Source of the DNA: a virus
Virus record (IMG/VR): IMGVR_UViG_3300021961_000042
Span: 32,001-96,000 of that record
DNA: 64,000 bases
Direction: 5' to 3' (one strand)
The translations under genes were made by a program, and so were the position numbers. The notes under the pieces were generated by a model. That model was not told where the DNA came from. It saw only the letters and a program-made list of their open reading frames with translations, and did no database searches. Every line of letters starts with the position of its first letter. The first letter of the stretch is position 1. Positions 1-64,000 of this stretch are shown in pieces.

Positions 1-342
1 GAAGAACTCCTAAAAGAACAAAAAGATAATACCGCTTTAAAAAATTTACTGACGGGTAAAACAAAAGAAGGTATTTTTGGTGACGAGTTTTTTGAAATCA
101 ATAAAAAGATTGTGGATTTATCGGAACCACTAATTAGTGAAGAAGGAAAAGAATTAGTACACTCTTATTACTCTGAGTCATTGGATCCTGACGGAAGAGG
201 ATATAAAAATCTAATTCGAATGATGATGGAGGACGGATTATTTAAATACCTACCAAAAGGGGATGAACAGTGGGTATATTTTTTAAAACCATTTTTAAAG
301 TTAACAAGAAAAGAAAAAACAAAGTTTAAAACAAAAAAGTAA
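1..342 (+). CDS. C-terminal part of a probable 5'-3' exonuclease / T4 RNase H-like protein (runs in from upstream of the window)
   Basis: Frame is open from base 1 (EELLKEQKDNTALKNLL...FEINKKIVDLSEPLI). The N-x-x-(L/I)-(V/I)-D-L motif resembles the end of phage RNase H / flap nucleases; it precedes the helicase. Confidence 0.5.
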   Translation, partial: EELLKEQKDNTALKNLLTGKTKEGIFGDEFFEINKKIVDLSEPLISEEGKELVHSYYSESLDPDGRGYKNLIRMMMEDGLFKYLPKGDEQWVYFLKPFLKLTRKEKTKFKTKK

Positions 343-346
343 AATT

Positions 347-799
347 ATGAAAGAGCAGAATGATGTAACAAAGGTTGAGTTTCTAATTACACTTAACAAC
401 AATTTTGTGGTACAAAGATTCTTTAATGTAAAAGGATATCATGAAAAGGCTGAAAGTTCAGTTGAATTGTATGAGTACATTAAGTATCTATCTGAGTCAC
501 TTCAAACAAAATTGAGAAACAAGTGTATGGTATATATGTTAGACAACAGATACCAAATTGAAGAAGACCCAAGCGTTTTAGAAACATCAAACACAGATGG
601 ACCTGAGATATTTAACATAATCTTAAAGGTCGGAAATAAGACAATTTGTCATAGAGTAATTGACGCGAAACTATACCCACCAAAGGTAAGATATACCCTT
701 GACATACGACCAGACATAAAAAACATTTTAAGAGAATTAACTGACATTTTATCAGATAAAAATTTATCTTATCAGTACCTTAATTATTCGTTCGCTTAA
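347..799 (+). CDS. hypothetical protein (150 aa)
   Basis: Clean ORF packed between neighbours; no recognised motif. Confidence 0.75.
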   Translation: MKEQNDVTKVEFLITLNNNFVVQRFFNVKGYHEKAESSVELYEYIKYLSESLQTKLRNKCMVYMLDNRYQIEEDPSVLETSNTDGPEIFNIILKVGNKTICHRVIDAKLYPPKVRYTLDIRPDIKNILRELTDILSDKNLSYQYLNYSFA

Positions 800-837
800 C
801 TATATTTATCTAAAACAAGGAACAAAATCTATATAAT

Positions 838-2220
838 ATGTCAGACAAAAAAAACTTCGGATACTTAGGAAATACTTTTCAAATTCAGTTATTAAATAAC
901 ATTATCACTTACAAAGATTTCTCTAATTCCATAATAGAAGTTATTGATCCTCATTATTTTGATAACCAATATTTCAAGATTATTTGTCAAATGATTAAGG
1001 AATATTATTCAAATTATGAGCATACACCGACATTTAATACCCTTGAACAATTAACTAAGTCAGAAATCAGTTCACCGATGGCTCAAAAGAGCGTTTTAGA
1101 TACGTTAGAACAGGTTAAGAACGTTTCAGATGAAGGTTCAATATATGTTCAAGAAAAGTCCCTTAAATTCTGTAAACAACAAGAGCTCCAAAAAGTAATG
1201 ACCAAGGCTCAATCAATCATCGATAAAGGTGATTTCGAGAGTTATGATAAGTTAGAAGAAATGGTAAGGGGAGCACTTCAAGTTGGTGAAGTTGATAAGG
1301 GAACTACTGATGTATTTTTTAACCTTGATGAGGTATTGGATGACGACTATAGACACCCAATTCCAATTGGAGTACCTGGCATAGATAACCTATTAAAAGG
1401 TGGTCTTGCTAAAGGTGAAATTGGTGTAATTTTAGCACCTACTGGTGTTGGTAAATCCACATTTACAACTAAAATTGCTAACCACGCATTTAACTTAGGG
1501 TATAATGTTCTTCAGATATTTTTTGAAGACAACCCAAAAATTATCCAAAGAAAACACTTTACACTTTGGACAGGAATACACCCTGACGACCTTTCTGAAA
1601 ATAGAAAAGAAGTAATGGAAAGAGTACAAGAAATTCAATCATCTAGAAAAAACAAATTGATATTGAAAAAATTACCTTCCGATACTGTATCTATGAATCA
1701 AATCAAAAATCAAGTAAGAAAAATGATGGCTGAAGGTACAAAAGTAGATATGATTATTTTAGATTATATTGACTGTGTAGTTCCTGACAAAGTATTAGGT
1801 GATGAATGGAAAAGTGAAGGATCGGTAATGCGAGGATTTGAGGCAATGTGTCACGAGTTGGATATCGCAGGATGGACAGCAACACAAGGTAACAGAAATT
1901 CAATATCATCAGAGGTTGTTACAACAGATCAAATGGGTGGATCTATTAAAAAAGCACAAGTTGGTCACGTTATTATTACAGTTGCAAAATCATTACAACA
2001 AAAAGAAATGAACTTGGCAACAATAGCAATCACTAAATCAAGGATCGGTAAAGATGGAATTATATTTGAGAACTGTAAGTTTGACAATGGTATGTTAGAA
2101 ATAGATACAGAACAAAGTGTAACATTCCTTGGCCACGAGGAACAAAAAGAAGAAAAGAATAGGAACAGAATTAAGGAACTGTTAGAAAGAAAAAAACAAA
2201 AAGAACAACAAGAATCTTAA
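838..2220 (+). CDS. replicative DNA helicase (DnaB / T4 gp41-like)
   Basis: Walker A APTGVGKS, Walker B IILDYID, TATQGNR, KSRIG arginine-finger region. Confidence 0.93.
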   Translation: MSDKKNFGYLGNTFQIQLLNNIITYKDFSNSIIEVIDPHYFDNQYFKIICQMIKEYYSNYEHTPTFNTLEQLTKSEISSPMAQKSVLDTLEQVKNVSDEGSIYVQEKSLKFCKQQELQKVMTKAQSIIDKGDFESYDKLEEMVRGALQVGEVDKGTTDVFFNLDEVLDDDYRHPIPIGVPGIDNLLKGGLAKGEIGVILAPTGVGKSTFTTKIANHAFNLGYNVLQIFFEDNPKIIQRKHFTLWTGIHPDDLSENRKEVMERVQEIQSSRKNKLILKKLPSDTVSMNQIKNQVRKMMAEGTKVDMIILDYIDCVVPDKVLGDEWKSEGSVMRGFEAMCHELDIAGWTATQGNRNSISSEVVTTDQMGGSIKKAQVGHVIITVAKSLQQKEMNLATIAITKSRIGKDGIIFENCKFDNGMLEIDTEQSVTFLGHEEQKEEKNRNRIKELLERKKQKEQQES

Positions 2221-2244
2221 AATAAATTATTAAATTTGTAAAAA

Positions 2245-4104
2245 ATGGATATTTCGCAAAAAATATTAAGTGACATTACTGTCTTTATGAAATACGCTAA
2301 GTTTCAACCTGAATTAAACAGGAGAGAGACTTGGGAAGAGTTGGTTACTCGTAACAAAGAAATGCACCAAAGAAAGTACCCTCACATCAAAGATGAGATA
2401 GAAGAGGTATATAAAATGGTGTACGACAAGAAAGTTTTACCATCTATGAGATCATTACAATTTGGTGGAAAACCAATTGAAATCTCACCAAACAGAGTCT
2501 ACAATTGTGCATACATGCCAATTGATCACGTAGATGCATTTTCTGAAACAATGTTTTTACTTTTAGGTGGAACAGGAGTTGGATACTCAGTTCAAAAACA
2601 CCACGTTGAAAAACTACCAGAAATAAAAAAACCAAATGCCGAAAGAACAAGACGCTACCTTATTGGTGACTCTATTGAAGGATGGGCAGATGCCATTAAA
2701 GTATTAATGGAATCATATTTAGGTTACAAATCATCAACACCTGTATTTGATTTTTCAGATATTAGACAAAAAGGTGCAATGCTTGTGACATCAGGAGGTA
2801 AGGCTCCTGGACCTCAACCACTAAAAGATTGTATCCACCACATTACAAAAGTTTTGGATAACAAAAAAGATGGTGAAAGACTATCACCTATTGAAACTCA
2901 TGATATTGTTTGTCACATTGCAGATGCCGTTTTAGCTGGTGGTATCAGAAGGGCGGCACTTATCTCTTTATTTAGTGCTGATGATGAAGAAATGATTTCT
3001 TGTAAGTCAGGAAGTTGGTGGGAACAAAACGCACAAAGAGGTAGAGCAAATAACTCAGCAGTACTTCTTCGTCACAAAATCACAAAAGAATTCTTTATGG
3101 ATTTGTGGAAACGTATTGAATTATCAGGGGCAGGTGAACCAGGAATTTATCTATCAAACGACAAAGATTGGGGAACAAATCCATGTTGTGAAATCGCACT
3201 ACGACCCTTCCAATTCTGTAACTTATGTGAGGTAAATGCTTCTGACATAGAATCACAAGAAGACTTTGATAAAAGAGTTAGAGCTGCAGCTTTTATTGGA
3301 ACATTACAAGCAGGTTACACTGACTTCCATTATCTAAGAGATATTTGGAAAAGAACGACTGAAAAAGATGCTCTTATTGGTGTTGGTATGACAGGTATCG
3401 GTTCAGGTGTTGTTTTAGGTTATGATATGAAAAAAGCAGCTAAAGCAGTTAAAGAAGAAAACGAAAGAGTAGCTGCGTTGATTAAAATTAACAAATCTGC
3501 AAGAACTACTACGGTTAAACCATCAGGAACATCATCTTTAGTGTTAGGAACATCATCAGGAATTCACGCTTGGCATAATGACTACTATTTAAGAAGAATC
3601 CGTGTTGGGAAAAATGAATCAATATATTCTTACTTAGCAATTAATCACCCTGAGTTGATTGAAGATGAATATTTTAGACCACACGATACTGCGGTAATTA
3701 CTATTCCACAAAGAGCACCTGAAGGTTCTATTGTTAGACATGAATCGGTATTTCAGATGTTAGAAAGAGTTAAAAAAGTTTCACAAGAATGGATTAAACC
3801 TGGACATAGAAACGGACAAAATACTCACAACGTATCTGCTACAGTTTCAATTAAAGAAGATGAGTGGGAATTAGTTGGTGATTGGATGTGGAATAATAGA
3901 GATTTCTATAACGGACTTTCTGTTTTACCATACAACGGAGGAACATATACTCAAGCACCTTTTGAAGATTGTACAAAAGAAGATTTTGAAAGATTAGTTA
4001 AATCATTAACAGATGTTGATCTTACAAAAGTAATTGAGTTACAAGATAACACCGACCTTAGAGGTGAAGCCGCTTGTGCAGGTGGGGCTTGTGAAATCGT
4101 GTAA
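2245..4104 (+). CDS. nrdJ: class II (adenosylcobalamin-dependent) ribonucleotide reductase
   Basis: LPSMRSLQFGG, YNCAY, GGIRRAALI, TNPCCEI (radical Cys), VKPSGT, C-terminal ACAGGACEIV; no small-subunit gene adjacent. Confidence 0.92.
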   Translation: MDISQKILSDITVFMKYAKFQPELNRRETWEELVTRNKEMHQRKYPHIKDEIEEVYKMVYDKKVLPSMRSLQFGGKPIEISPNRVYNCAYMPIDHVDAFSETMFLLLGGTGVGYSVQKHHVEKLPEIKKPNAERTRRYLIGDSIEGWADAIKVLMESYLGYKSSTPVFDFSDIRQKGAMLVTSGGKAPGPQPLKDCIHHITKVLDNKKDGERLSPIETHDIVCHIADAVLAGGIRRAALISLFSADDEEMISCKSGSWWEQNAQRGRANNSAVLLRHKITKEFFMDLWKRIELSGAGEPGIYLSNDKDWGTNPCCEIALRPFQFCNLCEVNASDIESQEDFDKRVRAAAFIGTLQAGYTDFHYLRDIWKRTTEKDALIGVGMTGIGSGVVLGYDMKKAAKAVKEENERVAALIKINKSARTTTVKPSGTSSLVLGTSSGIHAWHNDYYLRRIRVGKNESIYSYLAINHPELIEDEYFRPHDTAVITIPQRAPEGSIVRHESVFQMLERVKKVSQEWIKPGHRNGQNTHNVSATVSIKEDEWELVGDWMWNNRDFYNGLSVLPYNGGTYTQAPFEDCTKEDFERLVKSLTDVDLTKVIELQDNTDLRGEAACAGGACEIV

Positions 4105-4106
4105 TC

Positions 4107-4187
4107 ATGAAAGTACAATGGGGTAATAATATAACGCTAACATACCAAGTTTTGTTAGCGTTTTATAATCTTAGAAAGAATAATTAA
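4107..4187 (+). CDS. possible 26-aa micro-ORF (MKVQWGNNITLTYQVLLAFYNLRKNN), overlapping a hairpin at 4133-4162
   Basis: Translated by hand; fills the gap between nrdJ and the next gene almost exactly. Contains inverted repeat aacgctaaca/tgttagcgtt. Confidence 0.35.
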   Translation: MKVQWGNNITLTYQVLLAFYNLRKNN

Positions 4188-4188
4188 A

Positions 4189-4419
4189 ATGAATGTCGGA
4201 GCATCAAAAGATTGGGTACAACAATTATATGTAAGAGAGTTTGGACCAAAATTACAACCAACAGATTTTTATTGGAGTGATGGTAAAATGGTCATGACAG
4301 AAGAATACCACAAAAGAAGAGGTAGGTGTTGCGGTAATGGTTGTTTACATTGTCCATACGAACCAAGACACGAAAGAGGAAATACAAATCTACAAGAAAA
4401 ATCACTGAGTAATCGGTGA
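4189..4419 (+). CDS. small Cys-rich protein (DUF5522-like)
   Basis: H-x-x-RG-x-CCGNGCLHCPY motif. Confidence 0.7.
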   Translation: MNVGASKDWVQQLYVREFGPKLQPTDFYWSDGKMVMTEEYHKRRGRCCGNGCLHCPYEPRHERGNTNLQEKSLSNR

Positions 4420-4424
4420 TTTTT
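4397..4424 (+). terminator. intrinsic terminator
   Basis: aaaatcactga-gtaa-tcggtgatttt: stem with one G-U pair, GNRA loop, ending in a T run. Confidence 0.75.
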
Positions 4425-4459
4425 ATATATATATAAATATATATATATTTATTGTATGT

Positions 4460-5542
4460 ATGAAAAAATTATTTATAAGTGAAAATGAAAAAAAAAATAT
4501 ACTTGAAATGTATGTTAAATTTAACAAACAAAAGGTATTATTAGAAGGGTTAGATTTTTCTAAACCATTAATAACTCTAAATAAAACAAATTCTAAAGAT
4601 AACCCTAACGAGTATATAGTTAACGGTTTCATAAGTTTTGATGTTACAAAAAGTGAAATCACTATTAATAAAGCTATACAAAAAATTAAAGAGGATTTAG
4701 ACAAGCAGGAGTTAGAAATAACTAACTTGTTAAATGTTACAGTTTATGGAGGTGCTAGTAATTATGTTGACGGACCGATGAATGCCGATTATAAAAATAC
4801 AGATGCGAATGATCCTTTCAAAATAGAAAAAGTTACAAATAAATACGAAGGGCTATCAGGTGAAAAAAACAAAGAAAAAAATTTAGAGTATGCAAAAAAT
4901 AGGGCAAATTCTTTAAAAGATGTTTTAATTAAAGAATTTCCATCTAGTAATGTTATAGTACAAACGTATTCTAGAATCATGGATACGGGTGGTAAAATAG
5001 ACGAAAAAAGAGATACTAAATTATACCCAATACCTGGACAACAAGCAACATTCAAAATAAAATTCAATACTAAAAAAAAAGAAAAACAAATCCCCCCTTT
5101 TGATGCTAATGAAAAATTTAAACAAACAGAATCAAATAGAACTAGTATGGATTCATCATACTATGGATCTAAAACTGTAAAAATAAATAATACTAATATA
5201 TTAATGTGTAAAATTTTGACAAATAATGACACATTAGGATTAAAAACAGATTTATCTGACATTGGGTTAAACCCATTCCAAGCTGAAATTAAATTTGATA
5301 AAACAATAAACAAATATAGGATAACTAATAAATCAGGAAAACAATTTACTAAAATGCAATGGGTTTGGATTTATTGGTATTTAATTAATGAAGAAAACGC
5401 TAATATGAATTGTAAGGCTTTAGATTATGTTGTTTTACCTTCATGGATCAAAACAATTAGTTTGGATAAGGTTACATTTGGTGCTATGAGTAAAGAATAT
5501 GAGTTTGTTCACGATAAAACAAAACACAATTTAGTAAAATAG
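4460..5542 (+). CDS. hypothetical protein with N-terminal leader and OmpA-C-like segment
   Basis: Leader MKKLFISENEKKNILEMY; VTVYGGASN...NLEYAKNRANSLKDVL resembles the OmpA-like N-x2-L-x3-RA signature; TATTTAT at 4446. Confidence 0.55.
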   Translation: MKKLFISENEKKNILEMYVKFNKQKVLLEGLDFSKPLITLNKTNSKDNPNEYIVNGFISFDVTKSEITINKAIQKIKEDLDKQELEITNLLNVTVYGGASNYVDGPMNADYKNTDANDPFKIEKVTNKYEGLSGEKNKEKNLEYAKNRANSLKDVLIKEFPSSNVIVQTYSRIMDTGGKIDEKRDTKLYPIPGQQATFKIKFNTKKKEKQIPPFDANEKFKQTESNRTSMDSSYYGSKTVKINNTNILMCKILTNNDTLGLKTDLSDIGLNPFQAEIKFDKTINKYRITNKSGKQFTKMQWVWIYWYLINEENANMNCKALDYVVLPSWIKTISLDKVTFGAMSKEYEFVHDKTKHNLVK

Positions 5543-5587
5543 TTTTTACCATATAATGCAAATTATGTTTTGTTATATTTATTATAT

Positions 5588-6049
5588 ATGGCAAATGGTA
5601 TAACATACGGTATAAATTTTCCTTTTAGACAAAGTATAACAGGAAAATATCTTTCATTATCAGAACAAACGGATGAGGAAATAAGAAGTAATTTGATTCA
5701 TTTATTATTAACAAGAAAAGGTTATAGGTATTACCTACCTGATTTTGGTACTAGACTCTATGAATATATTTTTGAACCACTTGACGGGGAAACATTTGAA
5801 GCAATTAAAAATGAAATACAACAAAGTGTTTCTGAATACATTCCAAATTTAACTATACAAAATATATCAATAGAACCGTATATTAAAGATGAAAATAGTA
5901 TCGAAAGAATTGAATCACAAGAATTTAACGACGAGATTTATAGATTACCTGGTGCTAATACCGAAGAATACACGGCAAAAGTTAAAATAGAGTATACAAA
6001 TGAAAGTAACCCATTTGGTTCTAGAGAATTTGTAATAATTAATATTTAA
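5588..6049 (+). CDS. baseplate wedge protein, T4 gp25-like
   Basis: IRSNLIHLLLTRKGYRYYLPDFGTRLYEYIFEP; ATG 5588 lies just after TATTTAT. Confidence 0.9.
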   Translation: MANGITYGINFPFRQSITGKYLSLSEQTDEEIRSNLIHLLLTRKGYRYYLPDFGTRLYEYIFEPLDGETFEAIKNEIQQSVSEYIPNLTIQNISIEPYIKDENSIERIESQEFNDEIYRLPGANTEEYTAKVKIEYTNESNPFGSREFVIINI

Positions 6050-6055
6050 TGTTAT

Positions 6056-7894
6056 ATGGCAAATAATAAAATTTCATACACAAATAGAGATTTTGTAAGT
6101 TTAAGAGAAGACTTATTAAATTATACACAACAATATTACCCTGAATTAATACAAAATTTTAATGACGCTTCTCTTTTTTCTGTGTTCATGGATTTAAATG
6201 CCGCTATAGGTGATAATTTACATTACCATATCGATAGAAGTGTTCAAGAAACAGTATTACAGTTTGCACAACAAAGATCTTCAGTATTTAATATCGCTAG
6301 AACCTACGGGCTTAAAATACCGGGATATAGACCATCTGTTGCGATTGTTAATATTTCTATTACTGTCCCACCATTTGGGGACGCACCCGATTCAAGATAT
6401 TTAGGCATATTAAGAGCAGGGTCACAATTTCAAGGAGGAGGTCAGATTTTTGAATTAGTTAATGACGTTGATTTTTCAACACAATTTAATAATGAAGGTT
6501 TTATTAATAGAACGGTTAGGCCAACATTTGATCAGAATAACACTATAATTAATTACGTAATAACAAAACAAGAGGTTGTTGTAAATGGGGCAACAAAAGT
6601 TTTTAAAAAAGTTATTAATCCACAAGACGTGGTTCCTTTTTTTAGTTTCTTTTTACCTGAAAGGAACGTTTTAGGGGTTACCTCAATAATACAAAAAGAC
6701 GGAACCCAATACCAAACAACACCAACATTTTCTGAGTTTTCAACATCAACAAATAAATGGTATGAGGTAGACTCATTAGTTGAAGATACCATTTTTGTTG
6801 AAGACCCAACAAAACCAACAGATAATGCCGGAGTAAAAGTAGGGAAATATATAAAAACTCAAAATAGATTTATAAGCGAATATACGCCTGAAGGGTTTTT
6901 AAAGTTACAATTTGGTGGAGGAACAACAACACCTGAACAACAATTAAACAATTTTACAAATACAGGTATAAAATTAAACTTAGCAAATTACCAAAATAAT
7001 ATTGGATTAGGTTTAACGGTAATACCAAACACAACATTATTTATACAATATAGAATCGGTGGAGGTCTTTCTTCAAATATAGGGGTAGGGGCAATAAATC
7101 AATTAGGTCAAATTGATTTTAGTGTTAATGGGCCATCACAACAAATTAATACAAATGTTCTACAATCATTAACCGTAAATAATGTTACTGCGGCGATAGG
7201 CGGCGCTAATCAACCCAGTGTTAATGAAGTAAGAAACATGGTTTCATTTAATTTTGCGGCACAAAGAAGAGCGGTCACAATTAATGATTATAAATCTCTT
7301 ATAGAAACTATGCCTGGAAAATTTGGTGCACCTGCAAAGGTTCAAATAAGTGAATTTAATAATAAAATATCTGTTAAAGTTTTATCATACGACGTTTCAG
7401 GCGCATTAACACAAACAGTATCAAATAATTTAATTTCAAATTTAGCGACATACCTATCAAGATATAGGATGATTAATGATTATATTTCTGTAGAAGTGGC
7501 GAAAGTTATTGATTTAGAGTTTGAATTTTTTGTAGTTTTGGATTCGCCAGGTAGCCAATCTCAAGTAATAACTGAAATTATTAATACTACTTCAAACTTT
7601 ATGAATCCAGCAAATAGAGATTTGGGACAGAATGTTAATATATCCGATCTTAATAAACAAATACAAGATATTGCAGGTGTTAATACATTAAGTGAAGTTA
7701 AAGTATATAATAAAGTTGGTGGTCAATATTCATCATCAGAAACATCACAGTCTTACGAAAATACAACAACAAAACAGATACGATTAATTAATAATACGAT
7801 ATTTGCCGAACCCGATCAAATATATCAAATAAGATTCCCAAATAAGGACATTAAAGTAAGTGTCTTAAATCTAAGTACCGTTGACTTCGGTTAA
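6056..7894 (+). CDS. baseplate wedge protein, T4 gp6 / baseplate J-like
   Basis: YTNRDFVSLREDL, AQQRSSVFNIARTYG, FGGG, AQRRAVTINDYKSL; follows the gp25-like gene. Confidence 0.88.
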   Translation: MANNKISYTNRDFVSLREDLLNYTQQYYPELIQNFNDASLFSVFMDLNAAIGDNLHYHIDRSVQETVLQFAQQRSSVFNIARTYGLKIPGYRPSVAIVNISITVPPFGDAPDSRYLGILRAGSQFQGGGQIFELVNDVDFSTQFNNEGFINRTVRPTFDQNNTIINYVITKQEVVVNGATKVFKKVINPQDVVPFFSFFLPERNVLGVTSIIQKDGTQYQTTPTFSEFSTSTNKWYEVDSLVEDTIFVEDPTKPTDNAGVKVGKYIKTQNRFISEYTPEGFLKLQFGGGTTTPEQQLNNFTNTGIKLNLANYQNNIGLGLTVIPNTTLFIQYRIGGGLSSNIGVGAINQLGQIDFSVNGPSQQINTNVLQSLTVNNVTAAIGGANQPSVNEVRNMVSFNFAAQRRAVTINDYKSLIETMPGKFGAPAKVQISEFNNKISVKVLSYDVSGALTQTVSNNLISNLATYLSRYRMINDYISVEVAKVIDLEFEFFVVLDSPGSQSQVITEIINTTSNFMNPANRDLGQNVNISDLNKQIQDIAGVNTLSEVKVYNKVGGQYSSSETSQSYENTTTKQIRLINNTIFAEPDQIYQIRFPNKDIKVSVLNLSTVDFG

Positions 7895-7964
7895 ATTATT
7901 TATTTTGATAAGTTATGACTTATCTTAAAATTGATAAAATAACTATTTATCAACAAAGGTAATA

Positions 7965-10900
7965 ATGGGAAAAAGCTATAGATTCAGAACCACACCAGGG
8001 AAAGATAAAAATATAAGAATGAATATCGAACAAGATTTTGATTTCATTGAGATTTTATCTTTAAAACTAAAACAATCAGATGTTTATACAAGATTTTGTG
8101 CTGATTACGGTGTAGTAACAGGTAGAGTTGTGGCTAACGGTGGTTATGGCGTACCTAATGTTGCTGTTTCTGTTTTTGTCCCATTAACCCAAGAAGACGA
8201 GAACGATGTTGTAATATCAGCACTTTACCCATATAAAAGAGTTGATCAAAAAAATGAGGATGGATATAGATATAATCTTTTACCTTACGAAAAAGAATAT
8301 GGTGGACATACACCGACAGGTACTTTTCCTAGTAGAGAAGATGTGTTAACAAGACAAGAAGTATTAGAGGTATATGAAAAATATTACAAATATACTGTAA
8401 GAACTAACGATAGTGGAGATTTTATGATTGTTGGAGTTCCTTTGGGTATTCAAACTGTTATAATGGACATGGACATATCCAACATAGGGTGCTTCTCTCA
8501 AAGACCATCAGATTTGATTAGAATGGGTATGGGTGTTGAATCACAATTTGCCGGAACACAATTTAGATCATCTTCAGACTTAGATTCACTTCCTCAAATA
8601 ATCAACTCAAAAAAAGATGTTGACGTTGCTTCTTTTTGGGGTGAAGGTGATATATGTAATGTAGGTATAACAAGAGTAGATTTTGATTTAAGAGATTTAG
8701 GGATTGTAATTGAACCACAAGCAATTTTTATGGGATCATTATTTTCGGCAACTGAAGATGATGCCTTAGGTATAAATTGTAAACCTAAATTTGATACTGG
8801 TAATCTTTGTGATTTAGTAACAGGACCCGCTAAAATTTTAGCAATTAGACAAACAATTGAAAATGATAGTAATGGACTACCTGTATTAGAACAGCACCAA
8901 TTACCTGAAGGTGGTAATGTAGTTGATGATAATGGTACTTGGTTAGTTGAGCTACCTATGAATTTAGATTTTGTTTCTACAAATGAATTTGGAGAACAAG
9001 TATTATCAAACGACCCAACAGTCGGTATTCCAACAAAGGCAAAATATAGATTCAGAGTTCAGTATCAAAATGAAGGTGGAGTAAATGACGATGTAATAAG
9101 GCCTGATTATTTAATACCAAATATTAAAGAGTATGGTTGGAATTTATTTCCTGAACAAAAACCAGCAAACGACTTATTACAAAAACAAAGTTATGCGTTT
9201 AGTTTAGATTGGAACGAATATGGAGACACAGGAACAACAATAGGAAATCAAATGATTCAAGAAGCAATCAATTGTGAAGATAGGTTTTTTGAGTTTAATT
9301 TTAATAGAGTTTATACAATATCTGCTTTTTTAGATAGGTGGAAATGGGGTTTCAATAGAAGTAGACATTTAGGTATTAAAGAAATTACTGACAGGTCATG
9401 TACAACGACAACGAATAGATTTCCTGTAAATGATGGTGTTAGAAATTTTGATAGTTTATTTTTTGTATTCAATTTACTAATAACATTATTTACGGTTGTA
9501 TTTCCAATCATAATTATTATATGGCATTTTGTAGCTAGATTTTATCCAATAATAAGAAAAATATTAAATTTAATATTTGATATATTATTTGTTATCATAA
9601 TTGGAATTTGTAATGCATTAAATTGGGTTAGAAGAAAATTTAATTTAAGTGAATTAAATTGTCCTGATAGTAACCCAATTAGATTAGATGATAGGACATT
9701 TCCTAGATTATCATTACCTATGATGGGTTATCCTGATTGTGAGGCGTGTACTTGTGAAACATATGAAATGGCGCAGGATTTAAGCGACCCAATATATGCG
9801 GTTGAAAGAATAAATTATAGCGTTTTAATTGATAGTAATAGTGCTGGTGAATATACTTGGACAGAACTACAAGAATATCAAAAATTAATATCACCTGCAT
9901 ACTGTAATACATTTGATACTTGTGAAATTGACGAACAATCATTCTTTTTTGGAATAAACCAAGGATTTGCCGGATATAGTGGACCATATACACAATTATC
10001 AAAAACAAATGTAGTTGTTTGGCCAAAACAAGATAGTAGAGTCGGGGCTTTAGGTTATACACCAAATTGGTCACACATTTTAAATAAATTAAATTCAAGA
10101 GGTGCTTATTTTGAAAACGGTACTTTTATAAAAACCACCGTGAAAAATATAAATCCTCAAACAAACGTAGAACAACCATCAGAACCATTTTTAGACCTAC
10201 CATTAATATTAATTTGTGATGAAGGGACTTTACAACAACTAGGGGGTGCGGGACAGTTATTGACTTTTACAGATATTACAAAAATAAATGACCCAAATTT
10301 AACAGGAGCAACATTAAATCAATTTGGTACTTTAGGAGTTACTGGAACAACCTCAAATAATCAAAGTAATTTAATAACAATAAATGAAAGTTTTATAACA
10401 CCAGGTCTACAACTTTCAGCAGCAACCCTTCACCTCAAATTAACAGAACAAACTAAAGATTACAAGTTTCCTGCTGGTGTCGAATACTTTCAAATAATAA
10501 CAGGAGGAACCTTAAATCAATTTGAACAAATAGCAGATATATACTCACAGTATGGGGTATTAAGAAATTTTGTTTATGAAACAGGGATTAAATTTAGATG
10601 GGGTAATGGGTATTTCACTGCAGAAGATTGGGGTGGAAGGTTCAGTAACCAAGTGACATCAATAGACGTTGATTTAAATAATAATATAATAGTTGGAGGT
10701 CAATTTGAATATTACTCACAATCCACAACAAACTTCAATAATGGAAACTTAACGTCAGGTATAGTAAAACTAAGTAATAGTGATGGAAGTGTAGACGCCG
10801 ATTTTGGTAACGGATCGGGGTACGGTAGCTACGATAGTGGGTTTGGTACAGGTGTGGTTATGGCACTTGAAACCCAAAGTGATGGTAAAGTTGTTGTTGG

Positions 10901-13900
10901 TGGTGGTTTTGATACATATTGGGACGCAGGTAATCAATCAACAGGATTAGGTAGTATTGTTAGGTTAAATGACCCTTATGGTGAAATTGACACCACATTT
11001 AATTTTGGTGGGTCTGGATTTCAAGGACCATTTATACTTAACGTTAAGGCAATTAAAATACAACCTGCGGATCAAAAAATATTAGTTGGTGGTAGTTTTG
11101 CATCGTATAATGGAACACTTATAAATGGATTGATAAGACTAGAAACTGATGGTAGTATTGATAGTACATTCGTATCTAACTTAGGATCAGGTATATCAGG
11201 AGCTGAAGGTGTATGGTCAATAGATTTATTAAGTGATGGTAGGATTGTTGTTGGTGGTGATTTTACAACAGTTAACAGTAACTCTTATAATAATATAGTT
11301 GTTTTGAATCCTAACGGAACAATAGATACAAACTTTATTGTAGGTAGTGGTTTTGACGTTAAAGTTTTTTCAGTTAAAGTGGATAGTAATGATAATATTT
11401 TTGTAGGTGGAGAATTTACAACATATAATGGAAATTTAGCACCTAAACTTACAAAATTATTATCCACAAATGGAAATATAGATTCATCATTTGTTTTGGA
11501 TCCGTCAATAAACACTGCATTATCAAACAACACAAACTTTTTAATTAAAACAATTGAGTTAGATACATTTAATAATAATATTTTAATTGGTGGGTTATTT
11601 TCTATTGAGGGAAGAAATAATATAATGAGAATAACCAATAATGGAGGAACAGACCCAACGTTTAATTCCAATTTTAACTGGGGTACTTTAGTTTCTGTTA
11701 TTAAATTTCTTCCTGACAACTCAATTTGTGTTGGGGGTAATTTTGGACCAAATGTTAATGAAAACACGGCAAATATTAGAAGAATAACAAATAGTGGTAC
11801 TAAATTTACAACAATAAATATAAATAACCAAATACCATTCAATACTTGGCATAACGTGGCACAAGGTTATAATGCTTATCCAAAATTCTTTTTTGAAAAT
11901 TTTGGAAATAAAGAAATAATATTTTTAACAAGAGGCACTGACCCTTATACTCAAAAACAAACAATAGAGTACGATTTGTCTGTATTATTTGGTTTATCGT
12001 ATGACACAGTAAAGGTTAAGGGGGAATATTATTTAAATGTTCCAATAAAACCTAATTTTGTTAATCAGTCAGGGCAGAATGCTTCCACCACTAATCTACC
12101 TTGGCAAGAACCTGGAATATCAAACTCATTATGGTATGGAGGAGGAACAACACCCGAAAGTCACGATGTTATAAACAATAACAATCCTATATTATTCCAT
12201 AAACCATATAATAATTTTAATATACCAACCAGCTCTTGGACCGCCTTCACAAATAACTCTTTGAAATATTATAACTCAACTGATAAATCTAGAGTAAATC
12301 ACGTTGCGTTTCCTGGTGACAGTAAAAATATAGGAAATTTTACCCAAAATTTTGGAAGAGAATCGACGGTTAGTTATCAATATGTAAACGGTAAAAACAC
12401 TATAGGTATTCAGTGGTCTCAGGGAGACCCACCAAGCACTATACCAACAACACCTGATTATTATGTTAACTCTAATGTTGGGGATCCTGTTTATAAACAA
12501 GGTAATATTGAAGGTGCTTCATTTTTGGCTGCTGACTTTTCACCAGGTGAAATATTTGATTTAGAAGATTCGTCAAAATTCGCTAGGGTTTTTTCACCTG
12601 CATATCATTTAGATTATTTAACAGATAATGTTATGATAAACAAACAAAGATTAGTTTTTAGAAGTGACAGATTACCAACATCTACTACAACAGAAGTTAA
12701 TGGAAACACTTCTTATTCACTTTTCTTAAATGATAATTTTGCAATATATAGAATTTCAGATCAAGGCATATTGGAAGGTCTTACTTATCAAATAAACCAA
12801 CAAACAGACACTACAAACAATTTTCAAGATTTTGCTGATGATAACTCAAGTCAAGTTAATGATGCGATTCTTAATACTTTGACATGTGAAGGTTTAAAAC
12901 CACTTGATTGTTATGTTGGACAAGGAACCTCTTTTTCTGTTTCAGACCCATGTCCGACAAATGAAGACACTAGTTTATCAACACAAAGAGTTATTGGTGG
13001 TTGTTATTATTTTGTACAAGAACCATTTTTTAAAGTTGAGAGCATTAAAAAAGACATTAACTTTTTTGCTGAATGGAAAGCAAGATTTAGATTTACATAT
13101 GCGGCATGTAGAGGTGTTATAAGTCATGTATTTCAAAATAATTGGGTCAATGGAAGTCTATATATGTTCCCAATAAAAAAACAAACAATATTTGATATAC
13201 AAGGAAACCCAACAAAAAGAATACATTGTGGATCAAAAGATACTTTTTACAGTGATCAAGGACCAGTTTACTACAACGAAGATTATAACGGATATTTTTA
13301 TAGAGCAACACCGTATAATCAAACAAATGGTTTCATAGGTCAAAAACCTAAATATTTTGATACCACAACAATAACATGGATAGATGCTGAACCTAAGTTT
13401 AAGGGAATGAATAAAAGAAATATCCATTTCCCAACAACAATAATGGATTTAGGGGCTAGAGATCAATTCGCAAAAGAAATATGTTTTAATCCTGAACTTG
13501 AAGGGTATTTAATAGAAACAATAAAATCCACATCATTTAATGAAACTTCAGACATACTTCTATTTTTTATTTTATCAAGACTACTTAGCTCAACTAACGG
13601 ACAAAGATTGATAGGTTCTGGAGACGCGTCAATTAATACTATATTTAGTAGAAGTGAAAATAGAATAGACGGAGATTTGGCCCAATTATTCAGTATAAAT
13701 TCAGAGTATGGTATTGTACCATTTAATGATCAATTTTATGATGATTTTGATATATATTTAGATTCTCAAGGTAGTGCATTAATTGGAATTTTCTTTAGTG
13801 CCGATACCAAAAATAGAATACTTTTAACTCCTGGCATTAATACGTTTGGCGCCGTACAACAACTCATACCATATCCAAAAACACAAGAAGTACCTTTTTA

Positions 13901-14261
13901 CAAATGGAGAAAAGTTGACCCACAAGCGTCAACACCTAGTGACCCACAACCCGCACCAACAATTTTTGGATCTGAATTAAATGATTGGAATACCGATTTA
14001 CAAACAACTAATAACTTGTATTCGGTAAAATACCAAACAATGTCATTTAATGGTACGCCTTATTTTCAATCAACTAATGGAAATAACACCGGATATATAA
14101 TTAACTATGGAGTTAATGGACAACCAACACCAACACCTTCTCAAAATCAAGCAACTGATTCATTTATTGTTGGTGCCCCTTACCATTTTTATTTTGGGTT
14201 AAATAAAGGAAAAAGTGCAATGAACAGGTACATATCAAAATATATAGTAGGTCAAGAATAA
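7965..14261 (+). CDS. very large baseplate/tail-associated protein (2098 aa) with hydrophobic hairpin and delta-60 (DUF5122-like) beta-propeller repeats
   Basis: Position in the baseplate operon; N-terminal beta-sandwich (VVTGRVVANGGYGVPNVAVSVF...TNDSGDFMIVGVP); repeats such as DGKVVVGGGF, KILVGGSF, RLETDGSIDSTF. Confidence 0.7.
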   Translation: MGKSYRFRTTPGKDKNIRMNIEQDFDFIEILSLKLKQSDVYTRFCADYGVVTGRVVANGGYGVPNVAVSVFVPLTQEDENDVVISALYPYKRVDQKNEDGYRYNLLPYEKEYGGHTPTGTFPSREDVLTRQEVLEVYEKYYKYTVRTNDSGDFMIVGVPLGIQTVIMDMDISNIGCFSQRPSDLIRMGMGVESQFAGTQFRSSSDLDSLPQIINSKKDVDVASFWGEGDICNVGITRVDFDLRDLGIVIEPQAIFMGSLFSATEDDALGINCKPKFDTGNLCDLVTGPAKILAIRQTIENDSNGLPVLEQHQLPEGGNVVDDNGTWLVELPMNLDFVSTNEFGEQVLSNDPTVGIPTKAKYRFRVQYQNEGGVNDDVIRPDYLIPNIKEYGWNLFPEQKPANDLLQKQSYAFSLDWNEYGDTGTTIGNQMIQEAINCEDRFFEFNFNRVYTISAFLDRWKWGFNRSRHLGIKEITDRSCTTTTNRFPVNDGVRNFDSLFFVFNLLITLFTVVFPIIIIIWHFVARFYPIIRKILNLIFDILFVIIIGICNALNWVRRKFNLSELNCPDSNPIRLDDRTFPRLSLPMMGYPDCEACTCETYEMAQDLSDPIYAVERINYSVLIDSNSAGEYTWTELQEYQKLISPAYCNTFDTCEIDEQSFFFGINQGFAGYSGPYTQLSKTNVVVWPKQDSRVGALGYTPNWSHILNKLNSRGAYFENGTFIKTTVKNINPQTNVEQPSEPFLDLPLILICDEGTLQQLGGAGQLLTFTDITKINDPNLTGATLNQFGTLGVTGTTSNNQSNLITINESFITPGLQLSAATLHLKLTEQTKDYKFPAGVEYFQIITGGTLNQFEQIADIYSQYGVLRNFVYETGIKFRWGNGYFTAEDWGGRFSNQVTSIDVDLNNNIIVGGQFEYYSQSTTNFNNGNLTSGIVKLSNSDGSVDADFGNGSGYGSYDSGFGTGVVMALETQSDGKVVVGGGFDTYWDAGNQSTGLGSIVRLNDPYGEIDTTFNFGGSGFQGPFILNVKAIKIQPADQKILVGGSFASYNGTLINGLIRLETDGSIDSTFVSNLGSGISGAEGVWSIDLLSDGRIVVGGDFTTVNSNSYNNIVVLNPNGTIDTNFIVGSGFDVKVFSVKVDSNDNIFVGGEFTTYNGNLAPKLTKLLSTNGNIDSSFVLDPSINTALSNNTNFLIKTIELDTFNNNILIGGLFSIEGRNNIMRITNNGGTDPTFNSNFNWGTLVSVIKFLPDNSICVGGNFGPNVNENTANIRRITNSGTKFTTININNQIPFNTWHNVAQGYNAYPKFFFENFGNKEIIFLTRGTDPYTQKQTIEYDLSVLFGLSYDTVKVKGEYYLNVPIKPNFVNQSGQNASTTNLPWQEPGISNSLWYGGGTTPESHDVINNNNPILFHKPYNNFNIPTSSWTAFTNNSLKYYNSTDKSRVNHVAFPGDSKNIGNFTQNFGRESTVSYQYVNGKNTIGIQWSQGDPPSTIPTTPDYYVNSNVGDPVYKQGNIEGASFLAADFSPGEIFDLEDSSKFARVFSPAYHLDYLTDNVMINKQRLVFRSDRLPTSTTTEVNGNTSYSLFLNDNFAIYRISDQGILEGLTYQINQQTDTTNNFQDFADDNSSQVNDAILNTLTCEGLKPLDCYVGQGTSFSVSDPCPTNEDTSLSTQRVIGGCYYFVQEPFFKVESIKKDINFFAEWKARFRFTYAACRGVISHVFQNNWVNGSLYMFPIKKQTIFDIQGNPTKRIHCGSKDTFYSDQGPVYYNEDYNGYFYRATPYNQTNGFIGQKPKYFDTTTITWIDAEPKFKGMNKRNIHFPTTIMDLGARDQFAKEICFNPELEGYLIETIKSTSFNETSDILLFFILSRLLSSTNGQRLIGSGDASINTIFSRSENRIDGDLAQLFSINSEYGIVPFNDQFYDDFDIYLDSQGSALIGIFFSADTKNRILLTPGINTFGAVQQLIPYPKTQEVPFYKWRKVDPQASTPSDPQPAPTIFGSELNDWNTDLQTTNNLYSVKYQTMSFNGTPYFQSTNGNNTGYIINYGVNGQPTPTPSQNQATDSFIVGAPYHFYFGLNKGKSAMNRYISKYIVGQE
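10630..11800 (+). repeat. about 7 delta-60-type protein repeats
   Basis: Recurring (I/V)-x-VGG-x-F ... (R/K)L-x-x-(D/N)G-x-(I/V)D-x-x-F units of roughly 55 aa. Confidence 0.75.
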
Positions 14262-15970
14262 TGAGTGGAGAAAAACAAATATCATATATTTTAGGTAATA
14301 AAAGATTTGCGGGTAGTACAATAACGCCACAACAAATACCGTTAAACCTACAAAGTAATTACAGAAACTATGTTCAAGGAGATAGAAGTACACTGGTTGA
14401 TTTACCACAAATTTTTGATTTTGAAAGACAAAACTCATCTACATTTAGAATAAGTGGTAAAATTATAAACATATTCGATAATTCAATATCAGGAAAAACC
14501 AATTATACACCATTCAAAAATAATTTATATTATTTAGATTCGGCAAATTCAGTAAATACTAACGTATGGAAAGGTTACCCACAATATGACGAGTTTTCTT
14601 TTATAAGAAATTTAGCAGTTACTTCACATATAGATTTTGTTTCTAAAAGTGCGACAACATATAATTGGGGTGTTTATGCTAGTTATGCGTATAGTAGTAC
14701 TACTGCTCAAACTATGACATATTATAGTGAAAAGTTTGGTGTAAATAATACTTTTTCTGTTAGTGATGGAATTCCTTTTGTTATTGATACAGGAACAATT
14801 GATGGTAAATCTTTAGTTTTCTTTTATTGTGCCACAGACCATAACTTAAAAGAAAATGATTACGTTAAATTAAATATATCAATTAATAATAAAGATTTAT
14901 ATAGTGTTTATTCTTTAGGTGATGGAACCTATAGGTCAGAAAAAAGAGTATTTGCAATATACAATTTAAAATTTAATACAAGTGATATTGTATCAGGAAG
15001 AGTCGGTAACTTTAAAAGAGTAACAGACATTTCTAATACCGCAGAAACAACATCTAACTATTATGTTAGGCTTCATAAGATTTTAAAAACACCAAAAGAC
15101 ATTTTTTTAGTTAATAGCGGTTATGAAAATAACCCATTCCCAATAAAAAAGAAACTTGAATTTTCTGGATTAACACCAAATAGTGTTCAAAGAATTTCAG
15201 TAAAAGACGGATCCCAAACTTATGGGTTTTCGGTTAATTCTGATATAGATATTGAGAATTTACTTGATTGTAACGGAAGACCAATTACCGAACTGTTTAT
15301 AACTATAGTTAATCGAGGTTATATGGGTTGGTTTAACCAACCTAGCGGTAATGGAACAAGAGCGATCGATGTTGGATGGGAGTTTAACTTTTCAAAGGAC
15401 TTTTATGATAATTGGTGGAATCATAATTCGACAGATAATAAAGATAACATTTTTGTTGATTCTTATAATAGGTCCAACCAAACATTTTACTATAACAAAC
15501 TTTTAAATGAGGGTGATGTAATAAAAGGCGATTTTTGCGAATATAATAATATTGAACAAATAGAAAAAGTACTTTCACCTATTTATCACAAATACTCTTA
15601 TAATCCTAATATTTTTTTAGATGATCAAACGATAAACGCACCACAATATCCTTCAGGTTATTTATATAAACCACATTATAGTGTGCCGGTAAGAACGTTT
15701 AGTGATTATCAAGAAAGATCAGGTCTAAATGAAATCGATAATGCTCCATTTTATGCTTATTACTCTAACTATTTTGAAAAATTTATATGGAGAGATATCT
15801 ATGATTATGGGTTTATTGATAATGATGGAAATGGTTTAAATGTTCCATTTGTAAATGGAGCTCATTATCCCTATAAAAATATAGTATTTTTACATCACCC
15901 TGTATTTAGAAACACAGAAACAATTGATACAATACTAATAAACCCAATAGAAGTAGACGAGTGTGAGTAA
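14261..15970 (+). CDS. putative virion structural protein (569 aa)
   Basis: Translationally coupled within the baseplate operon; N/S/Y-rich. Confidence 0.65.
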   Translation: MSGEKQISYILGNKRFAGSTITPQQIPLNLQSNYRNYVQGDRSTLVDLPQIFDFERQNSSTFRISGKIINIFDNSISGKTNYTPFKNNLYYLDSANSVNTNVWKGYPQYDEFSFIRNLAVTSHIDFVSKSATTYNWGVYASYAYSSTTAQTMTYYSEKFGVNNTFSVSDGIPFVIDTGTIDGKSLVFFYCATDHNLKENDYVKLNISINNKDLYSVYSLGDGTYRSEKRVFAIYNLKFNTSDIVSGRVGNFKRVTDISNTAETTSNYYVRLHKILKTPKDIFLVNSGYENNPFPIKKKLEFSGLTPNSVQRISVKDGSQTYGFSVNSDIDIENLLDCNGRPITELFITIVNRGYMGWFNQPSGNGTRAIDVGWEFNFSKDFYDNWWNHNSTDNKDNIFVDSYNRSNQTFYYNKLLNEGDVIKGDFCEYNNIEQIEKVLSPIYHKYSYNPNIFLDDQTINAPQYPSGYLYKPHYSVPVRTFSDYQERSGLNEIDNAPFYAYYSNYFEKFIWRDIYDYGFIDNDGNGLNVPFVNGAHYPYKNIVFLHHPVFRNTETIDTILINPIEVDECE

Positions 15971-16850
15971 TTATAGATTTCCAATATCAAGTAATAGTAA
16001 ATATATTAATATCCCTATTGATATGAATTTTGATTTTGAGGGTAGAGATAATGCGATACAAAAATACGAAACGGAAATAAAAAATAAATTAATTAATCCA
16101 ATAATTGATTTTGATACGACTAAATTCTCACATTCAGCGTATACTCAATTAATCAATACTGTCATAACAACAACAACACCATTAGGTTTACAATTAACAA
16201 TACCGATAACCGTACCTAATGTAGAAACTTCTATAAATTATGAGTTTTACTTTTTTGATTTTTTAACAAATGTAACGGCATCTACTATTAACAATTGGGC
16301 GACAGACTATGAAAACGCCAGTTTTACAGATGCCGAAATATATTATTTTGCAAACTCATTTAAGGGTAGTTTTTTTAAATTAGATTTTTATGACACAAAT
16401 AATTCACAAAATCAATTGTTATTATTTACCGTTATTATACCAACACAGCAAGGACTTAAAGAACCAGGTACGATAGGTCCCGTGACTAATCAAACAAATG
16501 TTGAAGTAAAAAAACCAAAATTTATTTTAGATTCAATAGGAAAAGATAAGGAGGGTTATTTTTTATATTGGTTGAAAAATAAAGATTACTTACTTACAAA
16601 TGAAATTTATTGTTCAGTAAAATTCTTTAACGCAAAAAAAGGTGAATTTATAAGAATGATAAATAAACCACAGTCCGATTTTTCAGGAATAAACATGTTA
16701 AACTTGGAACAAGAAATATATTTCTATTTGAAATATAAATTGGATTACGACACAAATGAGTACGTTGTTTTTCAAGAAAACAATAACACAACAATAAGGG
16801 TTGGAACTACTAACGAACCCATAAAATGGTATGAATACGTTAACCCATAA
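15963..16850 (+). CDS. putative virion structural protein (295 aa)
   Basis: Overlapping start and stop with both neighbours. Confidence 0.65.
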   Translation: MSNYRFPISSNSKYINIPIDMNFDFEGRDNAIQKYETEIKNKLINPIIDFDTTKFSHSAYTQLINTVITTTTPLGLQLTIPITVPNVETSINYEFYFFDFLTNVTASTINNWATDYENASFTDAEIYYFANSFKGSFFKLDFYDTNNSQNQLLLFTVIIPTQQGLKEPGTIGPVTNQTNVEVKKPKFILDSIGKDKEGYFLYWLKNKDYLLTNEIYCSVKFFNAKKGEFIRMINKPQSDFSGINMLNLEQEIYFYLKYKLDYDTNEYVVFQENNNTTIRVGTTNEPIKWYEYVNP

Positions 16851-17932
16851 TGTCTAATAGTGTTTTAAAATATAGAATTAGTCCTGAGTTTCTTAAAACT
16901 GATATTTTTGAAGAAACATATAATGGAGTAGATTTTGGGGTCTATTCATCTATAACTGAAATAGTTAGCGGAGGAACTAATGGTAATTCATATTTAACCG
17001 GTTTAACTATACCTATTGTTTTAAATCAGTCATATAATGATATTGGTTATTATTCTGAGTTTAGTGGTTTTATTGATCAAAAAGATATTGTTGGAAATTT
17101 TGTTATTTCAGGTAATAGTCAAAACCCGTATACTGTAACCGTTTATAATTCAAGTTCTTTTGTGTTCAACAGTTACTTGCAATTGGCTAATTACACAATA
17201 GATTGGGGAGACGGATCTGTGTCAGGGCAATTATCTACAACTAATGGACAACAATCACACACATATCAAAACTCACCAGGTAATTATATTATTACATTAT
17301 CGCAATTAAATCCTTTTGGATTAACAACAATCCAAAAACCAATATTTTTACCATTTACGGGGGTAACCATAGATAACCAATTAGGTGAAGTTTTTTTTAC
17401 ACAACAAGGTGGTTCTTGGTCAGGGATACCGATTTCATATAACTACATTTTCACAGGTGATTCTGTTAATGACGCCCAATATCACGTATCAAGTAACTAT
17501 ACACAAGTACCTTTTAATATTGTTGGTAAAACAAAATCTAAGTTGAGACTTCTTAAATTATGGGGACCACAAGAATACATTCCTGGTTTTTTTGTGCAAA
17601 TAAGTGATAACAGTATTGGTGTTGTTGATGAAATTGAGACTGATTATATTGCATACACTATCGATGGAATACACTATATAGATTATTTTAGTGGGACAAC
17701 TTTCTTTTCTTTTGAATCGTCAGGGTTTACTATTAATGATTTAGCGTCATCTGGTTTAACAAAAGACGAATTACTTTTAGATTTTGTTATGGCACCTGAA
17801 GTTCAGACAGACGTTTTTGTAGAAAGAGGTAAATACTCTCCTTTTGAATATACACAAAGACTTGGTGAGGTGGATAATGTAGGGGATTTACAAAGGTACG
17901 GATATGGTTTTTTTAAAATTAACACCACCTAA
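16850..17932 (+). CDS. putative structural protein with PKD-like Ig domain
   Basis: YTIDWGDGS...SHTYQNSPGNYIITL. Confidence 0.7.
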   Translation: MSNSVLKYRISPEFLKTDIFEETYNGVDFGVYSSITEIVSGGTNGNSYLTGLTIPIVLNQSYNDIGYYSEFSGFIDQKDIVGNFVISGNSQNPYTVTVYNSSSFVFNSYLQLANYTIDWGDGSVSGQLSTTNGQQSHTYQNSPGNYIITLSQLNPFGLTTIQKPIFLPFTGVTIDNQLGEVFFTQQGGSWSGIPISYNYIFTGDSVNDAQYHVSSNYTQVPFNIVGKTKSKLRLLKLWGPQEYIPGFFVQISDNSIGVVDEIETDYIAYTIDGIHYIDYFSGTTFFSFESSGFTINDLASSGLTKDELLLDFVMAPEVQTDVFVERGKYSPFEYTQRLGEVDNVGDLQRYGYGFFKINTT

Positions 17933-17969
17933 AAAAAGGTACATAAACTATTTATAAAATAAAAAAAAT

Positions 17970-18878
17970 ATGGCACTTGGTTCATATGGTACAATAAGAC
18001 CCGCAGACGTTTCACCGGCTGACGTAGAGATAATTTTACATTATACTCCGTCTAGAGATGTTACAGCAAACTTTACGCTTAAAAAATTAAACTCAACACA
18101 AATTTTAACACCTTATTTCCATAATGGAAACACAGGTGGTAATACTAATATTGAAGTGTTAGGTGGTTTATATAATTTAAAACTACCAGCAGAAGAGTTT
18201 AATGCGATAGGTGTTTACACGGTGTATTTAAGACCTGCACAAATAAGAACAAGAATTAGCGATTGTGGTACTCTATCCGCCTTACCAAACGTTAAAGGGA
18301 TTATAGTGGACATAAGTAATGTACCTCAAAATTTTAGAAACAAATTCGTTAATCAAGGACTTGTTGGTTACAGAGTAGAATATTTGAATAATGACGGAAG
18401 TAAAATTCCTAACTTTTTTAGAATTATAACATCTTCATTTTTTTGTGAACCAACATTAACTGATCAGGTTAATAGTTCTCAAAAAACATTAAGATATAGA
18501 TATGTTGAAACTGGAAGCAATTTAATATTTTGTACATTATCACCATCGTCATCACCAACCAACAAACCAAACGCAACTCCTTTTATAGGGCAACCCAATC
18601 AAAATATCATTATAACAAATACTTTTTTTAATCCAATATCAGTGGATATTGAAATCGGCGAGTATGACTTAGATACTTTAGGAATTGCACTTTATGGTAA
18701 CCAAACTAAGAGTATTGATGACGGGATTTATACTTTATATGATAGAGCAGGAAACATATATAAACAATATAACTTATTTGAAGTTAGGGATAATTTCAAC
18801 GAATTACTATACGAAGTTAGACAAGATAGAGGTAGTAATATTGATTTTACTAAAAACTTTACAAATATAATTACTTAA
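17970..18878 (+). CDS. putative virion structural protein (302 aa)
   Basis: TATTTAT at 17949; coupled to the next gene. Confidence 0.65.
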   Translation: MALGSYGTIRPADVSPADVEIILHYTPSRDVTANFTLKKLNSTQILTPYFHNGNTGGNTNIEVLGGLYNLKLPAEEFNAIGVYTVYLRPAQIRTRISDCGTLSALPNVKGIIVDISNVPQNFRNKFVNQGLVGYRVEYLNNDGSKIPNFFRIITSSFFCEPTLTDQVNSSQKTLRYRYVETGSNLIFCTLSPSSSPTNKPNATPFIGQPNQNIIITNTFFNPISVDIEIGEYDLDTLGIALYGNQTKSIDDGIYTLYDRAGNIYKQYNLFEVRDNFNELLYEVRQDRGSNIDFTKNFTNIIT

Positions 18879-21868
18879 TGGCTAAAACTAAATTTTTATG
18901 TCCACCAATTGCGGCCACAGGTTCTGCAACTTTTTCCGACAATTTAGTCGGATTTCAAGTTGTGGACGGTGGAGGATTAACCCAAGGAAATTTTCAATTT
19001 ACAACATCATCTTTTGAAAAAGTAAATAGAAGTTTTTCTCTTGGGGTTTTTTCACAACCATACACTCTTGAAACATTAAAAATTGATAATATAGAGCAAA
19101 GTAAATTATTTGTTGAAAAGAACTTTCAAGTAGTACCAAACTTTGATTTATCACAAGTAACTAGTTTTTCACTATATGGTTCTTTTAGTAAAAGAATTTC
19201 TTCATCTATTACAAAAATTATAAGTAATTTTCCCGCAGCATTACAAATTGATTTTAAAAATTTTTCACAGTTTACGGGAAATACCGCTTTTAATATACAA
19301 TACGATAGTATTGAAAATGAAACTAGTTTTGATGTAAATATTTCATTAATAAAAAACCCATTTGATATTGATTACTCTATAAATGCAACATCGAATTTAG
19401 CGACAAGACCAATAAAGGTTAGTGAATATAGAAACCTTACAGTAAATTATACAAAATTTTCTTTATACGTTTCAAATTTAAATACACAATACAAAGTACT
19501 TGATTTTACCCCATCAACATTTATAAGTGCAGGAACTTTAAGTTTTATTGTTGAAGGTAATCCTTTTTCTTCACAAACAGCAACAACGGATACTTTAATT
19601 ATAAAACCAAATGATGAAAAAACAGAAGAAATTTTTAATACAAATTTTGATTATGTTGAAAAATATATTTTAAATAGACAAAGTTTTCCATTATATACTT
19701 CTGTTTATGAATATCCTGAATATAACGATAACGGAGAGTTAACTATGTATTCACAAAAATTATCATGGGGTTTAGACGGACTTTGGAATTTAGATATATT
19801 CAGCAATAATTTTGAGACATACTTACAAGATTTAAGTAATATAACGGAAAATATAGATAGCTACAGAACCAATTTAATAAGTAGATTTTTAACTTCAGGT
19901 TCAATAAAAGAATTTGATACTAACGATCAGAAAGTAGAAAAAGTATTACAGTTATACGGAAGAAGTTTCGATGAAACAAAAAAGTTTATTGATTCTTTAG
20001 CTTATATGACATCGGTTAATTATAAGGTGGGTAACGACATACCCTCACAGTTGTTAGTGAATTTGGCAAACACTTTAGGGTTTGATACTAAAACAACACC
20101 AATCACTAATGATGATTTAATGAATTCTATTTTTACAACATCAAAAGAACAAATTTATTCGGGACAGGCTGTTCAAAAAACACCACAAGAACTAAATTAT
20201 CAGTTTTATCGAAATTTAATTTTAAATGCTTCATATCTTTTTAGGTCTAAAGGTACTAGGAAATCAATTGAATATATTTTAAGATTTATTGGTGCACCCG
20301 AACAATTAATAGAATTTAACGAGTACATTTATTTGGCCGATAGTAGAATCCCTATTGAAGATTTTGATTCCCAATATGCGACAATTTCTGGAGGTACTAA
20401 GTTTTTTACAAGACCTTCTTTAGATTCAAACAATACTTTTAAAATTAGAGGTGTAAAATACACTGCGTTTACTACTGACGGGTTTATACAAAGTACCATA
20501 ATAGATGAAACAGATTACCCAATAAATTTGATAACAGGATATCCTGAAGTTCCTGTTTTTACTGCTGATTATTATTTCCAAAAAGGATCAGGTTGGTTTG
20601 AAGTAACAACACAACATAGGTCTCAGGAAGTGGTTGATTTTGAGTTATCTAATTTTACGGTAACACCATCTATTGTTAGGACTAAACTGGCTCCATTTAC
20701 ATATGGAAAAGAATATTTAGATAGGTTTGAAAATTTTCCATATATGGAACTTGGATATAATTTATATAGGACTATTGATAACAAAAAATCTTGGAGAAAA
20801 GATGAGGTTGGTAGACGAAAATATACTAATGGCCTTGGATCAACACTTTATGAAACTAGTGATGATAGGTTAGTTATTAATAGTAAAAACATGGAGATAT
20901 ATTTAAATATGGGACAAGGATTGACATACGATGTATGGAATACTTCAGTACAATATAATTACCCTATACCGAATAGTGGATTATCAGGTAATTATCCATC
21001 ACCAGGTTTAAATGATTGGACAGTTATAAATCCAAAACCAAAAGAAAAAACATTTTTTGAGTTTGCTCAAACTTTTTATAATAACATGATTAATGTTAGA
21101 AATAGACAAACAATATCTGATGGTAAAACAGGAGGGTACCCAACACTACAGTCTATTTTTTGGAAATATCTTCAATCACAACAAACTGTAAATATACCAA
21201 CAAATAATTACACTTATCAAAAAATGATAGATTATACACTTGGTTTAGGTGATTATTGGGTTAGACTTGTAGAGCAATTTGTACCCGCAACTGCGTTGTG
21301 GATGACGGGACAAAAAATGGATAACTCCGCATTTCATAGGCAAAAAGTCGTTTGGAGAAGACAAAGAGGGTGTTCATTTATTGAAAGCATATGTCCTCCT
21401 TGTGAATATAATGGAGAACCATTTACATATGATTGTATCGATCAAACAACAACATGTAACATACCAAGCTTTAATCCAGCAACTGTTTTAAATAATAAAA
21501 TTAATCAGTTAATAACAAGTAGTGGATATACAACCAACCAGTGTAACTTTAATACAATTTTATCTGATTGGTATGTTGATTTAAGATTAAAGGATATTTT
21601 AACAAATACTGAACAAAGTTTAATATTAGAAAAATTTTATACAGGTTATGGTCAAAATGCTTCAAATTTAACTACAGGTTTACCTTTAACTTATTATGAT
21701 ATAATAAATGCGATAGACGATAAACTAGAGTTATTGTACCAAGATGGGTTGAATTACTATTTATCGGGAGGAAATCTTATAATAAGTAATTCTAGTTGTT
21801 ATGATGATTTCAATAATAAACAAATCAAATTATATATTGGTTTGGACGTACAAATTAATTGTGGATAA
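18878..21868 (+). CDS. baseplate protein with P2 gpI / T4 gp7-like motif
   Basis: LLVNLANTLGF...YLFRSKGTRKSIEYILRFIG. Confidence 0.65.
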   Translation: MAKTKFLCPPIAATGSATFSDNLVGFQVVDGGGLTQGNFQFTTSSFEKVNRSFSLGVFSQPYTLETLKIDNIEQSKLFVEKNFQVVPNFDLSQVTSFSLYGSFSKRISSSITKIISNFPAALQIDFKNFSQFTGNTAFNIQYDSIENETSFDVNISLIKNPFDIDYSINATSNLATRPIKVSEYRNLTVNYTKFSLYVSNLNTQYKVLDFTPSTFISAGTLSFIVEGNPFSSQTATTDTLIIKPNDEKTEEIFNTNFDYVEKYILNRQSFPLYTSVYEYPEYNDNGELTMYSQKLSWGLDGLWNLDIFSNNFETYLQDLSNITENIDSYRTNLISRFLTSGSIKEFDTNDQKVEKVLQLYGRSFDETKKFIDSLAYMTSVNYKVGNDIPSQLLVNLANTLGFDTKTTPITNDDLMNSIFTTSKEQIYSGQAVQKTPQELNYQFYRNLILNASYLFRSKGTRKSIEYILRFIGAPEQLIEFNEYIYLADSRIPIEDFDSQYATISGGTKFFTRPSLDSNNTFKIRGVKYTAFTTDGFIQSTIIDETDYPINLITGYPEVPVFTADYYFQKGSGWFEVTTQHRSQEVVDFELSNFTVTPSIVRTKLAPFTYGKEYLDRFENFPYMELGYNLYRTIDNKKSWRKDEVGRRKYTNGLGSTLYETSDDRLVINSKNMEIYLNMGQGLTYDVWNTSVQYNYPIPNSGLSGNYPSPGLNDWTVINPKPKEKTFFEFAQTFYNNMINVRNRQTISDGKTGGYPTLQSIFWKYLQSQQTVNIPTNNYTYQKMIDYTLGLGDYWVRLVEQFVPATALWMTGQKMDNSAFHRQKVVWRRQRGCSFIESICPPCEYNGEPFTYDCIDQTTTCNIPSFNPATVLNNKINQLITSSGYTTNQCNFNTILSDWYVDLRLKDILTNTEQSLILEKFYTGYGQNASNLTTGLPLTYYDIINAIDDKLELLYQDGLNYYLSGGNLIISNSSCYDDFNNKQIKLYIGLDVQINCG

Positions 21869-24636
21869 TGGCGGGAATATCGGGTAAAACGTTAGGTGGT
21901 TATTATAGTTATGTGGACTCTTGTGGTAATGCCCAACAAGGTTTTGCATTTGCAGATGTTTCCGTTTGTATTGATCAAACATATTCAGCAAGTACTGTTG
22001 GTTTAATTATTGATAGTGGTGCCACTTGTAATTTAAACTGTAATCAGGGACCAATAAGTTATACGTATAGTGTAACCGGTACTTGTGATAATGTCAGTGG
22101 AGGGACTATTAATTTACAAGTTTTTGGTGGTATTGCGCCATACACGATAACAAATACACAACCTGGTAGTGTTCCTGTACAAACTAGTTCGAGTTTATTT
22201 TCATATACAGGTTTAAGTGCTAGTACATACGTTTTTAGAATAAATGATTCATCTGCACCACAAAATAATGAATTATACTTTAATATTAACATATCTGAGT
22301 GTTTTGAAACAACAATAGATAACGTTTCAGGAACAACTTGCGGAGATAATGACGGATCTTTTTTCATTAATGCCAACTCCAATTCATCTCCTTATAATAT
22401 AATACTTTATAAAAACGGGATTTATTATTCGTTATATCAAACAAACACACTACCTTATTTAATTAATGGGTTGAGTTCTGGGATTTATAATGCGGTTGTT
22501 TATGATTATGGACTGACCACAGCTAATACTGAAAATGTAGTGATTAGTGCTAGTACCCCAATCGAATACGGAATTTGGAAAGTTAACACTTCTACATGTG
22601 TAATTAATACAGGTAAGTTGGCGGTAACTGGATTAACAGGAAATGGTCCTTTTACTATTCAGTGGTCTGACGGGCAGACAGGACAATTGGCTACAGGGTT
22701 AACAGAAGGTACATATAGTGTAACGGTTACTGATTATTACGGGTGCCAATCAACACAAACAGAAACAATCGGAGCGGCACTCCCTTTAGGGATTGTTGGA
22801 TCAACATCAGTTAATCCAACAGGTTGTTTTTCTTCTGATGGTAGTATAACCGTAAATATTTCTGGAGGTACGGGACCTTATTATTACTCTGCAAATACAA
22901 ACCAAGTTGGTTATACTTTGTCTGATACCTTTACTTTATCTAATATGCCTTCGGGTAATTATACTGTTTTTATTAGAGATGCTAACTTTTGTTCTATAAC
23001 AACAAACGTAAGTATTGGAGTACCATTTGGGTTCACATTTGTAGGGAATACAATAACAAATAGTCAATGTAATCAAAATTCAGGGTCTTTAACCACAACA
23101 ATACAAGGGGCAAATGGTTCTGTATTTTATAGTCTTTCAGGATTAACAAACGGAACATTTTATTCACAAAATTTACAATCAAATACTGCGACTTTTAATA
23201 ATTTATCTCCCGATAATTACTTATTAACAATATCAGGACAATCTAGTTCTTGTAATTACACAGATACGGTTTTAATACAATCTGTTGATAAGTTTAATGT
23301 ATCATTAAGTGTTACGGGGGACACATGTAATTCAGGTAATGGAAAAGTTGCTATAAATGTGGGTACTGGATACACTAATTGGCAAACAAACGGACAATTG
23401 GATTATATTTTAAGTAATGGTCAATCTATTATAGATACACCACTAACTTCATATACATTTACCAACCTAACTTCAGGAAATTATACATTACAAGTTGTAG
23501 ATGAAGATAATTGTTCTGTAACAAGAAACTTCACAATAGTACCGGGGGGTAATTTAAATAGTTTTGTAACAACCACAAATTTAATTAATGGAAATGATGG
23601 GTCTGCGACTGTTTTTATATTTGAAGGAGAACCTACGTTTACATACACTTGGAGTGATAACGTGCCCGCAGGAACAACAGGTAGTACCGCTACCGGATTA
23701 AGTGGTGGATCATATTCTGTTTTAGTTACAGATAGTAGTGGGTGTACAAATCAATTATCTTTTGAAATTATAAGCAATTCTAATAACCCAGGACTACCAC
23801 CAGGTATTAGTCCGAGTATTGTTTCAAATTATGTGGTTTATGAAATATGTTCCTCAAACTTTATAACAACATCGAACACAAAAAGAGGTATAAGTGAAAT
23901 GCTTAATGAAGGTTATTTGGATTTGAGTAGTGGTTATACAAATTGTATATTAAACACAGTTTCTTTAGATTGTATAATAACTATAAGTGGTGTTTCATAT
24001 ACACAAACACTAACCGCACCAAACGACGAATCATGGAAAACCGCAATTGAAACAATTTTATCATCAATACCTGAAATAAGTGATTATGACGTTGATTTAT
24101 TTAATAACACACTCCAAATAAAATCAACATGTACAGATGGTGTTGATAGTTTAGGAGAAACCGATTTTAAATTAGAGTTAGCAATAACATACGACATTAG
24201 TTGTTATGAACCGGTAACACCAACCCCAACAGTTACCGTGACACCAACACCTACACCAACCCCTACACCTACACCAACTCCTACACCTACACCAACACCT
24301 ACACCAACTCCGACGGCAACACCGGTACCTCCTCCATCATTTATGTGGTTCACAAATGGTCAGACATATCCGAGTACTGTTAATACTTACTGTACTGCGA
24401 CTAACTGTGCAACATTTACTTTTTATACAACAGGCGCCACAATATCTCAAAACGATATAATTTATGCGGATGTTGCACTTACACAAAATATTGGAGGATT
24501 AGCGACAAATTTTGGACCATCTGGTGGTGGATTTGGAAGAATGTTCCTATCTAATGATTGTCCAATAGTTGGTACAAGAATAATTGTACAAATAGATGGG
24601 ACAGGAAAAGTAATAAGTCAACCATACTCTTGTTAA
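21868..24636 (+). CDS. Cys/Thr-rich virion appendage protein with SprB-like repeats and (Pro-Thr)n linker
   Basis: Repeated C...G-x-I...GG-x-x-PY-x-Y/W...GL-x-x-G-x-Y-x-V-x-V-x-D...C units; PT tract near the C-terminus; no signal peptide. ATG overlaps the upstream stop (TAATG). Confidence 0.75.
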   Translation: MAGISGKTLGGYYSYVDSCGNAQQGFAFADVSVCIDQTYSASTVGLIIDSGATCNLNCNQGPISYTYSVTGTCDNVSGGTINLQVFGGIAPYTITNTQPGSVPVQTSSSLFSYTGLSASTYVFRINDSSAPQNNELYFNINISECFETTIDNVSGTTCGDNDGSFFINANSNSSPYNIILYKNGIYYSLYQTNTLPYLINGLSSGIYNAVVYDYGLTTANTENVVISASTPIEYGIWKVNTSTCVINTGKLAVTGLTGNGPFTIQWSDGQTGQLATGLTEGTYSVTVTDYYGCQSTQTETIGAALPLGIVGSTSVNPTGCFSSDGSITVNISGGTGPYYYSANTNQVGYTLSDTFTLSNMPSGNYTVFIRDANFCSITTNVSIGVPFGFTFVGNTITNSQCNQNSGSLTTTIQGANGSVFYSLSGLTNGTFYSQNLQSNTATFNNLSPDNYLLTISGQSSSCNYTDTVLIQSVDKFNVSLSVTGDTCNSGNGKVAINVGTGYTNWQTNGQLDYILSNGQSIIDTPLTSYTFTNLTSGNYTLQVVDEDNCSVTRNFTIVPGGNLNSFVTTTNLINGNDGSATVFIFEGEPTFTYTWSDNVPAGTTGSTATGLSGGSYSVLVTDSSGCTNQLSFEIISNSNNPGLPPGISPSIVSNYVVYEICSSNFITTSNTKRGISEMLNEGYLDLSSGYTNCILNTVSLDCIITISGVSYTQTLTAPNDESWKTAIETILSSIPEISDYDVDLFNNTLQIKSTCTDGVDSLGETDFKLELAITYDISCYEPVTPTPTVTVTPTPTPTPTPTPTPTPTPTPTPTPTATPVPPPSFMWFTNGQTYPSTVNTYCTATNCATFTFYTTGATISQNDIIYADVALTQNIGGLATNFGPSGGGFGRMFLSNDCPIVGTRIIVQIDGTGKVISQPYSC
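24211..24336 (+). repeat. (Pro-Thr)n coding repeat
   Basis: acacca/acacct hexamer array encoding PVTPTPTVTVTPTPTP...TATPVPPP. Confidence 0.95.
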
Positions 24637-24924
24637 ATGCCATATTCAATAGACATATTAAATATTTCAGGAGGTACACCACCTGTTTCATTATTTGCCT
24701 GTGATGAATTTGGTAATAATTGTACATTGTTAGGGACAACAACAGGCACTTATGTTTTACCCGCTCTTTTACAAACGGCAACTACTATTATGGTTAAAAC
24801 GGTTGATAGTACGGGTTGTATTTACTTTAAGATATTAACTTGTGAAGAAGAAACATATTTTGTATTAACAGAATTAGGAGACATTTTAGAAACTGAAAGT
24901 GGAGATTCATTAGTTTGGTCCTAA
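24637..24924 (+). CDS. small Cys-containing structural/adaptor protein (paralog 1)
   Basis: Shares G-x-x-P...CD...C...D-x-x-GC pattern with the 24940 and 30781 ORFs; ends VLTELGDILETESGDSLVWS. Confidence 0.7.
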   Translation: MPYSIDILNISGGTPPVSLFACDEFGNNCTLLGTTTGTYVLPALLQTATTIMVKTVDSTGCIYFKILTCEEETYFVLTELGDILETESGDSLVWS

Positions 24925-24939
24925 TCTATATTTATTATT

Positions 24940-25227
24940 ATGATAATTAATATTACTGGAGAAACAGGAACTTTAGAACCTTTAGATATTTTTCTTTGTG
25001 ACCCAACAAATACAGGATGTTTTTACATTTCAGGATTAACAAATATTCCAGCAACTGTTGTAATAAACACTGAAAACTATTTCCCAAACGAAAATTTTTT
25101 ATATTTAAGAATAGTCGATACTAATGGTTGCATTTACTCAACAATAATAGACTGTTTAGGTCAAAAGGCTTTCCAAGATGACATATACTTTAATTTTATG
25201 GACGGGTTTGGGTATATTTTTCAATAA
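24940..25227 (+). CDS. small Cys-containing structural/adaptor protein (paralog 2)
   Basis: Same pattern; ends KAFQDDIYFNFMDGFGYIFQ. Confidence 0.7.
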   Translation: MIINITGETGTLEPLDIFLCDPTNTGCFYISGLTNIPATVVINTENYFPNENFLYLRIVDTNGCIYSTIIDCLGQKAFQDDIYFNFMDGFGYIFQ

Positions 25228-25248
25228 TTAATATTTATAAAATAAAGT

Positions 25249-27090
25249 ATGCCAACATATCAATTATTAACGGATAGAACATTAGCAGATGCGTCAGCAA
25301 TAACGCCAACGACACTAATACATATAGTATATACAGGAGACCCATCTCAAAACCCTGCCGGATCCTCATATAAAGCAGAATTAGGACAATTAGTTGGATT
25401 ATTTAGTGGAGCATCTGACACTTTAGTGACGGGTGGAACATATAGTGCAGGAACAATTACTTTTACAAATAATAGTGGAGGAACATTTAATGTTTCAGGA
25501 TTAACAGAACCATTTAGCGGAGGATCAGGAAACTGTATTGCAGATCTATATGTTACAAATATACATGGATGTTCACCAATAACAATATACGATTCTATTA
25601 GATCTACAGGTTCTACGGTCTCAGGATTAACTTCATTTTCTTTTGGTTTTGAAACCTCCGCAACTACTGATTATTCTTTTGCTACTGGAGCACAAACTTT
25701 GGCTTCGGGACCATACTCACACGCTGAAGGTATTTTGACAATATCTTCAGGTATATCTTCACATGCAGAGGGAGTATTAACAGTTGCCGCTGAGTGGGGG
25801 TCCCATGCTGAGGGAGGATATTATAATGGTGCTAATTTTGCACCTGGAGGTAAGGCTCTTGCTTGGGGTTCACATGCTGAAGGAACATTAACTATCGCTT
25901 CGGGTGTTTCATCACATTCTGAAGGTGTTTATACTGTTGCCTTAGGATGGGGTTCACATGCAGAAGGAGGGTATGTAGATGGCGGTTTATATTCTGGTGG
26001 TACCGCTGTTGGTTTGGGTTCACATGCTGAAGGACAAGAAACAATATCATCGGGAACATCTTCACATTCAGAAGGTTGGTTAACAAATTCTAGTGGTTCT
26101 TATTCACATGCGGAAGGGCAACTAACACTATCTTTGGGACAATCTTCACATGCCGAAGGACAAACCACAATATCTTCAGGTGATTGGTCACATGCGGAAG
26201 GAAGTTCTACAATTGCATCAGGTAATTGGTCACATGCTGAAGGAAGTCAAACAGTCGCTAGTGGTGATTTTTCACATGCGGAAGGTTTTGGAACATTAGC
26301 AGATGGCAAGGGTTCACATGCGGAAGGAGGTTATTTCCTACACCCAACATACGTAAGTGGAGGTACCGCATTGGGTAGGGCTTCACATGCTGAAGGGGTA
26401 AAAACTACGGCTTATGGGATAGCATCCCATGCGGAAGGTGACGAGACATACTCTTTTGGTTTTGGGTCTCACGCCGAAGGTAATGGGACGTACACTTCAG
26501 GAACATACCAACACGCAACAGGAAAATGGAATTTGACTGCGGACACCAGTTCAGGTGCATTTATCATTGGTAATGGAACAAGTAATTTAAATAGAAGTAA
26601 TTTACTATTTGCGGCAAATTCAGGTGTTACAATTTATGGTAATTTTACTGCAAACACGGTATCTGCCACAACATATTATAATTTACCACCAAAAGAGGTT
26701 TTTTATAAATCTTCAGGACCTGGTTTTGCATATCTTGGTGAATTTTATGAACCATATTGTAGTGGTAGTTCCGATAAGGTTTATGTTAGCGGAACAATAC
26801 CTTATGATTTTGATAGTTTAATTAGTAGTAAACTAATAACTATTTCAGACTTCACGGCAAGTGAATTGACTGATTTGAGAATAAATTATAACCAAACGGG
26901 AGGTATTTTTAGTGCTAACACGGCCTTTACTCAAACATCAATTAGTTACACCACCGAAGAATTTACTGAAGTTGATATACTACCAATTTTTTCAGGTTTA
27001 TCCGCTAACGATAACTTTTCTGTTAGTATATTTCAAAATAACACTAACTTATTAGTCTTAGGTTTAAAAATGAAATATAATAGATTGTAA
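25249..27090 (+). CDS. fibre/adhesin-like protein with YadA-head-like SHAEG repeats
   Basis: About 17 repeats of roughly 14 aa (x-S-G-x-x-SHAEG-x-x-T); N-terminal ~42 aa nearly identical to the 31090 ORF. Confidence 0.75.
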   Translation: MPTYQLLTDRTLADASAITPTTLIHIVYTGDPSQNPAGSSYKAELGQLVGLFSGASDTLVTGGTYSAGTITFTNNSGGTFNVSGLTEPFSGGSGNCIADLYVTNIHGCSPITIYDSIRSTGSTVSGLTSFSFGFETSATTDYSFATGAQTLASGPYSHAEGILTISSGISSHAEGVLTVAAEWGSHAEGGYYNGANFAPGGKALAWGSHAEGTLTIASGVSSHSEGVYTVALGWGSHAEGGYVDGGLYSGGTAVGLGSHAEGQETISSGTSSHSEGWLTNSSGSYSHAEGQLTLSLGQSSHAEGQTTISSGDWSHAEGSSTIASGNWSHAEGSQTVASGDFSHAEGFGTLADGKGSHAEGGYFLHPTYVSGGTALGRASHAEGVKTTAYGIASHAEGDETYSFGFGSHAEGNGTYTSGTYQHATGKWNLTADTSSGAFIIGNGTSNLNRSNLLFAANSGVTIYGNFTANTVSATTYYNLPPKEVFYKSSGPGFAYLGEFYEPYCSGSSDKVYVSGTIPYDFDSLISSKLITISDFTASELTDLRINYNQTGGIFSANTAFTQTSISYTTEEFTEVDILPIFSGLSANDNFSVSIFQNNTNLLVLGLKMKYNRL

Positions 27091-27134
27091 TATTTTTAAT
27101 TTACAAAAAATACTATAACATTTATTATAACTAT

Positions 27135-28331
27135 ATGAAAATATTTGTTCAAATCGCATCATATAGAGATCCAGAGCTTCTACCAACAATTAGAGATTGT
27201 ATTAATAAGGCAAAACACCCTGAAAATTTAACTTTTGGTATATGTTGGCAAAAAGACGAAACAGAATCTTTAGAAGAATTTTATACCGATGATAGATTTA
27301 GAATTTTAGAATATCATTGGTCAGAAAGTAAAGGTTTATGTTGGGCACGTTCAGAAATACAAAAACTTTGGAAAGGAGAAGAATATACCTTACAACTAGA
27401 TTCACATCATAGATTTTTACAAAATTGGGATGAAGAATTAATCAATATGATGGGTATGGTTGACTCTGAAAAACCAATTATCACATCATATGCTGGAATG
27501 TACCGACCAAGTAATAATGAGTTATTAAATGTTGAACCATATAAAATGGTTGCTACAAATTTCACAGAAAGTGGAACAATTATGTTCAGACCACACTCAA
27601 TACCAAATTGGGAAACATTAGAAAAACCAATACCTGCTAGATTTGTTAGTGGACATTTTTTCTTCACATTAGGAAAACATTGTGAAGAATACAAATACGA
27701 CCCAAACATTTATTTTGCCGGTGATGAAATTAGTTTATCAATTCGTTCCTATACATTAGGGTATGATTTGTTTCACCCTCATAAAACAGTTGTGTGGCAT
27801 GAATATACAAGAGAAGGTAGAACAAAACATTGGACAGATTTTAATCAGGAAAATAAAACAAAAGGGGTTGTTGAAAAACAATGGTGGGAAATGGATAATG
27901 AATCCAAAAGAAGACTAAGACATATGTTACAAGAAGAAGATAATAACATAGACTTAGGAATATATGGATTAGGTAGTGTTAGAACACATAAAGAATATGA
28001 AGACTACGCAGGAATAAATTTTAAGTATAGGAAACTTCACCAAGAAACACTCAAAGGAACCAATCCACCAATTAATGATTCATCAGAATGGTATTTTAGT
28101 GAAGAAAAAGAATATAACTTGGAATTAGAAATACCAATTACCGAAGACTTTAAATTTATTTATGTTGGTATTGAAGATGATAAAAATAATGTTATCTACC
28201 GTAATGATCTAACCACTTACCAAGAAAAAATAACAGCATGTTTCAAGTCATTTTCTCAACCATATAAATGGGTATATTGGGTTTATGATAATACAGACAA
28301 TTGGATAAACAGACAAGATTTTTTATTATGA
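27135..28331 (+). CDS. glycosyltransferase, GT60 / Pfam GlcNAc-like (polypeptide alpha-GlcNAc transferase family)
   Basis: IFVQIASYRDPEL, SKGLCWAR, LQLDSHHRFLQNWD, YDPNIYFAGDEISLSIRSYTLGYDLFHP, YGLGSVRT. Confidence 0.85.
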   Translation: MKIFVQIASYRDPELLPTIRDCINKAKHPENLTFGICWQKDETESLEEFYTDDRFRILEYHWSESKGLCWARSEIQKLWKGEEYTLQLDSHHRFLQNWDEELINMMGMVDSEKPIITSYAGMYRPSNNELLNVEPYKMVATNFTESGTIMFRPHSIPNWETLEKPIPARFVSGHFFFTLGKHCEEYKYDPNIYFAGDEISLSIRSYTLGYDLFHPHKTVVWHEYTREGRTKHWTDFNQENKTKGVVEKQWWEMDNESKRRLRHMLQEEDNNIDLGIYGLGSVRTHKEYEDYAGINFKYRKLHQETLKGTNPPINDSSEWYFSEEKEYNLELEIPITEDFKFIYVGIEDDKNNVIYRNDLTTYQEKITACFKSFSQPYKWVYWVYDNTDNWINRQDFLL

Positions 28332-29125
28332 ATATAGGTGTATTTTACCAATCGGGACATAAATTAGTGGCATGCTACAAGGCGTTAGAACAATTAAGAA
28401 AAATCTACCCTAATGTACCTGTCGCATTATTTGAAGATGGATCTGATATTTTAGAACCCGTTGCAAAAAAGTTTAACTGTGATTACACTTGGTTAGAACA
28501 ACAAGGAGTGAATAATCCAACATCGGGGAGAGTTTTTGTAAAAGAAAACGGACAACTTGATTGGTTAAAAAGAATATATGATGCCTGTACTACAACATTA
28601 AAAGATGTTGATTGGGTTTTACATTATGAGGATGATGTTTGGTGTCGATTTGAAATAACAAAACCACCTAAGTTTGATATTTCAGGGGCAAATGGTCCAT
28701 TATATACTAAAGAACTTTATCAATATTTAAAAAATAAATTTAACGTATTGGACGAATCTAGACATCATTGGAGTCATTTAGGTTCATTAGAAAGTTATGG
28801 TGCTTGTGGAGGAACTATATTTAATAGAGAAAAATTTATTGAAATTTATAATAGATTAGATGAAGTACCGTGGAGTGAAATTTATAAATTAGATTCAAGA
28901 CCTATTGAATGGTGCGACGCAACACTATCATTTTTGTTTCAGTTTTTTGGTTATACTAGTGGTGTTTGGGAGGATTGGGCACAATACGATTCAAAAAATA
29001 TAGGTAATTGGTGGGATAAAACAGGGTGGTCAGTACCTATGGAAGAACAACCAAATGTTGCTTTTTTACACGCATATAAACATTTTTATAATTATAAACC
29101 TGAAGAAGTAATTTTAGATTTATAA
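28328..29125 (+). CDS. putative GT-A fold glycosyltransferase
   Basis: LFEDGSD, DWVLHYEDDVW (DxD-like), CGGTIFNR, WCDATLSFLF, C-terminal H-x-x-K; ATG overlaps the upstream GT stop (ATGA). Confidence 0.7.
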   Translation: MNIGVFYQSGHKLVACYKALEQLRKIYPNVPVALFEDGSDILEPVAKKFNCDYTWLEQQGVNNPTSGRVFVKENGQLDWLKRIYDACTTTLKDVDWVLHYEDDVWCRFEITKPPKFDISGANGPLYTKELYQYLKNKFNVLDESRHHWSHLGSLESYGACGGTIFNREKFIEIYNRLDEVPWSEIYKLDSRPIEWCDATLSFLFQFFGYTSGVWEDWAQYDSKNIGNWWDKTGWSVPMEEQPNVAFLHAYKHFYNYKPEEVILDL

Positions 29126-29162
29126 AACAAAAGTTAGATTATTTATATAATATAAAAATTAG

Positions 29163-30779
29163 ATGGCAGATTTAAGATTTCAAGGTTGTTGTTATGACGC
29201 TTATCAATATGTGACGGACGATACCGCTTGGGTAGCGACTGGTGGTACTGCAACAACAGGTTTAACATATCATTTTTCGGGAGACCCTATTGTACCTGAT
29301 GGGTGTTATACTATTGTATCGGCTTTTACTTCAGGGTTTACTGCAACAACATTTACAAATTTAGATGGAACTTATACTTTACAAACCGATTGTTCAGATA
29401 CGTTATGTGCTACTGGTGATTGTTGTAGTAATGAAGTTTGTATTTCGATAAACTTTAGTGGATACACAGCAATAACCGGAAATTATAATGTTTCTGGATA
29501 TAATAATGGATATCCATTTTGGACAGGAGGAACAAATCCGGGTTACCTTTTTTATGATAACACTAAATGGTGTTTATCTACAGGACTTACAGGTAATTGT
29601 TTTTTTTATGGATCACAACCAACAACACAAACTTGTCCTGATTTAGACTCAACAATTTTAAACAATGGTGTTTGTCCTTCAGGATCTACACCATCTGACC
29701 CATGTTCATTATTAGATTTTGATATTTTATTGGAATGTGAAATACCAACACCTACACCAACACCTACACCCACACCCACTCCTACACCCACTCCTACACC
29801 CACACCAACTCCAAACCTATGCTCAGGTTTTACGGTTTCCATTTCAATATCAGGATCACCAGCACCTTTACCCCCACCCACACCTACACCTACACCCACA
29901 CCAACCATGTATCCAATTTTATCATCGGTTACTTACGTAGTGGATAGTGGGTTATTTGATTGTGCAAATGTTAAGCAATTAGTAGACTGTGATACAGGTT
30001 TAAGTTATTATGTAACAGGACCTATAACATTTTCAGGATCAGGAGTTACAACAGGGACAACATTTTTGGCGGTTATTAATGGAACTTATAAATGCGTGAC
30101 ATACCAAAATGATATATTTGGTAGTGTTTCAAATTATTTGAATTCAGTTCAAGCCATTTATATATCGGGATGTACGTCTTGTATTGCACCTACACCCACA
30201 CCAACCGCAACACCTACACCTACACCTACTCCGACACCTACTCCGACACCTACACCTACTCCGACATTTCCGGTAAATGCTCAATTTATATTTACATCTT
30301 GTACAAATAACAGTATGATCATTCAATACACATATCCAGGATCTACTGTTGATGTTGGAGATGTTTTAAAATCTTCTTCAGGTAGTTGTTATACCTATAT
30401 TGGTAACTTTGTTGGTTATACGCCACCTGCTGGGTTTATATGGTCACAACAAGAGGTATTTACAGGTACTTCTTTTACGGTGTTTAAATCATGTGAGGCA
30501 TGTTTGTTACCAACACCAACACCAACACCGACAGTCACTTCTTGGAATGTAAAGGGCGAATTTAGTTTGAATTGTCCTGTTTGTGAATTAACAAATGGAG
30601 GTACAACACAAACAATATACGCTGACGGATTATTGTTAGAAGATGGTGTTTATGTTTATGAAGATGTTGGATTAACAATTCCGGTATTTGTAACCTACAT
30701 AAAATACGGAACCAAAATATTTGAGGTGAGTTCAACAGGGTTATTAACTGAATATTGTAATGTAAACGGAAATTGTTAA
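29163..30779 (+). CDS. Cys-rich modular virion appendage protein with four (Pro-Thr)n linkers
   Basis: Small Cys-rich domains separated by PT tracts; C-terminal domain resembles that of the 21868 ORF. Confidence 0.75.
29744..30532 (+). repeat. four (Pro-Thr)n coding tracts (approx. 29744-29812, 29874-29906, 30188-30266, 30510-30532)
   Basis: acacct/acaccc/actcct hexamer arrays in frame with the 29163 ORF. Confidence 0.92.
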
Positions 30780-30780
30780 T

Positions 30781-31065
30781 ATGGCACAAATTGTAACATT
30801 AAATTCAACAACAGGTACATTCCCATTAGATGTTTGGGTATGTGATGGGTGTGTTTCCACATCTACTTGTTTATATATTGGAACAACATCTTCATTACCT
30901 TATAATTTTACATTACCATCTTTTTTTGAAGAAAGTCCATCGTACTCAATAAAAGTTATTGATGCAAATGAATGTGAATATTGTTTAACCGACAGTTCAT
31001 TTAAAGAGTTTATGGATGACGATATTTTTATATTTATGGACGATACACCATATGAATTTCAATAA
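30781..31065 (+). CDS. small Cys-containing structural/adaptor protein (paralog 3)
   Basis: Same pattern as 24637/24940; ends KEFMDDDIFIFMDDTPYEFQ. Confidence 0.7.
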   Translation: MAQIVTLNSTTGTFPLDVWVCDGCVSTSTCLYIGTTSSLPYNFTLPSFFEESPSYSIKVIDANECEYCLTDSSFKEFMDDDIFIFMDDTPYEFQ

Positions 31066-31089
31066 ACTTATATATATTATATAAAAGAC

Positions 31090-31950
31090 ATGGCAAAATT
31101 AACTGATAAAACATTAGCACAAGCAACAGCAATAACACCAACGACGTTGATACATATTGTGTATACAGGAGATCCTTCGCAGAATGCTGCAGGATCTTCG
31201 TATAAAGCGGAATTAGGTCAATTAACTACGATATTTGGTAGTGGTGGTAATTATTGGACATCGGGATCAAGTGGTACAGACTCTGTAGTCATAATAAATT
31301 CAAGTGGGGCTGACGCCACCGCAAATAGAGCATTGGCTTGGGGTAATCAAACACTGGCTTCAGGTTCTGATTCCACCGCTAGCGGATTTCAGACACAAGC
31401 GACTGGGTCAACATCGACCGCTCAAGGATATGAAACAATTGCTGGGGGCAGTAGATCACATGCGGAAGGGTTCCAAACTAGAGCGATAGGAACTAATTCA
31501 CATGCCGAAGGAAATGCCTGTGAGGCGAATGGAAACACGTCACACGCAGAAGGTTGGGTATGTTTGGCGAACGGAGATTTTTCACACGCAGAAGGTTGGA
31601 CAACTACTGCGGATGGAGATAGGTCCCATTCCCAAGGATATCTAACCGTTGCTAGTGGTAATAAATCACACGCGGGTGGAGATTCCTCAATTGCATCAGG
31701 GGAGACATCATTCATTCATTCAACTAATTCATTAGTCACTGGTACAAGAAGTGTATTATTGGGAGGACAGAATTTAACAGGAACAACAGACGATACCGTT
31801 TATGTACCTAATTTTATTATAAAAACATCTTATACACCAACTAGTACCGCTGATGTTGCTGGTGAACCCGGTTCTATAACATGGGACGATGATAATTTTT
31901 ATTATAAAACTAATAATGGTTGGTTTATAGTTACAGGATCTACTTTCTAA
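31090..31950 (+). CDS. short fibre/adhesin-like protein with SHAEG repeats
   Basis: N-terminus LTDKTLAQATAITPTTLIHIVYTGDPSQNAAGSSYKAELGQL; SHAEG repeats; C-terminal GEPGSITWDDDNFYYKTNNGW. Confidence 0.75.
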   Translation: MAKLTDKTLAQATAITPTTLIHIVYTGDPSQNAAGSSYKAELGQLTTIFGSGGNYWTSGSSGTDSVVIINSSGADATANRALAWGNQTLASGSDSTASGFQTQATGSTSTAQGYETIAGGSRSHAEGFQTRAIGTNSHAEGNACEANGNTSHAEGWVCLANGDFSHAEGWTTTADGDRSHSQGYLTVASGNKSHAGGDSSIASGETSFIHSTNSLVTGTRSVLLGGQNLTGTTDDTVYVPNFIIKTSYTPTSTADVAGEPGSITWDDDNFYYKTNNGWFIVTGSTF

Positions 31951-31951
31951 A

Positions 31952-33601
31952 ATGGTTAATTATAGTGCAAATACATGTGATATTATTACTTTATACCCTT
32001 TAGGTGTTGAGTGTATAGTTACAGACGCATATAGTCCTTTCACTACCGATGGTGCGATTTCATTATTTATCACAGGTGGCACTTCACCGTATTATGTTAA
32101 TTGGTCAAGTGGTTCACAATTACAATCCATATCAAATCTAGCACCAGGAGAATATACGGCAACAGTTACAGATTTTTTTGGTGATTTTACCGCAACTACA
32201 ACATGTGAAGTAGGTTTTGAAACATTTTATATAGAATCTTTTTTTAATTGTAATGATCCTGAAAGTTATTTATATTACACCGCCGATTTAGAAAATCAAA
32301 TCACAACAGGAAAAACATATATATTAGCATCTCAAACAGGATGTTGGGTTAGTGACGGATTGGTTTTGTACACAGGACAAACGTATTATCAATTTACCGC
32401 AACAACGACTTCAGGTCCTTTTGATAATTGTACAGAATGTTTACCAGTCACACCTGAATTTGAAAATACAGAAACACTTTGTTTAAATTCTAAAATTTAT
32501 ACAGCAACACCAACATTACCACCAGTTGTAACAGTTACAAATAATCAATTTCAATTCTACTCTGCATCAACAATAAATGGGTATCCATCTTGGACAAGTA
32601 GTACTAAAACCATTTATTATAATGCAAATTCATTACAGTGGATGGTTTCAGGTTGGACTTTAGCAGGTCAACCTGTTTTACAATCGAACATATCACCACC
32701 TATTGGTATTTGGACGTTTAACGGTGTTAGCGGAACAATAAATGTAACACAAGGATTATGTGAAGATAATATTGTTTTAAATACTACCCAATCACAAGCA
32801 ACCTGTAATAATTCAAATAACGGATTAATACAAGTGACATCAGTTGTTGGAGGAATAGCACCATATACGTACTCATTAACAAATAACCCATTAGACTACC
32901 AAAGCTCACCATTTTTTTTAAATTTAGATACAGGTACATATACAGTTTATGTTAAAGACATTATTGGAAATATTGGAAGTAAGTTAGCAACAATCACCCC
33001 ACAAACATCGGTAGCAAATTATCAAATAACATTAAATTTTGTACCCTCAACACCAACAATAACCGACACTCAGTCATATAAAGAAACGACCTTTGATTGG
33101 CAAGTTAGCATTCAACCACCATTACCACCTAATAAAACTATTACGTTTGATATTATTCACACAACAAATATTTCAGGAGGTACTTATACAACAAGTTCAC
33201 CAATATTATTACACTCCTCAACAACAGGACAAACAGGTGGAGGTCAATATTTAACAAGTGGAATTACAAATAGTTTCAATAACTCAACAACAACTTTTTG
33301 TGCTGGGTCAACTAACTTTACTAATTTTAATGTAACTGCAACAACAAGAACATATTCTGCAAAAATAACAGGACCTGGTACTGTTGGAGGTCAAATATTT
33401 AAAAAAATAACAACTAATAATTCTACAGTATGTCCAACAAAGGGAGTTATTAGAGATAGTTTTTCGGTGATTAATGCAACTATAGTTAATCAAAATGTTT
33501 GTGAAACTTTAAACATACCTGCTAACCCAATAACAAATACATTAGATAAAGAAGGACTATTAACTGTTGCACCAACCGGTGGTGGAGGTATCGGAGGATA
33601 A
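31952..33601 (+). CDS. Thr/Cys-rich appendage protein with SprB-like repeats
   Basis: GAISLFITGGTSPYYVNWS...LAPGEYTATVTD; GGIAPYTYSL...LDTGTYTVYVKD. Confidence 0.7.
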   Translation: MVNYSANTCDIITLYPLGVECIVTDAYSPFTTDGAISLFITGGTSPYYVNWSSGSQLQSISNLAPGEYTATVTDFFGDFTATTTCEVGFETFYIESFFNCNDPESYLYYTADLENQITTGKTYILASQTGCWVSDGLVLYTGQTYYQFTATTTSGPFDNCTECLPVTPEFENTETLCLNSKIYTATPTLPPVVTVTNNQFQFYSASTINGYPSWTSSTKTIYYNANSLQWMVSGWTLAGQPVLQSNISPPIGIWTFNGVSGTINVTQGLCEDNIVLNTTQSQATCNNSNNGLIQVTSVVGGIAPYTYSLTNNPLDYQSSPFFLNLDTGTYTVYVKDIIGNIGSKLATITPQTSVANYQITLNFVPSTPTITDTQSYKETTFDWQVSIQPPLPPNKTITFDIIHTTNISGGTYTTSSPILLHSSTTGQTGGGQYLTSGITNSFNNSTTTFCAGSTNFTNFNVTATTRTYSAKITGPGTVGGQIFKKITTNNSTVCPTKGVIRDSFSVINATIVNQNVCETLNIPANPITNTLDKEGLLTVAPTGGGGIGG

Positions 33602-33633
33602 TAACAAAAAAATAAAATAGATATTTATAACAT

Positions 33634-35826
33634 ATGTCTTATATAAACAAAACAACTGATGGTTTAGTAAATACAATTCTTACGGATGCGGGAAGAAGAA
33701 GATTGTCTCAGGGTAATTTTAATATCTCGTATTTTCAAGTAGGTGATAGTGAGGTTTGTTATAATTTTAATGGTGAAAATGTAATTAACACATTTAACGT
33801 ATTAAGACCACAATACAATTCACAAAATCTTACACCTGTTCCTGAATTTAACAAAATGAATATAAAATATCCTATTTTTGTTGATGCAAATTCAGGATCA
33901 ACATACGGTATACCATATGACGCATCTTTTGTTGATGACATATTTAATTCTGCAGCACCAAGAGGATTTTTTACAGGATCCACACTATATACTAGTTCTG
34001 CATATACTGTAAATCCAAATTTTGTTATTTTAAATAGTAACCTATCTTCAGGAACTGTAATCACAATATCAGCAAATACAATTAATGCATCCGTATCAGG
34101 AGTTGCAACCCCTGGTATGTTTGTAACTTTATTTAGTACGAACTCAGTAACCCCTTTGAGTGGCAATTCTTCTATATTCACCTATAAAGTAATTAACATT
34201 ACTGGTGACACATCATCAGCAACCACAGTTACAATAGAATTAGATAGACAATTACCTGATTTTTTAAATATGGGTTATTCAGGACAAAGTAGAGTTGTAT
34301 TTTACCCTTCAGGAATGACTGAATTATATGATTCTATTACTCCCGAACCATATTGGGCGACAAACGTATTTAATTTTGAAACAAATTGTGATGTCTCACA
34401 AACAGATGTAAAAGTTTGGAACATGAATATTCCTTGGACAGAAAACCCTGCTGGTGTTTTTCCAACAACAGTCCAAGGTTATTTAAATTATGAATCATCG
34501 GGTTATGTTGGTACAAAAGAATATTTAGGTTACAACACAAATACAGGTCAAAAAGATACAAGTAGTGTATTTTATTATAATTCATTAGGTGAAAAAATCA
34601 CTGTAAACCCCTCAGAACAAAAAGCAATTGCAATTGTACATTATACAAACCAATCAATAGATAATTTTTATGGAGAAAAATTTGCGCAAGAACCTTTTGA
34701 TGTTGCAAATTCAGGAAATACCGGACAAGCAAGAAATTTAAAAATATCAATACCTTGGTTGATGTGGCATAAAAATCCAAACGGAACAATAGGTGAAGAT
34801 TTTTACACCGACCCTGATGGGTTTTCTTCTCTTAATTTATTAACCCCTTATTATATTAAATCATTAAAAAGTGCTGATTTTAACAAACCAGGTATAAGAT
34901 ACTATCACTTATGGGACACCCATGCAAATGTTAATGGATACCCTAATAGAGTTGGTAAAGTTTTTCCTGATTTAAAAATGATAGTTTTTGATGATGATGA
35001 AATTGTTGCAACATTAAATAATAAATCAAACAGATCTTGGACTTTACCGGCACCTAAAGTAGGGACAATAATTCCTAACGCTTGTGATGGTATATTAGGT
35101 CAAGACGAAGGGTTAATAAGTGCAAATACAGAAAGTTTATTTGTAACTTATAGGTTTAATAACTCAGCATTTACAAACTCACTTCACTGTAATTATTATA
35201 CTCAAGTAACGCCAACACTTATCGATCCATCACAAACAACTTATAATGTATTTTTAAAATTTGGAAACGAGTTTCCGTTTTTAATATCTAATAATAATAC
35301 AATACCTACAGGTTTTACTGCAAATGAAATGAAAGTGATTGCTCAAAAAGTGGCTTCAGGGCAAACAAGACCGTTAAGTACTTCTTGGGTTGAAATAGAT
35401 GTTATGGAACAATTGTCGGCTAAAACAACAAATGGTTTTATAACTCTTAGTGGTTTAACTGGCACAACCATACAAATTACAAAAGACATGTATGATAATG
35501 GCGTTTCTTATGATTTAAGTGATTATATTAATCTTCCTGTTGTAAATCAAACAGGTTTGACCATGAATTTTGGTGGAGAATATTACTTTTTTGGTAACAT
35601 TCAAACAGATATTGCTGCAACCATATATGTTATGAATTTCCTATGTAATTTAGGTCAAACACAGTTTTTAAAATCAACAAACCCAACATGGGATAATGTA
35701 ACACCACCATACATAACAGAGGTTGGACTTTACAATGCCGAAAAAGAACTTATGGTTGTTTCTAAGATACAATCCCCACAAAAAAGACAAGGGATCCAAC
35801 AGTATCCGGTTAAACTTGATTTTTAA
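33634..35826 (+). CDS. tail/baseplate structural protein (tail-collar-fibre-like termini)
   Basis: N-terminal ILTDAGRRRLSQGNFNISYFQVGD; C-terminal YITEVGLYNAEKELMVVSK. Confidence 0.65.
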   Translation: MSYINKTTDGLVNTILTDAGRRRLSQGNFNISYFQVGDSEVCYNFNGENVINTFNVLRPQYNSQNLTPVPEFNKMNIKYPIFVDANSGSTYGIPYDASFVDDIFNSAAPRGFFTGSTLYTSSAYTVNPNFVILNSNLSSGTVITISANTINASVSGVATPGMFVTLFSTNSVTPLSGNSSIFTYKVINITGDTSSATTVTIELDRQLPDFLNMGYSGQSRVVFYPSGMTELYDSITPEPYWATNVFNFETNCDVSQTDVKVWNMNIPWTENPAGVFPTTVQGYLNYESSGYVGTKEYLGYNTNTGQKDTSSVFYYNSLGEKITVNPSEQKAIAIVHYTNQSIDNFYGEKFAQEPFDVANSGNTGQARNLKISIPWLMWHKNPNGTIGEDFYTDPDGFSSLNLLTPYYIKSLKSADFNKPGIRYYHLWDTHANVNGYPNRVGKVFPDLKMIVFDDDEIVATLNNKSNRSWTLPAPKVGTIIPNACDGILGQDEGLISANTESLFVTYRFNNSAFTNSLHCNYYTQVTPTLIDPSQTTYNVFLKFGNEFPFLISNNNTIPTGFTANEMKVIAQKVASGQTRPLSTSWVEIDVMEQLSAKTTNGFITLSGLTGTTIQITKDMYDNGVSYDLSDYINLPVVNQTGLTMNFGGEYYFFGNIQTDIAATIYVMNFLCNLGQTQFLKSTNPTWDNVTPPYITEVGLYNAEKELMVVSKIQSPQKRQGIQQYPVKLDF

Positions 35827-35831
35827 TTTTT

Positions 35832-36434
35832 ATGGCAAAAACAGATTTAAAAAACTCCCCAAAAGTTTTGGGTTTGGACATATCCACCAAAACTATAGGT
35901 TGGAGTTTATTTGATATCAAATCACAAGAGTTATTAGAATTAACACATTTCTCACCCATTATTAAACCAAAAGTTGATGATAAAATACAAGAACTTTTAT
36001 TAAAAGTTAAAGCTTTTGAAGATAAATTGATAGGGTATCAAAATTTAGGTATTACTAGTGTTGTGATTGAAGAACCATTACTTAATTCAAATAATGTTTG
36101 GACAGTAGGTACACTTTTAAGATACAACTCGATGATTACTAAATCCATTTATGATATTTTAGGGATAGTGCCAAATTTTATATCAACATATAATTCAAGA
36201 AAATTTGCTTGGCCAGATTTAACTCAACAAAACGATAAAGGAAAATACGTTTTATTTGGTGGGTTACCAAAAGACGTTGATAAAAAAGAATTAATTTGGA
36301 AAAGAGTATCCGACAAAGAACCGCAAATCACATGGTTATACACAAAAAATAACACATTAAAAAAGGAGTGTTATGATATGGCCGATTCTTACACATGTGT
36401 TCTTGGTTATATGAAACAAGAAAATATATGGTAA
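35832..36434 (+). CDS. RuvC-like Holliday junction resolvase
   Basis: VLGLDISTKTIGW, VVIEEP, YDMADSY acidic catalytic set. Confidence 0.8.
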   Translation: MAKTDLKNSPKVLGLDISTKTIGWSLFDIKSQELLELTHFSPIIKPKVDDKIQELLLKVKAFEDKLIGYQNLGITSVVIEEPLLNSNNVWTVGTLLRYNSMITKSIYDILGIVPNFISTYNSRKFAWPDLTQQNDKGKYVLFGGLPKDVDKKELIWKRVSDKEPQITWLYTKNNTLKKECYDMADSYTCVLGYMKQENIW

Positions 36435-36471
36435 TTTTATATTTAACTAATATTTATAAATAAAAAAGATT

Positions 36472-37095
36472 ATGAAAAAAATAATAAGACTTACGGAAAG
36501 GGATTTAACAAGAATAGTTAGAAGAGTATTAAATGAAGAACCAATGACTAATCCTGAAGAAGAAATGCCAACATTACCAATGCAAGAAATACCTAGTAAT
36601 ATACCTAATAGTATACATTCAGATATCGATGATTTATATGAAAAAAGAGATGAATTGGCTAAAGAGTTTATGAAGTTGGAACGTAGAAGTGGTGGTTTAA
36701 TGGGTAGATTGAAAAATAAAGTAGGAGATAAAATGGGTGAGTTGGAAGATAGCGCAAAAGAAGAAATTGAAGAAATTAGAGTAAATGTATTAATGATACT
36801 TGATGACATCAAAAGAAAATTACAATCTTTGAAGTTAAACGCTAAAAAAAGAAAAGAGGAAAGAATGAATAGAAGACATAAAGAAAGATTAGAAAGAGAA
36901 ATTGACATATATGAAAAAAGCATTCAAGATATTAAAGATAAAAAAATAATAACTGCTAGAGATTTACAAAACTTAAAAGATATTCTATCAATCAGTGGTA
37001 TATACATAACCATGATCGGAAGTATAATTGCAAGATTTATATACATGCATAATGATGAATCAAATTCAGAAATTAATCCTCATCTAAGAGACTAA
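36472..37095 (+). CDS. hypothetical coiled-coil protein with N-terminal leader and C-terminal hydrophobic segment
   Basis: MKKIIRLTERDLTRIVRRVLNEE leader; own TATTTAT (36451) and terminator. Confidence 0.7.
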   Translation: MKKIIRLTERDLTRIVRRVLNEEPMTNPEEEMPTLPMQEIPSNIPNSIHSDIDDLYEKRDELAKEFMKLERRSGGLMGRLKNKVGDKMGELEDSAKEEIEEIRVNVLMILDDIKRKLQSLKLNAKKRKEERMNRRHKERLEREIDIYEKSIQDIKDKKIITARDLQNLKDILSISGIYITMIGSIIARFIYMHNDESNSEINPHLRD

Positions 37096-37105
37096 ATAAT
37101 AACTT

Positions 37106-37135
37106 AACCCACCCCAAAAAGGTGGATTTTTTGTT
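37106..37135 (+). terminator. intrinsic terminator (copy 1 of a repeated element)
   Basis: ccacc-ccaaaaa-ggtgg followed by a T tract. Confidence 0.75.
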
Positions 37136-37137
37136 GT

Positions 37138-37165
37138 TTGACAATTCCTCCTTATTTCTTATCTT
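37138..37165 (+). promoter_or_regulatory. sigma70-like promoter TTGACA-N16-TATCTT upstream of primase
   Basis: Read directly from sequence. Confidence 0.5.
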
Positions 37166-37171
37166 TTATGT

Positions 37172-38092
37172 ATGAAAGAAGAGTCACTATTAGTTGACCT
37201 TATCGAGAATATTTTTGGTGAACCTAAAAACGTAAATGAATATAGTGGTCAAATATCTGTTGACTGTCCCGTTTGTTCCTACGAGATAAAAGGTTTATCA
37301 AAAACCGATGGTAAGGGAAATTTAGAAATAAATTATATTAATCATGTTTATAAATGTTGGGCGTGTTCTGAAACACACGACACTCACGGACATTTGGGTA
37401 GGTTAATTGAACAATTTGGGTCAAAAAAAGATAAAAAAACATATAATCTCATAAGACCCGATAAGGTAGAAAAAAAACAAAAAGAATATAAAAAACTTGA
37501 ACTACCAAAAGAATATAAAAGATTTGAAGAAATACACCCCTTACATTTACCAAGAAAAGAGGCTTGGAACTATCTAAAAAAAAGAGGAATAACTCAAGAA
37601 ACAATAGATAAGTATAAAATCGGTTTATGTATTGAAGGTGAGTATGCTGGTCGTATTATTGTCCCATCATTTAATAAAAAAGGTGAATTAAATTTTTTTG
37701 TTTCAAGATCATGGAATCCAAGAGCGAAGTTAAAATACAAAAACCCTGAAGCGGCTAAAGACTTTCTTATTTTTAATGAAAGTTTAATTGATTGGAAAAA
37801 AGACATTTATTTAGTTGAAGGAGTATTTGACTCATTCTTTTTAGATAATTCAATAGCGTTACTTGGAAAGTATGTGAATGATAATTTATGGGAAAAATTA
37901 TATGAAAAGGCAAAAAAAGATATAATAGTTTGTTTAGATGGTGACGCATTTAATGATGCTAAAAATATATATGACAAACTTAATGGAGGGACACTATATG
38001 GTAGAGTTAAATTAATGAAACTACCAAAAGATAAAGACGTTTGCGATCTTAGAGGTCAAATAAACGAATATATGATACAAGAAAAAGAATGA
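37172..38092 (+). CDS. DNA primase (Zn finger + TOPRIM)
   Basis: CPVC...CWAC, YLKKRGI, KYKNP, LVEGVFD, CLDGDA, KDVCD. Confidence 0.9.
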   Translation: MKEESLLVDLIENIFGEPKNVNEYSGQISVDCPVCSYEIKGLSKTDGKGNLEINYINHVYKCWACSETHDTHGHLGRLIEQFGSKKDKKTYNLIRPDKVEKKQKEYKKLELPKEYKRFEEIHPLHLPRKEAWNYLKKRGITQETIDKYKIGLCIEGEYAGRIIVPSFNKKGELNFFVSRSWNPRAKLKYKNPEAAKDFLIFNESLIDWKKDIYLVEGVFDSFFLDNSIALLGKYVNDNLWEKLYEKAKKDIIVCLDGDAFNDAKNIYDKLNGGTLYGRVKLMKLPKDKDVCDLRGQINEYMIQEKE

Positions 38093-38946
38093 ATTTAAAA
38101 GAAGTTGCAAAAGAAATAAGAGATATCTTATTAAAAAGACAAAATGAGCTACATTTAACTTTTGAAGAAGAGAAACATAGATACACCATGAAAGATGTTG
38201 ATGGAACCATCAGAGATGATTTTCCATCAGTATCGAAAGTAATGAAGTTATTTTATGATGAATTTCCTACCGAAGAGGCTGCAAGAAATAAGGCAAAAGG
38301 GGACCCATATATTATGCAAACACTACTTGCTGAATGGGACGAGGCTGGTAAAACATCAACAAACATGGGAAGTCGTGTTCATTATGAGTTAGAAATTGAA
38401 ACAATCAAAAGACACGGAATTAAAAAAGAAGTGAGACAACCACTTTATGAGTGTGATATGGAAATGATCATGAAAGGTGATCGTATGATTAAGGCCGGAT
38501 ATAAGTTTTTGAAACTAATGGAAGAAAGAGGTGCGGTTTTATTAGATACTGAGATTGTTTTGGGAGATCCCGAACTTGGTTACACGGGACAACCCGATAA
38601 AGTTTGGTTAATGTTTAATAAACAAAGGACGGGTTTTGGAATAGTAATTACCGATTGGAAAACTAACAAAAAGAAAAACATGGAAAGTAATGATTACACA
38701 AAACCCATGAGAGAACCATTCAAGTTTTTACCAAACACTGCTCTTGGTCACTATAACACACAATTACCACTTTATGGTAAATTACTTTTAAAAATGTTAA
38801 AAGGTAGTAAATATGAAAACGTACCATTTTATGGTTGTGTTATTGTTCATTTAACTGAAGAACAAGAATTTACTGAATATAGAGTTGAAAGAAAAGTAAT
38901 TGACACCATTATGAACATGGATATTAAACAACGTTTGACAAAATAA
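38089..38946 (+). CDS. PD-(D/E)XK exonuclease
   Basis: GSRVHYELE, GQPDKV, ITDWKTNK, HYNTQLPLY. Confidence 0.8.
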   Translation: MNLKEVAKEIRDILLKRQNELHLTFEEEKHRYTMKDVDGTIRDDFPSVSKVMKLFYDEFPTEEAARNKAKGDPYIMQTLLAEWDEAGKTSTNMGSRVHYELEIETIKRHGIKKEVRQPLYECDMEMIMKGDRMIKAGYKFLKLMEERGAVLLDTEIVLGDPELGYTGQPDKVWLMFNKQRTGFGIVITDWKTNKKKNMESNDYTKPMREPFKFLPNTALGHYNTQLPLYGKLLLKMLKGSKYENVPFYGCVIVHLTEEQEFTEYRVERKVIDTIMNMDIKQRLTK

Positions 38947-38974
38947 ATAAAATAAAAAATTTTAAAAAAAAGAA

Positions 38975-39796
38975 ATGGAAGAAAATATGAAATTGATGAA
39001 TGGAGATTGTTTAGAACTAATGAAAACAATTCCAAATAATTCGGTAGATTTAATTTGTTGTGATTTACCATATGGTACTACTGATAGATATGGCGGTAAA
39101 AAAACTAAGTCTAATAGGTTTATGGAATGGGACAATATAATACCATTAGATAAATTATGGGTTGAGTATAAAAGGATCTTAAAACCAAACGGTGTCGTTT
39201 GTTTAACTGCGGACCAACCCTTTACCTCCCAATTAGTGATGTCCAACTTAGATTGGTTTAAATATGAATTTATTTGGAAAAAAAACATAACCACTGGATT
39301 TCTTTTGGCTAATTACAGACCTATGAAACAAACCGAGGACGTTCTGATTTTTTCAGAAGGAGGTGCTTCCGCGGCATCCGCAAAGGCGGGTAATAATATG
39401 ACCTATAACCCCCAAGGGTTAGAGCCTAAAGTAGTTGTTCGAAAAAATGGTAAAAATAGACTCGGTAAATTTTTATCTAATGAAGAATTCTTAGGTAAAA
39501 ATAATTCTTTACTTGGTGATAAAGAATATAGTCAAAAATTTACAAATTACCCTAAAGAGATTATAGAATTTGGTATGGATATCGACACTATACACCCAAC
39601 ACAAAAACCAGTCTCTTTAATGGAGTATCTAATAAAAACCTACTCAAATGAAGGGGAAGTTGTTTTAGATAATGCAATGGGATCGGGGTCTACGGGAGTT
39701 GCGTGTATGAACACTAATCGTAAATTTATAGGTATTGAATTAAATGTGGACTATTTTAACTCCGCTAGTGAAAGAATTAAAAAACTAAAAAAATAA
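38975..39796 (+). CDS. DNA methyltransferase, N4-C/N6-A beta class
   Basis: GDCLELM, CDLPYG (DPPY variant), HPTQKP, VLDNAMGSGSTG, FIGIEL. Confidence 0.92.
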   Translation: MEENMKLMNGDCLELMKTIPNNSVDLICCDLPYGTTDRYGGKKTKSNRFMEWDNIIPLDKLWVEYKRILKPNGVVCLTADQPFTSQLVMSNLDWFKYEFIWKKNITTGFLLANYRPMKQTEDVLIFSEGGASAASAKAGNNMTYNPQGLEPKVVVRKNGKNRLGKFLSNEEFLGKNNSLLGDKEYSQKFTNYPKEIIEFGMDIDTIHPTQKPVSLMEYLIKTYSNEGEVVLDNAMGSGSTGVACMNTNRKFIGIELNVDYFNSASERIKKLKK

Positions 39797-39847
39797 TTTT
39801 TTAATTAAAAAAAATTATATATTTGTAAAATATAAAAAGATAGAAAG

Positions 39848-40330
39848 ATGAGAAAAGTAAAATTAACTGAAAATGAAAAACAAAACTATGTTAAATATAT
39901 CGGAGTACCTAAGTTTATGAGTGCGCAAGAAGAGTTTGAATGGGCGGATTCTCAGGAAAAAGAATGTAATAAATGTCATAAACATTTACCACTTACTTGT
40001 TTTGGTTTTAGTACTTCAGGTAGATTTCCTTTTAATAAAGAAGGATTGAGATATCGTCGAGGAGAATGTTTAGAATGTGGATCAAAAATCTCTAATGGTA
40101 AAAAAAGGGCTAAAAAAATTTCTGAAAACTTAGGTAATAATATAGAAGCATCTGAAGAGAATAAATGTGAGCTTTGTGGTTGTAAACAAAAATTGGTATT
40201 TGACCACAATCATCAGACAGAAACTTTCAGAGGTTGGTTATGTGATCCTTGTAATAGATCTTTAGGTACTATTGAAAGTCGATTAGGGGCAAATTGGCTA
40301 AATTTAATTAAAGATTACGTTAATAAGTAA
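39848..40330 (+). CDS. endonuclease VII-fold nuclease (Hpy99I-like architecture)
   Basis: CNKC...RRGECLEC and CELC...VFDHNHQTETFRGWLCDPCNRSLG. Confidence 0.8.
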   Translation: MRKVKLTENEKQNYVKYIGVPKFMSAQEEFEWADSQEKECNKCHKHLPLTCFGFSTSGRFPFNKEGLRYRRGECLECGSKISNGKKRAKKISENLGNNIEASEENKCELCGCKQKLVFDHNHQTETFRGWLCDPCNRSLGTIESRLGANWLNLIKDYVNK

Positions 40331-40346
40331 TGACGGACTCAACTAT

Positions 40347-40375
40347 TTGACAAACTAAACAAAATAAATTATATT
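40347..40375 (+). promoter_or_regulatory. sigma70-like promoter TTGACA-N17-TATATT
   Basis: Read directly from sequence; precedes the small-ORF cluster. Confidence 0.6.
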
Positions 40376-40380
40376 ATAGT

Positions 40381-40500
40381 ATGAAACCAGAAATTACAAT
40401 TGCTTGGTGGTATAATACCACTTGGGACACAAAGGAAAGTAAAATAAAAGTAAAATATAAAACAAAATGGAAGAAATCATCAAACCAAAAATCAATCTAA
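40381..40500 (+). CDS. possible 39-aa ORF (MKPEITIAWWYNTTWDTKESK...)
   Basis: Translated by hand; ATG 5 nt after the promoter -10 box; overlaps the next gene. Confidence 0.35.
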   Translation: MKPEITIAWWYNTTWDTKESKIKVKYKTKWKKSSNQKSI

Positions 40501-40682
40501 GAGATCAACCAACAGTTGAATGTGAAAAGTGTAAATCTGTTTACTTCAAAGAGGTCACAATATTAAAAAAAGTATCAAAAATTTTAACAGGGAGTCCTGA
40601 AGATACGATCGTACCATTTCCAACTTACATGTGTAATGAGTGTGGAAACGTAAATGAAGATTTTAAATTATTTGATAAGTAA
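40467..40682 (+). CDS. small zinc-ribbon protein
   Basis: CEKC...CNECG. Confidence 0.75.
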   Translation: MEEIIKPKINLRDQPTVECEKCKSVYFKEVTILKKVSKILTGSPEDTIVPFPTYMCNECGNVNEDFKLFDK

Positions 40683-40828
40683 TGGAAGTAGGTAAAATGA
40701 CTATAAGCAAAGCGTACCCACACCTTAGAAGTATCGCACTTGCTTATGGATTAAAATTAAATATTGCAAAAGATTTCAAATTCGCAAGAATTATTTTAGT
40801 AAATCTTTATAATCGTGAATTAATATAA
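40682..40828 (+). CDS. 48-aa hypothetical protein (MEVGKMTISKAYPHLRSIALAYGLK...)
   Basis: Translated by hand; TAATG coupling to the upstream stop; fills the gap. Confidence 0.6.
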   Translation: MEVGKMTISKAYPHLRSIALAYGLKLNIAKDFKFARIILVNLYNRELI

Positions 40829-40834
40829 ATAAAA

Positions 40835-41035
40835 ATGGGAAAAAAATTAGTATGGTTTGAATCTTACACAACAATTTGTAAGTATTCTACCGAGTTAACA
40901 GATGAAGAAGCAAAACTTTTTGAAGAAGATGAAGAAAAGTTTTATGAAGAAGTGGATTTTAGAGGTGACCAAGAATTAGAGTGGGACAAGATAGAAAACG
41001 AAGACGAATACGACTTTAGTGTAGAGGAGGACTAA
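40835..41035 (+). CDS. small acidic hypothetical protein
   Basis: ORF track; very rich in Glu/Asp. Confidence 0.7.
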   Translation: MGKKLVWFESYTTICKYSTELTDEEAKLFEEDEEKFYEEVDFRGDQELEWDKIENEDEYDFSVEED

Positions 41036-41037
41036 AT

Positions 41038-41271
41038 ATGACACATAAAGAATTTTATATTTGGTTAGAAGGTTATCTTTATGGTAAACTAGAAAACAAA
41101 CATATAGATATTTCACCAATTGTTGAAAAAATGGGACAAGTTAAAGATGAAATAAAATTTGGTATTGCCGAACCGTACAGAGCACCATTACCAATAAACC
41201 CATTCCCAAATAATAATGATCCATATAAACCACCGTATGAAGTTTACTGCGGTGATAAACAAAAATTGTAA
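41038..41271 (+). CDS. hypothetical protein
   Basis: ORF track; N-terminus MTHKEFYIWLEGYL. Confidence 0.7.
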   Translation: MTHKEFYIWLEGYLYGKLENKHIDISPIVEKMGQVKDEIKFGIAEPYRAPLPINPFPNNNDPYKPPYEVYCGDKQKL

Positions 41272-41321
41272 TGTAAAATTTGTTTTTTTTTTGATTGATA
41301 TATTTATTAATAAAAAACATT

Positions 41322-41951
41322 ATGAAAAATATTTTATCAAGTTTAAATGAATCTGAAAAAGTAAGGATTCTTGAAATGCACAAAAATGCAACAAGAAAAA
41401 ATTATCTTAAAGAACAAGATAAAAACCCATTGGCATTTGCTACTGATCCTAACTATATGGATTATTCTGGATTCAACAAGTCTAGTGAACCTGATGAGGA
41501 GGTTAAAAAATTATCAGAAGTTACATTATCCGCTTGGTTACCATTTGATGCGGCAAAACAAAGAGCGTCAAAAAAGGGTGGAGATATATTAGTATACTTC
41601 TATAACGATGGTTGTCATTATTGCGAAAATTTTACAAAAAATATAATGTCAAACGAAACGATAAGAAAAAAAATAGTTGAAAATAATTTAACTCTATGTA
41701 AAATAGTCATGTGTGTAGAGAAAGGTAAAGAAAAAGTGAATTGGCAAGGAAAAGAAATTACTTACACTACTTGTGACGATAGTCAAAGGGAAGTTTGGGA
41801 ACGTTTTGAAGATCAAGTCACTGGTGTTCCTAGTATGGTAATTGTAGATAGTAGTGGAGATAAAGTTAAGGCTGAATCTACAATAGCAGGTGACCCAAGA
41901 ATTGCAACCAATGCTCAAGCTATGGCGTTATCACTGATGGATAAAATATAA
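41322..41951 (+). CDS. thioredoxin-fold protein with N-terminal leader
   Basis: LVYFYNDGCHYCENF, VTGVPSMVIVD; leader LNESEKVRILEMHK; TATTTAT at 41301. Confidence 0.8.
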   Translation: MKNILSSLNESEKVRILEMHKNATRKNYLKEQDKNPLAFATDPNYMDYSGFNKSSEPDEEVKKLSEVTLSAWLPFDAAKQRASKKGGDILVYFYNDGCHYCENFTKNIMSNETIRKKIVENNLTLCKIVMCVEKGKEKVNWQGKEITYTTCDDSQREVWERFEDQVTGVPSMVIVDSSGDKVKAESTIAGDPRIATNAQAMALSLMDKI

Positions 41952-41981
41952 AATAGTTAAAAATTTATAATAGTTGTTTCA

Positions 41982-42011
41982 AACCCACCCCAAAAAGGTG
42001 GGTTTTTTGTT
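41982..42011 (+). terminator. intrinsic terminator (copy 2 of repeated element)
   Basis: aacccacc-ccaaaaa-ggtgggtt plus T tract. Confidence 0.8.
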
Positions 42012-42013
42012 AA

Positions 42014-42042
42014 TTGACATTTTAATCAAATTTGACTATATT
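42014..42042 (+). promoter_or_regulatory. sigma70-like promoter TTGACA-N17-TATATT upstream of the SbcD-like gene
   Basis: Read directly from sequence. Confidence 0.6.
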
Positions 42043-42048
42043 TAGTCT

Positions 42049-42828
42049 ATGATTAAAAAACTTGTACACTTTTCTGATTTACACATCAGATTATTTAAAG
42101 ACCACGACCTTTACCGGTCAATACTTGAAGACGCTATTAATCAATGGAAAGAAATTAAACCTGATAGAATTGTTTTTACCGGTGACCTTGTACATTCTAA
42201 AAATCAAATGACACCTGAACTTATTGAAATGGTAAGTTGGATATTAAAAGAATGTTCAAATATTGCAAAAACAATTATAATTCCTGGTAACCACGACGCT
42301 AATTTAAGAAATGAAGATAGATTAGATAGTATTACACCAATTGTAGATTCATTAAATAATGAAAATATTTTTTATCATAAAAATCGTGGGATATACGAGG
42401 ATGAAAATGTTAGTTGGTGTGTATTTTCACAATTTCAAGGAAACATTCCACCAGATTTAAATGTTGCAACCGGAATTAAAGTTGGTTTATTTCACGGACC
42501 AATTCAAGGAATGAAAACAGATTTAGGTTTTGATTTTGGTGAAGAAGCTTATGATGTTGAAAAGTTTAACGGACTTGATATTGTATTATGTGGCGATATC
42601 CATAAAAGACAAGAATTTAAGTTCAAAACCGGAAAAGGATATATGATTGGATCACCAATCCAACAGAATATTGGTGAAAGTATTAGAAATCATGGTTTCG
42701 GGATTTATGATTTGGAAAGAAATGAATATAAATATATTGATTTACATAATCCAAGACCCTTCTTAAAATTTTCAATAAAATCGTTTGAGGATATTGAAAA
42801 CGGAACAGAAAAATTATTAAATATTTAA
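42049..42828 (+). CDS. sbcD: SbcD/Mre11-like metallophosphoesterase nuclease
   Basis: SDLH, TGDLVH, PGNHD, LFHG, CGDIHKRQ, GSPIQQNIGE. Confidence 0.85.
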   Translation: MIKKLVHFSDLHIRLFKDHDLYRSILEDAINQWKEIKPDRIVFTGDLVHSKNQMTPELIEMVSWILKECSNIAKTIIIPGNHDANLRNEDRLDSITPIVDSLNNENIFYHKNRGIYEDENVSWCVFSQFQGNIPPDLNVATGIKVGLFHGPIQGMKTDLGFDFGEEAYDVEKFNGLDIVLCGDIHKRQEFKFKTGKGYMIGSPIQQNIGESIRNHGFGIYDLERNEYKYIDLHNPRPFLKFSIKSFEDIENGTEKLLNI

Positions 42829-42875
42829 TTACTATTATTCACACTTTTTAATTTATTGAGATATTTATATTATAT

Positions 42876-43037
42876 ATGGGAAGATTGAAAATAAAAGATG
42901 AAGATAAAAAAACTAAAGTGTCTGTTGCACTTGATCCTGAATTATTAAAATTTTATCGGTCATTACATATTAATTTATCTTCTTTGGTAAATAAACTTCT
43001 TAAAGATTATAAAGATGAAAGATACAAAAACTTGTAA
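42876..43037 (+). CDS. 53-aa ribbon-helix-helix-like protein (absent from ORF track)
   Basis: MGRLKIKDEDKKTKVSVALDPELLKFYRSLHINLSSLVNKLLKDYKDERYKNL: alternating beta strand then two helices; TATTTAT at 42862. Confidence 0.7.
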   Translation: MGRLKIKDEDKKTKVSVALDPELLKFYRSLHINLSSLVNKLLKDYKDERYKNL

Positions 43038-43641
43038 TGTTTGTTTTATTGAAAAAGAAATAATTGACTTCCATATTAGGAAAGATTCAAAAGACGGTCT
43101 TAGAAATGAATGTAAAGTTTGTACCAGAATTAAAATTAACAAATATCGTAAAACAAATAAAGAAAAAACTAATAAGTGGAATAGGGAAACTTATTACAGA
43201 AATATTGAAAAACATAAAGAAACAAAGAAAAAATATAGAGAAAATAATACAGAAAAACAAAAAATAAGAATTAAAAAATGGAAAGAAAATAATGAAGAAA
43301 AAGTAAAAAATTATGCTAAAGAAAGAAAAAAGTATGATATCGTATTCAAAATTAGGTGTAATGTTAGAAGTAGGGTTAAAAATTTTCTGAAAAGTAAAAA
43401 TATAATCAAAAAAAACAAAACTTTTGAAATTGTTGGGTGTGAACCAATAAAATTAAAAGAACATATTGAAAAACAATTTAAAGACGGAATGAATTGGGAA
43501 AATTATGGATTAAATGGTTGGCACATAGATCATATAATTCCGCTAGTAAGTGGTAAAACTGAAGATAAAATTTATAAGTTATGTCATTTTACAAATTTAC
43601 AACCACTTTGGTGGTATGAAAATTTAGAAAAAAGATATTGA
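43015..43641 (+). CDS. HNH-family (homing-type) endonuclease
   Basis: CNVC...CKVC, basic helical linker, MNWENYG...WHIDHIIPL...LCHFTNLQPLW. Confidence 0.85.
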   Translation: MKDTKTCNVCFIEKEIIDFHIRKDSKDGLRNECKVCTRIKINKYRKTNKEKTNKWNRETYYRNIEKHKETKKKYRENNTEKQKIRIKKWKENNEEKVKNYAKERKKYDIVFKIRCNVRSRVKNFLKSKNIIKKNKTFEIVGCEPIKLKEHIEKQFKDGMNWENYGLNGWHIDHIIPLVSGKTEDKIYKLCHFTNLQPLWWYENLEKRY

Positions 43642-43643
43642 AA

Positions 43644-44366
43644 ATGGAACAGAAGTACTCAGAAATCTTTGATAAAAAGATAATGCAGGCGGTGTCTGCA
43701 TATTGTAAACTCAATAGTATTGAAGATATTAATGGGTTTATTAAAAAATGTTTTGAATCGGGATTTAATATAGAAAAATACGGGCTTTTAGGAAAAACAC
43801 TTAATGGAGATGAAAAAGACTTAAAAACAAGTAATGTTGAAGAAAAACAGTTAATAAAGGAAGTTATTGTCGAGAAAAGAGTGGAAGTACCGGTTGAAGT
43901 TATTAAGGAGGTTGAGAAAATTGTTGAAGTGGTAAAAGAAATTGTTGTTGAAAAAGAAGTAATTAAAGAGGTACCTGTTGAGGTAGTTAAAGAAGTTGAA
44001 AAAGTAGTTACAATAACTAATAATAAGGAATTAGAAGAAAAAATTTTCCATTTAAACCAACAAATTGAGTCAGAAAGCAAAATTTTTTCCACTAAGACAC
44101 AAGAAATGGAAAATAATTTCCAAAAAGAAATGTCTAAAAAAGATGAAGAATTAGCTAAACTTAGACAAACTTTAGACGTTTCAGTAGACGATAATAAGGT
44201 AAAAATGCTTCAACAAACCATTCAAAACCTTAATACTGAAATAAGAGAATTAAAAAAGAAAAACGAAGAATTAAATAAAAAACTGTTAGAACAACCAAAA
44301 CAACTTGGCGATATTCCCGCCAAGTTTCATGGAAGTTCTAACCTAAACGATGATTTATACAAATAA
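43644..44366 (+). CDS. coiled-coil protein with VEVPVEVIKEVEK repeats
   Basis: Val/Glu/Lys/Pro repeat followed by heptads. Confidence 0.75.
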   Translation: MEQKYSEIFDKKIMQAVSAYCKLNSIEDINGFIKKCFESGFNIEKYGLLGKTLNGDEKDLKTSNVEEKQLIKEVIVEKRVEVPVEVIKEVEKIVEVVKEIVVEKEVIKEVPVEVVKEVEKVVTITNNKELEEKIFHLNQQIESESKIFSTKTQEMENNFQKEMSKKDEELAKLRQTLDVSVDDNKVKMLQQTIQNLNTEIRELKKKNEELNKKLLEQPKQLGDIPAKFHGSSNLNDDLYK

Positions 44367-44367
44367 T

Positions 44368-44718
44368 ATGAATTTAGTAATTTGGGCAATGGTTGCCTAC
44401 GGAATGACAAACATTTTGGTCTATGGATCAATATTTAACGGATTAAGACAATCCATACATAATTGGGGTAATAATCCTTTATCCCTATTTAACTTTTTAG
44501 GTCAGTTTTTATCTGGTCTTATATCATGCGTTTTATGTACATCAACATGGGTCGGATTTTTTCTATCTCTAGTTTATTTTTCACCAAATGTAGAATTAGT
44601 TGGACTTAATAAAATTTTATCAGTATTTTTTGATGGTATGTTGTCTGCTGGTTTTGTGTGGTCAATAAACGCAATAATAGAATGGTTTGAAGAAAATAGA
44701 CCAAGTAATAAGAACTAA
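44368..44718 (+). CDS. small membrane protein (DUF1360-like, possible holin)
   Basis: Three hydrophobic segments; LISCVLCTSTWVG. Confidence 0.55.
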   Translation: MNLVIWAMVAYGMTNILVYGSIFNGLRQSIHNWGNNPLSLFNFLGQFLSGLISCVLCTSTWVGFFLSLVYFSPNVELVGLNKILSVFFDGMLSAGFVWSINAIIEWFEENRPSNKN

Positions 44719-44760
44719 TAACAAGTAATAACAAGTAATAATAACTAATAATAACTAATA
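44701..44760 (+). repeat. six tandem 10-bp repeats
   Basis: ccaagtaata agaactaata acaagtaata acaagtaata ataactaata ataactaata. Confidence 0.9.
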
Positions 44761-45006
44761 ATGGGTAAAGCGGCTAAAGCACACAGAAAAAAAGTAGCAA
44801 AAAGAAATGCTAATTTGAAACAAACAGAAAAAAGAATGCAAAAACTTTGGCAAGAGGCGTTTGAAGAACAAATGAACGCGATGAAAGAGAAGTTCGCTGC
44901 GATGTCAGGTGAAACAATGTCAGGTTTAACCGAATCAATTGAAAATGAGACAGAAGAAACAATACAAGAAGAATCCGAACCAACTGAACCTGTTTCAGGA
45001 GAGTAA
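44761..45006 (+). CDS. small protein with basic N-terminus and acidic C-terminus
   Basis: ORF track. Confidence 0.7.
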   Translation: MGKAAKAHRKKVAKRNANLKQTEKRMQKLWQEAFEEQMNAMKEKFAAMSGETMSGLTESIENETEETIQEESEPTEPVSGE

Positions 45007-45025
45007 ACTATTCAATTATAATATA

Positions 45026-47359
45026 ATGACTAAAGACATTGATTTTTCAAAATATGATAATCCCACTATTCAAGTGGTGTGGGAAGACTATAATGAAAAC
45101 TTTACACAAGACAAAATTAAAAGTGTTAAACATTACTTTCAAAAAAAGTATAACACAACAAATGTTAATGTCATAACAAAGGCGAAAGTAGAAAAAGAAG
45201 AGGGTGAGCAAACTGTAGATGTGTCTGTGAATATCATGGACACAAACTACCAAATTGAACTACTTAGACAGTTTTTAACAAGTAAAAATTATGACAAACA
45301 CTTGGATGATATTTTAAATCATAATAAGATGGTTGAAAATAAAATGCAAGAAACTGAAACAGAAACTGCGGTATTTAAAAAGTGGTTCATTAAAAATATT
45401 GAGTTTTCAAACTTCTTATCTTACGGAGAAAATCAGAAAGTTGATTTTGAAAAAACAGGAGGACTTACAGTAATTGAATCAAACCCACCAAACTTTGGAG
45501 GTAAAACCGTACTGTCTGTTGATCTTCTATTATTTTTATTCTTTAATGAGACAACAAAAACAACAAAAGCTGAAGAAATATTTAATAGGTTTACTGATAA
45601 AGATAAAGTAACAGTAAAGGGTGAAATTGTTATTGATGGTGAAGAATATATCATTGTAAGAAACATTGAAAGAAAGATGTCTAAAAAAGGTGAATGGAAT
45701 GTAAAAACTGAATTAGATTTTTTTAAAAAACTATCTGACGGTACACTTCAAAACTTTACAGGTGAGCAAAGAAGAGAGACTGAAAAATTCATTAAAGAAT
45801 CTATAGGAACAAAAGAAGATTTCTTAATGACAATTCTTACAACCGCAACAAACCTTGAAGAACTAATTGATTCAAAACCAACCGCAAGAGGTCAGGTACT
45901 TTCAAGGTTTATGGGTCTTGATTTCTTGAGAAGAAAAGAAGATGTTGCAAAATCAATATACTCTGACTTTTCAAAATCCATGTTATCAAACATTTATAAC
46001 ACGGAACAGTTGAAAACCGATAATGAAAATAGTGAAACAAAAATAACAGAGTTAAATACCAATATTGAGAGTTATAGACTTGAGTTAATTAATATTGATT
46101 CAAACTTAACAAAAGGTAGACAATATCGTGATGACATGCTAAGAAAAAAACATACAGATATTGATGTTGAATTAAGTAGATTGAACCCAAGTCAAGTTAA
46201 ACAAGAAATTGAAGGTCACGAGTCTCAAATTGAACAAACAAAGTTAAAATTAAATGAACTTAACGTTGTTGAACCAAAAGAGTACTACAAAGAAGATGAA
46301 CACGATAAGGTAAAAGAAGAATACAAGATTGTGTTTAAAGAAAAGATTGAACTTGATACTAAAATATCAGAAATTGAAAAATTAGCAAGTTCTGTTAGTG
46401 GTGGTATTAAATGCGAACACTGTGGAATTGATTTGATGAATGCTAGTATTACCCAACAAAAAATATCTGAACTTGATGGTTATATTAGTCAAAAAGAGGA
46501 AAAAGAGGGGTTAATGACTATTTTAACAAGCAAAGAAAAAGAATTTGTTGAAACAAAAAGACTATTTGATGAGTATGAAAAAAACAAACTCATTAAAGAA
46601 AAATATGAAGCAACGATTGAAAATTACGAGTTAAAAATTAATGGACTTCAAACAAAATTGACTGAATACGATAAGATGTTGGATAAGATCAAAGAAAATG
46701 AGCATATTGATTCAATGTTAATTAAGGCTAATTTGAGGTTGGAAGATCTTGATAGACAAAAGACACAAAAACAAAATCAGATTAATAGTGACGAGTACTC
46801 AATTAAAACACTACAAGAAAAAATTAAAACAAACTTAAATAACATTATTAAAATTTCTGAAGAAGAAGAAAAAGAAAAAATATATAAAATATACTTGGAG
46901 GCCTACGGTAAAAATGGTATTTCTAAAATCATAATGAAAACAATGATCCCGCTTATTAATTCAGAACTACAAAGATTGATGGAAGAAAGTGCTTACTTTA
47001 AACTTCAAATCCAAATTAATGATAAAAATGAGGTTGAATTTAGTATGATTGATAATGGTACCGGTGTTGAAAAGTTAATGTCTTCTGGAAGCGGATATGA
47101 ACGTACAATTGCATCACTTGCTTTACGTTCAGTACTGAGTAAGATATGTAGTTTACCAAAACCAAACTTAATCGTTTTTGATGAGGTGTTTGGTAAAATT
47201 TCAAATGAAAACTTAGAAATGGTCCATAATTTCTTCATGGGGATCAAAGACTTCTTTCCGACCATTTTACTAATAAGCCACAACCCAATTGTCAATGCCT
47301 GGAGTGATAACACAATAAGAATTTCAAAAGAAGATAATATTTCAAAAGTTTTTCAATAA
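45026..47359 (+). CDS. sbcC: SbcC/Rad50-like ATPase with ~120-aa N-terminal extension
   Basis: FSNFLSYGE, atypical Walker A SNPPNFGGKT, Zn hook CEHCG, signature GSGYE, Walker B VFDEVFG, LISH. Confidence 0.88.
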   Translation: MTKDIDFSKYDNPTIQVVWEDYNENFTQDKIKSVKHYFQKKYNTTNVNVITKAKVEKEEGEQTVDVSVNIMDTNYQIELLRQFLTSKNYDKHLDDILNHNKMVENKMQETETETAVFKKWFIKNIEFSNFLSYGENQKVDFEKTGGLTVIESNPPNFGGKTVLSVDLLLFLFFNETTKTTKAEEIFNRFTDKDKVTVKGEIVIDGEEYIIVRNIERKMSKKGEWNVKTELDFFKKLSDGTLQNFTGEQRRETEKFIKESIGTKEDFLMTILTTATNLEELIDSKPTARGQVLSRFMGLDFLRRKEDVAKSIYSDFSKSMLSNIYNTEQLKTDNENSETKITELNTNIESYRLELINIDSNLTKGRQYRDDMLRKKHTDIDVELSRLNPSQVKQEIEGHESQIEQTKLKLNELNVVEPKEYYKEDEHDKVKEEYKIVFKEKIELDTKISEIEKLASSVSGGIKCEHCGIDLMNASITQQKISELDGYISQKEEKEGLMTILTSKEKEFVETKRLFDEYEKNKLIKEKYEATIENYELKINGLQTKLTEYDKMLDKIKENEHIDSMLIKANLRLEDLDRQKTQKQNQINSDEYSIKTLQEKIKTNLNNIIKISEEEEKEKIYKIYLEAYGKNGISKIIMKTMIPLINSELQRLMEESAYFKLQIQINDKNEVEFSMIDNGTGVEKLMSSGSGYERTIASLALRSVLSKICSLPKPNLIVFDEVFGKISNENLEMVHNFFMGIKDFFPTILLISHNPIVNAWSDNTIRISKEDNISKVFQ

Positions 47360-47433
47360 TATTTATTTTAAATAACATGCTAAGAATATCAAAAAAAATA
47401 TATAACTTTGTACTATATATAAAAAGTAAATTA

Positions 47434-48015
47434 ATGAGAAAAAGACAACCAAAACAAGATCCCTCTTATATGTTATTTATTTTTGGAGATTTTGACGAAC
47501 AAGAAAACTTGGCAACAAATTTGTCGTCTCAGTTATTGACAGTCGTATCTTCACCATTTTTAAAATTTACATATGGTGAGTACGGAGTCGTTTTTCATTT
47601 TAGAAGTAAAGAAGTTTTTTCTGACCTAAAAGAGTATATCGATATGGGTATGTCAGAAATCACCGAACAATACTTTTTAATGGAAGTAACTAAGAACATG
47701 GACATAAAAATGCCAAGAAAACTAAAGAAAGATTTTTTGAATATTGACGGAGAAGAAAAAAAGAAAGAAACAAAAACAGGAGAAATAAATGTAGAAAGTA
47801 AATTAAAAGAAAGAAGAGAAGAATTAAGAAATTTTACGTTTGAGTTTTTAATGCCAACGGACTTTAATCAAATGGTTCAAAAGAACGAACCGGATTACTT
47901 ACCAACGGTAGATGAAATATTAGACAAAATATCAGAGAATGGAATTGAATCATTAACAGAGAAAGAAAAAGAGATTTTAGACAATTATGGAAAGAGAAAA
48001 GATGGAGGACATTAA
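47434..48015 (+). CDS. hypothetical protein with C-terminal DUF6576-like helical motif
   Basis: VDEILDKISENGIESLTEKEKEILD. Confidence 0.65.
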   Translation: MRKRQPKQDPSYMLFIFGDFDEQENLATNLSSQLLTVVSSPFLKFTYGEYGVVFHFRSKEVFSDLKEYIDMGMSEITEQYFLMEVTKNMDIKMPRKLKKDFLNIDGEEKKKETKTGEINVESKLKERREELRNFTFEFLMPTDFNQMVQKNEPDYLPTVDEILDKISENGIESLTEKEKEILDNYGKRKDGGH

Positions 48016-48802
48016 GTCGTCAAACCCTTTGAATCAAGATGAGATTCAAATTTATTTAAAAGACATTAGAAAATTGAAGGTGATGACACCTGATAGAGAA
48101 AAGTATTTAGCTGAACGTATAATGTCTAGTGACTGTACGGAAAGAGAAAAAGAACAAATACAAAAAGAAATGTTGGAAGGTAATTTACGTTTTGTAATTA
48201 CTGTGGCGAAACAGTATCAAAATCAAGGAATTGATTTATCAGATTTAATTGCTGAAGGTAACTTTGGATTGATGAAAGCAATTAAAAACTTCGATTGGAG
48301 CAAAAACAACCGTTTTATTTCATATGCGGTATGGTGGATTAAACAATCAATCCTTCAATCCCTCAATGAAAATTCACGAACTATAAGACTTCCGGTTAAT
48401 GTTGTTCAAGATATGCAAAAAGAGAAGAAAGAAAATGAAAAAACAAATAAAGATCTTTCCGAAAAGTTTGCAACACTTCCAAGAATGATTGATCTTGATA
48501 TGCATATTAATGAAGATGGAGATACCCTTATAGATATCATTAAAAACGATAACGTAGAATCACCAGATGAGATATTTTCAACTAAAGATCTTCTGAAAGA
48601 AAAAATGATGAAAATTATGAGTGTATTAGACATTAGAGAAAGAACTATAGTTGAAGATTACTACGGAATAACCGGCACACCAAGAACATTAGAAGATATT
48701 GGGACAGACTTTGGACTTACAAAAGAAAGGGTTAGACAAATTAAAGAAAAGGCTCTTCGTAAGTTAAGAAATGAATGTTCAGATTTATTTGAATATTTAT
48801 GA
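47987..48802 (+). CDS. RNA polymerase sigma-70 family factor (RpoD-like, lacking region 1.1)
   Basis: NLRFVITVAKQYQNQG, DLIAEGNFGL, RFISYAVWWIKQSI, RTIRLPVN, TLEDIG...LTKERVRQIKEKALRKLR. Confidence 0.95.
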   Translation: MEREKMEDIKSSNPLNQDEIQIYLKDIRKLKVMTPDREKYLAERIMSSDCTEREKEQIQKEMLEGNLRFVITVAKQYQNQGIDLSDLIAEGNFGLMKAIKNFDWSKNNRFISYAVWWIKQSILQSLNENSRTIRLPVNVVQDMQKEKKENEKTNKDLSEKFATLPRMIDLDMHINEDGDTLIDIIKNDNVESPDEIFSTKDLLKEKMMKIMSVLDIRERTIVEDYYGITGTPRTLEDIGTDFGLTKERVRQIKEKALRKLRNECSDLFEYL

Positions 48803-48809
48803 TAAAAAG

Positions 48810-48841
48810 TTTGGTAGATTAAAAAAAACTACATATCTTTG
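48810..48841 (+). promoter_or_regulatory. Bacteroidota-type promoter TTTG-N20-TATCTTTG
   Basis: Matches the -33 TTTG / -7 TAnnTTTG consensus; no ORF follows on this strand. Confidence 0.7.
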
Positions 48842-48845
48842 TATT

Positions 48846-48915
48846 AACAAAAAAAAGTTCTTCTTGTCAGAATACATTAAGAACAACCACAGTCAGAATA
48901 CTGTGGTTTTTTTTT
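48846..48915 (+). ncRNA. candidate small RNA with two hairpins carrying identical CAGAAU loops
   Basis: Hairpin 1 at 48857-48884, hairpin 2 at 48885-48908 (perfect 9-bp stem) followed by a T tract; own promoter. Confidence 0.55.
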
Positions 48916-49309
48916 AAACGAAAATTTGGAGTTGTCCTTTACTTACGGTAAACCCTTCTTTTTTCATTACTGTTATTATTATCAAATCCCAGTGATTTAT
49001 ATAATTTTTTTTTGGCTCAATAACTATATTAAGTTGATCTCCTTTTAACCTACTTACAATAAATCTTTTACCATTTCTGATTTTACCTTCAATAATGTTA
49101 TAAACTATATCATCTTTTGCGTCCTCTAATAATTTTACAATATTTAAATCGTAAATTTTATTTCCCGATCCATGTCTCCATTTTCTGTCATTGGTATGAC
49201 CCCATTCATCGTGGTAAAGATCAAAATCAAAAGTCACATCATTACTAATTTCATGAAATTTTTGTTCTTGTAATAAAGTTTTTTTAATTATGTTATTTAA
49301 ACCTATCAT
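48914..49309 (-). CDS. hypothetical protein with leader, possible RelE/DUF4258-like RNase fold
   Basis: GHTNDRKWRH near the N-terminus and LIIITVM near the C-terminus; TATTTAT on the minus strand at 49314-49320. Confidence 0.55.
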   Translation of the reverse strand: MIGLNNIIKKTLLQEQKFHEISNDVTFDFDLYHDEWGHTNDRKWRHGSGNKIYDLNIVKLLEDAKDDIVYNIIEGKIRNGKRFIVSRLKGDQLNIVIEPKKNYINHWDLIIITVMKKEGFTVSKGQLQIFV

Positions 49310-49364
49310 CTTAATAAATATGATATTCTTTATTATAAGTATTTATTAACTATAATAATATAAT

Positions 49365-50495
49365 ATGAAAGAAAAGTTTTTACCTTGGTTTTTGTTATTT
49401 TGTGCTCTTGGGTTATCAGGAACTGCGGCATACTATAGTGTTGTTGGTTTAGCCGTTGTTTTTGCGGGTGTTGCAATTCCGGTAATAATCATGGGCGCAT
49501 TTTTAGAGATATCTAAAATCGCAATTGCAACTTATTTACATGACAAATGGAAAGAAACATACGGAGTTTTAAAGATATATATGACAATTGCATTAGTTAC
49601 GTTGTCAATAATAACCTCTTTAGGTATATATGGATTGTTAAGTACGGGATTTCAAGAAAATATTGCAAAACTTGAAATAGGAGAGAAACAAGTAAAAAAT
49701 GTCGAAGTAAAAAAGAAAAGATTTGAAGACATTAAAACTGAACTAACAAAAGAAAAAACAATACTTGACGGCGACATAACAAAATTAAGAGACGGACTTT
49801 CAAATAATACAACCACCCAAACTGTCGATAGAAGAACAGGTCAGATAATTACAAGAGCAAATAATGCAAATAGAAAAACATTTGAAAATCAACTAAAAGA
49901 AGCACAAGTTAGAAGAGATACAATATCTAAAAAAATAGATGCATTTAATGACAGTATAACAAAGTTAAATGTAGACATACTGAATATGGAGTCCAAAGAA
50001 ATTGGTGGAGGAGAACTTGGAACTATTAAATATTTGAGTGAGTTATTAGGTTGGGACATTAAAAAAACTGCAAACTTTTTTATTCTAATTTTAATATTTG
50101 TTTTTGATCCATTAGCTATCACTTTAGTAATTGCAACAAATCAAGCATTTAAAAATACAAGAAAAGAAGAAACCATACAAGTACCGACTAACCACCGACC
50201 AAGTACCGACCAAGTAGAACCTGTAATTATTGAAAAGATAGTTGAGGTACCTGTTGAAGTTATTAAAGAAGTTGAAAAGGTTGTTGAGGTACCGGTAAAT
50301 AATAAAAAAAATATTACACCGATTGAAGAATTATTTGAAACCGAACAAATATTTGATTTACAGATGCAAAATCAAATAAAAGAAGAAGAGATTCAAAATA
50401 CCAAAATAAATAATGTACAAGTAGTTCAACAAGAACCTAAACGACTTTCTTATTCAAATAGAAATGGTGGATCTTTCAGAATTAACAGAGTTTAA
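49365..50495 (+). CDS. membrane protein with long coiled coil
   Basis: Three N-terminal hydrophobic segments, coiled coil, ILIFVFDPLAITLV, VEVPVEVIKEVEK repeat. Confidence 0.8.
   Translation: MKEKFLPWFLLFCALGLSGTAAYYSVVGLAVVFAGVAIPVIIMGAFLEISKIAIATYLHDKWKETYGVLKIYMTIALVTLSIITSLGIYGLLSTGFQENIAKLEIGEKQVKNVEVKKKRFEDIKTELTKEKTILDGDITKLRDGLSNNTTTQTVDRRTGQIITRANNANRKTFENQLKEAQVRRDTISKKIDAFNDSITKLNVDILNMESKEIGGGELGTIKYLSELLGWDIKKTANFFILILIFVFDPLAITLVIATNQAFKNTRKEETIQVPTNHRPSTDQVEPVIIEKIVEVPVEVIKEVEKVVEVPVNNKKNITPIEELFETEQIFDLQMQNQIKEEEIQNTKINNVQVVQQEPKRLSYSNRNGGSFRINRV
50178..50216 (+). repeat. 3.5 copies of an 11-bp repeat inside a CDS
   Basis: caagtaccgac taaccaccgac caagtaccgac caagta. Confidence 0.8.
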
Positions 50496-51066
50496 ACCTT
50501 TGGGTTCATCTAAAAACAAAAAACAAATAATTCTTTGTGAAACCAAAAGGAATGTAAAAAATTATATTAACTCTTTAAAATATAGATACAACGGAGAAAA
50601 TAAAAACCTACCAAATTTTATCATATCTAGAGATGGTGAAATTTATAAAATAATGGAACCATTATCTTATGCTAATTATATGAACGATTCTGTTTTAGAT
50701 AAAAAATCTATTATAATATGTATGGAAAATTTGGGTTGGTTAGAAAGAAAACCACTTAGTTCTATATACATAAATTGGATTGGTGATATTTATAAAAAAG
50801 AAGCGTTTGAAAAAAGATGGAGGGATAGAGTTTTTTGGCAACCATACGACGAATATAAACAAATTGAAAGCTTAAAAAAACTTTTAAAAAATTTGTGTGA
50901 TGAGTATAAAATACCAAAAATTTGTCCTGAATCTAATGTTAGACAAGAAGGTGTAGAGAACTTTTCAGGTATTATATCTAAAAGTTCTTATGATTTCAGG
51001 TCAAAAGATTTAAACCCATCTTTTAACTTTAAACATTTGAAAAAATTTTTAGAAAATGATGAATGA
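50464..51066 (+). CDS. N-acetylmuramoyl-L-alanine amidase-like protein lacking Zn-binding His residues
   Basis: IILCET, NFIISRDGEI, SIIICMEN, QIESLKKLLKNLCDEYKIP, KDLNPSF follow the Amidase_2 layout. Confidence 0.65.
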   Translation: MVDLSELTEFKPLGSSKNKKQIILCETKRNVKNYINSLKYRYNGENKNLPNFIISRDGEIYKIMEPLSYANYMNDSVLDKKSIIICMENLGWLERKPLSSIYINWIGDIYKKEAFEKRWRDRVFWQPYDEYKQIESLKKLLKNLCDEYKIPKICPESNVRQEGVENFSGIISKSSYDFRSKDLNPSFNFKHLKKFLENDE

Positions 51067-51583
51067 TTATGATGAAATAAAAAATCTTATTAAGAGAAGT
51101 AAAATGCTTTTTGAGCAAAAGGGCCCTTTAAATTTGGCAAAAAGTATCGAATCAGATATTGAACAAGCGGATCCTGAAGAGGTTAAAAAAGAAAAAAGTA
51201 AAACATATAGAATTTCTGGAGGACTTTTAACTATCCATGCTAAAGATAAGAAAGAATTAGACTTAACCACAGATGAAAAAACAAATTTCCAACAAACAAT
51301 GGACGAATTTGTTGCGGAAGTTTCAGATTTGGCGGAATTTGGAGTATTAAACATATATGAAAACGAAGTTCAATGGAGTGGAAAAATAATGGATTTTGAC
51401 ATTGAATTTTTCTATTCGATAGGTGAAAACAATGGTGTATATGTGAATGGTGATATGATTAAATTAGATGAAAAATTGACAGAATTAGTAACAAAACTAA
51501 CAACATATTACGAAAAATTTAAAGCAAAGTGGGCTAAAGTAATTGCATTAAGAAAAAAAACAAAAATGAAAAAAGAAAAATGA
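51056..51583 (+). CDS. hypothetical protein
   Basis: ORF track; coupled to neighbours. Confidence 0.75.
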   Translation: MMNDYDEIKNLIKRSKMLFEQKGPLNLAKSIESDIEQADPEEVKKEKSKTYRISGGLLTIHAKDKKELDLTTDEKTNFQQTMDEFVAEVSDLAEFGVLNIYENEVQWSGKIMDFDIEFFYSIGENNGVYVNGDMIKLDEKLTELVTKLTTYYEKFKAKWAKVIALRKKTKMKKEK

Positions 51584-51933
51584 TAAATTTTTTAAAAAAA
51601 TATTTTAAAGAGATATTGTTAGTATTAACAATTGGCGTTGTAATTTTTTTGTTGGTAAAAATATTCACACCAGCACCTGACAAAAGTGAATTGTTGAAAT
51701 ACAAATTAAAACAATTGGACGACAAAATTAATGGTTTGAAGCAACAACAAAAACAGTTGGACGACTCTATTTCAATGTATAAAAAAGACATCGAGAGAAT
51801 TGATGAAAACATTGAAAATATAAGATCTCAAAAAACCACCATAAATAACTATTATGAAGAAAAAGACAAAGACATCAAGGGATGGTCTAATAAACAAATT
51901 GATAGTTCATTAAGAAAAAGATACAAATTTTAG
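51580..51933 (+). CDS. N-terminally anchored coiled-coil protein (i-spanin-like)
   Basis: One TM segment followed by heptads; near the amidase-like gene. Confidence 0.5.
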   Translation: MINFLKKYFKEILLVLTIGVVIFLLVKIFTPAPDKSELLKYKLKQLDDKINGLKQQQKQLDDSISMYKKDIERIDENIENIRSQKTTINNYYEEKDKDIKGWSNKQIDSSLRKRYKF

Positions 51934-51936
51934 ATT

Positions 51937-52350
51937 ATGAAAAACATTTTAATTCTTATTTTATTTTTACTTCCTTTAACTTTATTATCACAAAAAGATA
52001 TAAAAAAAGACACAACACAGATATGTTTTCCAACTGAGGTAGGTAGACAAATCGAATCTGATTTAAATGAACTCGATAAGTTAAGAGAATTAAAAAAACT
52101 GACTGATTTTGAAATTAAAGAATTAGAAAAAAAGATAGTTAAACAAGATTCAATAATTTCTAAACTTGAACAAAAAGATGTTAATAACCAATTGATTGTT
52201 GCTGGGGTTGAAGAAAAATTTAAGTTGGTAGAAAACGACAATAAGGACCTTAGAGGTAAATTAAAATGGGCTGGAATAAAATCTAACATAATTGAAATAG
52301 CATCAGGTGCGTTAATGGCAACTTTTGTTTATATACAATTATTTAAATAA
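51937..52350 (+). CDS. exported coiled-coil protein (spanin partner candidate)
   Basis: Signal-peptide-like N-terminus, coiled coil, hydrophobic C-terminus. Confidence 0.45.
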   Translation: MKNILILILFLLPLTLLSQKDIKKDTTQICFPTEVGRQIESDLNELDKLRELKKLTDFEIKELEKKIVKQDSIISKLEQKDVNNQLIVAGVEEKFKLVENDNKDLRGKLKWAGIKSNIIEIASGALMATFVYIQLFK

Positions 52351-52817
52351 TGATAACAAAAAAACAAATATATAAGTTTCTAAACGAAAAAGAAACTAAA
52401 GAAGCCACGGGAGCCGCATCTGCGGGTGGTTTTTCGGCACCTCTTTTTAGTATGTGGTCTGATGATGAAGAGGCAAAAGAAGAATATAAAAAAATGGAGG
52501 GTGAATTTAAAGAAGCGACTTCATCTTCTTCAGTTGGTGCGTACGACACACCTGGTTTTGATGATGTAAAAATGAAAGGTAATAACCCAGTTGGTAGAGG
52601 AAAACAATTTAAAAAACCATTATATAAAGGTGGTGGTTTTGTAAAATTAAATAAAAAATGTAAAACATTTCCATATTGTAGCCAAGGTAATAGTAAAGAC
52701 AAACCAGTAAAAGTTTCTACGTCTTTATCGCCTTTGAGCGAAGCAATACAAAATGTATCAAACAAAACAGGTTTAAGTGTTGATGAAATAAAAAAAATAT
52801 TACTTTCTAAAATGTAA
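52350..52817 (+). CDS. hypothetical protein (possible head/core protein)
   Basis: Repeated KEAT-small-residue motifs; CKTFPYC. Confidence 0.7.
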   Translation: MITKKQIYKFLNEKETKEATGAASAGGFSAPLFSMWSDDEEAKEEYKKMEGEFKEATSSSSVGAYDTPGFDDVKMKGNNPVGRGKQFKKPLYKGGGFVKLNKKCKTFPYCSQGNSKDKPVKVSTSLSPLSEAIQNVSNKTGLSVDEIKKILLSKM

Positions 52818-52850
52818 GGTAATTTATAAATCTAAAGATATTTATATGGT

Positions 52851-54011
52851 ATGGACAGAAAAATTTTAAATATAGTAAACAGAGTTCTTGGAGGAAAAAA
52901 CTCTAACAGAAGATTATTCGAATCAAAAAAAGAAATGTGTTCTGAGTGTGGTAGTGGTGGAATGTATGAAGGTGAATGTAACGAATGTGGATACATGAAA
53001 GAAAATAAAGGTATGTGTTCAGAATGTGGTGGTAGAATGATGGAAGGTAAATGTTCTGAGTGCGGACACAGTAAAGAAAGTGAATTAGGCGAAAGACTTC
53101 ATGGTAAACAATACAAATTAGACAAAAACAAAAATGGAAGATTGGACAGAGAAGATTTTAAAATGATTAGAAGAAAAACTGAGGTCAAAGAAAAATTATA
53201 TGGTAGACAACACGTTCTAGATAAAAATAATAATAAAAAAATAGACGCCGAGGACTTCAAAATGATAAGAAAAGAGTCTGTTTATGGTATTCAGATAGAT
53301 AATAAAACACATTACTTTAAAGAGAATGAAGTTATTAATATAATTGAAAATATTGTTTTAGAAGAAAAGAAAAAAAGTAAAACAAAAACACCAAATGTAA
53401 CTAAATCATCTTTAGAAAAATCTAAAAAAGAAAACGATGATTATATTGCAAGTGTTGTTAAAAAAATGAAAGATTACCTTAAAGATGGTTCAAAAGGCGA
53501 TTATGACATGATGCCAAAAGATTTTCCTAAAGGTAATGGTCAATTAGAAAAAATGAAAAAAATGGCTTATACACCATCTAACACTGCTCAAGAATATATT
53601 GATAATTTTACGGCAGCCGGATTAGAAAATTTAGATTATGATGAGATACACCCTAACGATGAATGGGTGACGGACAATTTAGTTGGTAGTTCAAGAACAG
53701 GTAACAACTCAGAATGGGCAAATGCTGTTGAAACAAATGTCGGTGAAAAAAGAAATAAGATTAGACAAAACAATTTATTGGCAAAAGTAAAAAGAAAGGC
53801 ATATCAAAAAGACGACCAACCAGTAAAAATAGATTCTTCGGGTGAAGATTTTGGTGATACTGTCGACGATCTTTTAAAAAAATATAGTAGTAACCCTAAA
53901 AATAGTAAGAAAGTCACTAAAGAGTCTACTAACACAAAACAAGATAATGTTTTAAACGAAGATTTGGTCAAAATGAAAAAATTAATTGAGTACGGAAAAA
54001 AGACTCAATAA
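52851..54011 (+). CDS. hypothetical protein with four C-x-E-C-G and two EF-hand-like repeats
   Basis: CSECG/CNECG x4; LDKNKNGRLDREDFKMIR and LDKNNNKKIDAEDFKMIR. Confidence 0.75.
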   Translation: MDRKILNIVNRVLGGKNSNRRLFESKKEMCSECGSGGMYEGECNECGYMKENKGMCSECGGRMMEGKCSECGHSKESELGERLHGKQYKLDKNKNGRLDREDFKMIRRKTEVKEKLYGRQHVLDKNNNKKIDAEDFKMIRKESVYGIQIDNKTHYFKENEVINIIENIVLEEKKKSKTKTPNVTKSSLEKSKKENDDYIASVVKKMKDYLKDGSKGDYDMMPKDFPKGNGQLEKMKKMAYTPSNTAQEYIDNFTAAGLENLDYDEIHPNDEWVTDNLVGSSRTGNNSEWANAVETNVGEKRNKIRQNNLLAKVKRKAYQKDDQPVKIDSSGEDFGDTVDDLLKKYSSNPKNSKKVTKESTNTKQDNVLNEDLVKMKKLIEYGKKTQ

Positions 54012-54054
54012 TTAGTATTTCGTTTTTAATCTTATCGCTTTATAATTAGTTATT

Positions 54055-54546
54055 ATGAGCGGAGAAAACTTCAAAGGATTTTTTGATTGGTTAGCAAAAC
54101 CTATGGAACAAGAAGATATTGATGCTTGGTATCTTGCTAATAACATCATACCGGAATACACTGAGTTATTTAGAGATTTTTGTATATCTTTTTTAAATTT
54201 ATTGACTAAAACTTATTTAGGTGACGACAAACAAACAAATAATGAAACAAAAGTTGTTATGTCCGAAAAACAAAAAAAAGAACATTTCCTTTGGTGTTGG
54301 AACAAAACAATTGATAATTTTAAAAAAGAAAACATAACTTTTGTTTTTGAAGAAATCGATTATAATTATTTTGAATCGTTCTTTTATGAAATATTTTATA
54401 ATCAAGAAGAAGAAAAAATAAAATTATCATTAAATACATTTTTTGATCACCTATTTAATGATAATATTAAAAAAACAAAGGCAGATATTGAAATATTCAC
54501 TGACATATATAAAAAATTAGAGAGATCGCTTAATTTTGAACATTAG
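54055..54546 (+). CDS. hypothetical protein
   Basis: ORF track. Confidence 0.75.
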   Translation: MSGENFKGFFDWLAKPMEQEDIDAWYLANNIIPEYTELFRDFCISFLNLLTKTYLGDDKQTNNETKVVMSEKQKKEHFLWCWNKTIDNFKKENITFVFEEIDYNYFESFFYEIFYNQEEEKIKLSLNTFFDHLFNDNIKKTKADIEIFTDIYKKLERSLNFEH

Positions 54547-54610
54547 TATTTACTATCGATACTCAAACATTTAATTTTTTATAAAAATAAAGAAAATTAA
54601 TAATAAAAAC

Positions 54611-54790
54611 ATGGAAACTTTAGAACAAATTAAATCACTAACAGAAACTTTGACTTCAGAAACTAATAAATTTTTTGAAAAAGGAAATCAATCTGCAGGT
54701 ACAAGAGCAAGAAAAGCTGCTCAAGAACTAAAAGAACTCATGCAAGTGTTAAGAAAGGAAATTTTAAATCATAACAAAAAAGATAAATAA
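54611..54790 (+). CDS. histone H1-like protein Hc1 family (59 aa, absent from ORF track)
   Basis: METLEQIKSLTETLTSETNKFFEKGNQSAGTRARKAAQELKELMQVLRKEILNHNKKDK; KGN-x-x-AGTRARK signature. Confidence 0.85.
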   Translation: METLEQIKSLTETLTSETNKFFEKGNQSAGTRARKAAQELKELMQVLRKEILNHNKKDK

Positions 54791-54981
54791 TGTTAGGAAT
54801 AATTTATCCCTTACTCACTTTCATTTTTATTTTATCAATTTCAATTGTAATAAAATTTATAGTAAGTTTACTTTTATCGGCGTTATCAAATCCACCAAAA
54901 AAGTATGAATTTAAAAACTATGAACAAACATTATATGTTATTTTGATAAGCTACATAATAACTTTTTTAATATACCTTTAA
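54790..54981 (+). CDS. small two-TM membrane protein
   Basis: Two hydrophobic segments; TAATG coupling. Confidence 0.65.
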   Translation: MLGIIYPLLTFIFILSISIVIKFIVSLLLSALSNPPKKYEFKNYEQTLYVILISYIITFLIYL

Positions 54982-54982
54982 A

Positions 54983-55396
54983 ATGACTTTTTATCCTTTT
55001 ATAGAAAAAACAAACAAATACCTTAAAACGGTAAGAATCATAAAAAATTACGTAAGTTTTGATATGATTTTTCCTGAAAGTTGGGTCATGATAAAAAAAG
55101 CACCGGATAATGTTGAAATTTTACAGACTGAGACATCTGAAGGACAAACATTAACATCTTTTGTTTGTCAAAATAATAGAGATTTTATAAATTCTTTGGA
55201 ACAAACGCTTGATTTAGTTGTTAAAAGTAATATCGAAAGAGAAGAAAAAGAAAGACTATTTAAAATGAAGGTAAAAGAATTACAGAATATTTTTGAGAAA
55301 GAAAAACTAGATAGTTTAAAATCATTAAAATTTGATTTAGAAGAATATAGAAATATAATTGAAGATGAAAAAACCGTTAACGAGGGATCTAAGTAA
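54983..55396 (+). CDS. hypothetical protein
   Basis: ORF track. Confidence 0.7.
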   Translation: MTFYPFIEKTNKYLKTVRIIKNYVSFDMIFPESWVMIKKAPDNVEILQTETSEGQTLTSFVCQNNRDFINSLEQTLDLVVKSNIEREEKERLFKMKVKELQNIFEKEKLDSLKSLKFDLEEYRNIIEDEKTVNEGSK

Positions 55397-55574
55397 AGAA
55401 ATTGATAGATTAAGTTCAGAAATAAAAAAAAATGAATTAGAGAACGAAATCTACAAAAAAAATATCTCAGAGCAATTAAAAAAGTTAGATAAAAATTCAC
55501 TAATAAATACAGATAAAAAAACTGTAAATTTAACTTTATGGCAGAGAATAATGAAAGTTTTGGGGATGAGCTAA
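55359..55574 (+). CDS. hypothetical protein
   Basis: ORF track; amphipathic C-terminus LTLWQRIMKVLGMS. Confidence 0.6.
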   Translation: MKMKKPLTRDLSKEIDRLSSEIKKNELENEIYKKNISEQLKKLDKNSLINTDKKTVNLTLWQRIMKVLGMS

Positions 55575-55756
55575 TAAAATTAGCAAACATCGTAGAAATA
55601 ATAGAAAATAGTTTTATTGGGAGCGAATTTAGTGATGTGGAATTCAAAATAACAGAAGAAAAAATGAACTTCTTATCTAAAAATTTAAATTATCAAAAAA
55701 ATGATAAGATAACTATTAATATTGGTAATATTAATTTTATCTTTTCGAAAAAGTAG
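55538..55756 (+). CDS. hypothetical protein
   Basis: ORF track. Confidence 0.6.
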   Translation: MAENNESFGDELIKLANIVEIIENSFIGSEFSDVEFKITEEKMNFLSKNLNYQKNDKITINIGNINFIFSKK

Positions 55757-56381
55757 TTTTCAACCGATATAATCTTTTTTTATCAAACCCCTTATTAATT
55801 AAAACACTGTAAATCCATTTTCTTTGTACTAAAGACGTGTCATAAACAAATATTGCATCCATTCTACCGTTATCTATAAAATAATCTTCTAAAACCCCTA
55901 AAAATCTTTTAGATTCGTCTTTGTTTTTTAATGAAAATAAATAAAAGTTTTCATTTTCTTGAACAAATATTTTATTGTTGACTATTGAAATATTTTTAAG
56001 ATCGGTACTTTTTAAGTAATTTATTAAAAATTCTGAAAGAGTTATTTTTTTTTCTGTTTGCCAATCATAAATTTTTTCTTCAATCCTATATGATTTTAAT
56101 TCTAAAAAAACATATTCTGAATTATTTAAATTAACAGGAATATTCCTACCTAAATCATCTGTCAAATAAATAGAATCTTGAATTTTTTTTTCATTTGATA
56201 TCAAACCCAAAAAAAAACTACAATTATCAAAATTTTGAACTTGTTTTTCAAATAATATTTTTTTATTATCACTTAACAAAGTATTATACTTTTTGATTGC
56301 TTTTTCTAAAGTATTATACTTTTTAATAAGTTTTTTTTTCTTATTATTTTCAAATAAAATTATATTATATTTCCCGTACAA
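55737..56381 (-). CDS. hypothetical protein (214 aa)
   Basis: Only long ORF across this interval; strand composition flips accordingly; start codon uncertain. Confidence 0.7.
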   Translation of the reverse strand: MYGKYNIILFENNKKKKLIKKYNTLEKAIKKYNTLLSDNKKILFEKQVQNFDNCSFFLGLISNEKKIQDSIYLTDDLGRNIPVNLNNSEYVFLELKSYRIEEKIYDWQTEKKITLSEFLINYLKSTDLKNISIVNNKIFVQENENFYLFSLKNKDESKRFLGVLEDYFIDNGRMDAIFVYDTSLVQRKWIYSVLINKGFDKKRLYRLKTTFSKR

Positions 56382-56382
56382 A

Positions 56383-57363
56383 ATGAAAAATTATTACGAT
56401 ATTTTAGGTGTTACTGAAACCGCAACACAAGATGAAATAAAAAAATCATATAGAAAATTAAGTAAACAATATCACCCAGATGTAAACCCTGACGGAGATG
56501 AAAAATTTAAAGAAATTGCAGAAGCCTACGAAAATATTGGCGATGAAAATAAAAGACAAGATTACGACATAAAAAGAAAAAACCCATTTGCAGGAATGTC
56601 TGGAGGGTTTGACATGAACTCAATGTTTGAACAGATGATGAACATGGGTAGACAACAAAAGAAAAAAGCACCAGACAAAGTCATTCAATTAGATGTCACT
56701 ATAAATGAAACTTTTTTTGGAACAAATAAAGAATTGAATTATACTTGTGGTGTTAAATGTAATCCTTGTAATGGTGAAGGTGGAAGTAAAAAAACTTGTG
56801 AAACTTGTAGAGGTAAAGGGATAGTTATTCAGGTGTTTGGTACAGGACTATTCAACCAACAAATCCAATCCACATGTCCTTCATGTAATGGTACTGGTAG
56901 TAAAATAATAGTTGCTTGTAATAAATGTAATGGAAAAGGACTAAATTTTGAGAATCAAAAAATACAAGTTTCAATACCTAGTGGTGTTGATAGTGGCGAT
57001 TTTTTAAGGGTTTTAAATAAAGGGGATTATAATACACAAGTTAAAACCTACGGAGACTTAATATTAAAAGTTAATCTATTGAATGATGAAAAGTTTCAAA
57101 AAATTGGAAATGATTTGGTTTATACAAAAATATTAGATCCTTTAACCCTATTATTAGAAAAAAATGTAATAATAGAACATCCCGAAGGTGAATTATCTAT
57201 TAAAATACCTTATACGTTAAGTACTGAAAAACCATTAAGAATAATGAATAAAGGTTTTAAAAATAAAGAATCTATTGGTAACTTTTTTATAAAAATAGTT
57301 GTAGAAAAAACAGAAGAATTAGATCAAAATAAAATAGAAAAAATTAAATCTATTTTAAAATAA
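56383..57363 (+). CDS. dnaJ: DnaJ chaperone
   Basis: MKNYYDILGV, HPD, G/F/M-rich linker, four CxxCxGxG repeats, GDL C-terminal domain. Confidence 0.93.
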   Translation: MKNYYDILGVTETATQDEIKKSYRKLSKQYHPDVNPDGDEKFKEIAEAYENIGDENKRQDYDIKRKNPFAGMSGGFDMNSMFEQMMNMGRQQKKKAPDKVIQLDVTINETFFGTNKELNYTCGVKCNPCNGEGGSKKTCETCRGKGIVIQVFGTGLFNQQIQSTCPSCNGTGSKIIVACNKCNGKGLNFENQKIQVSIPSGVDSGDFLRVLNKGDYNTQVKTYGDLILKVNLLNDEKFQKIGNDLVYTKILDPLTLLLEKNVIIEHPEGELSIKIPYTLSTEKPLRIMNKGFKNKESIGNFFIKIVVEKTEELDQNKIEKIKSILK

Positions 57364-57513
57364 TTCTAAAAATTTTTGAACCAAAACAACAGTACCATAG
57401 ATAGATGTCAATAACATATATATTGAAAAAACCACCATCCATGATTGTACTTTACTTAGTCCTTTTTTACATGTGTTACATCCTGTTACCTGTGTTGTCT
57501 TTTTTTCTTCCAT
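57355..57513 (-). CDS. 52-aa CxxC plus transmembrane microprotein (absent from ORF track)
   Basis: MEEKKTTQVTGCNTCKKGLSKVQSWMVVFSIYMLLTSIYGTVVLVQKFLELF, translated by hand. Confidence 0.6.
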   Translation of the reverse strand: MEEKKTTQVTGCNTCKKGLSKVQSWMVVFSIYMLLTSIYGTVVLVQKFLELF

Positions 57514-57536
57514 GATTATATTTTAATAAAGTTCGG

Positions 57537-57568
57537 TTTGAAAATAAATATTTAAATTCTTATATTTG
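57537..57568 (+). promoter_or_regulatory. Bacteroidota-type promoter TTTG-N20-TATATTTG
   Basis: Consensus match 4 nt upstream of the methylase ATG (possibly leaderless mRNA). Confidence 0.65.
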
Positions 57569-57572
57569 TATT

Positions 57573-58412
57573 ATGTTAAGTTATATCGGTGGTAAAAGTA
57601 AGATTGGAAAGTGGATAGTTCCTTTCTATGATAAAAACATGGAGATTTATTTAGAGACCTTTGGAGGTATGTATTGGTGTTTTTATAACATGGACCTAAA
57701 ACAATACCCAAACCTAAAGAAAGTTGTTTATAACGACTTTAATCCATTAAATTATAATTTGTTTAAATGTGTGCAGAACCCATCTGAATTATTAATGGCG
57801 ATTAATTCAATAGATTGCCAAAAACAAGGGGTCGATCTTACTCCTGAAATATATAAAGAACAATTTATAAGCTTTCAGGCTGAAATTTTTAATCAAGGTT
57901 TCAGCGTAGAACCTGGCGATTATGAAGTGGCAGCCAAATACGTTTATATTCTTACACAAGTATTTAGTGGGTCAAAACCTGAGACATCTAATTTTATTGA
58001 TCTTAAAGGTAAGTACAAGTCAAAGTATCTAACATTTAGAGATAAGTTATCTAAACCTGATTGGGTTGATCATTTTTTAAAAATAACTGATGTTGAAAAC
58101 ATGGATTTTTCAGACGTGATCGATAAATACGACTCACCATCCACATATACCTATTTAGATCCACCGTATTGGAAAACAGAAAACTACTATTCAAATCACG
58201 ATTTTGATAGACAAGACCACGAAAGGTTAGCAAATGTTTTACATAATGTTAAAGGTAAATTTAGTTTGTCTTATTATGATTTTGAATTATTACATGAATG
58301 GTTTCCTGAAGATAAGTACCGTTGGGTCAAAAAAGAGTTCGCTAAGGCCGCATCTGCTAAGAAAGGAGAAAAACAAAATATGGGAGAAGAGTTATTGATT
58401 ATGAATTATTAA
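57573..58412 (+). CDS. DNA adenine methyltransferase (D12/Dam family)
   Basis: YIGGKS, ETFGG, VYNDFN, YLDPPY, LSYYD, ELLIMNY. Confidence 0.92.
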   Translation: MLSYIGGKSKIGKWIVPFYDKNMEIYLETFGGMYWCFYNMDLKQYPNLKKVVYNDFNPLNYNLFKCVQNPSELLMAINSIDCQKQGVDLTPEIYKEQFISFQAEIFNQGFSVEPGDYEVAAKYVYILTQVFSGSKPETSNFIDLKGKYKSKYLTFRDKLSKPDWVDHFLKITDVENMDFSDVIDKYDSPSTYTYLDPPYWKTENYYSNHDFDRQDHERLANVLHNVKGKFSLSYYDFELLHEWFPEDKYRWVKKEFAKAASAKKGEKQNMGEELLIMNY

Positions 58413-58458
58413 AATATTTTTCTTATATTTGTGATATTTATTAATAAAAACTTTAATT

Positions 58459-59835
58459 ATGGCTATTAGATTTACGAGTATTTTAAGAGATTTAATTGTT
58501 GAGAGCTCAAGATTCCAAGTACTATTTGACAAATACGTTAAACCAAATAAAGAAACAAGAAAAGGTATAATGCCTTTTCATGTGTTATTTGAAATAATTG
58601 CCGCAGACCCAACATCAAGAGTTCCTGAAGGAATGGAAGCGGTTAATGCAAAACCAGAAGACATGGAAAAAGTAAAAATTGGAAAATATACCCAATGGAT
58701 ACTTAAAAATTATGTAACACCAAAATTCGAATTAAGTAGTGGTATTACGGATCCTAATAGCCCCGCGGTTAAACAAGCAATTAAAGAATACCAAGCATTA
58801 TTTTTAGAGGATCTTTATAAAGTTACAGGTGACTTAATGAAGTTTGAAAGATTCAAAAATAGATTACCCCAAGAATATAGAGATATTAATAAATTAACAC
58901 CCGAAACACTTTACGATCAAGTTAAAGATTTCAGTTTAGAAAAAACTAAGGCGACCGCTGACGAGAAAAAAGAGGCATCAACGTCATACCAACATCCAGG
59001 AGCTGAAGAAGTTAAAAGATTTGGTGAATGGACTGTTGTTAAAATTTCAAATACAGGACAAATAGGTAAAGACGCGGCATGTTTTTATGGTGGATATTAT
59101 TTAGAACCACAAAAAGGTGAAACAAGATGGTGTACATCATCGCCAGGTTTAACATGGTTTGATAGATACATTAAAGATGGTCCTTTATATGTTGTTATCC
59201 CTAATTCACCACGTAAATTTACAGGAAGTATGGAAGTTGGCGAAAAAACAGGTCTTCCAGCATTAAGATATCAATTTCACTTCCCATCTAATCAATTTAT
59301 GGACCCTGCGGATAGAAATATTGACTTGGTTAAATTTTTACAAGATAGTGAAGAAGGTTTAAGAGAATACTTTAAACCTCAATTCATGAAAGGTTTGTCT
59401 CAAAATAACGGTGAAAAAGTATCAGTTAACTATCCGGGTGATTCGGCATCTAAATTCATCGCACTTTATGGTTTTGAAGAGTTCTTTGATACATTACCTG
59501 AAAATATTAAAAGATTGGAATTTACACACAAAGGAGGAGGTGAATCGTTTAATTTACCATTACCTGAAAGAATTGGAGATTTCAAACAACTAAGTGCTTT
59601 ACACCTCGTTGGTTGTGTTTCTAAAATACCTGATAGTATTTGTAATTTAAAAGAATTGAAGTTCTTATCATTACCTGATAATCCAAACTTACAACCTTTA
59701 CCGGCATGTTTGGCTGAATTACCAAAATTATCAATTGTTAATATTAAAGGTAGTACTGGTCAAAACGTAGTACCTGAAGCATTAAAACAGAGAGCAGAAA
59801 GAGATAATTCATTCTTTATTTTTGACACAAAGTAA
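58459..59835 (+). CDS. protein with leader, central WCT domain and C-terminal leucine-rich repeats
   Basis: ETRWCTSS...YQFHFPSNQFMD; LPERIGDFKQLSALHL, IPDSICNLKELKFLSL, LPACLAELPKLSIVNI. Confidence 0.8.
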   Translation: MAIRFTSILRDLIVESSRFQVLFDKYVKPNKETRKGIMPFHVLFEIIAADPTSRVPEGMEAVNAKPEDMEKVKIGKYTQWILKNYVTPKFELSSGITDPNSPAVKQAIKEYQALFLEDLYKVTGDLMKFERFKNRLPQEYRDINKLTPETLYDQVKDFSLEKTKATADEKKEASTSYQHPGAEEVKRFGEWTVVKISNTGQIGKDAACFYGGYYLEPQKGETRWCTSSPGLTWFDRYIKDGPLYVVIPNSPRKFTGSMEVGEKTGLPALRYQFHFPSNQFMDPADRNIDLVKFLQDSEEGLREYFKPQFMKGLSQNNGEKVSVNYPGDSASKFIALYGFEEFFDTLPENIKRLEFTHKGGGESFNLPLPERIGDFKQLSALHLVGCVSKIPDSICNLKELKFLSLPDNPNLQPLPACLAELPKLSIVNIKGSTGQNVVPEALKQRAERDNSFFIFDTK

Positions 59836-59888
59836 AAAGTATAGAAAAAATTTCTTATCTTTGTTTATTGAAATTAAAAAATGAAGTT

Positions 59889-60170
59889 ATGAGAAATTTA
59901 GATATAGACATTTACATGACAAACTTCAAGGGGTTCTTTGATAAAAACCCCGAACAATTGACACAACTGATAGGTTTAATAGACTCAGAAAAGTTTTTTG
60001 ATGGTGTTAGAAGTATTGTAGAAGAAAATTCTAAGGATGAAGAAAAGGCACTTGAACCAACAAGAAAGCAACTTATAGATTTAATAGTAAAACTTAATGG
60101 TAACAAAACAGGCGTTGATAAAGTAATGCCATATATGCAACACCACATGGGTTTAATTTGTATGAATTAG
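59889..60170 (+). CDS. hypothetical protein
   Basis: ORF track (ATG at 59889 preferred); TATCTTTG at 59856. Confidence 0.7.
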   Translation: MRNLDIDIYMTNFKGFFDKNPEQLTQLIGLIDSEKFFDGVRSIVEENSKDEEKALEPTRKQLIDLIVKLNGNKTGVDKVMPYMQHHMGLICMN

Positions 60171-60192
60171 TAACATTTAAATAAATTTTATT

Positions 60193-61902
60193 ATGTCAGA
60201 TATGACAGTCCTTTTTAAAAAGGAATTCAAAGAGTATAATACATTTTTTTATAAAGATTTTAATAAAATTGATTACTCAAATAATCATGATGAGTTATTC
60301 AATTCAGAAATGTATTGGGTACCAAAAAATCCACCTAGAGGATGGGTTGGTAATTTTACCTCAATTAAAGGTGATAGTGGTGTTGCAAAAGATGAAGAAA
60401 CATATGTAAAAAATTATGGTAATCCTTTAACTGAAACACATTTAAAAAGAATATTATTTGTTATTGAAGAAAATGAAGACAAAATAAGTTTTAAAGTTTT
60501 CAGATATGTAAGTATGAGAGGTGTAGGTAAAAAATATTTTAAAGTTAGAAAACAAATTTATTTTCTAACATTTAACTATAAGAGAAAGTTATTTTATACC
60601 GGAGAATCTACATTCAAAAGGAAACAAAAATTAGGGTTCAGATGTAAAGTTAATGTTCCCGACATTGAGGTGACATCAATCATGAATGAACTGAATTATT
60701 ATTTTACAGTTCATGAAAGATATGATGTAATCCATATGTTTTTAAATAAAATAATTGAAAAAACTAATGCCAAAGTTTCAACAAATAATTTCAACACAAT
60801 ACAAGAAAAGTATTATGAAATTATTCTTCAAAATTCAAAAATAAAATACCCAAATGCTTTTTTGAAGTTTTCTAAAATGTTTGCACCAACTAAAGAAGTA
60901 AGAAAGTATGATGCCAATTTGGTTACTTGGTTTATGAAAAAAAATAATCTGAAAGGTGTAAAAATAAGACAACTTTTAAATAACTATAATTATTTGGACA
61001 TTGATGGTGTTGTTGAGTTATATAGATTTTTAGGACAAGACTTATTTAATAAAATTAAAGAGGAGGTTTTTTTTACAACAGAAATGTATTCAGTTTATAA
61101 TCCGGTATCGGATGGTGGTATATATTATGAAAATATGGAATCACTTATTACAAAAAAAGAAAAAGAAAATATACTTAACATTTTGAATGAAACAAAATCT
61201 AAAAATTTTTTAGGCACATTAAGGGACCATTTAAGATTTAAACATAAACTTTTGAATTATGGTGAGGAAGTTAAAATAGTTGCAAAGAATTTAGAAGAGT
61301 TCGGCCAAGAACACGTAGAATGGTCAACATTACTTGAATCATATAGTAATGGTCACGTCACTAGATTTTACGGAGAAGATACCGTTTTGGTTGAAGATCC
61401 AATCTACACTTCAGACGAAACCTATTTTCCAATACTTTTAAAAACAACAGAAGATTATCAGGGAGAATCTGCTCATCAACATAATTGTGTAAGAACATAT
61501 TCGGAAAAGGCCCATTGTTTTATTGTGTCACTTAGAAAAGGATGTAAAGATAGTAATGATAGAGCAACAATTGAATATCAATTCACGCAAAATGGAATAA
61601 GAAGAACACAAACTTTAGGTAAATATAACAAGATGTTGACAGACGAATGGATTGAGGCTGTTGATGATTTAGATAAAAGACTAGATTATCTTTTCAAAAA
61701 AGGTTTTATAAAATTACCGGTAATGACTAAAAAGTATAAAAATGGAAGGATTAATAGAATGTTTGCTAAATTTAAGGAGTATGACGAAACAAAATCTGTT
61801 TATGATATTTATCCGAGATGGGTTAATGAAATAAATGATGAAATTAATATAAGTTTTGATTTCAATTATGGTTATGACGAACTATTTATAGACTTACCAT
61901 GA
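60193..61902 (+). CDS. PcfJ-like domain protein
   Basis: C-terminal ESAHQHNCVRTY...IVSLR...RATIEY...QTLGKYN. Confidence 0.75.
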   Translation: MSDMTVLFKKEFKEYNTFFYKDFNKIDYSNNHDELFNSEMYWVPKNPPRGWVGNFTSIKGDSGVAKDEETYVKNYGNPLTETHLKRILFVIEENEDKISFKVFRYVSMRGVGKKYFKVRKQIYFLTFNYKRKLFYTGESTFKRKQKLGFRCKVNVPDIEVTSIMNELNYYFTVHERYDVIHMFLNKIIEKTNAKVSTNNFNTIQEKYYEIILQNSKIKYPNAFLKFSKMFAPTKEVRKYDANLVTWFMKKNNLKGVKIRQLLNNYNYLDIDGVVELYRFLGQDLFNKIKEEVFFTTEMYSVYNPVSDGGIYYENMESLITKKEKENILNILNETKSKNFLGTLRDHLRFKHKLLNYGEEVKIVAKNLEEFGQEHVEWSTLLESYSNGHVTRFYGEDTVLVEDPIYTSDETYFPILLKTTEDYQGESAHQHNCVRTYSEKAHCFIVSLRKGCKDSNDRATIEYQFTQNGIRRTQTLGKYNKMLTDEWIEAVDDLDKRLDYLFKKGFIKLPVMTKKYKNGRINRMFAKFKEYDETKSVYDIYPRWVNEINDEINISFDFNYGYDELFIDLP

Positions 61903-62252
61903 CAAATGAAATAGAAAAAAATATTGTACCAGATCATGTAGTTGATATTTTTAATAAAAAATATGAATTATATCCTTGTTTTACCCAAACAAGGAATGTA
62001 ACATTAGAAGCAATTGATGTATTGACAAAAAAAAATAAAATATTATGGTTTTACAAGATACATAATGATAATTTTTTAATAAGAGAAGCTTTAATAGATT
62101 ACAGTAGTCTTTACAAAATAATGATCTATGTTGAATCTAAAAAAAATGAAAAAGTCTATAAATTAGTTATACTTTCACCAAGCGAAGTGACAACTAACAT
62201 TGACTTACTAATAAAAGGATTAAATAAATTTTTTACAATTGATAAAATATGA
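61899..62252 (+). CDS. hypothetical protein
   Basis: ATGA coupling on both sides. Confidence 0.7.
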   Translation: MTNEIEKNIVPDHVVDIFNKKYELYPCFTQTRNVTLEAIDVLTKKNKILWFYKIHNDNFLIREALIDYSSLYKIMIYVESKKNEKVYKLVILSPSEVTTNIDLLIKGLNKFFTIDKI

Positions 62253-62533
62253 AAGTAAGTGTAGTTTTTACAATGAAAGGTTGCCCACATTGTACAACAA
62301 TAAAAGAAGAATTAAATAAACAAAATATACCTTTTATTGAAAGAGATATTGACGAATATCAAGAAGAATATGAAGAATTTTCAAAGGCAACACAAAATGA
62401 TTATGTACCTGCACTTATGTTACTTACTTTAGATGAAGAAGAAAATGCAACAAATATTAAATTACTTGCGCCCGATAGAGACTTCAATGACATATATGAG
62501 GGTATTGAACTTATAAAAGAATACCTTTTATAA
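62249..62533 (+). CDS. glutaredoxin / NrdH-like protein
   Basis: FTMKGCPHCT, YVPAL. Confidence 0.85.
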   Translation: MKVSVVFTMKGCPHCTTIKEELNKQNIPFIERDIDEYQEEYEEFSKATQNDYVPALMLLTLDEEENATNIKLLAPDRDFNDIYEGIELIKEYLL

Positions 62534-63397
62534 GAATATCAAATCTTTAGTGTTATGATAATTTTCCCAAATTTGGTTAGATCCATTTTTTAGATAATCA
62601 ATCGTATCTATTTTTGATAAATCAAATTCTTTTTGTAATCCTCCGATTGTAAAATCAAAATTATCTAAAATTAAACTTTCTAAAAAATCTTTTTTGGTAA
62701 TATCATTTTGAATTTTAAAATTAATTGACTCATTATCTATCTTATCTAATTCTAAATTATTAGAAATTGATAATTTTATGTTATTACAAAAACCCCTATT
62801 GAAAAGATTATAAATAATTTTATTTGCTAAAACATAATAGTATTTAACACCATTATTAGATAATCCATAAAATTTATCAGATTGATAAACCTCATATGAA
62901 AAATTACTCTTATAAAAAGAATAATTTTTTGTAAGATCACCAAAAATAGAGTCATCATATAACTTAATAGACTCAACATCATAATGAACCGATTGATTGG
63001 TTTGGTCAACTTTCATAAACACATCATAACCATCTTTATTAAGTTGATTAGAAATACTTTGAAATTTCTTTATACACCTAAATTCTTTTTTACCAAAGGA
63101 AAAATTAATGTGAAATGTTTCTGAATTTATGTTTTTAGAGTAAGTGATTAAATCAAAAACCTTTACACTTTGATCAGGTTTTCCACAATAATCTCTATAG
63201 AAATTTTTAAATACTTCAGATATTTCTATTATATTAGTTGATGATGTAAAACCTTTAACAATAAAAAAACTCCTGACGTTAATAACAGTAATTTCTGTTT
63301 TTGCGTCAGGAGATTTCTTATCAATTTCTTTTACAACTAATTCGGCTAAAATATTACATAAATTTTTCCCTACTGAGAAACTTGAAACTTCAATCAT
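62528..63397 (-). CDS. degenerate S-adenosylmethionine synthetase (MetK)-like protein
   Basis: By-eye similarity to the MetK N- and C-terminal domains; catalytic motifs absent (see findings). Confidence 0.55.
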   Translation of the reverse strand: [289 protein letters not shown]

Positions 63398-63463
63398 ACT
63401 TTTTTTTTATAAGTTTATTTTTAACAATCTTATAAAAAATAAAAATATGTCTAAATAGTTTTT

Positions 63464-63604
63464 TTATTTCTTATTGTAATACTTTTCTACTATGTGTTGT
63501 ACTGCAGACTTAACCGATTCGTTATTTTGTTGTGTTGTCTGTTGAGTCTGAACAGGTTGTTGTGCCTGTTGACCATTGTTTTTATTTTTGCAACCGCATC
63601 CCAT
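63464..63604 (-). CDS. 46-aa protein beginning MGCGCK (absent from ORF track)
   Basis: MGCGCKNKNNGQQAQQPVQTQQTTQQNNESVKSAVQHIVEKYYNKK; minus-strand TATTTAT within palindrome 63634-63647. Confidence 0.65.
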   Translation of the reverse strand: MGCGCKNKNNGQQAQQPVQTQQTTQQNNESVKSAVQHIVEKYYNKK

Positions 63605-63689
63605 GACTAATATTTTTATAGGTTTATTTTATATATAAATATTTATAATGTATGATTATTCATTTGTAAACATAAACTATTTATAAAAT

Positions 63690-64000
63690 ATGAGTTTAAA
63701 TTCCTTAATTAAAAAAATAATAAAAGAAGAAACCGAAGAGTGGGTTGACGTTAGTCCTGAAGAATATAAAGAACTTTTGGATTATGTTAATGGTGATGGT
63801 TCTATTATTAAAAGACTTCCTGATTATGCTGGTAAAAAAATTAGAATTACCGGTGAATTAGATCTTAGAGGAAAAGAAAAAGTCACAAATATAGATAGTA
63901 TTGATTTAGTACAAGGTGATTTAGACATCAGTTATACTAAAATTCCATTTTTTGATAAAAATAAAGTAAGAGGTAGGTTAGATTATTGGGGTTCTGAAAT
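63690..64000 (+). CDS. hypothetical protein with leader (runs out of the window)
   Basis: MSLNSLIKKIIKEETEEWVDVSPEEY...ITGELDLRG...VQGDLDISYTKI; TATTTAT at 63678. Confidence 0.7.
   Translation, partial: MSLNSLIKKIIKEETEEWVDVSPEEYKELLDYVNGDGSIIKRLPDYAGKKIRITGELDLRGKEKVTNIDSIDLVQGDLDISYTKIPFFDKNKVRGRLDYWGSE

Follow-up and report, generated by a model that had tools for sequence, protein, structure and literature searches.

Genes for GT60-family glycosyltransferases and genes encoding Pro-Thr (PT) tracts travel together across divergent phages. One such GT60 gene lies in the 64,000-nucleotide window analysed here (positions 32,001 to 96,000 of IMG/VR record IMGVR_UViG_3300021961_000042), where it is paired with a second glycosyltransferase (GT) gene. 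The reading proposed, to which a probability of roughly 0.55 is assigned, is that the two enzymes form a phage-encoded, cytoplasmic mucin-type O-glycosylation pair acting on the phage’s own fibre proteins. Comparative genomics lends partial support to this interpretation as a whole. No published description of GT60 in phages was found in the literature.

Organization of the locus

The source record, of 105.5 kb, comes from a large uncultured phage and is 35% complete (65% of the genome is unsequenced). The GT pair sits among the fibre genes of a baseplate and fibre block (baseplate wedge PHROG, SprB and YadA repeats), and the genes of this module described below are all on the plus strand. The GT genes, at 27135-28331 (398 aa) and 28328-29125 (265 aa), overlap via ATGA and are translationally coupled. 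A candidate substrate is encoded at 21868-24636; its translation is a Thr/Ser-rich, SprB-repeat fibre-like protein (PF13573, E 3e-11; 14.9% Thr) with one long PT tract, and the synteny of its homologues is kept in approximately 40 related loci. The prime candidate substrate, at 29163-30779, is by translation a beads-on-a-string protein, rich in Thr (17.5%) and Cys (5.2%), and has four PT linkers.

Two small paralogues of 95 aa (24637-25227) are situated directly 3′ of the first PT protein, and a third (30781-31065) directly 3′ of the second. They were recognized by alignment and synteny and share four invariant Cys residues (C22, C29, C61 and C69); an adaptor or chaperone role might be considered for them. 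The remaining members of the module are a variable Gly/Ser/Thr-rich fibre protein with a YadA-head-like repeat (25249-27090; PF05658, E 2e-8; phrog_25468, E 8e-52), whose slot differs among related loci, and its kin at 31090-31950 (phrog_25468, E 8e-24; 14.7% Thr).

A strict (PT)12 run is found at 24244-24315, inside a wider PT/PV-rich stretch (24211-24336) of the 21868 protein, while the 29163 protein contains strict runs of (PT)≥4 at 29745-29810, 29877-29906, 30213-30266 and 30510-30533. The tracts are encoded by mixed CCN/ACN codons and are therefore not a simple DNA repeat. Only two ORFs in the whole 105.5-kb record contain (PT)≥4, and both flank the GT pair; the base rate of tract-bearing contigs is approximately 1 in 50 random viral contigs (1.85 Mb). 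Proteins in the neighbourhood (21868-33601) contain 11-17.5% Thr, versus 2-8% in non-structural genes. Neither a signal peptide nor a membrane segment was found in any of four proteins, the two GTs and the two PT proteins; their maximum Kyte-Doolittle values in a 19-residue window were 0.53-1.39. The layout set out in an earlier note on this DNA, namely two coupled GT genes between two proteins with five PT tracts, among Thr-rich neighbours and with no signal peptides, was found to be accurate.

The first enzyme

The product of 27135-28331 is a genuine GT60 (PF11397) enzyme, as the earlier note had proposed, and by predicted structure is closest to the GT27 polypeptide GalNAc-transferases; its catalytic activity is a prediction. 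It matched PF11397 with 229.4 bits (cut-off 21; E 1e-67) over profile positions 92-350 plus an N-terminal stretch, and phrog_24687 with an E value of 5e-101. The DxH metal motif (LQLD89-S-H91) is invariant across 19 sequences, down to 31% identity, as are E198 and H222. This motif, in place of DxD, is common to GT60 and GT27 (PMC7185993).

The model of the enzyme (pLDDT 92.8) consists of a catalytic GT-A domain (residues 1-320) and an extra C-terminal β-sandwich (approximately 325-397), which is small and in which no ricin-like character was seen. The best 50 Foldseek matches in the PDB were all GT27 ppGalNAc-Ts. VIA yielded Z scores of 21.8 to GalNAc-T1 (275 residues, 3.4 Å) and 19.9 to TgGalNAc-T3, against 16.9 or less for other GT-A enzymes. 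More than 7,000 cluster representatives of the GT60 family are present in metagenomes.

Known GT60 enzymes glycosylate polypeptides, either on Thr/Ser of mucin-like domains or on hydroxyproline (Hyp) in Skp1 (PMC8724618, PMC7185993, PMC3769586). The earlier note had listed the Dictyostelium Skp1 enzyme with trypanosomatid enzymes that start glycosylation on Thr; Thr is the target of the pp-α-GlcNAcTs, but the Skp1 enzyme acts on Hyp (PMC8724618, PMC3769586). The peptide used to assay the pp-α-GlcNAcT of T. cruzi was KPPT8KPP (PMC3769586). The protist initiators of mucin-type glycosylation on Thr/Ser (T. cruzi TcOGNT-2, Dictyostelium Gnt2) share with the phage enzyme PF11397, the DxH motif, a GT27-like GT-A domain and the absence of a ricin lectin domain, and in both cases Thr/Pro-rich repeats are the candidate acceptors. 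They differ in being Golgi type-II membrane proteins that act on secreted mucins, whereas the phage enzyme is soluble, carries the additional β-sandwich and is predicted to act on virion proteins in the bacterial cytoplasm.

The second enzyme

The earlier note had also called 28328-29125 a glycosyltransferase, and the predicted structure agrees: the model (pLDDT 92.3) has a GT-A fold with an invariant DxD-type motif (E101-D102-D103), so that this is a real GT-A glycosyltransferase with predicted activity. No Pfam family (E≤0.01), NCBIfam, PHROG or PDB sequence match was found for it, and the Pfam Galactosyl_T and Fringe profiles gave no indication of GT31 membership by sequence. Foldseek returned GT6 and GT31 at E 1e-7, with GT6 ranked first. 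The VIA scores were 14.5 for CHSY3, 12.6 for C1GalT1, 12.5 for Fringe and 12.3 for B3GalT5; GT31 members scored 12.0-12.6, LgtC (GT8) 11.9 and generic GT-A enzymes approximately 10-11. GT31 O-glycan extenders are thus among the top matches of the model, with Z margins of only 1-4 units. An upstream TTG start for this gene was rejected, as its homologues begin at ATG 28328.

The proposed initiator and extender recall the animal core-1 pathway, in which a GT27 ppGalNAc-T is followed by the GT31 enzyme C1GalT1: the first model is GT27-like (Z 21.8) and the second has GT31 matches (Z ~12-12.6). Unlike the animal enzymes, the phage pair is by sequence a GT60 and an unclassified GT-A, and is cytoplasmic rather than Golgi-located.

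The second GT gene was present in 25 of the 39 syntenic loci described below; it appears dispensable, because the other 14 lack it. At the same site, an alternative GT60 allele (~40% identical) has an HtrL/WlaTC-family glycosyltransferase as its partner, and HtrL-GT60 fusions occur. Remote homologues of the second GT are fused to GT25, GT6, GT11, GT4 and methyltransferases.

Association of GT60 with PT tracts

Co-occurrence of GT60 and PT-tract genes, which the earlier note had anticipated, was evident by neighbourhood and by whole genome, in several lineages and relative to random controls. A PT-tract homologue of the 29163 protein was located directly 3′ of the GT gene(s) in all 39 syntenic loci (of 64 found through GT60). 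The same order was observed in most of 80 loci found via a neighbouring gene, the exceptions being three short contigs that have the PT protein but no PF11397 on the contig. When GT60 proteins were clustered at 90% identity, a PT-tract ORF lay no more than 2.5 kb from 46 of the 64 representatives, and each deep branch of the phage GT60 tree contained such cases; the independent adjacency events number approximately 5-7, not 46, because one large syntenic phage clade supplies much of the adjacency.

Of 69 (PT)8 viral contigs chosen by arbitrary sampling, 10 contained PF11397, versus none of 79 random contigs (p=3e-4), and (PT)4 tracts were detected in 15/15 GT60-bearing genomes versus 1/50 random contigs (1/6 for random contigs above 90 kb). 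In a relative of 292 kb (99% complete) the PT pattern matches 31 times, each time within 2 kb of GT60. In a more distant relative, G010 (98% complete, 295 kb), GT60 has been relocated by 180 kb, and the genome has just two PT tracts, one of them encoded by the ORF immediately upstream of GT60.

It might be argued that the GTs glycosylate virion proteins without being specific for PT linkers, their targets being Thr-rich folded fibre parts, the capsid or the tail, with the PT tracts serving as plain flexible linkers that share the module. The 11-17% Thr of the whole 21868-33601 block would fit such a target, as would the genes next to GT60/GT2 that encode Thr/Ser-rich proteins without PT runs (L025, 186 aa, 18% Thr; L057, 303 aa, 16% Ser). 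In mycobacteriophages, moreover, it is capsid and tail-tube subunits that are modified, at their C-termini (Freeman 2023, cited in PMC12619734). The association described above is, however, with the PT tracts themselves, since it holds for contigs sampled by (PT)8 alone and is kept in G010, where GT60 lies outside the fibre module. Furthermore, each Thr in (PT)n has Pro at positions −1, +1 and +3, and the GT27 enzymes, which are structurally the closest, favour Pro next to Thr. This explanation is considered unlikely.

A target other than the virion, be it host envelope glycans or host proteins (in superinfection exclusion or takeover) or the bases of phage DNA, is rated as distinctly improbable; the GTs would then be moron-like and only incidentally placed among the fibre genes. 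The PHROGs category of the first GT’s family, ‘moron, auxiliary metabolic gene and host takeover’, is in keeping with such a target. As a point against the mucin-type reading itself, PT tracts do not always adjoin GT60: 14 of the 64 representatives (about a quarter) had no PT ORF in the flank examined, and in four genomes checked with non-syntenic GT60 the nearest tract was 46-70 kb away in two and more than 100 kb in a third. The homologues in Xanthomonas phage XacN1 and Stenotrophomonas phage RAS14 are near replication genes and a carbamoyltransferase; that of XacN1 adjoins DNA polymerase, RNase H, NUDIX and carbamoyltransferase genes, and in RAS14 the nearest PT tract is ~40 kb from GT60. 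Two relatives, G001 and G029, encode a thymidylate-synthase-family protein, in principle a base hydroxymethylase, but G010 has GT60 and no PF00303 homologue. GT60 enzymes and their nearest structural relatives are polypeptide transferases (PMC7185993), and the phage GT60 enzyme is soluble, unlike the Gtr-type serotype converters. The PT-tract statistics, together with GT60 fusions to protein modifiers (prolyl 4-hydroxylase [P4H], radical SAM), would be unexpected for an enzyme acting on DNA or LPS.

The acceptor residue

GT60 could also act like Skp1 Gnt1, on Hyp, with a prolyl hydroxylase supplied by the host or encoded in the unsequenced 65% of the genome. Hyp is the target of the founding member of GT60 (PMC8724618), and P4H-GT60 fusions occur in bacteria. 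In other phage lineages (L386, L391 and L392) the gene order is PT protein, PF13640 oxygenase, radical SAM/SPASM and short GT60, and at least 9 of ~120 (PT)8 loci have a P4H-like ORF beside the PT tract, versus 0 of 80 control loci. For the phage studied here this proposal is very improbable: PF13640 was absent from the 105-kb record (35% complete) and, in the same clade, from G001 (99% complete) and G029 (96%), and the long-form GT60 shares only ~26-31% identity with the short, P4H-adjacent forms. A Skp1-type P4H partner was thus seen in L386, L391 and L392 and not here.

In this clade the acceptor is therefore probably Thr rather than Hyp, because no prolyl hydroxylase was found there, while Hyp may be the acceptor in the lineages with P4H cassettes. 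The Skp1 pathway of Dictyostelium and Toxoplasma (the P4H PhyA, then Gnt1 of GT60) resembles the phage system in having a soluble cytoplasmic GT60 followed by further soluble GTs and, in those other lineages, a P4H-type oxygenase adjoining GT60 and PT proteins. It differs in that a prolyl hydroxylase was not found in this phage clade, and in its substrate, which is a single Pro in Skp1 and would be long structural-protein repeats in the phage.

Proposed pathway and comparison with known systems

On the reading of a mucin-type pair, the GT60 enzyme would, late in infection, move a HexNAc to Thr of the (PT)n linkers in the 21868 and 29163 proteins, either ahead of fibre assembly or in its course. 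The donor would most likely be host UDP-GlcNAc, making the HexNAc GlcNAc, with Mn2+ held by the DxH motif. The second enzyme would add one more sugar to the HexNAc, the two steps paralleling those of GT27 and GT31 (C1GalT1) in core-1 synthesis. Sugar, anomer and acceptor residue are here those suggested by family membership. Linkers carrying the glycan would be stiffer and shielded against proteases, and the contact of the fibre with host or environmental glycans may change as well.

A broader proposal, for which the odds appear even, is that many aquatic phages conduct mucin-type O-glycosylation of their own in the bacterial cytoplasm, a GT60 initiator with interchangeable extenders (a new GT31-like GT-A family, HtrL/WlaTC) decorating PT linkers of virion appendages, and that sister lineages add a prolyl hydroxylase and radical-SAM/SPASM to give Hyp-glycosylation like that of Skp1 or plant HRGPs. 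These would be a widespread, undescribed class of ‘glyco-fibres’.

Giant viruses encode their own glycosylation, as in the capsid glycans of chloroviruses and the fibrils of mimivirus, and chlorovirus PBCV-1 has a prolyl 4-hydroxylase. As is predicted for the phage, their machinery is virus-encoded, cytoplasmic and host-independent and decorates virion surface proteins; they are, however, viruses of eukaryotes, with other GT families and linkages. To our knowledge, phage-encoded virion glycosylation has been documented only in mycobacteriophages, where it alters immune recognition. According to PMC12619734, which cites Freeman et al. 2023 (Cell Host Microbe), in Che8-type phages, too, phage GTs are near structural genes, and the phage’s own virion proteins are O-glycosylated in the host cytoplasm, as is predicted here. 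In those actinobacteriophages the glycans are placed on the C-terminal tails of capsid and tail-tube subunits, whereas the present case involves candidate PT linkers of fibres, a GT60 initiator and a jumbo phage whose host may belong to the Bacteroidota.

If PT linkers are indeed glycosylated by GT60 enzymes, fibres made of glycoprotein would be a common trait of environmental jumbo phages, whose hosts are probably Bacteroidota, with consequences for adsorption, resistance to proteases and grazing, antibody recognition, and how readily virions stick to mucus and polysaccharide. The logic of the eukaryotic secretory pathway, an initiating polypeptide HexNAc-transferase and then a core extender, would operate in a bacterial cytoplasm. 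Glyco-engineering would gain a soluble, compact enzyme pair and a very simple acceptor tag, (PT)n.

Promoter-like sites

The hexamers to which the earlier note had drawn attention are present (TTTACA-N17-TATTAT at 27100-27128; TATTTAT at 25232 and 29140), but their counts are at chance level: 54 TATTTAT sites were observed versus 59 expected, and 70 σ70-like sites versus 63.6±8.7. The suggestion of enzyme synthesis ahead of substrate synthesis is not supported, since the σ70-like site is one of those 70 chance-level matches and TATTTAT, which also occurs 5′ of non-structural genes such as that for a helicase, is not confined to structural genes. A near variant of TATTTAT is present in the GT upstream region itself.

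The glycosyltransferase pair within the fibre block

The window runs from base 32001 to base 96000 of an IMG/VR virus record of 105.5 kb, the completeness of which is 35% by CheckV; the phage genome is therefore probably about 300 kb. The baseplate and fibre block spans genes 6056-35826 and contains a baseplate-wedge PHROG match, a weak Baseplate_J match, SprB repeats, a YadA-head repeat and a 2,098-aa protein (7965-14261) with five DUF5122 beta-propeller repeats. A Bacteroidota host is indicated by the DUF5122 domain and the SprB repeats.

Inside this block lie the two glycosyltransferase genes (27135-28331 and 28328-29125), which overlap by ATGA and are bracketed by genes for proteins with Pro-Thr (PT) repeats, namely 21868-24636, with one long PT tract, and 29163-30779, with four. 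These are the only ORFs with (PT)>=4 in the full 105-kb record. Their tracts are encoded by mixed Pro and Thr codons, and are therefore maintained as protein sequence. Thr makes up 11-17.5% of the surrounding fibre proteins, compared with 2-8% of proteins elsewhere, and neither a signal peptide nor a membrane segment was found in the four proteins checked, i.e. both enzymes and both PT-tract proteins. Checks of ORFs, composition and tracts thus confirmed all of the features from which the earlier note had set out: the PT tracts, the overlapping gene pair, the Thr-rich neighbours and the missing signal peptides.

With 28 cysteines (5.2%), the main PT protein (29163-30779) is Cys-rich even though it lacks a signal peptide and is made in the cytoplasm; these residues may bind metal or form disulfides after lysis. 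Three paralogous proteins of 94-95 aa with four invariant cysteines (24637-24924 with 24940-25227, and 30781-31065) come in sets placed immediately behind a PT-tract protein, and this synteny is conserved.

Identity of the two enzymes

The product of 27135-28331 scores 229 bits with the Pfam profile for CAZy GT60, PF11397, where the cut-off is 21. D89-x-H91, E198 and H222 are invariant in an alignment that includes homologues down to 31% identity, and DxH in place of DxD is a hallmark common to GT60 and GT27 (PMC7185993). The best 50 Foldseek matches of the AlphaFold model (pLDDT 92.8) are all GT27 polypeptide GalNAc-transferases. A scan of 48,161 chains, independent of Foldseek, gave GalNAc-T1 a Z score of 21.8 (3.4 A over 275 residues) and Toxoplasma GalNAc-T3 one of 19.9; generic GT-A enzymes came next, at 16.9 or less. 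An extra beta-sandwich is present at residues about 325-397, and short phage GT60 forms are without it. The placing of this enzyme in GT60 by the earlier note is borne out by the PF11397 score, the DxH motif and the GT27-like predicted fold.

PDB sequence searches with the GT60 protein and one HtrL protein gave no useful match, and no match to the 10-kb region was found by megablast among 50,697 phage records. With tblastn, matches were confined to four jumbo phages of Xanthomonas and Stenotrophomonas, 35-38% identical.

The second enzyme (28328-29125) had no match in Pfam, PHROGs, NCBIfam or PDB sequences, and its identification came from the fold alone. Its predicted structure (pLDDT 92.3) is of the GT-A type, and E101 and D103 are invariant, with D102 nearly so, in a family of more than 200 metagenomic proteins. 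The top structural Z, 14.5, was to chondroitin synthase CHSY3; values for GT31 enzymes were 12.6 (Drosophila C1GalT1), 12.5 (Manic Fringe), 12.3 (B3GalT5), 12.1 (B3GNT2) and 12.0 (B3GalT6), compared with about 10-11.9 for unrelated GT-A enzymes. These GT31 matches are extenders of protein-linked O-glycans, and the likeness of the model to them is taken as a lead, not as membership. Remote homologues occur as fusions with GT25, GT6, GT11, GT4 and methyltransferase domains. Judged from the model, the second enzyme is a glycosyltransferase of an undescribed family; the GT-A fold thereby upholds what had been claimed for this gene.

GT60 and PT tracts in related viruses

A search with the first-enzyme protein yielded 64 viral loci. 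Thirty-nine of these preserve the window synteny, and in all 39 a PT-tract homologue of 29163 follows, after GT60 alone in 14 and after GT60 plus the second enzyme in 25. To avoid selecting on GT60, the clade was sampled a second time through the neighbouring 33634 gene; the site was then found to be occupied by the window-type GT60 or by an allele only about 40% identical. This divergent allele (38-47% identical; locus L069, 3573-5596, and about 17 more loci: L070-L080, L100-L103, L113 and L119) is in translational coupling with an HtrL_YibB gene (PF09612; 'WlaTC/HtrL family glycosyltransferase' in NCBI naming), which stands where the second enzyme, of protein family P0002, would be. HtrL_YibB and the second enzyme showed no likeness when their profiles were compared (probability 0.1); the swap is one of non-homologous genes.

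A PT ORF lies within 2.5 kb in 46 of 64 GT60 representatives (90% identity clusters), and in every deep branch of a quick maximum-likelihood tree in which the long branches L387, L388, L390, L248 and L391 are poorly placed; 14 of the 64 have no PT ORF in the available flank. PT ORFs also stand beside GT60 in six loci with neighbours non-homologous to those of the window (L029, L030, L036, L053, L058 and L062). In a more distant clade, GT60 is gone from the window-type site and is still found elsewhere in the genome. One relative, G010 (98% complete, 295 kb), has two (PT)4 matches in all, one of them in an ORF of 1,319 aa (19% Thr) that immediately precedes the relocated GT60; in another, G001 (99% complete), 31 of 31 PT matches fall within 2 kb of GT60. 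The alternative that GT60 modifies DNA, not virion protein, draws on a thymidylate-synthase-family gene in G001 and in a further relative, G029, but is weakened, if only slightly, by G010, which has GT60 and lacks such a gene.

Three contigs of 30-32 kb (L087, L090 and L098) have the 29163 PT homologue and no PF11397 gene, the glycosyltransferase slot being taken by two small ORFs and a gene for a 757-aa fibre protein. These could be natural GT60-less relatives, although the contigs are only 10% complete and thus uninformative as knockouts.

Controls and limits of the association

When IMG/VR contigs were drawn by a (PT)8 DNA pattern alone, PF11397 was found in 10 of the 69 that were searchable (13 of 72 when three contigs already collected are added), as opposed to 0 of 79 contigs drawn by an arbitrary 14-mer (Fisher p=3e-4). 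The PT ORF is 0-6 kb from GT60 in eight of those 10, and directly adjacent in four. At least one (PT)4 tract was present in 15 of 15 GT60-bearing genomes searched (3.3 Mb), versus one of 50 random contigs (1.85 Mb; 1/6 among those >90 kb). The co-occurrence of GT60-like and PT-tract genes, proposed in the earlier note as a check, was positive in the neighbourhoods, the drawn contigs and the GT60-bearing genomes alike, with figures that are inflated by relatedness (about 5-7 independent lineages are estimated). At the level of gene content, the link between GT60 and PT-tract proteins is shown to be robust.

Four genomes with GT60 outside the window synteny were checked for PT distance. The single PT tract of G005 (complete, 154 kb) is 46 kb from GT60; for G009, G006 and Stenotrophomonas phage RAS14, the distances are about 70 kb, >100 kb and about 40 kb, respectively. 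In Xanthomonas phage XacN1, GT60 adjoins replication genes and a carbamoyltransferase, and a giant PT-containing ORF is about 9 kb off. Because of these distant tracts, and the flanks without a PT ORF, adjacency of GT60 and PT is frequent, not obligatory.

The XacN1 locus (L067, AP018399.1 213850-223508) holds, in order, the GT60 homologue, a 765-aa carbamoyltransferase, the HtrL-like ORF330 (a weak tblastn match) and a GT9 gene, beside DNA polymerase and RNase H. It could represent a more extensive island for glycan synthesis.

Promoter-like sequences

The idea that the enzymes are made before their substrates, drawn from promoter-like sites, was abandoned. TATTTAT shows no enrichment, with 54 occurrences where 59 would be expected. 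It occurs 12-25 nt upstream of 13 starts (838, 4460, 7965, 17970, 24940, 25249, 29163, 33634, 36472, 47377, 49365, 52851 and 58459), and these genes are both structural and non-structural, a helicase included. At this fixed spacing it may act as a promoter or leader element of the phage, with a total count at chance level; the region upstream of the glycosyltransferase pair has a close variant of it. Sigma-70-like sites are likewise at chance level (70 found, 63.6 +/- 8.7 expected), and the -10 hexamer cited for the pair ends 6 nt before the ATG.

Proposed glycosylation of fibre proteins by the pair

It is apparent that, of the earlier proposal of a fibre glycosylation system, the enzyme identities and the GT60-PT genomic link have stood, and the promoter timing has fallen. 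Glycosylation of the PT-linker fibre proteins by the pair is favoured at slightly better than even odds (roughly 0.55), on the evidence of sequence comparison. We infer that glycosylation takes place, and which sugar, acceptor residue and biological function it involves. The pair would be best classed as a form of phage virion glycosylation with a mucin-type initiator. In mycobacteriophages, virion proteins are documented to be glycosylated by enzymes of the phage (Freeman 2023, as cited in PMC12619734), and the aquatic jumbo 'moraphages' of Bacteroidota are reported to carry four core groups of glycosyltransferases with functions still to be resolved (PMC12619734). No description of GT60/PF11397 in phages, or tied to PT linkers, was found in the literature, nor any account of a GT60/PT system in that on phage-encoded glycosyltransferases and glycosylated tail fibres.

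Threonine or hydroxyproline as acceptor

The GT60 enzymes characterized so far transfer alpha-GlcNAc to polypeptides. In T. cruzi and Dictyostelium, the Golgi enzymes have as acceptor Thr/Ser in mucin-like repeats, that of T. cruzi being Mn2+-dependent and assayed with KPPT8KPP; the cytoplasmic Skp1 enzyme has hydroxyproline (PMC8724618, PMC3769586). Three viral loci share the order PT protein, PF13640 2OG-Fe(II) oxygenase, radical SAM/SPASM enzyme and short GT60 (L391:2106-12473, + strand; L386:5780-11527, - strand, with an added NAD-dependent sugar epimerase; L392:3-9185, - strand). PF13640 is the prolyl-4-hydroxylase family, and ORFs of this kind were found beside PT tracts in at least nine of about 120 (PT)8 loci, versus 0 of 80 control loci. 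In the clade of the window, searches for PF13640 came up empty in the 105-kb record and also in two relatives that are 99% and 96% complete; Thr is therefore the more likely acceptor there.

The PT proteins of the three cassettes are also Cys-rich (3.9-4.9%), and radical-SAM thioether crosslinks, as well as hydroxyproline glycosylation, are a possibility for them. Long bacterial or metagenomic proteins (P0393-P0395, P0419, P0447, P0480-P0482 and P0490-P0510) join GT60 to PF13640 (often with peroxiredoxin), radical SAM, HtrL, GT8 or a second GT60, and the radical SAM-fused GT60 is 53-55% identical to that of the window. By their predicted domains, these fusions tie GT60 to protein-modifying chemistry, and they render hydroxyproline plausible as the acceptor in the lineages with such partners. 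Some of the fusion proteins carry names that assign them to Rickettsiales or Alphaproteobacteria MAGs.

What the first reader, a model, noticed from the sequence alone, without database searches (positions are those of the whole stretch)
62528..63397. Catalytically dead MetK (SAM synthetase) mimic
Seen and compared from memory with E. coli-type Met[43 protein letters not shown] parallels [73 protein letters not shown] parallels FSG..[50 protein letters not shown]..IWE parallels [22 protein letters not shown]..PWE. The GHPDK, GAGDQG and GGGAFSGKD motifs are missing, and at 289 aa the protein is about 100 aa shorter, apparently in the central domain, yet the ORF is intact. Established: MetK is an oligomer with active sites at subunit interfaces; type I RM and BREX need SAM; phage T3 SAMase lowers SAM and binds MetK. 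Inference: a pseudo-enzyme that joins or poisons host MetK oligomers to tune SAM, or a MetK fold repurposed for another role. The phage's own two methylases need SAM, so timing would matter.
Basis: inference. Interest (0 to 1): 0.75.

Follow-up and report, generated by a model that had tools for sequence, protein, structure and literature searches.

The report
Phage MetK-fold protein, not a synthetase
A large uncultured phage encodes a conserved protein with the three-part fold of the enzyme that makes S-adenosylmethionine but without that enzyme's catalytic residues; it follows a tiny cysteine-bearing peptide gene on the same strand, so it looks like an old enzyme fold put to a new, still unknown use.

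Summary
Window 62528-63397 (-) is an intact 289-aa ORF. Its AlphaFold model (pLDDT 87.6) matches SAM synthetases over its whole length (VIA Z 20.1; Foldseek E 5e-13), and the next fold scores Z 5.9. Sequence similarity appears only with a broad family profile (hhalign P 1.3e-4).

None of 14 MetK catalytic or ligand positions is kept, and the gating loop with GAGDQG and the GGGAFSG loop are deleted. The gene is not decaying. It has at least 164 homologue clusters, nearly all viral, a median dN/dS of 0.14, and polar motifs of its own.

New findings:
- It is the distal gene behind a 46-aa peptide gene (MGCGCK…KIVEKYYNKK). The pair is adjacent in 62 of 62 main-clade loci.
- In other lineages a ~350-aa protein of unmatched fold lies between the two genes.
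- Some lineages lack the whole central repeat.

I read it as a repurposed MetK fold that works with phage partners. The MetK-poison idea is untested and looks unlikely, because the phage keeps two SAM-dependent methylases and the MetK shape is not conserved. The function remains unknown. First readers flagged this family in another genome too.

The parts
62528..63397 (-). MetK/MAT-fold protein of 289 aa. It lacks all mapped MAT catalytic residues. Family motifs: G10-x-N12-L-C14-N15; G49-x-T51; D82-x3-Y86; S173-[DE]174-x2-Y-G178-x-S180...K185-x-Y187; S241-x2-L-D245-x-F247.
   Evidence: ORF. Model. Fold matches. Family and conservation. Catalytic-site mapping. dN/dS 0.14.
63464..63604 (-). 46-aa basic peptide gene, first gene of the presumed operon. 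It has an invariant N-terminus MGCGCK, a variable Q/N/T-rich linker and a conserved amphipathic C-terminus (...KIVEKYYNKK).
   Evidence: Present upstream on the same strand in 62 of 62 main-clade loci. Alignment A2 has M1-K6, V39, K41, Y42, Y43, K45 and K46 invariant. At least 705 clusters in the protein collection. In 45 of 60 other viral loci a MetK-like gene follows it. pI 9.4.
63605..63689 (.). Divergent intergenic region. It holds a conserved AT-rich element (AAATATTTATATA...ATAAAC, window 63622-63647, minus strand) about 30 nt before the peptide ATG, and a mirrored TATTTATAAAATAT towards the divergent gene. A promoter is presumed.
   Evidence: Sequence. Conserved across 27 aligned loci, including the remote lineage L105. 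The composite pattern is unique in the window (1 match against 0.02 expected). The generic sigma-70 scan was uninformative.
62249..62533 (+). Glutaredoxin-like gene (94 aa, CPHC). It converges on the MetK-like gene and overlaps its 3' end by 6 nt. Context only.
   Evidence: Pfam PF00462, E 4.5e-11. It is the convergent neighbour in most lineages.
63690..64000 (+). Start of a 394-aa gene of unknown function (cluster 'c1', which runs past the window's end). It is always divergent from the peptide gene and is followed by a ~250-aa gene ('c0'). Context only.
   Evidence: No Pfam, PHROGs or PADLOC match.
57573..58412 (+). Dam-type DNA adenine methyltransferase, a SAM consumer and context only. A second methylase (N6_N4_Mtase) lies about 3.4 kb beyond the window's end, at L073:4752-5600.
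   Evidence: tblastn matches to annotated DNA adenine methylases. PF01555, E 1.8e-32, for the second methylase.

Best explanation
The gene encodes a virus-specific, very old offshoot of the S-adenosylmethionine-synthetase (MetK/MAT) fold that no longer makes SAM.

Shown:
- All three MAT repeats are present as a trimmed core.
- Every mapped catalytic, metal, triphosphate or methionine position is substituted or deleted.
- The family is under purifying selection and keeps its own polar motifs in repeats 1 and 3.
- The central repeat is dispensable in some lineages.
- The gene follows a conserved 40-55-aa basic peptide gene on the same strand (N-terminal Cys-Gly-Cys, flexible Q-rich linker, C-terminal amphipathic helix). 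A conserved element lies upstream of the peptide gene.
- In many lineages an acidic ~350-aa protein with no structural match lies between the two genes.

Inferred:
- Three of the four conserved motifs sit at the sequence equivalents of MetK's substrate-binding segments: the N-cap of helix 1, the strand before Gln98, and the loop before the C-domain helix. The remnant of the substrate cleft has therefore probably been rebuilt as a new binding or catalytic site.
- The protein most likely acts together with phage-encoded partners. The most plausible arrangement is that the peptide's helix docks on the acidic protein and presents the Cys-Gly-Cys end to that site.
- It probably does not act as a decoy subunit of host MetK.

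The biological output of the module is not known. A thiol or metal theme, given the convergent glutaredoxin, is speculation.
For: - Fold.
- Weak but collinear sequence homology.
- Loss of 14 of 14 MAT positions and of the active-site loops.
- Purifying selection: median dN/dS 0.138 over 75 pairs, against 0.146 for the glutaredoxin and 0.060 for the Dam methylase.
- Own conserved polar residues across 188 sequences and in remote members.
- Two-repeat 231-aa forms keep those motifs.
- Virus-only distribution: 71 viral loci against one short 30%-GC contig binned in a 50%-GC MAG, and none in 50,697 GenBank phage records.
- Peptide adjacency in 62 of 62 loci, and order and strand kept in 45 of 60 loci of other lineages despite inserted genes.
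- Conserved element upstream of the peptide gene.
- Charge complementarity: pI 4.9 and 4.2 for the two proteins against 9.6 for the peptide.
Against: - No direct evidence that the protein binds the peptide or any ligand.
- Much of the synteny may reflect common descent of one large phage group, since c1 and c0 are equally constant.
- 15 of 60 peptide loci show no MetK-like gene within 4 kb.
- In the main clade the ~350-aa gene sits elsewhere without a peptide, so the three genes are not an obligate unit.
- The residue mapping rests on a 53%-probability profile alignment and is uncertain in the central repeat.
- Conserved polar residues could be structural or interface residues rather than a ligand site.
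Confidence: 0.5

Rival explanations
1. MetK decoy or poison subunit. The protein uses its MetK-like flat sheet to hetero-oligomerise with host MetK and lower or retune SAM synthesis, helping the phage escape SAM-dependent defences such as type I restriction-modification or BREX.
For: - MetK fold over the whole length.
- No catalytic residues.
- Precedent: the phage T3 SAM lyase inactivates E. coli MetK by forming heteropolymers (PMC8406200; bioRxiv 10.1101/2023.02.27.530186; PDB 8bb1 listed).
- No genuine MetK in this record or in five long relatives.
Against: - Only 8-14% identity to MATs in the structural alignments.
- None of the 14 invariant MetK active-site positions is kept. From my knowledge that site lies at the dimer interface.
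- Lineages with the central repeat deleted keep the family motifs, so MetK's interface shape is not under selection.
- The phage keeps two SAM-dependent DNA methylases within about 5 kb on either side.
- The gene travels with phage partners.
- Binding could not be tested and the host is unknown.
Confidence: 0.12
2. Non-enzymatic structural or scaffold protein. The MetK-derived alpha/beta sandwich serves as a building block, for example in virion or assembly machinery or an intracellular phage structure, and the conserved residues are protein-protein contacts.
For: - Single repeats of the model resemble ring-building and baseplate alpha/beta modules at low Z (4.5-5.9).
- The gene is core to a large phage group with fixed synteny.
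- No recognisable nucleotide-binding motif.
Against: - The region holds methylases, a glutaredoxin, a PcfJ-like protein and a GNAT, not structural genes.
- The conserved positions are small polar or acidic residues (N, S, D, G, Y) clustered at the equivalents of MetK's substrate segments. That pattern is more typical of a ligand site.
- The sub-domain matches are generic.
Confidence: 0.2
3. Still a SAM- or adenosine-related protein with a rebuilt site. For example, a binder or carrier of SAM, SAH or adenosine that serves the two flanking phage methylases, or an adenosyl-transfer enzyme with a different nucleophile, conceivably the peptide's cysteines.
For: - Ancestry from MAT.
- Conserved placement between two SAM-dependent methylases in the main clade.
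- Conserved acidic and hydroxyl residues at cleft-equivalent positions.
- A co-encoded peptide with two invariant Cys.
Against: - Every mapped Lys, Arg, His and Asp that binds triphosphate or Mg2+ is gone, and the phosphate loop is deleted.
- The methylases are not adjacent in other lineages within the flanks examined.
- No ligand test was possible.
Confidence: 0.12

Closest known systems
Bacterial S-adenosylmethionine synthetase (MetK/MAT; Pfam PF00438, PF02772, PF02773), e.g. PDB 5h9u, 4le5, 7r3b, 6rjs
   Same: - The same three-repeat beta-alpha-beta-beta-alpha-beta architecture over the whole chain (Z 20.1 and 19.7; TMq up to 0.73).
- The order of elements is collinear.
- Faint sequence echoes: C14-N15 against the C-D of GHPDKxCD, the FDLRP-like helix, and the C-terminal W-E.
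   Different: - About 100 residues shorter.
- 8-14% identity and no Pfam match.
- 0 of 14 catalytic or ligand positions kept.
- The gating loop with GAGDQG, the GDxGLTGRK region and the GGGAFSG loop are deleted.
- The family has its own conserved motifs.
- It is virus-restricted.
- Some members have only two repeats.
Archaeal MAT (e.g. Methanocaldococcus jannaschii, PDB 7p82)
   Same: An example of a MAT so diverged from bacterial MetK that sequence similarity is marginal while the fold is kept. It matched the model at Z 15.8 over 260 residues.
   Different: From my knowledge, archaeal MAT keeps the catalytic chemistry and full length (about 400 aa); this was not tested here. The phage family keeps neither the mapped catalytic residues nor the length.
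Phage T3 SAM lyase (SAMase), which binds and inactivates host MetK
   Same: A phage protein that acts on the host SAM economy through MetK.
   Different: No SAM-lyase chain appears among the listed fold matches. In PDB 8bb1 the matching chain is A, and the entry also contains a SAM synthase. No evidence here of MetK binding or SAM cleavage.
Uncharacterised 208-aa protein A0A6J5L9B3 of an uncultured Caudovirales phage (BFVD)
   Same: The only viral predicted structure that matches the model (E 2.4e-8, TMt 0.64). It is probably a member of the short, two-repeat branch of the same family.
   Different: No annotation or function, so it adds distribution but no mechanism.

Membership tests
S-adenosylmethionine synthetase (MetK/MAT) | Three intertwined beta-alpha-beta-beta-alpha-beta domains (the MAT fold) | tested here: met
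   Model with pLDDT 87.6. Foldseek E 5.4e-13 and probability 1.00. VIA Z 20.1, 19.7 and 15.8, against 5.9 for the next fold.
S-adenosylmethionine synthetase (MetK/MAT) | Matches to the Pfam S-AdoMet_synt_N, _M and _C models above the gathering score | tested here: not met
   No Pfam family even at E<=10. PF02773 was not found in the viral record, although the same model rings in 10 control genomes.
S-adenosylmethionine synthetase (MetK/MAT) | GHPDK motif (His14, Asp16, Lys17) | tested here: not met
   The aligned positions are variable (D/S/V), Lys (147 of 188) and Asn (172 of 188). They are invariant H, D and K in 26 real MetKs.
S-adenosylmethionine synthetase (MetK/MAT) | Gating loop and GAGDQG (Asp118); Lys165; Asp238, Arg244 and Lys245 | tested here: not met
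   A 35-aa deletion removes the loop and GAGDQG. Asp238 lies in a 15-aa deletion. Lys165 becomes G/N/K, Arg244 becomes E/D, and Lys245 becomes I/V. The alignment is of low confidence in the central repeat.
S-adenosylmethionine synthetase (MetK/MAT) | Triphosphate loop GGGAFSGKD...PSKVD (Lys265, Lys269, Asp271) | tested here: not met
   The 11-aa loop is deleted. Lys265 becomes Leu (144 of 188), Lys269 is deleted, and Asp271 becomes E/I/V. Family-wide, no invariant Lys/Arg/His set exists.
S-adenosylmethionine synthetase (MetK/MAT) | Catalysis of ATP + Met -> SAM; dimer or tetramer with active sites at the interface | not testable with these tools
   Needs an enzyme assay and SEC-MALS or a solved structure.
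   Host unknown.
   Lineages with 231-aa forms lack the whole central repeat yet keep the family motifs. The central repeat is the least conserved part.
Phage SAM lyase (T3 SAMase type) | SAM-lyase fold or sequence | tested here: inconclusive
   No SAM-lyase chain is listed among the fold matches, and there is no PHROGs match. Absence from a list is not proof.

The most novel reading that the evidence does not exclude
The MetK fold appears among the solved-structure matches here only as SAM synthetases. In phages it may have given rise to a second functional family. The system might modify, load or use the peptide's N-terminal thiols, as a phage-encoded peptide cofactor, carrier or RiPP-like product, perhaps linked to the adjacent glutaredoxin.
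Probability: 0.15. Interest if true: 0.85.

Novelty: new variant of a known kind. Interest (0 to 1): 0.62.

Why it matters
Every significant listed solved-structure match to this model is a SAM synthetase, which suggests the fold is normally tied to one function.

A widespread, virus-only family under purifying selection keeps the fold but has replaced the whole catalytic apparatus, and it can even drop one of the three repeats. If confirmed, that would be the first clear case of this fold being reused.

It also gives a concrete, testable system: a two- or three-gene cassette with a conserved Cys-Gly-Cys peptide. For phage biology, it separates two ideas. One is manipulation of the host's SAM supply, which is attractive but unsupported here. 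The other is an unknown phage-internal function.

The ~350-aa partner protein is a confident model with no structural match. It is a candidate new fold.

Tried and rejected
- Single-sequence and 40-sequence profile searches (Pfam, PHROGs, PADLOC, PDB sequences) gave nothing. A marginal DUSP16 rhodanese hit (E 0.008-0.02) covers the poorly conserved central part and is contradicted by the fold, so I treat it as chance.
- hhalign in global mode gave junk. With the narrow profile, local mode was not significant.
- The ESM Atlas gave no usable hit.
- There was no match in 50,697 GenBank phage records by DNA or protein.
- The literature searches found no described MetK-like phage pseudoenzyme and no paper on DUF7196.
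- The peptide's weak Pfam hits (DUF7196 at E 0.079, and others) are below threshold.
So binding, oligomeric state and expression were not tested.
- The remote-member alignment was too diverse for the search for related loci, and two single remote queries found nothing.
- The generic sigma-70 and terminator scan was uninformative (19 sites against 15.5 expected). The short promoter-like word is not enriched in the window.
- Folding the ~350-aa partner gave a confident model but no structural match (Foldseek best E 0.53; VIA best Z 3.9).
- Its neighbours in the main clade (a lysozyme with LysM, and DUFs) gave no clue.
- Host identification failed. The best relatives are uncultured huge phages. 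The one 'bacterial' hit is a 30%-GC contig binned in a 50%-GC Aquiluna MAG, probably a mis-binned phage contig.
- Two unpublished genomes (G002, G019) returned were left out of the MetK alignment.

Full report
**1. The observation**

Window 62528-63397 (minus strand) is an intact ATG-initiated ORF of 289 aa. Direct sequence searches do not recognise it. There was no Pfam family even at E<=10, no PHROG and no PDB sequence, and a 40-sequence family profile did not reach MetK.

The fold settles the question. An AlphaFold2 model built on 40 homologues is confident (pLDDT 87.6, pTM 0.87) and consists of three beta-alpha-beta-beta-alpha-beta units. Foldseek against the PDB returns 167 matches at E<=1e-3. 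Every listed match is a SAM synthetase or a complex containing one, and the best is 7r3b_A (E 5.4e-13, TMq 0.70). An independent aligner run against 48,161 representative chains gives Z 20.1 (285 of 289 residues), 19.7 and 15.8 for two bacterial and one archaeal MAT. The next, unrelated fold scores Z 5.9.

With a broader profile that includes 22-30%-identical remote members (A5), a sequence signal appears. hhalign gives one collinear alignment of 10-288 to MetK 16-391 (P 1.3e-4, probability 53%). Six of the nine sub-threshold PDB hits are SAM synthetases.

**2. It is not a SAM synthetase**

I used that alignment and 26 genuine MetKs taken from genomes (two unpublished genomes were excluded). 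I tabulated 14 positions that are invariant in the real enzymes and that established MetK biochemistry assigns to catalysis or ligand binding. That assignment is my own knowledge, in E. coli numbering.

None is retained across 188 family members:

| MetK position | In the phage family |
|---|---|
| His14 | D/S/V |
| Asp16 | Lys |
| Lys17 | Asn |
| Glu42 | T/S/K |
| Gln98 | Asn |
| Lys165 | G/N/K |
| Arg244 | E/D |
| Lys245 | I/V |
| Lys265 | Leu |
| Asp266 | Ser |
| Asp271 | E/I/V |
| Asp118, Asp238, Lys269 | fall in deletions |

The roughly 100 missing residues are seven deletions:
- the gating loop plus GAGDQG (35 aa),
- GRFVxGGPxGDxGLT (15 aa),
- MARHGGGAFSG (11 aa),
- four shorter ones.

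They are therefore mostly active-site loops rather than the central domain as such. Independently of any alignment, the family has no invariant Lys/Arg/His set that could hold a triphosphate. The mapping is least certain in the central repeat.

**3. It is a functional, virus-specific family**

There are 164 clusters at 90% identity with E<=0.01, all about 255-295 aa and all 'hypothetical'. A search of every representative protein gave 72 clusters at 50% identity. In DNA collections the family appears at 71 IMG/VR loci. Among 185,579 prokaryote genomes it appears only once, on a 6-kb, 30%-GC contig binned into a 50%-GC MAG. It is not found in 50,697 GenBank phage records.

The window belongs to a 105.6-kb viral record estimated at 35% complete. 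Relatives reach 292 kb at 99% completeness. Neither this record nor five long relatives encode a genuine MetK.

Median pairwise dN/dS is 0.138 over 75 pairs. That is similar to the neighbouring glutaredoxin (0.146) and looser than the Dam methylase (0.060).

The family keeps its own polar signature:
- G10, N12, C14, N15;
- G49, T51;
- D82, Y86;
- S173, D/E174, G178, S180, K/R185, Y187;
- S241, D245, F247;
- D/E285.

By the profile alignment the first three groups lie at the equivalents of MetK's GHPDKxCD helix cap, the strand before Gln98, and the loop before the C-domain helix. This suggests, as an inference, a rebuilt site in the old substrate cleft. I could not inspect model coordinates to confirm the geometry.

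**4. The fold is not being kept as a MetK look-alike**

Several lineages carry 231-232-aa versions. These lack the whole central repeat (window residues about 100-168) yet keep N15, GxT, DxxxY, S-[DE]-xx-[YH]-G-x-S and SLxLDxF. Cys14 is Val in most of them. The central repeat is also the least conserved part of the 289-aa forms. A decoy that must slot into a MetK dimer would be expected to keep the three-domain flat face.

**5. Context and a new finding**

In the main clade the gene lies in a strongly syntenic block. On the plus strand upstream are a Dam methylase, an LRR protein, a PcfJ-like protein and a glutaredoxin. The MetK-like gene and a small ORF then lie on the opposite strand. After them come c1, c0, a DUF3310 protein, an N6_N4 methylase, a protein with a weak DHH match and a GNAT.

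Directly upstream on the same strand (window 63464-63604) is a 46-aa ORF. It has an invariant MGCGCK start, a variable Q/N/T-rich linker and a conserved ...KIVEKYYNKK end. It is present in 62 of 62 loci, about 51-84 nt before the MetK-like start. Its termini stay nearly invariant where the MetK-like proteins are only about 30% identical. A conserved AT-rich element lies about 30 nt before its ATG, even in a remote lineage.

The peptide family is larger than the MetK-like family, with at least 705 clusters. I examined 60 further peptide-bearing viral loci with enough downstream sequence. Of these, 45 have a MetK-like gene downstream on the same strand. It is either adjacent or follows one or two copies of a ~330-375-aa protein. 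The other 15 have the peptide and that protein but no detectable MetK-like gene within 4 kb.

The ~350-aa proteins are one family (A6). They are acidic (pI 4.2) and have no Pfam domain. The model is confident (pLDDT 93.1) but matches no solved structure. In the main clade this gene is encoded elsewhere, without a peptide. The three genes are therefore associated but not obligatory partners. Part of the association may reflect common ancestry, because c1 and c0 are just as constant.

**6. Interpretation**

Firmly supported:
- The protein descends from MetK.
- It has lost the mapped MAT catalytic positions and active-site loops.
- It is conserved and restricted to viruses.
- It follows the Cys-Gly-Cys peptide gene on the same strand.

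Inferred: a repurposed cleft that works with phage partners, most plausibly the basic peptide (pI 9.6) on the acidic protein (pI 4.9). I put about 0.5 on 'repurposed and acting with phage partners', and within that perhaps a third on direct peptide binding.

It is disfavoured by the points in sections 2-5 and by the two SAM-dependent methylases the phage keeps nearby. A purely structural role gets about 0.2, and a rebuilt SAM- or adenosine-related site about 0.12.

The precedents for phage interference with MetK are the T3 SAM lyase papers (PMC8406200; bioRxiv 10.1101/2023.02.27.530186). I found no paper describing a MetK-fold phage protein.

**7. Limits**

Binding, oligomeric state and expression are therefore untested.

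First readers of this scan flagged the same stretch in an overlapping window (e1-5995311) and the same family in another genome (e1-5727840). Neither note had been followed up.

Noticed in passing
window 63464-63604 (-); L001-L072 and L105-L188: A widespread family of 40-59-aa phage peptides (at least 705 clusters). They have an invariant MGCGCK N-terminus (a Cys-x-Cys motif), a Q/N/T-rich linker of variable length and a conserved C-terminal helix ...K[IT]VEKYYNKK. Some lineages carry a second, tandem copy that lacks the C-terminal helix (L016, L020, L021, L033, L036, L050, L051, L063).
   Followed up: partly
L130:4206-5297 (+) and alignment A6; in the main clade G032:C1:260225-261343: A ~330-375-aa acidic protein family that follows the peptide gene in many lineages. 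The AF2 model has pLDDT 93 but no structural match in the PDB (best VIA Z 3.9, Foldseek E 0.53), so it is a candidate new fold. L115, L122, L129, L131 and L157 carry two paralogues in tandem.
   Followed up: partly
L115:6349-7044, L130:5365-6060, L136, L148, L150: Two-repeat (231-232 aa) versions of the MetK-like family that lack the whole central repeat. The single BFVD match (A0A6J5L9B3, 208 aa) is probably of this type.
   Followed up: partly
window 63690-64000+ and L073:1690-3673: Two genes of unknown function (c1, 378-604 aa; c0, ~250 aa) are divergent from the peptide gene in every lineage examined. They have no Pfam, PHROGs or PADLOC match.
   Followed up: no
L072 (CAZGNP010000036.1): A 6-kb, 30%-GC contig with this phage gene block is binned in a 50%-GC Aquiluna MAG. 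This is probably a mis-binned phage contig rather than a host clue.
   Followed up: partly
window 62528-63397, residues 30-38: PDAKTEITV in the first repeat matches the PDGKTQVTV strand of MetK's central repeat (hhalign local hit). This may be an echo of the internal triplication of the fold.
   Followed up: no
L073:5637-7451 (G000 99637-101451): A conserved 604-aa protein with a weak DHH-domain match (E 0.0018, below the cut-off), a few genes from the cassette. It may be a RecJ-like nuclease or phosphodiesterase.
   Followed up: no
G034 and G036 (relatives holding L056 and L031): IMG/VR classes two of the long related records as 'provirus', which is unexpected for jumbo-phage-like genomes of 214-229 kb.
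   Followed up: no
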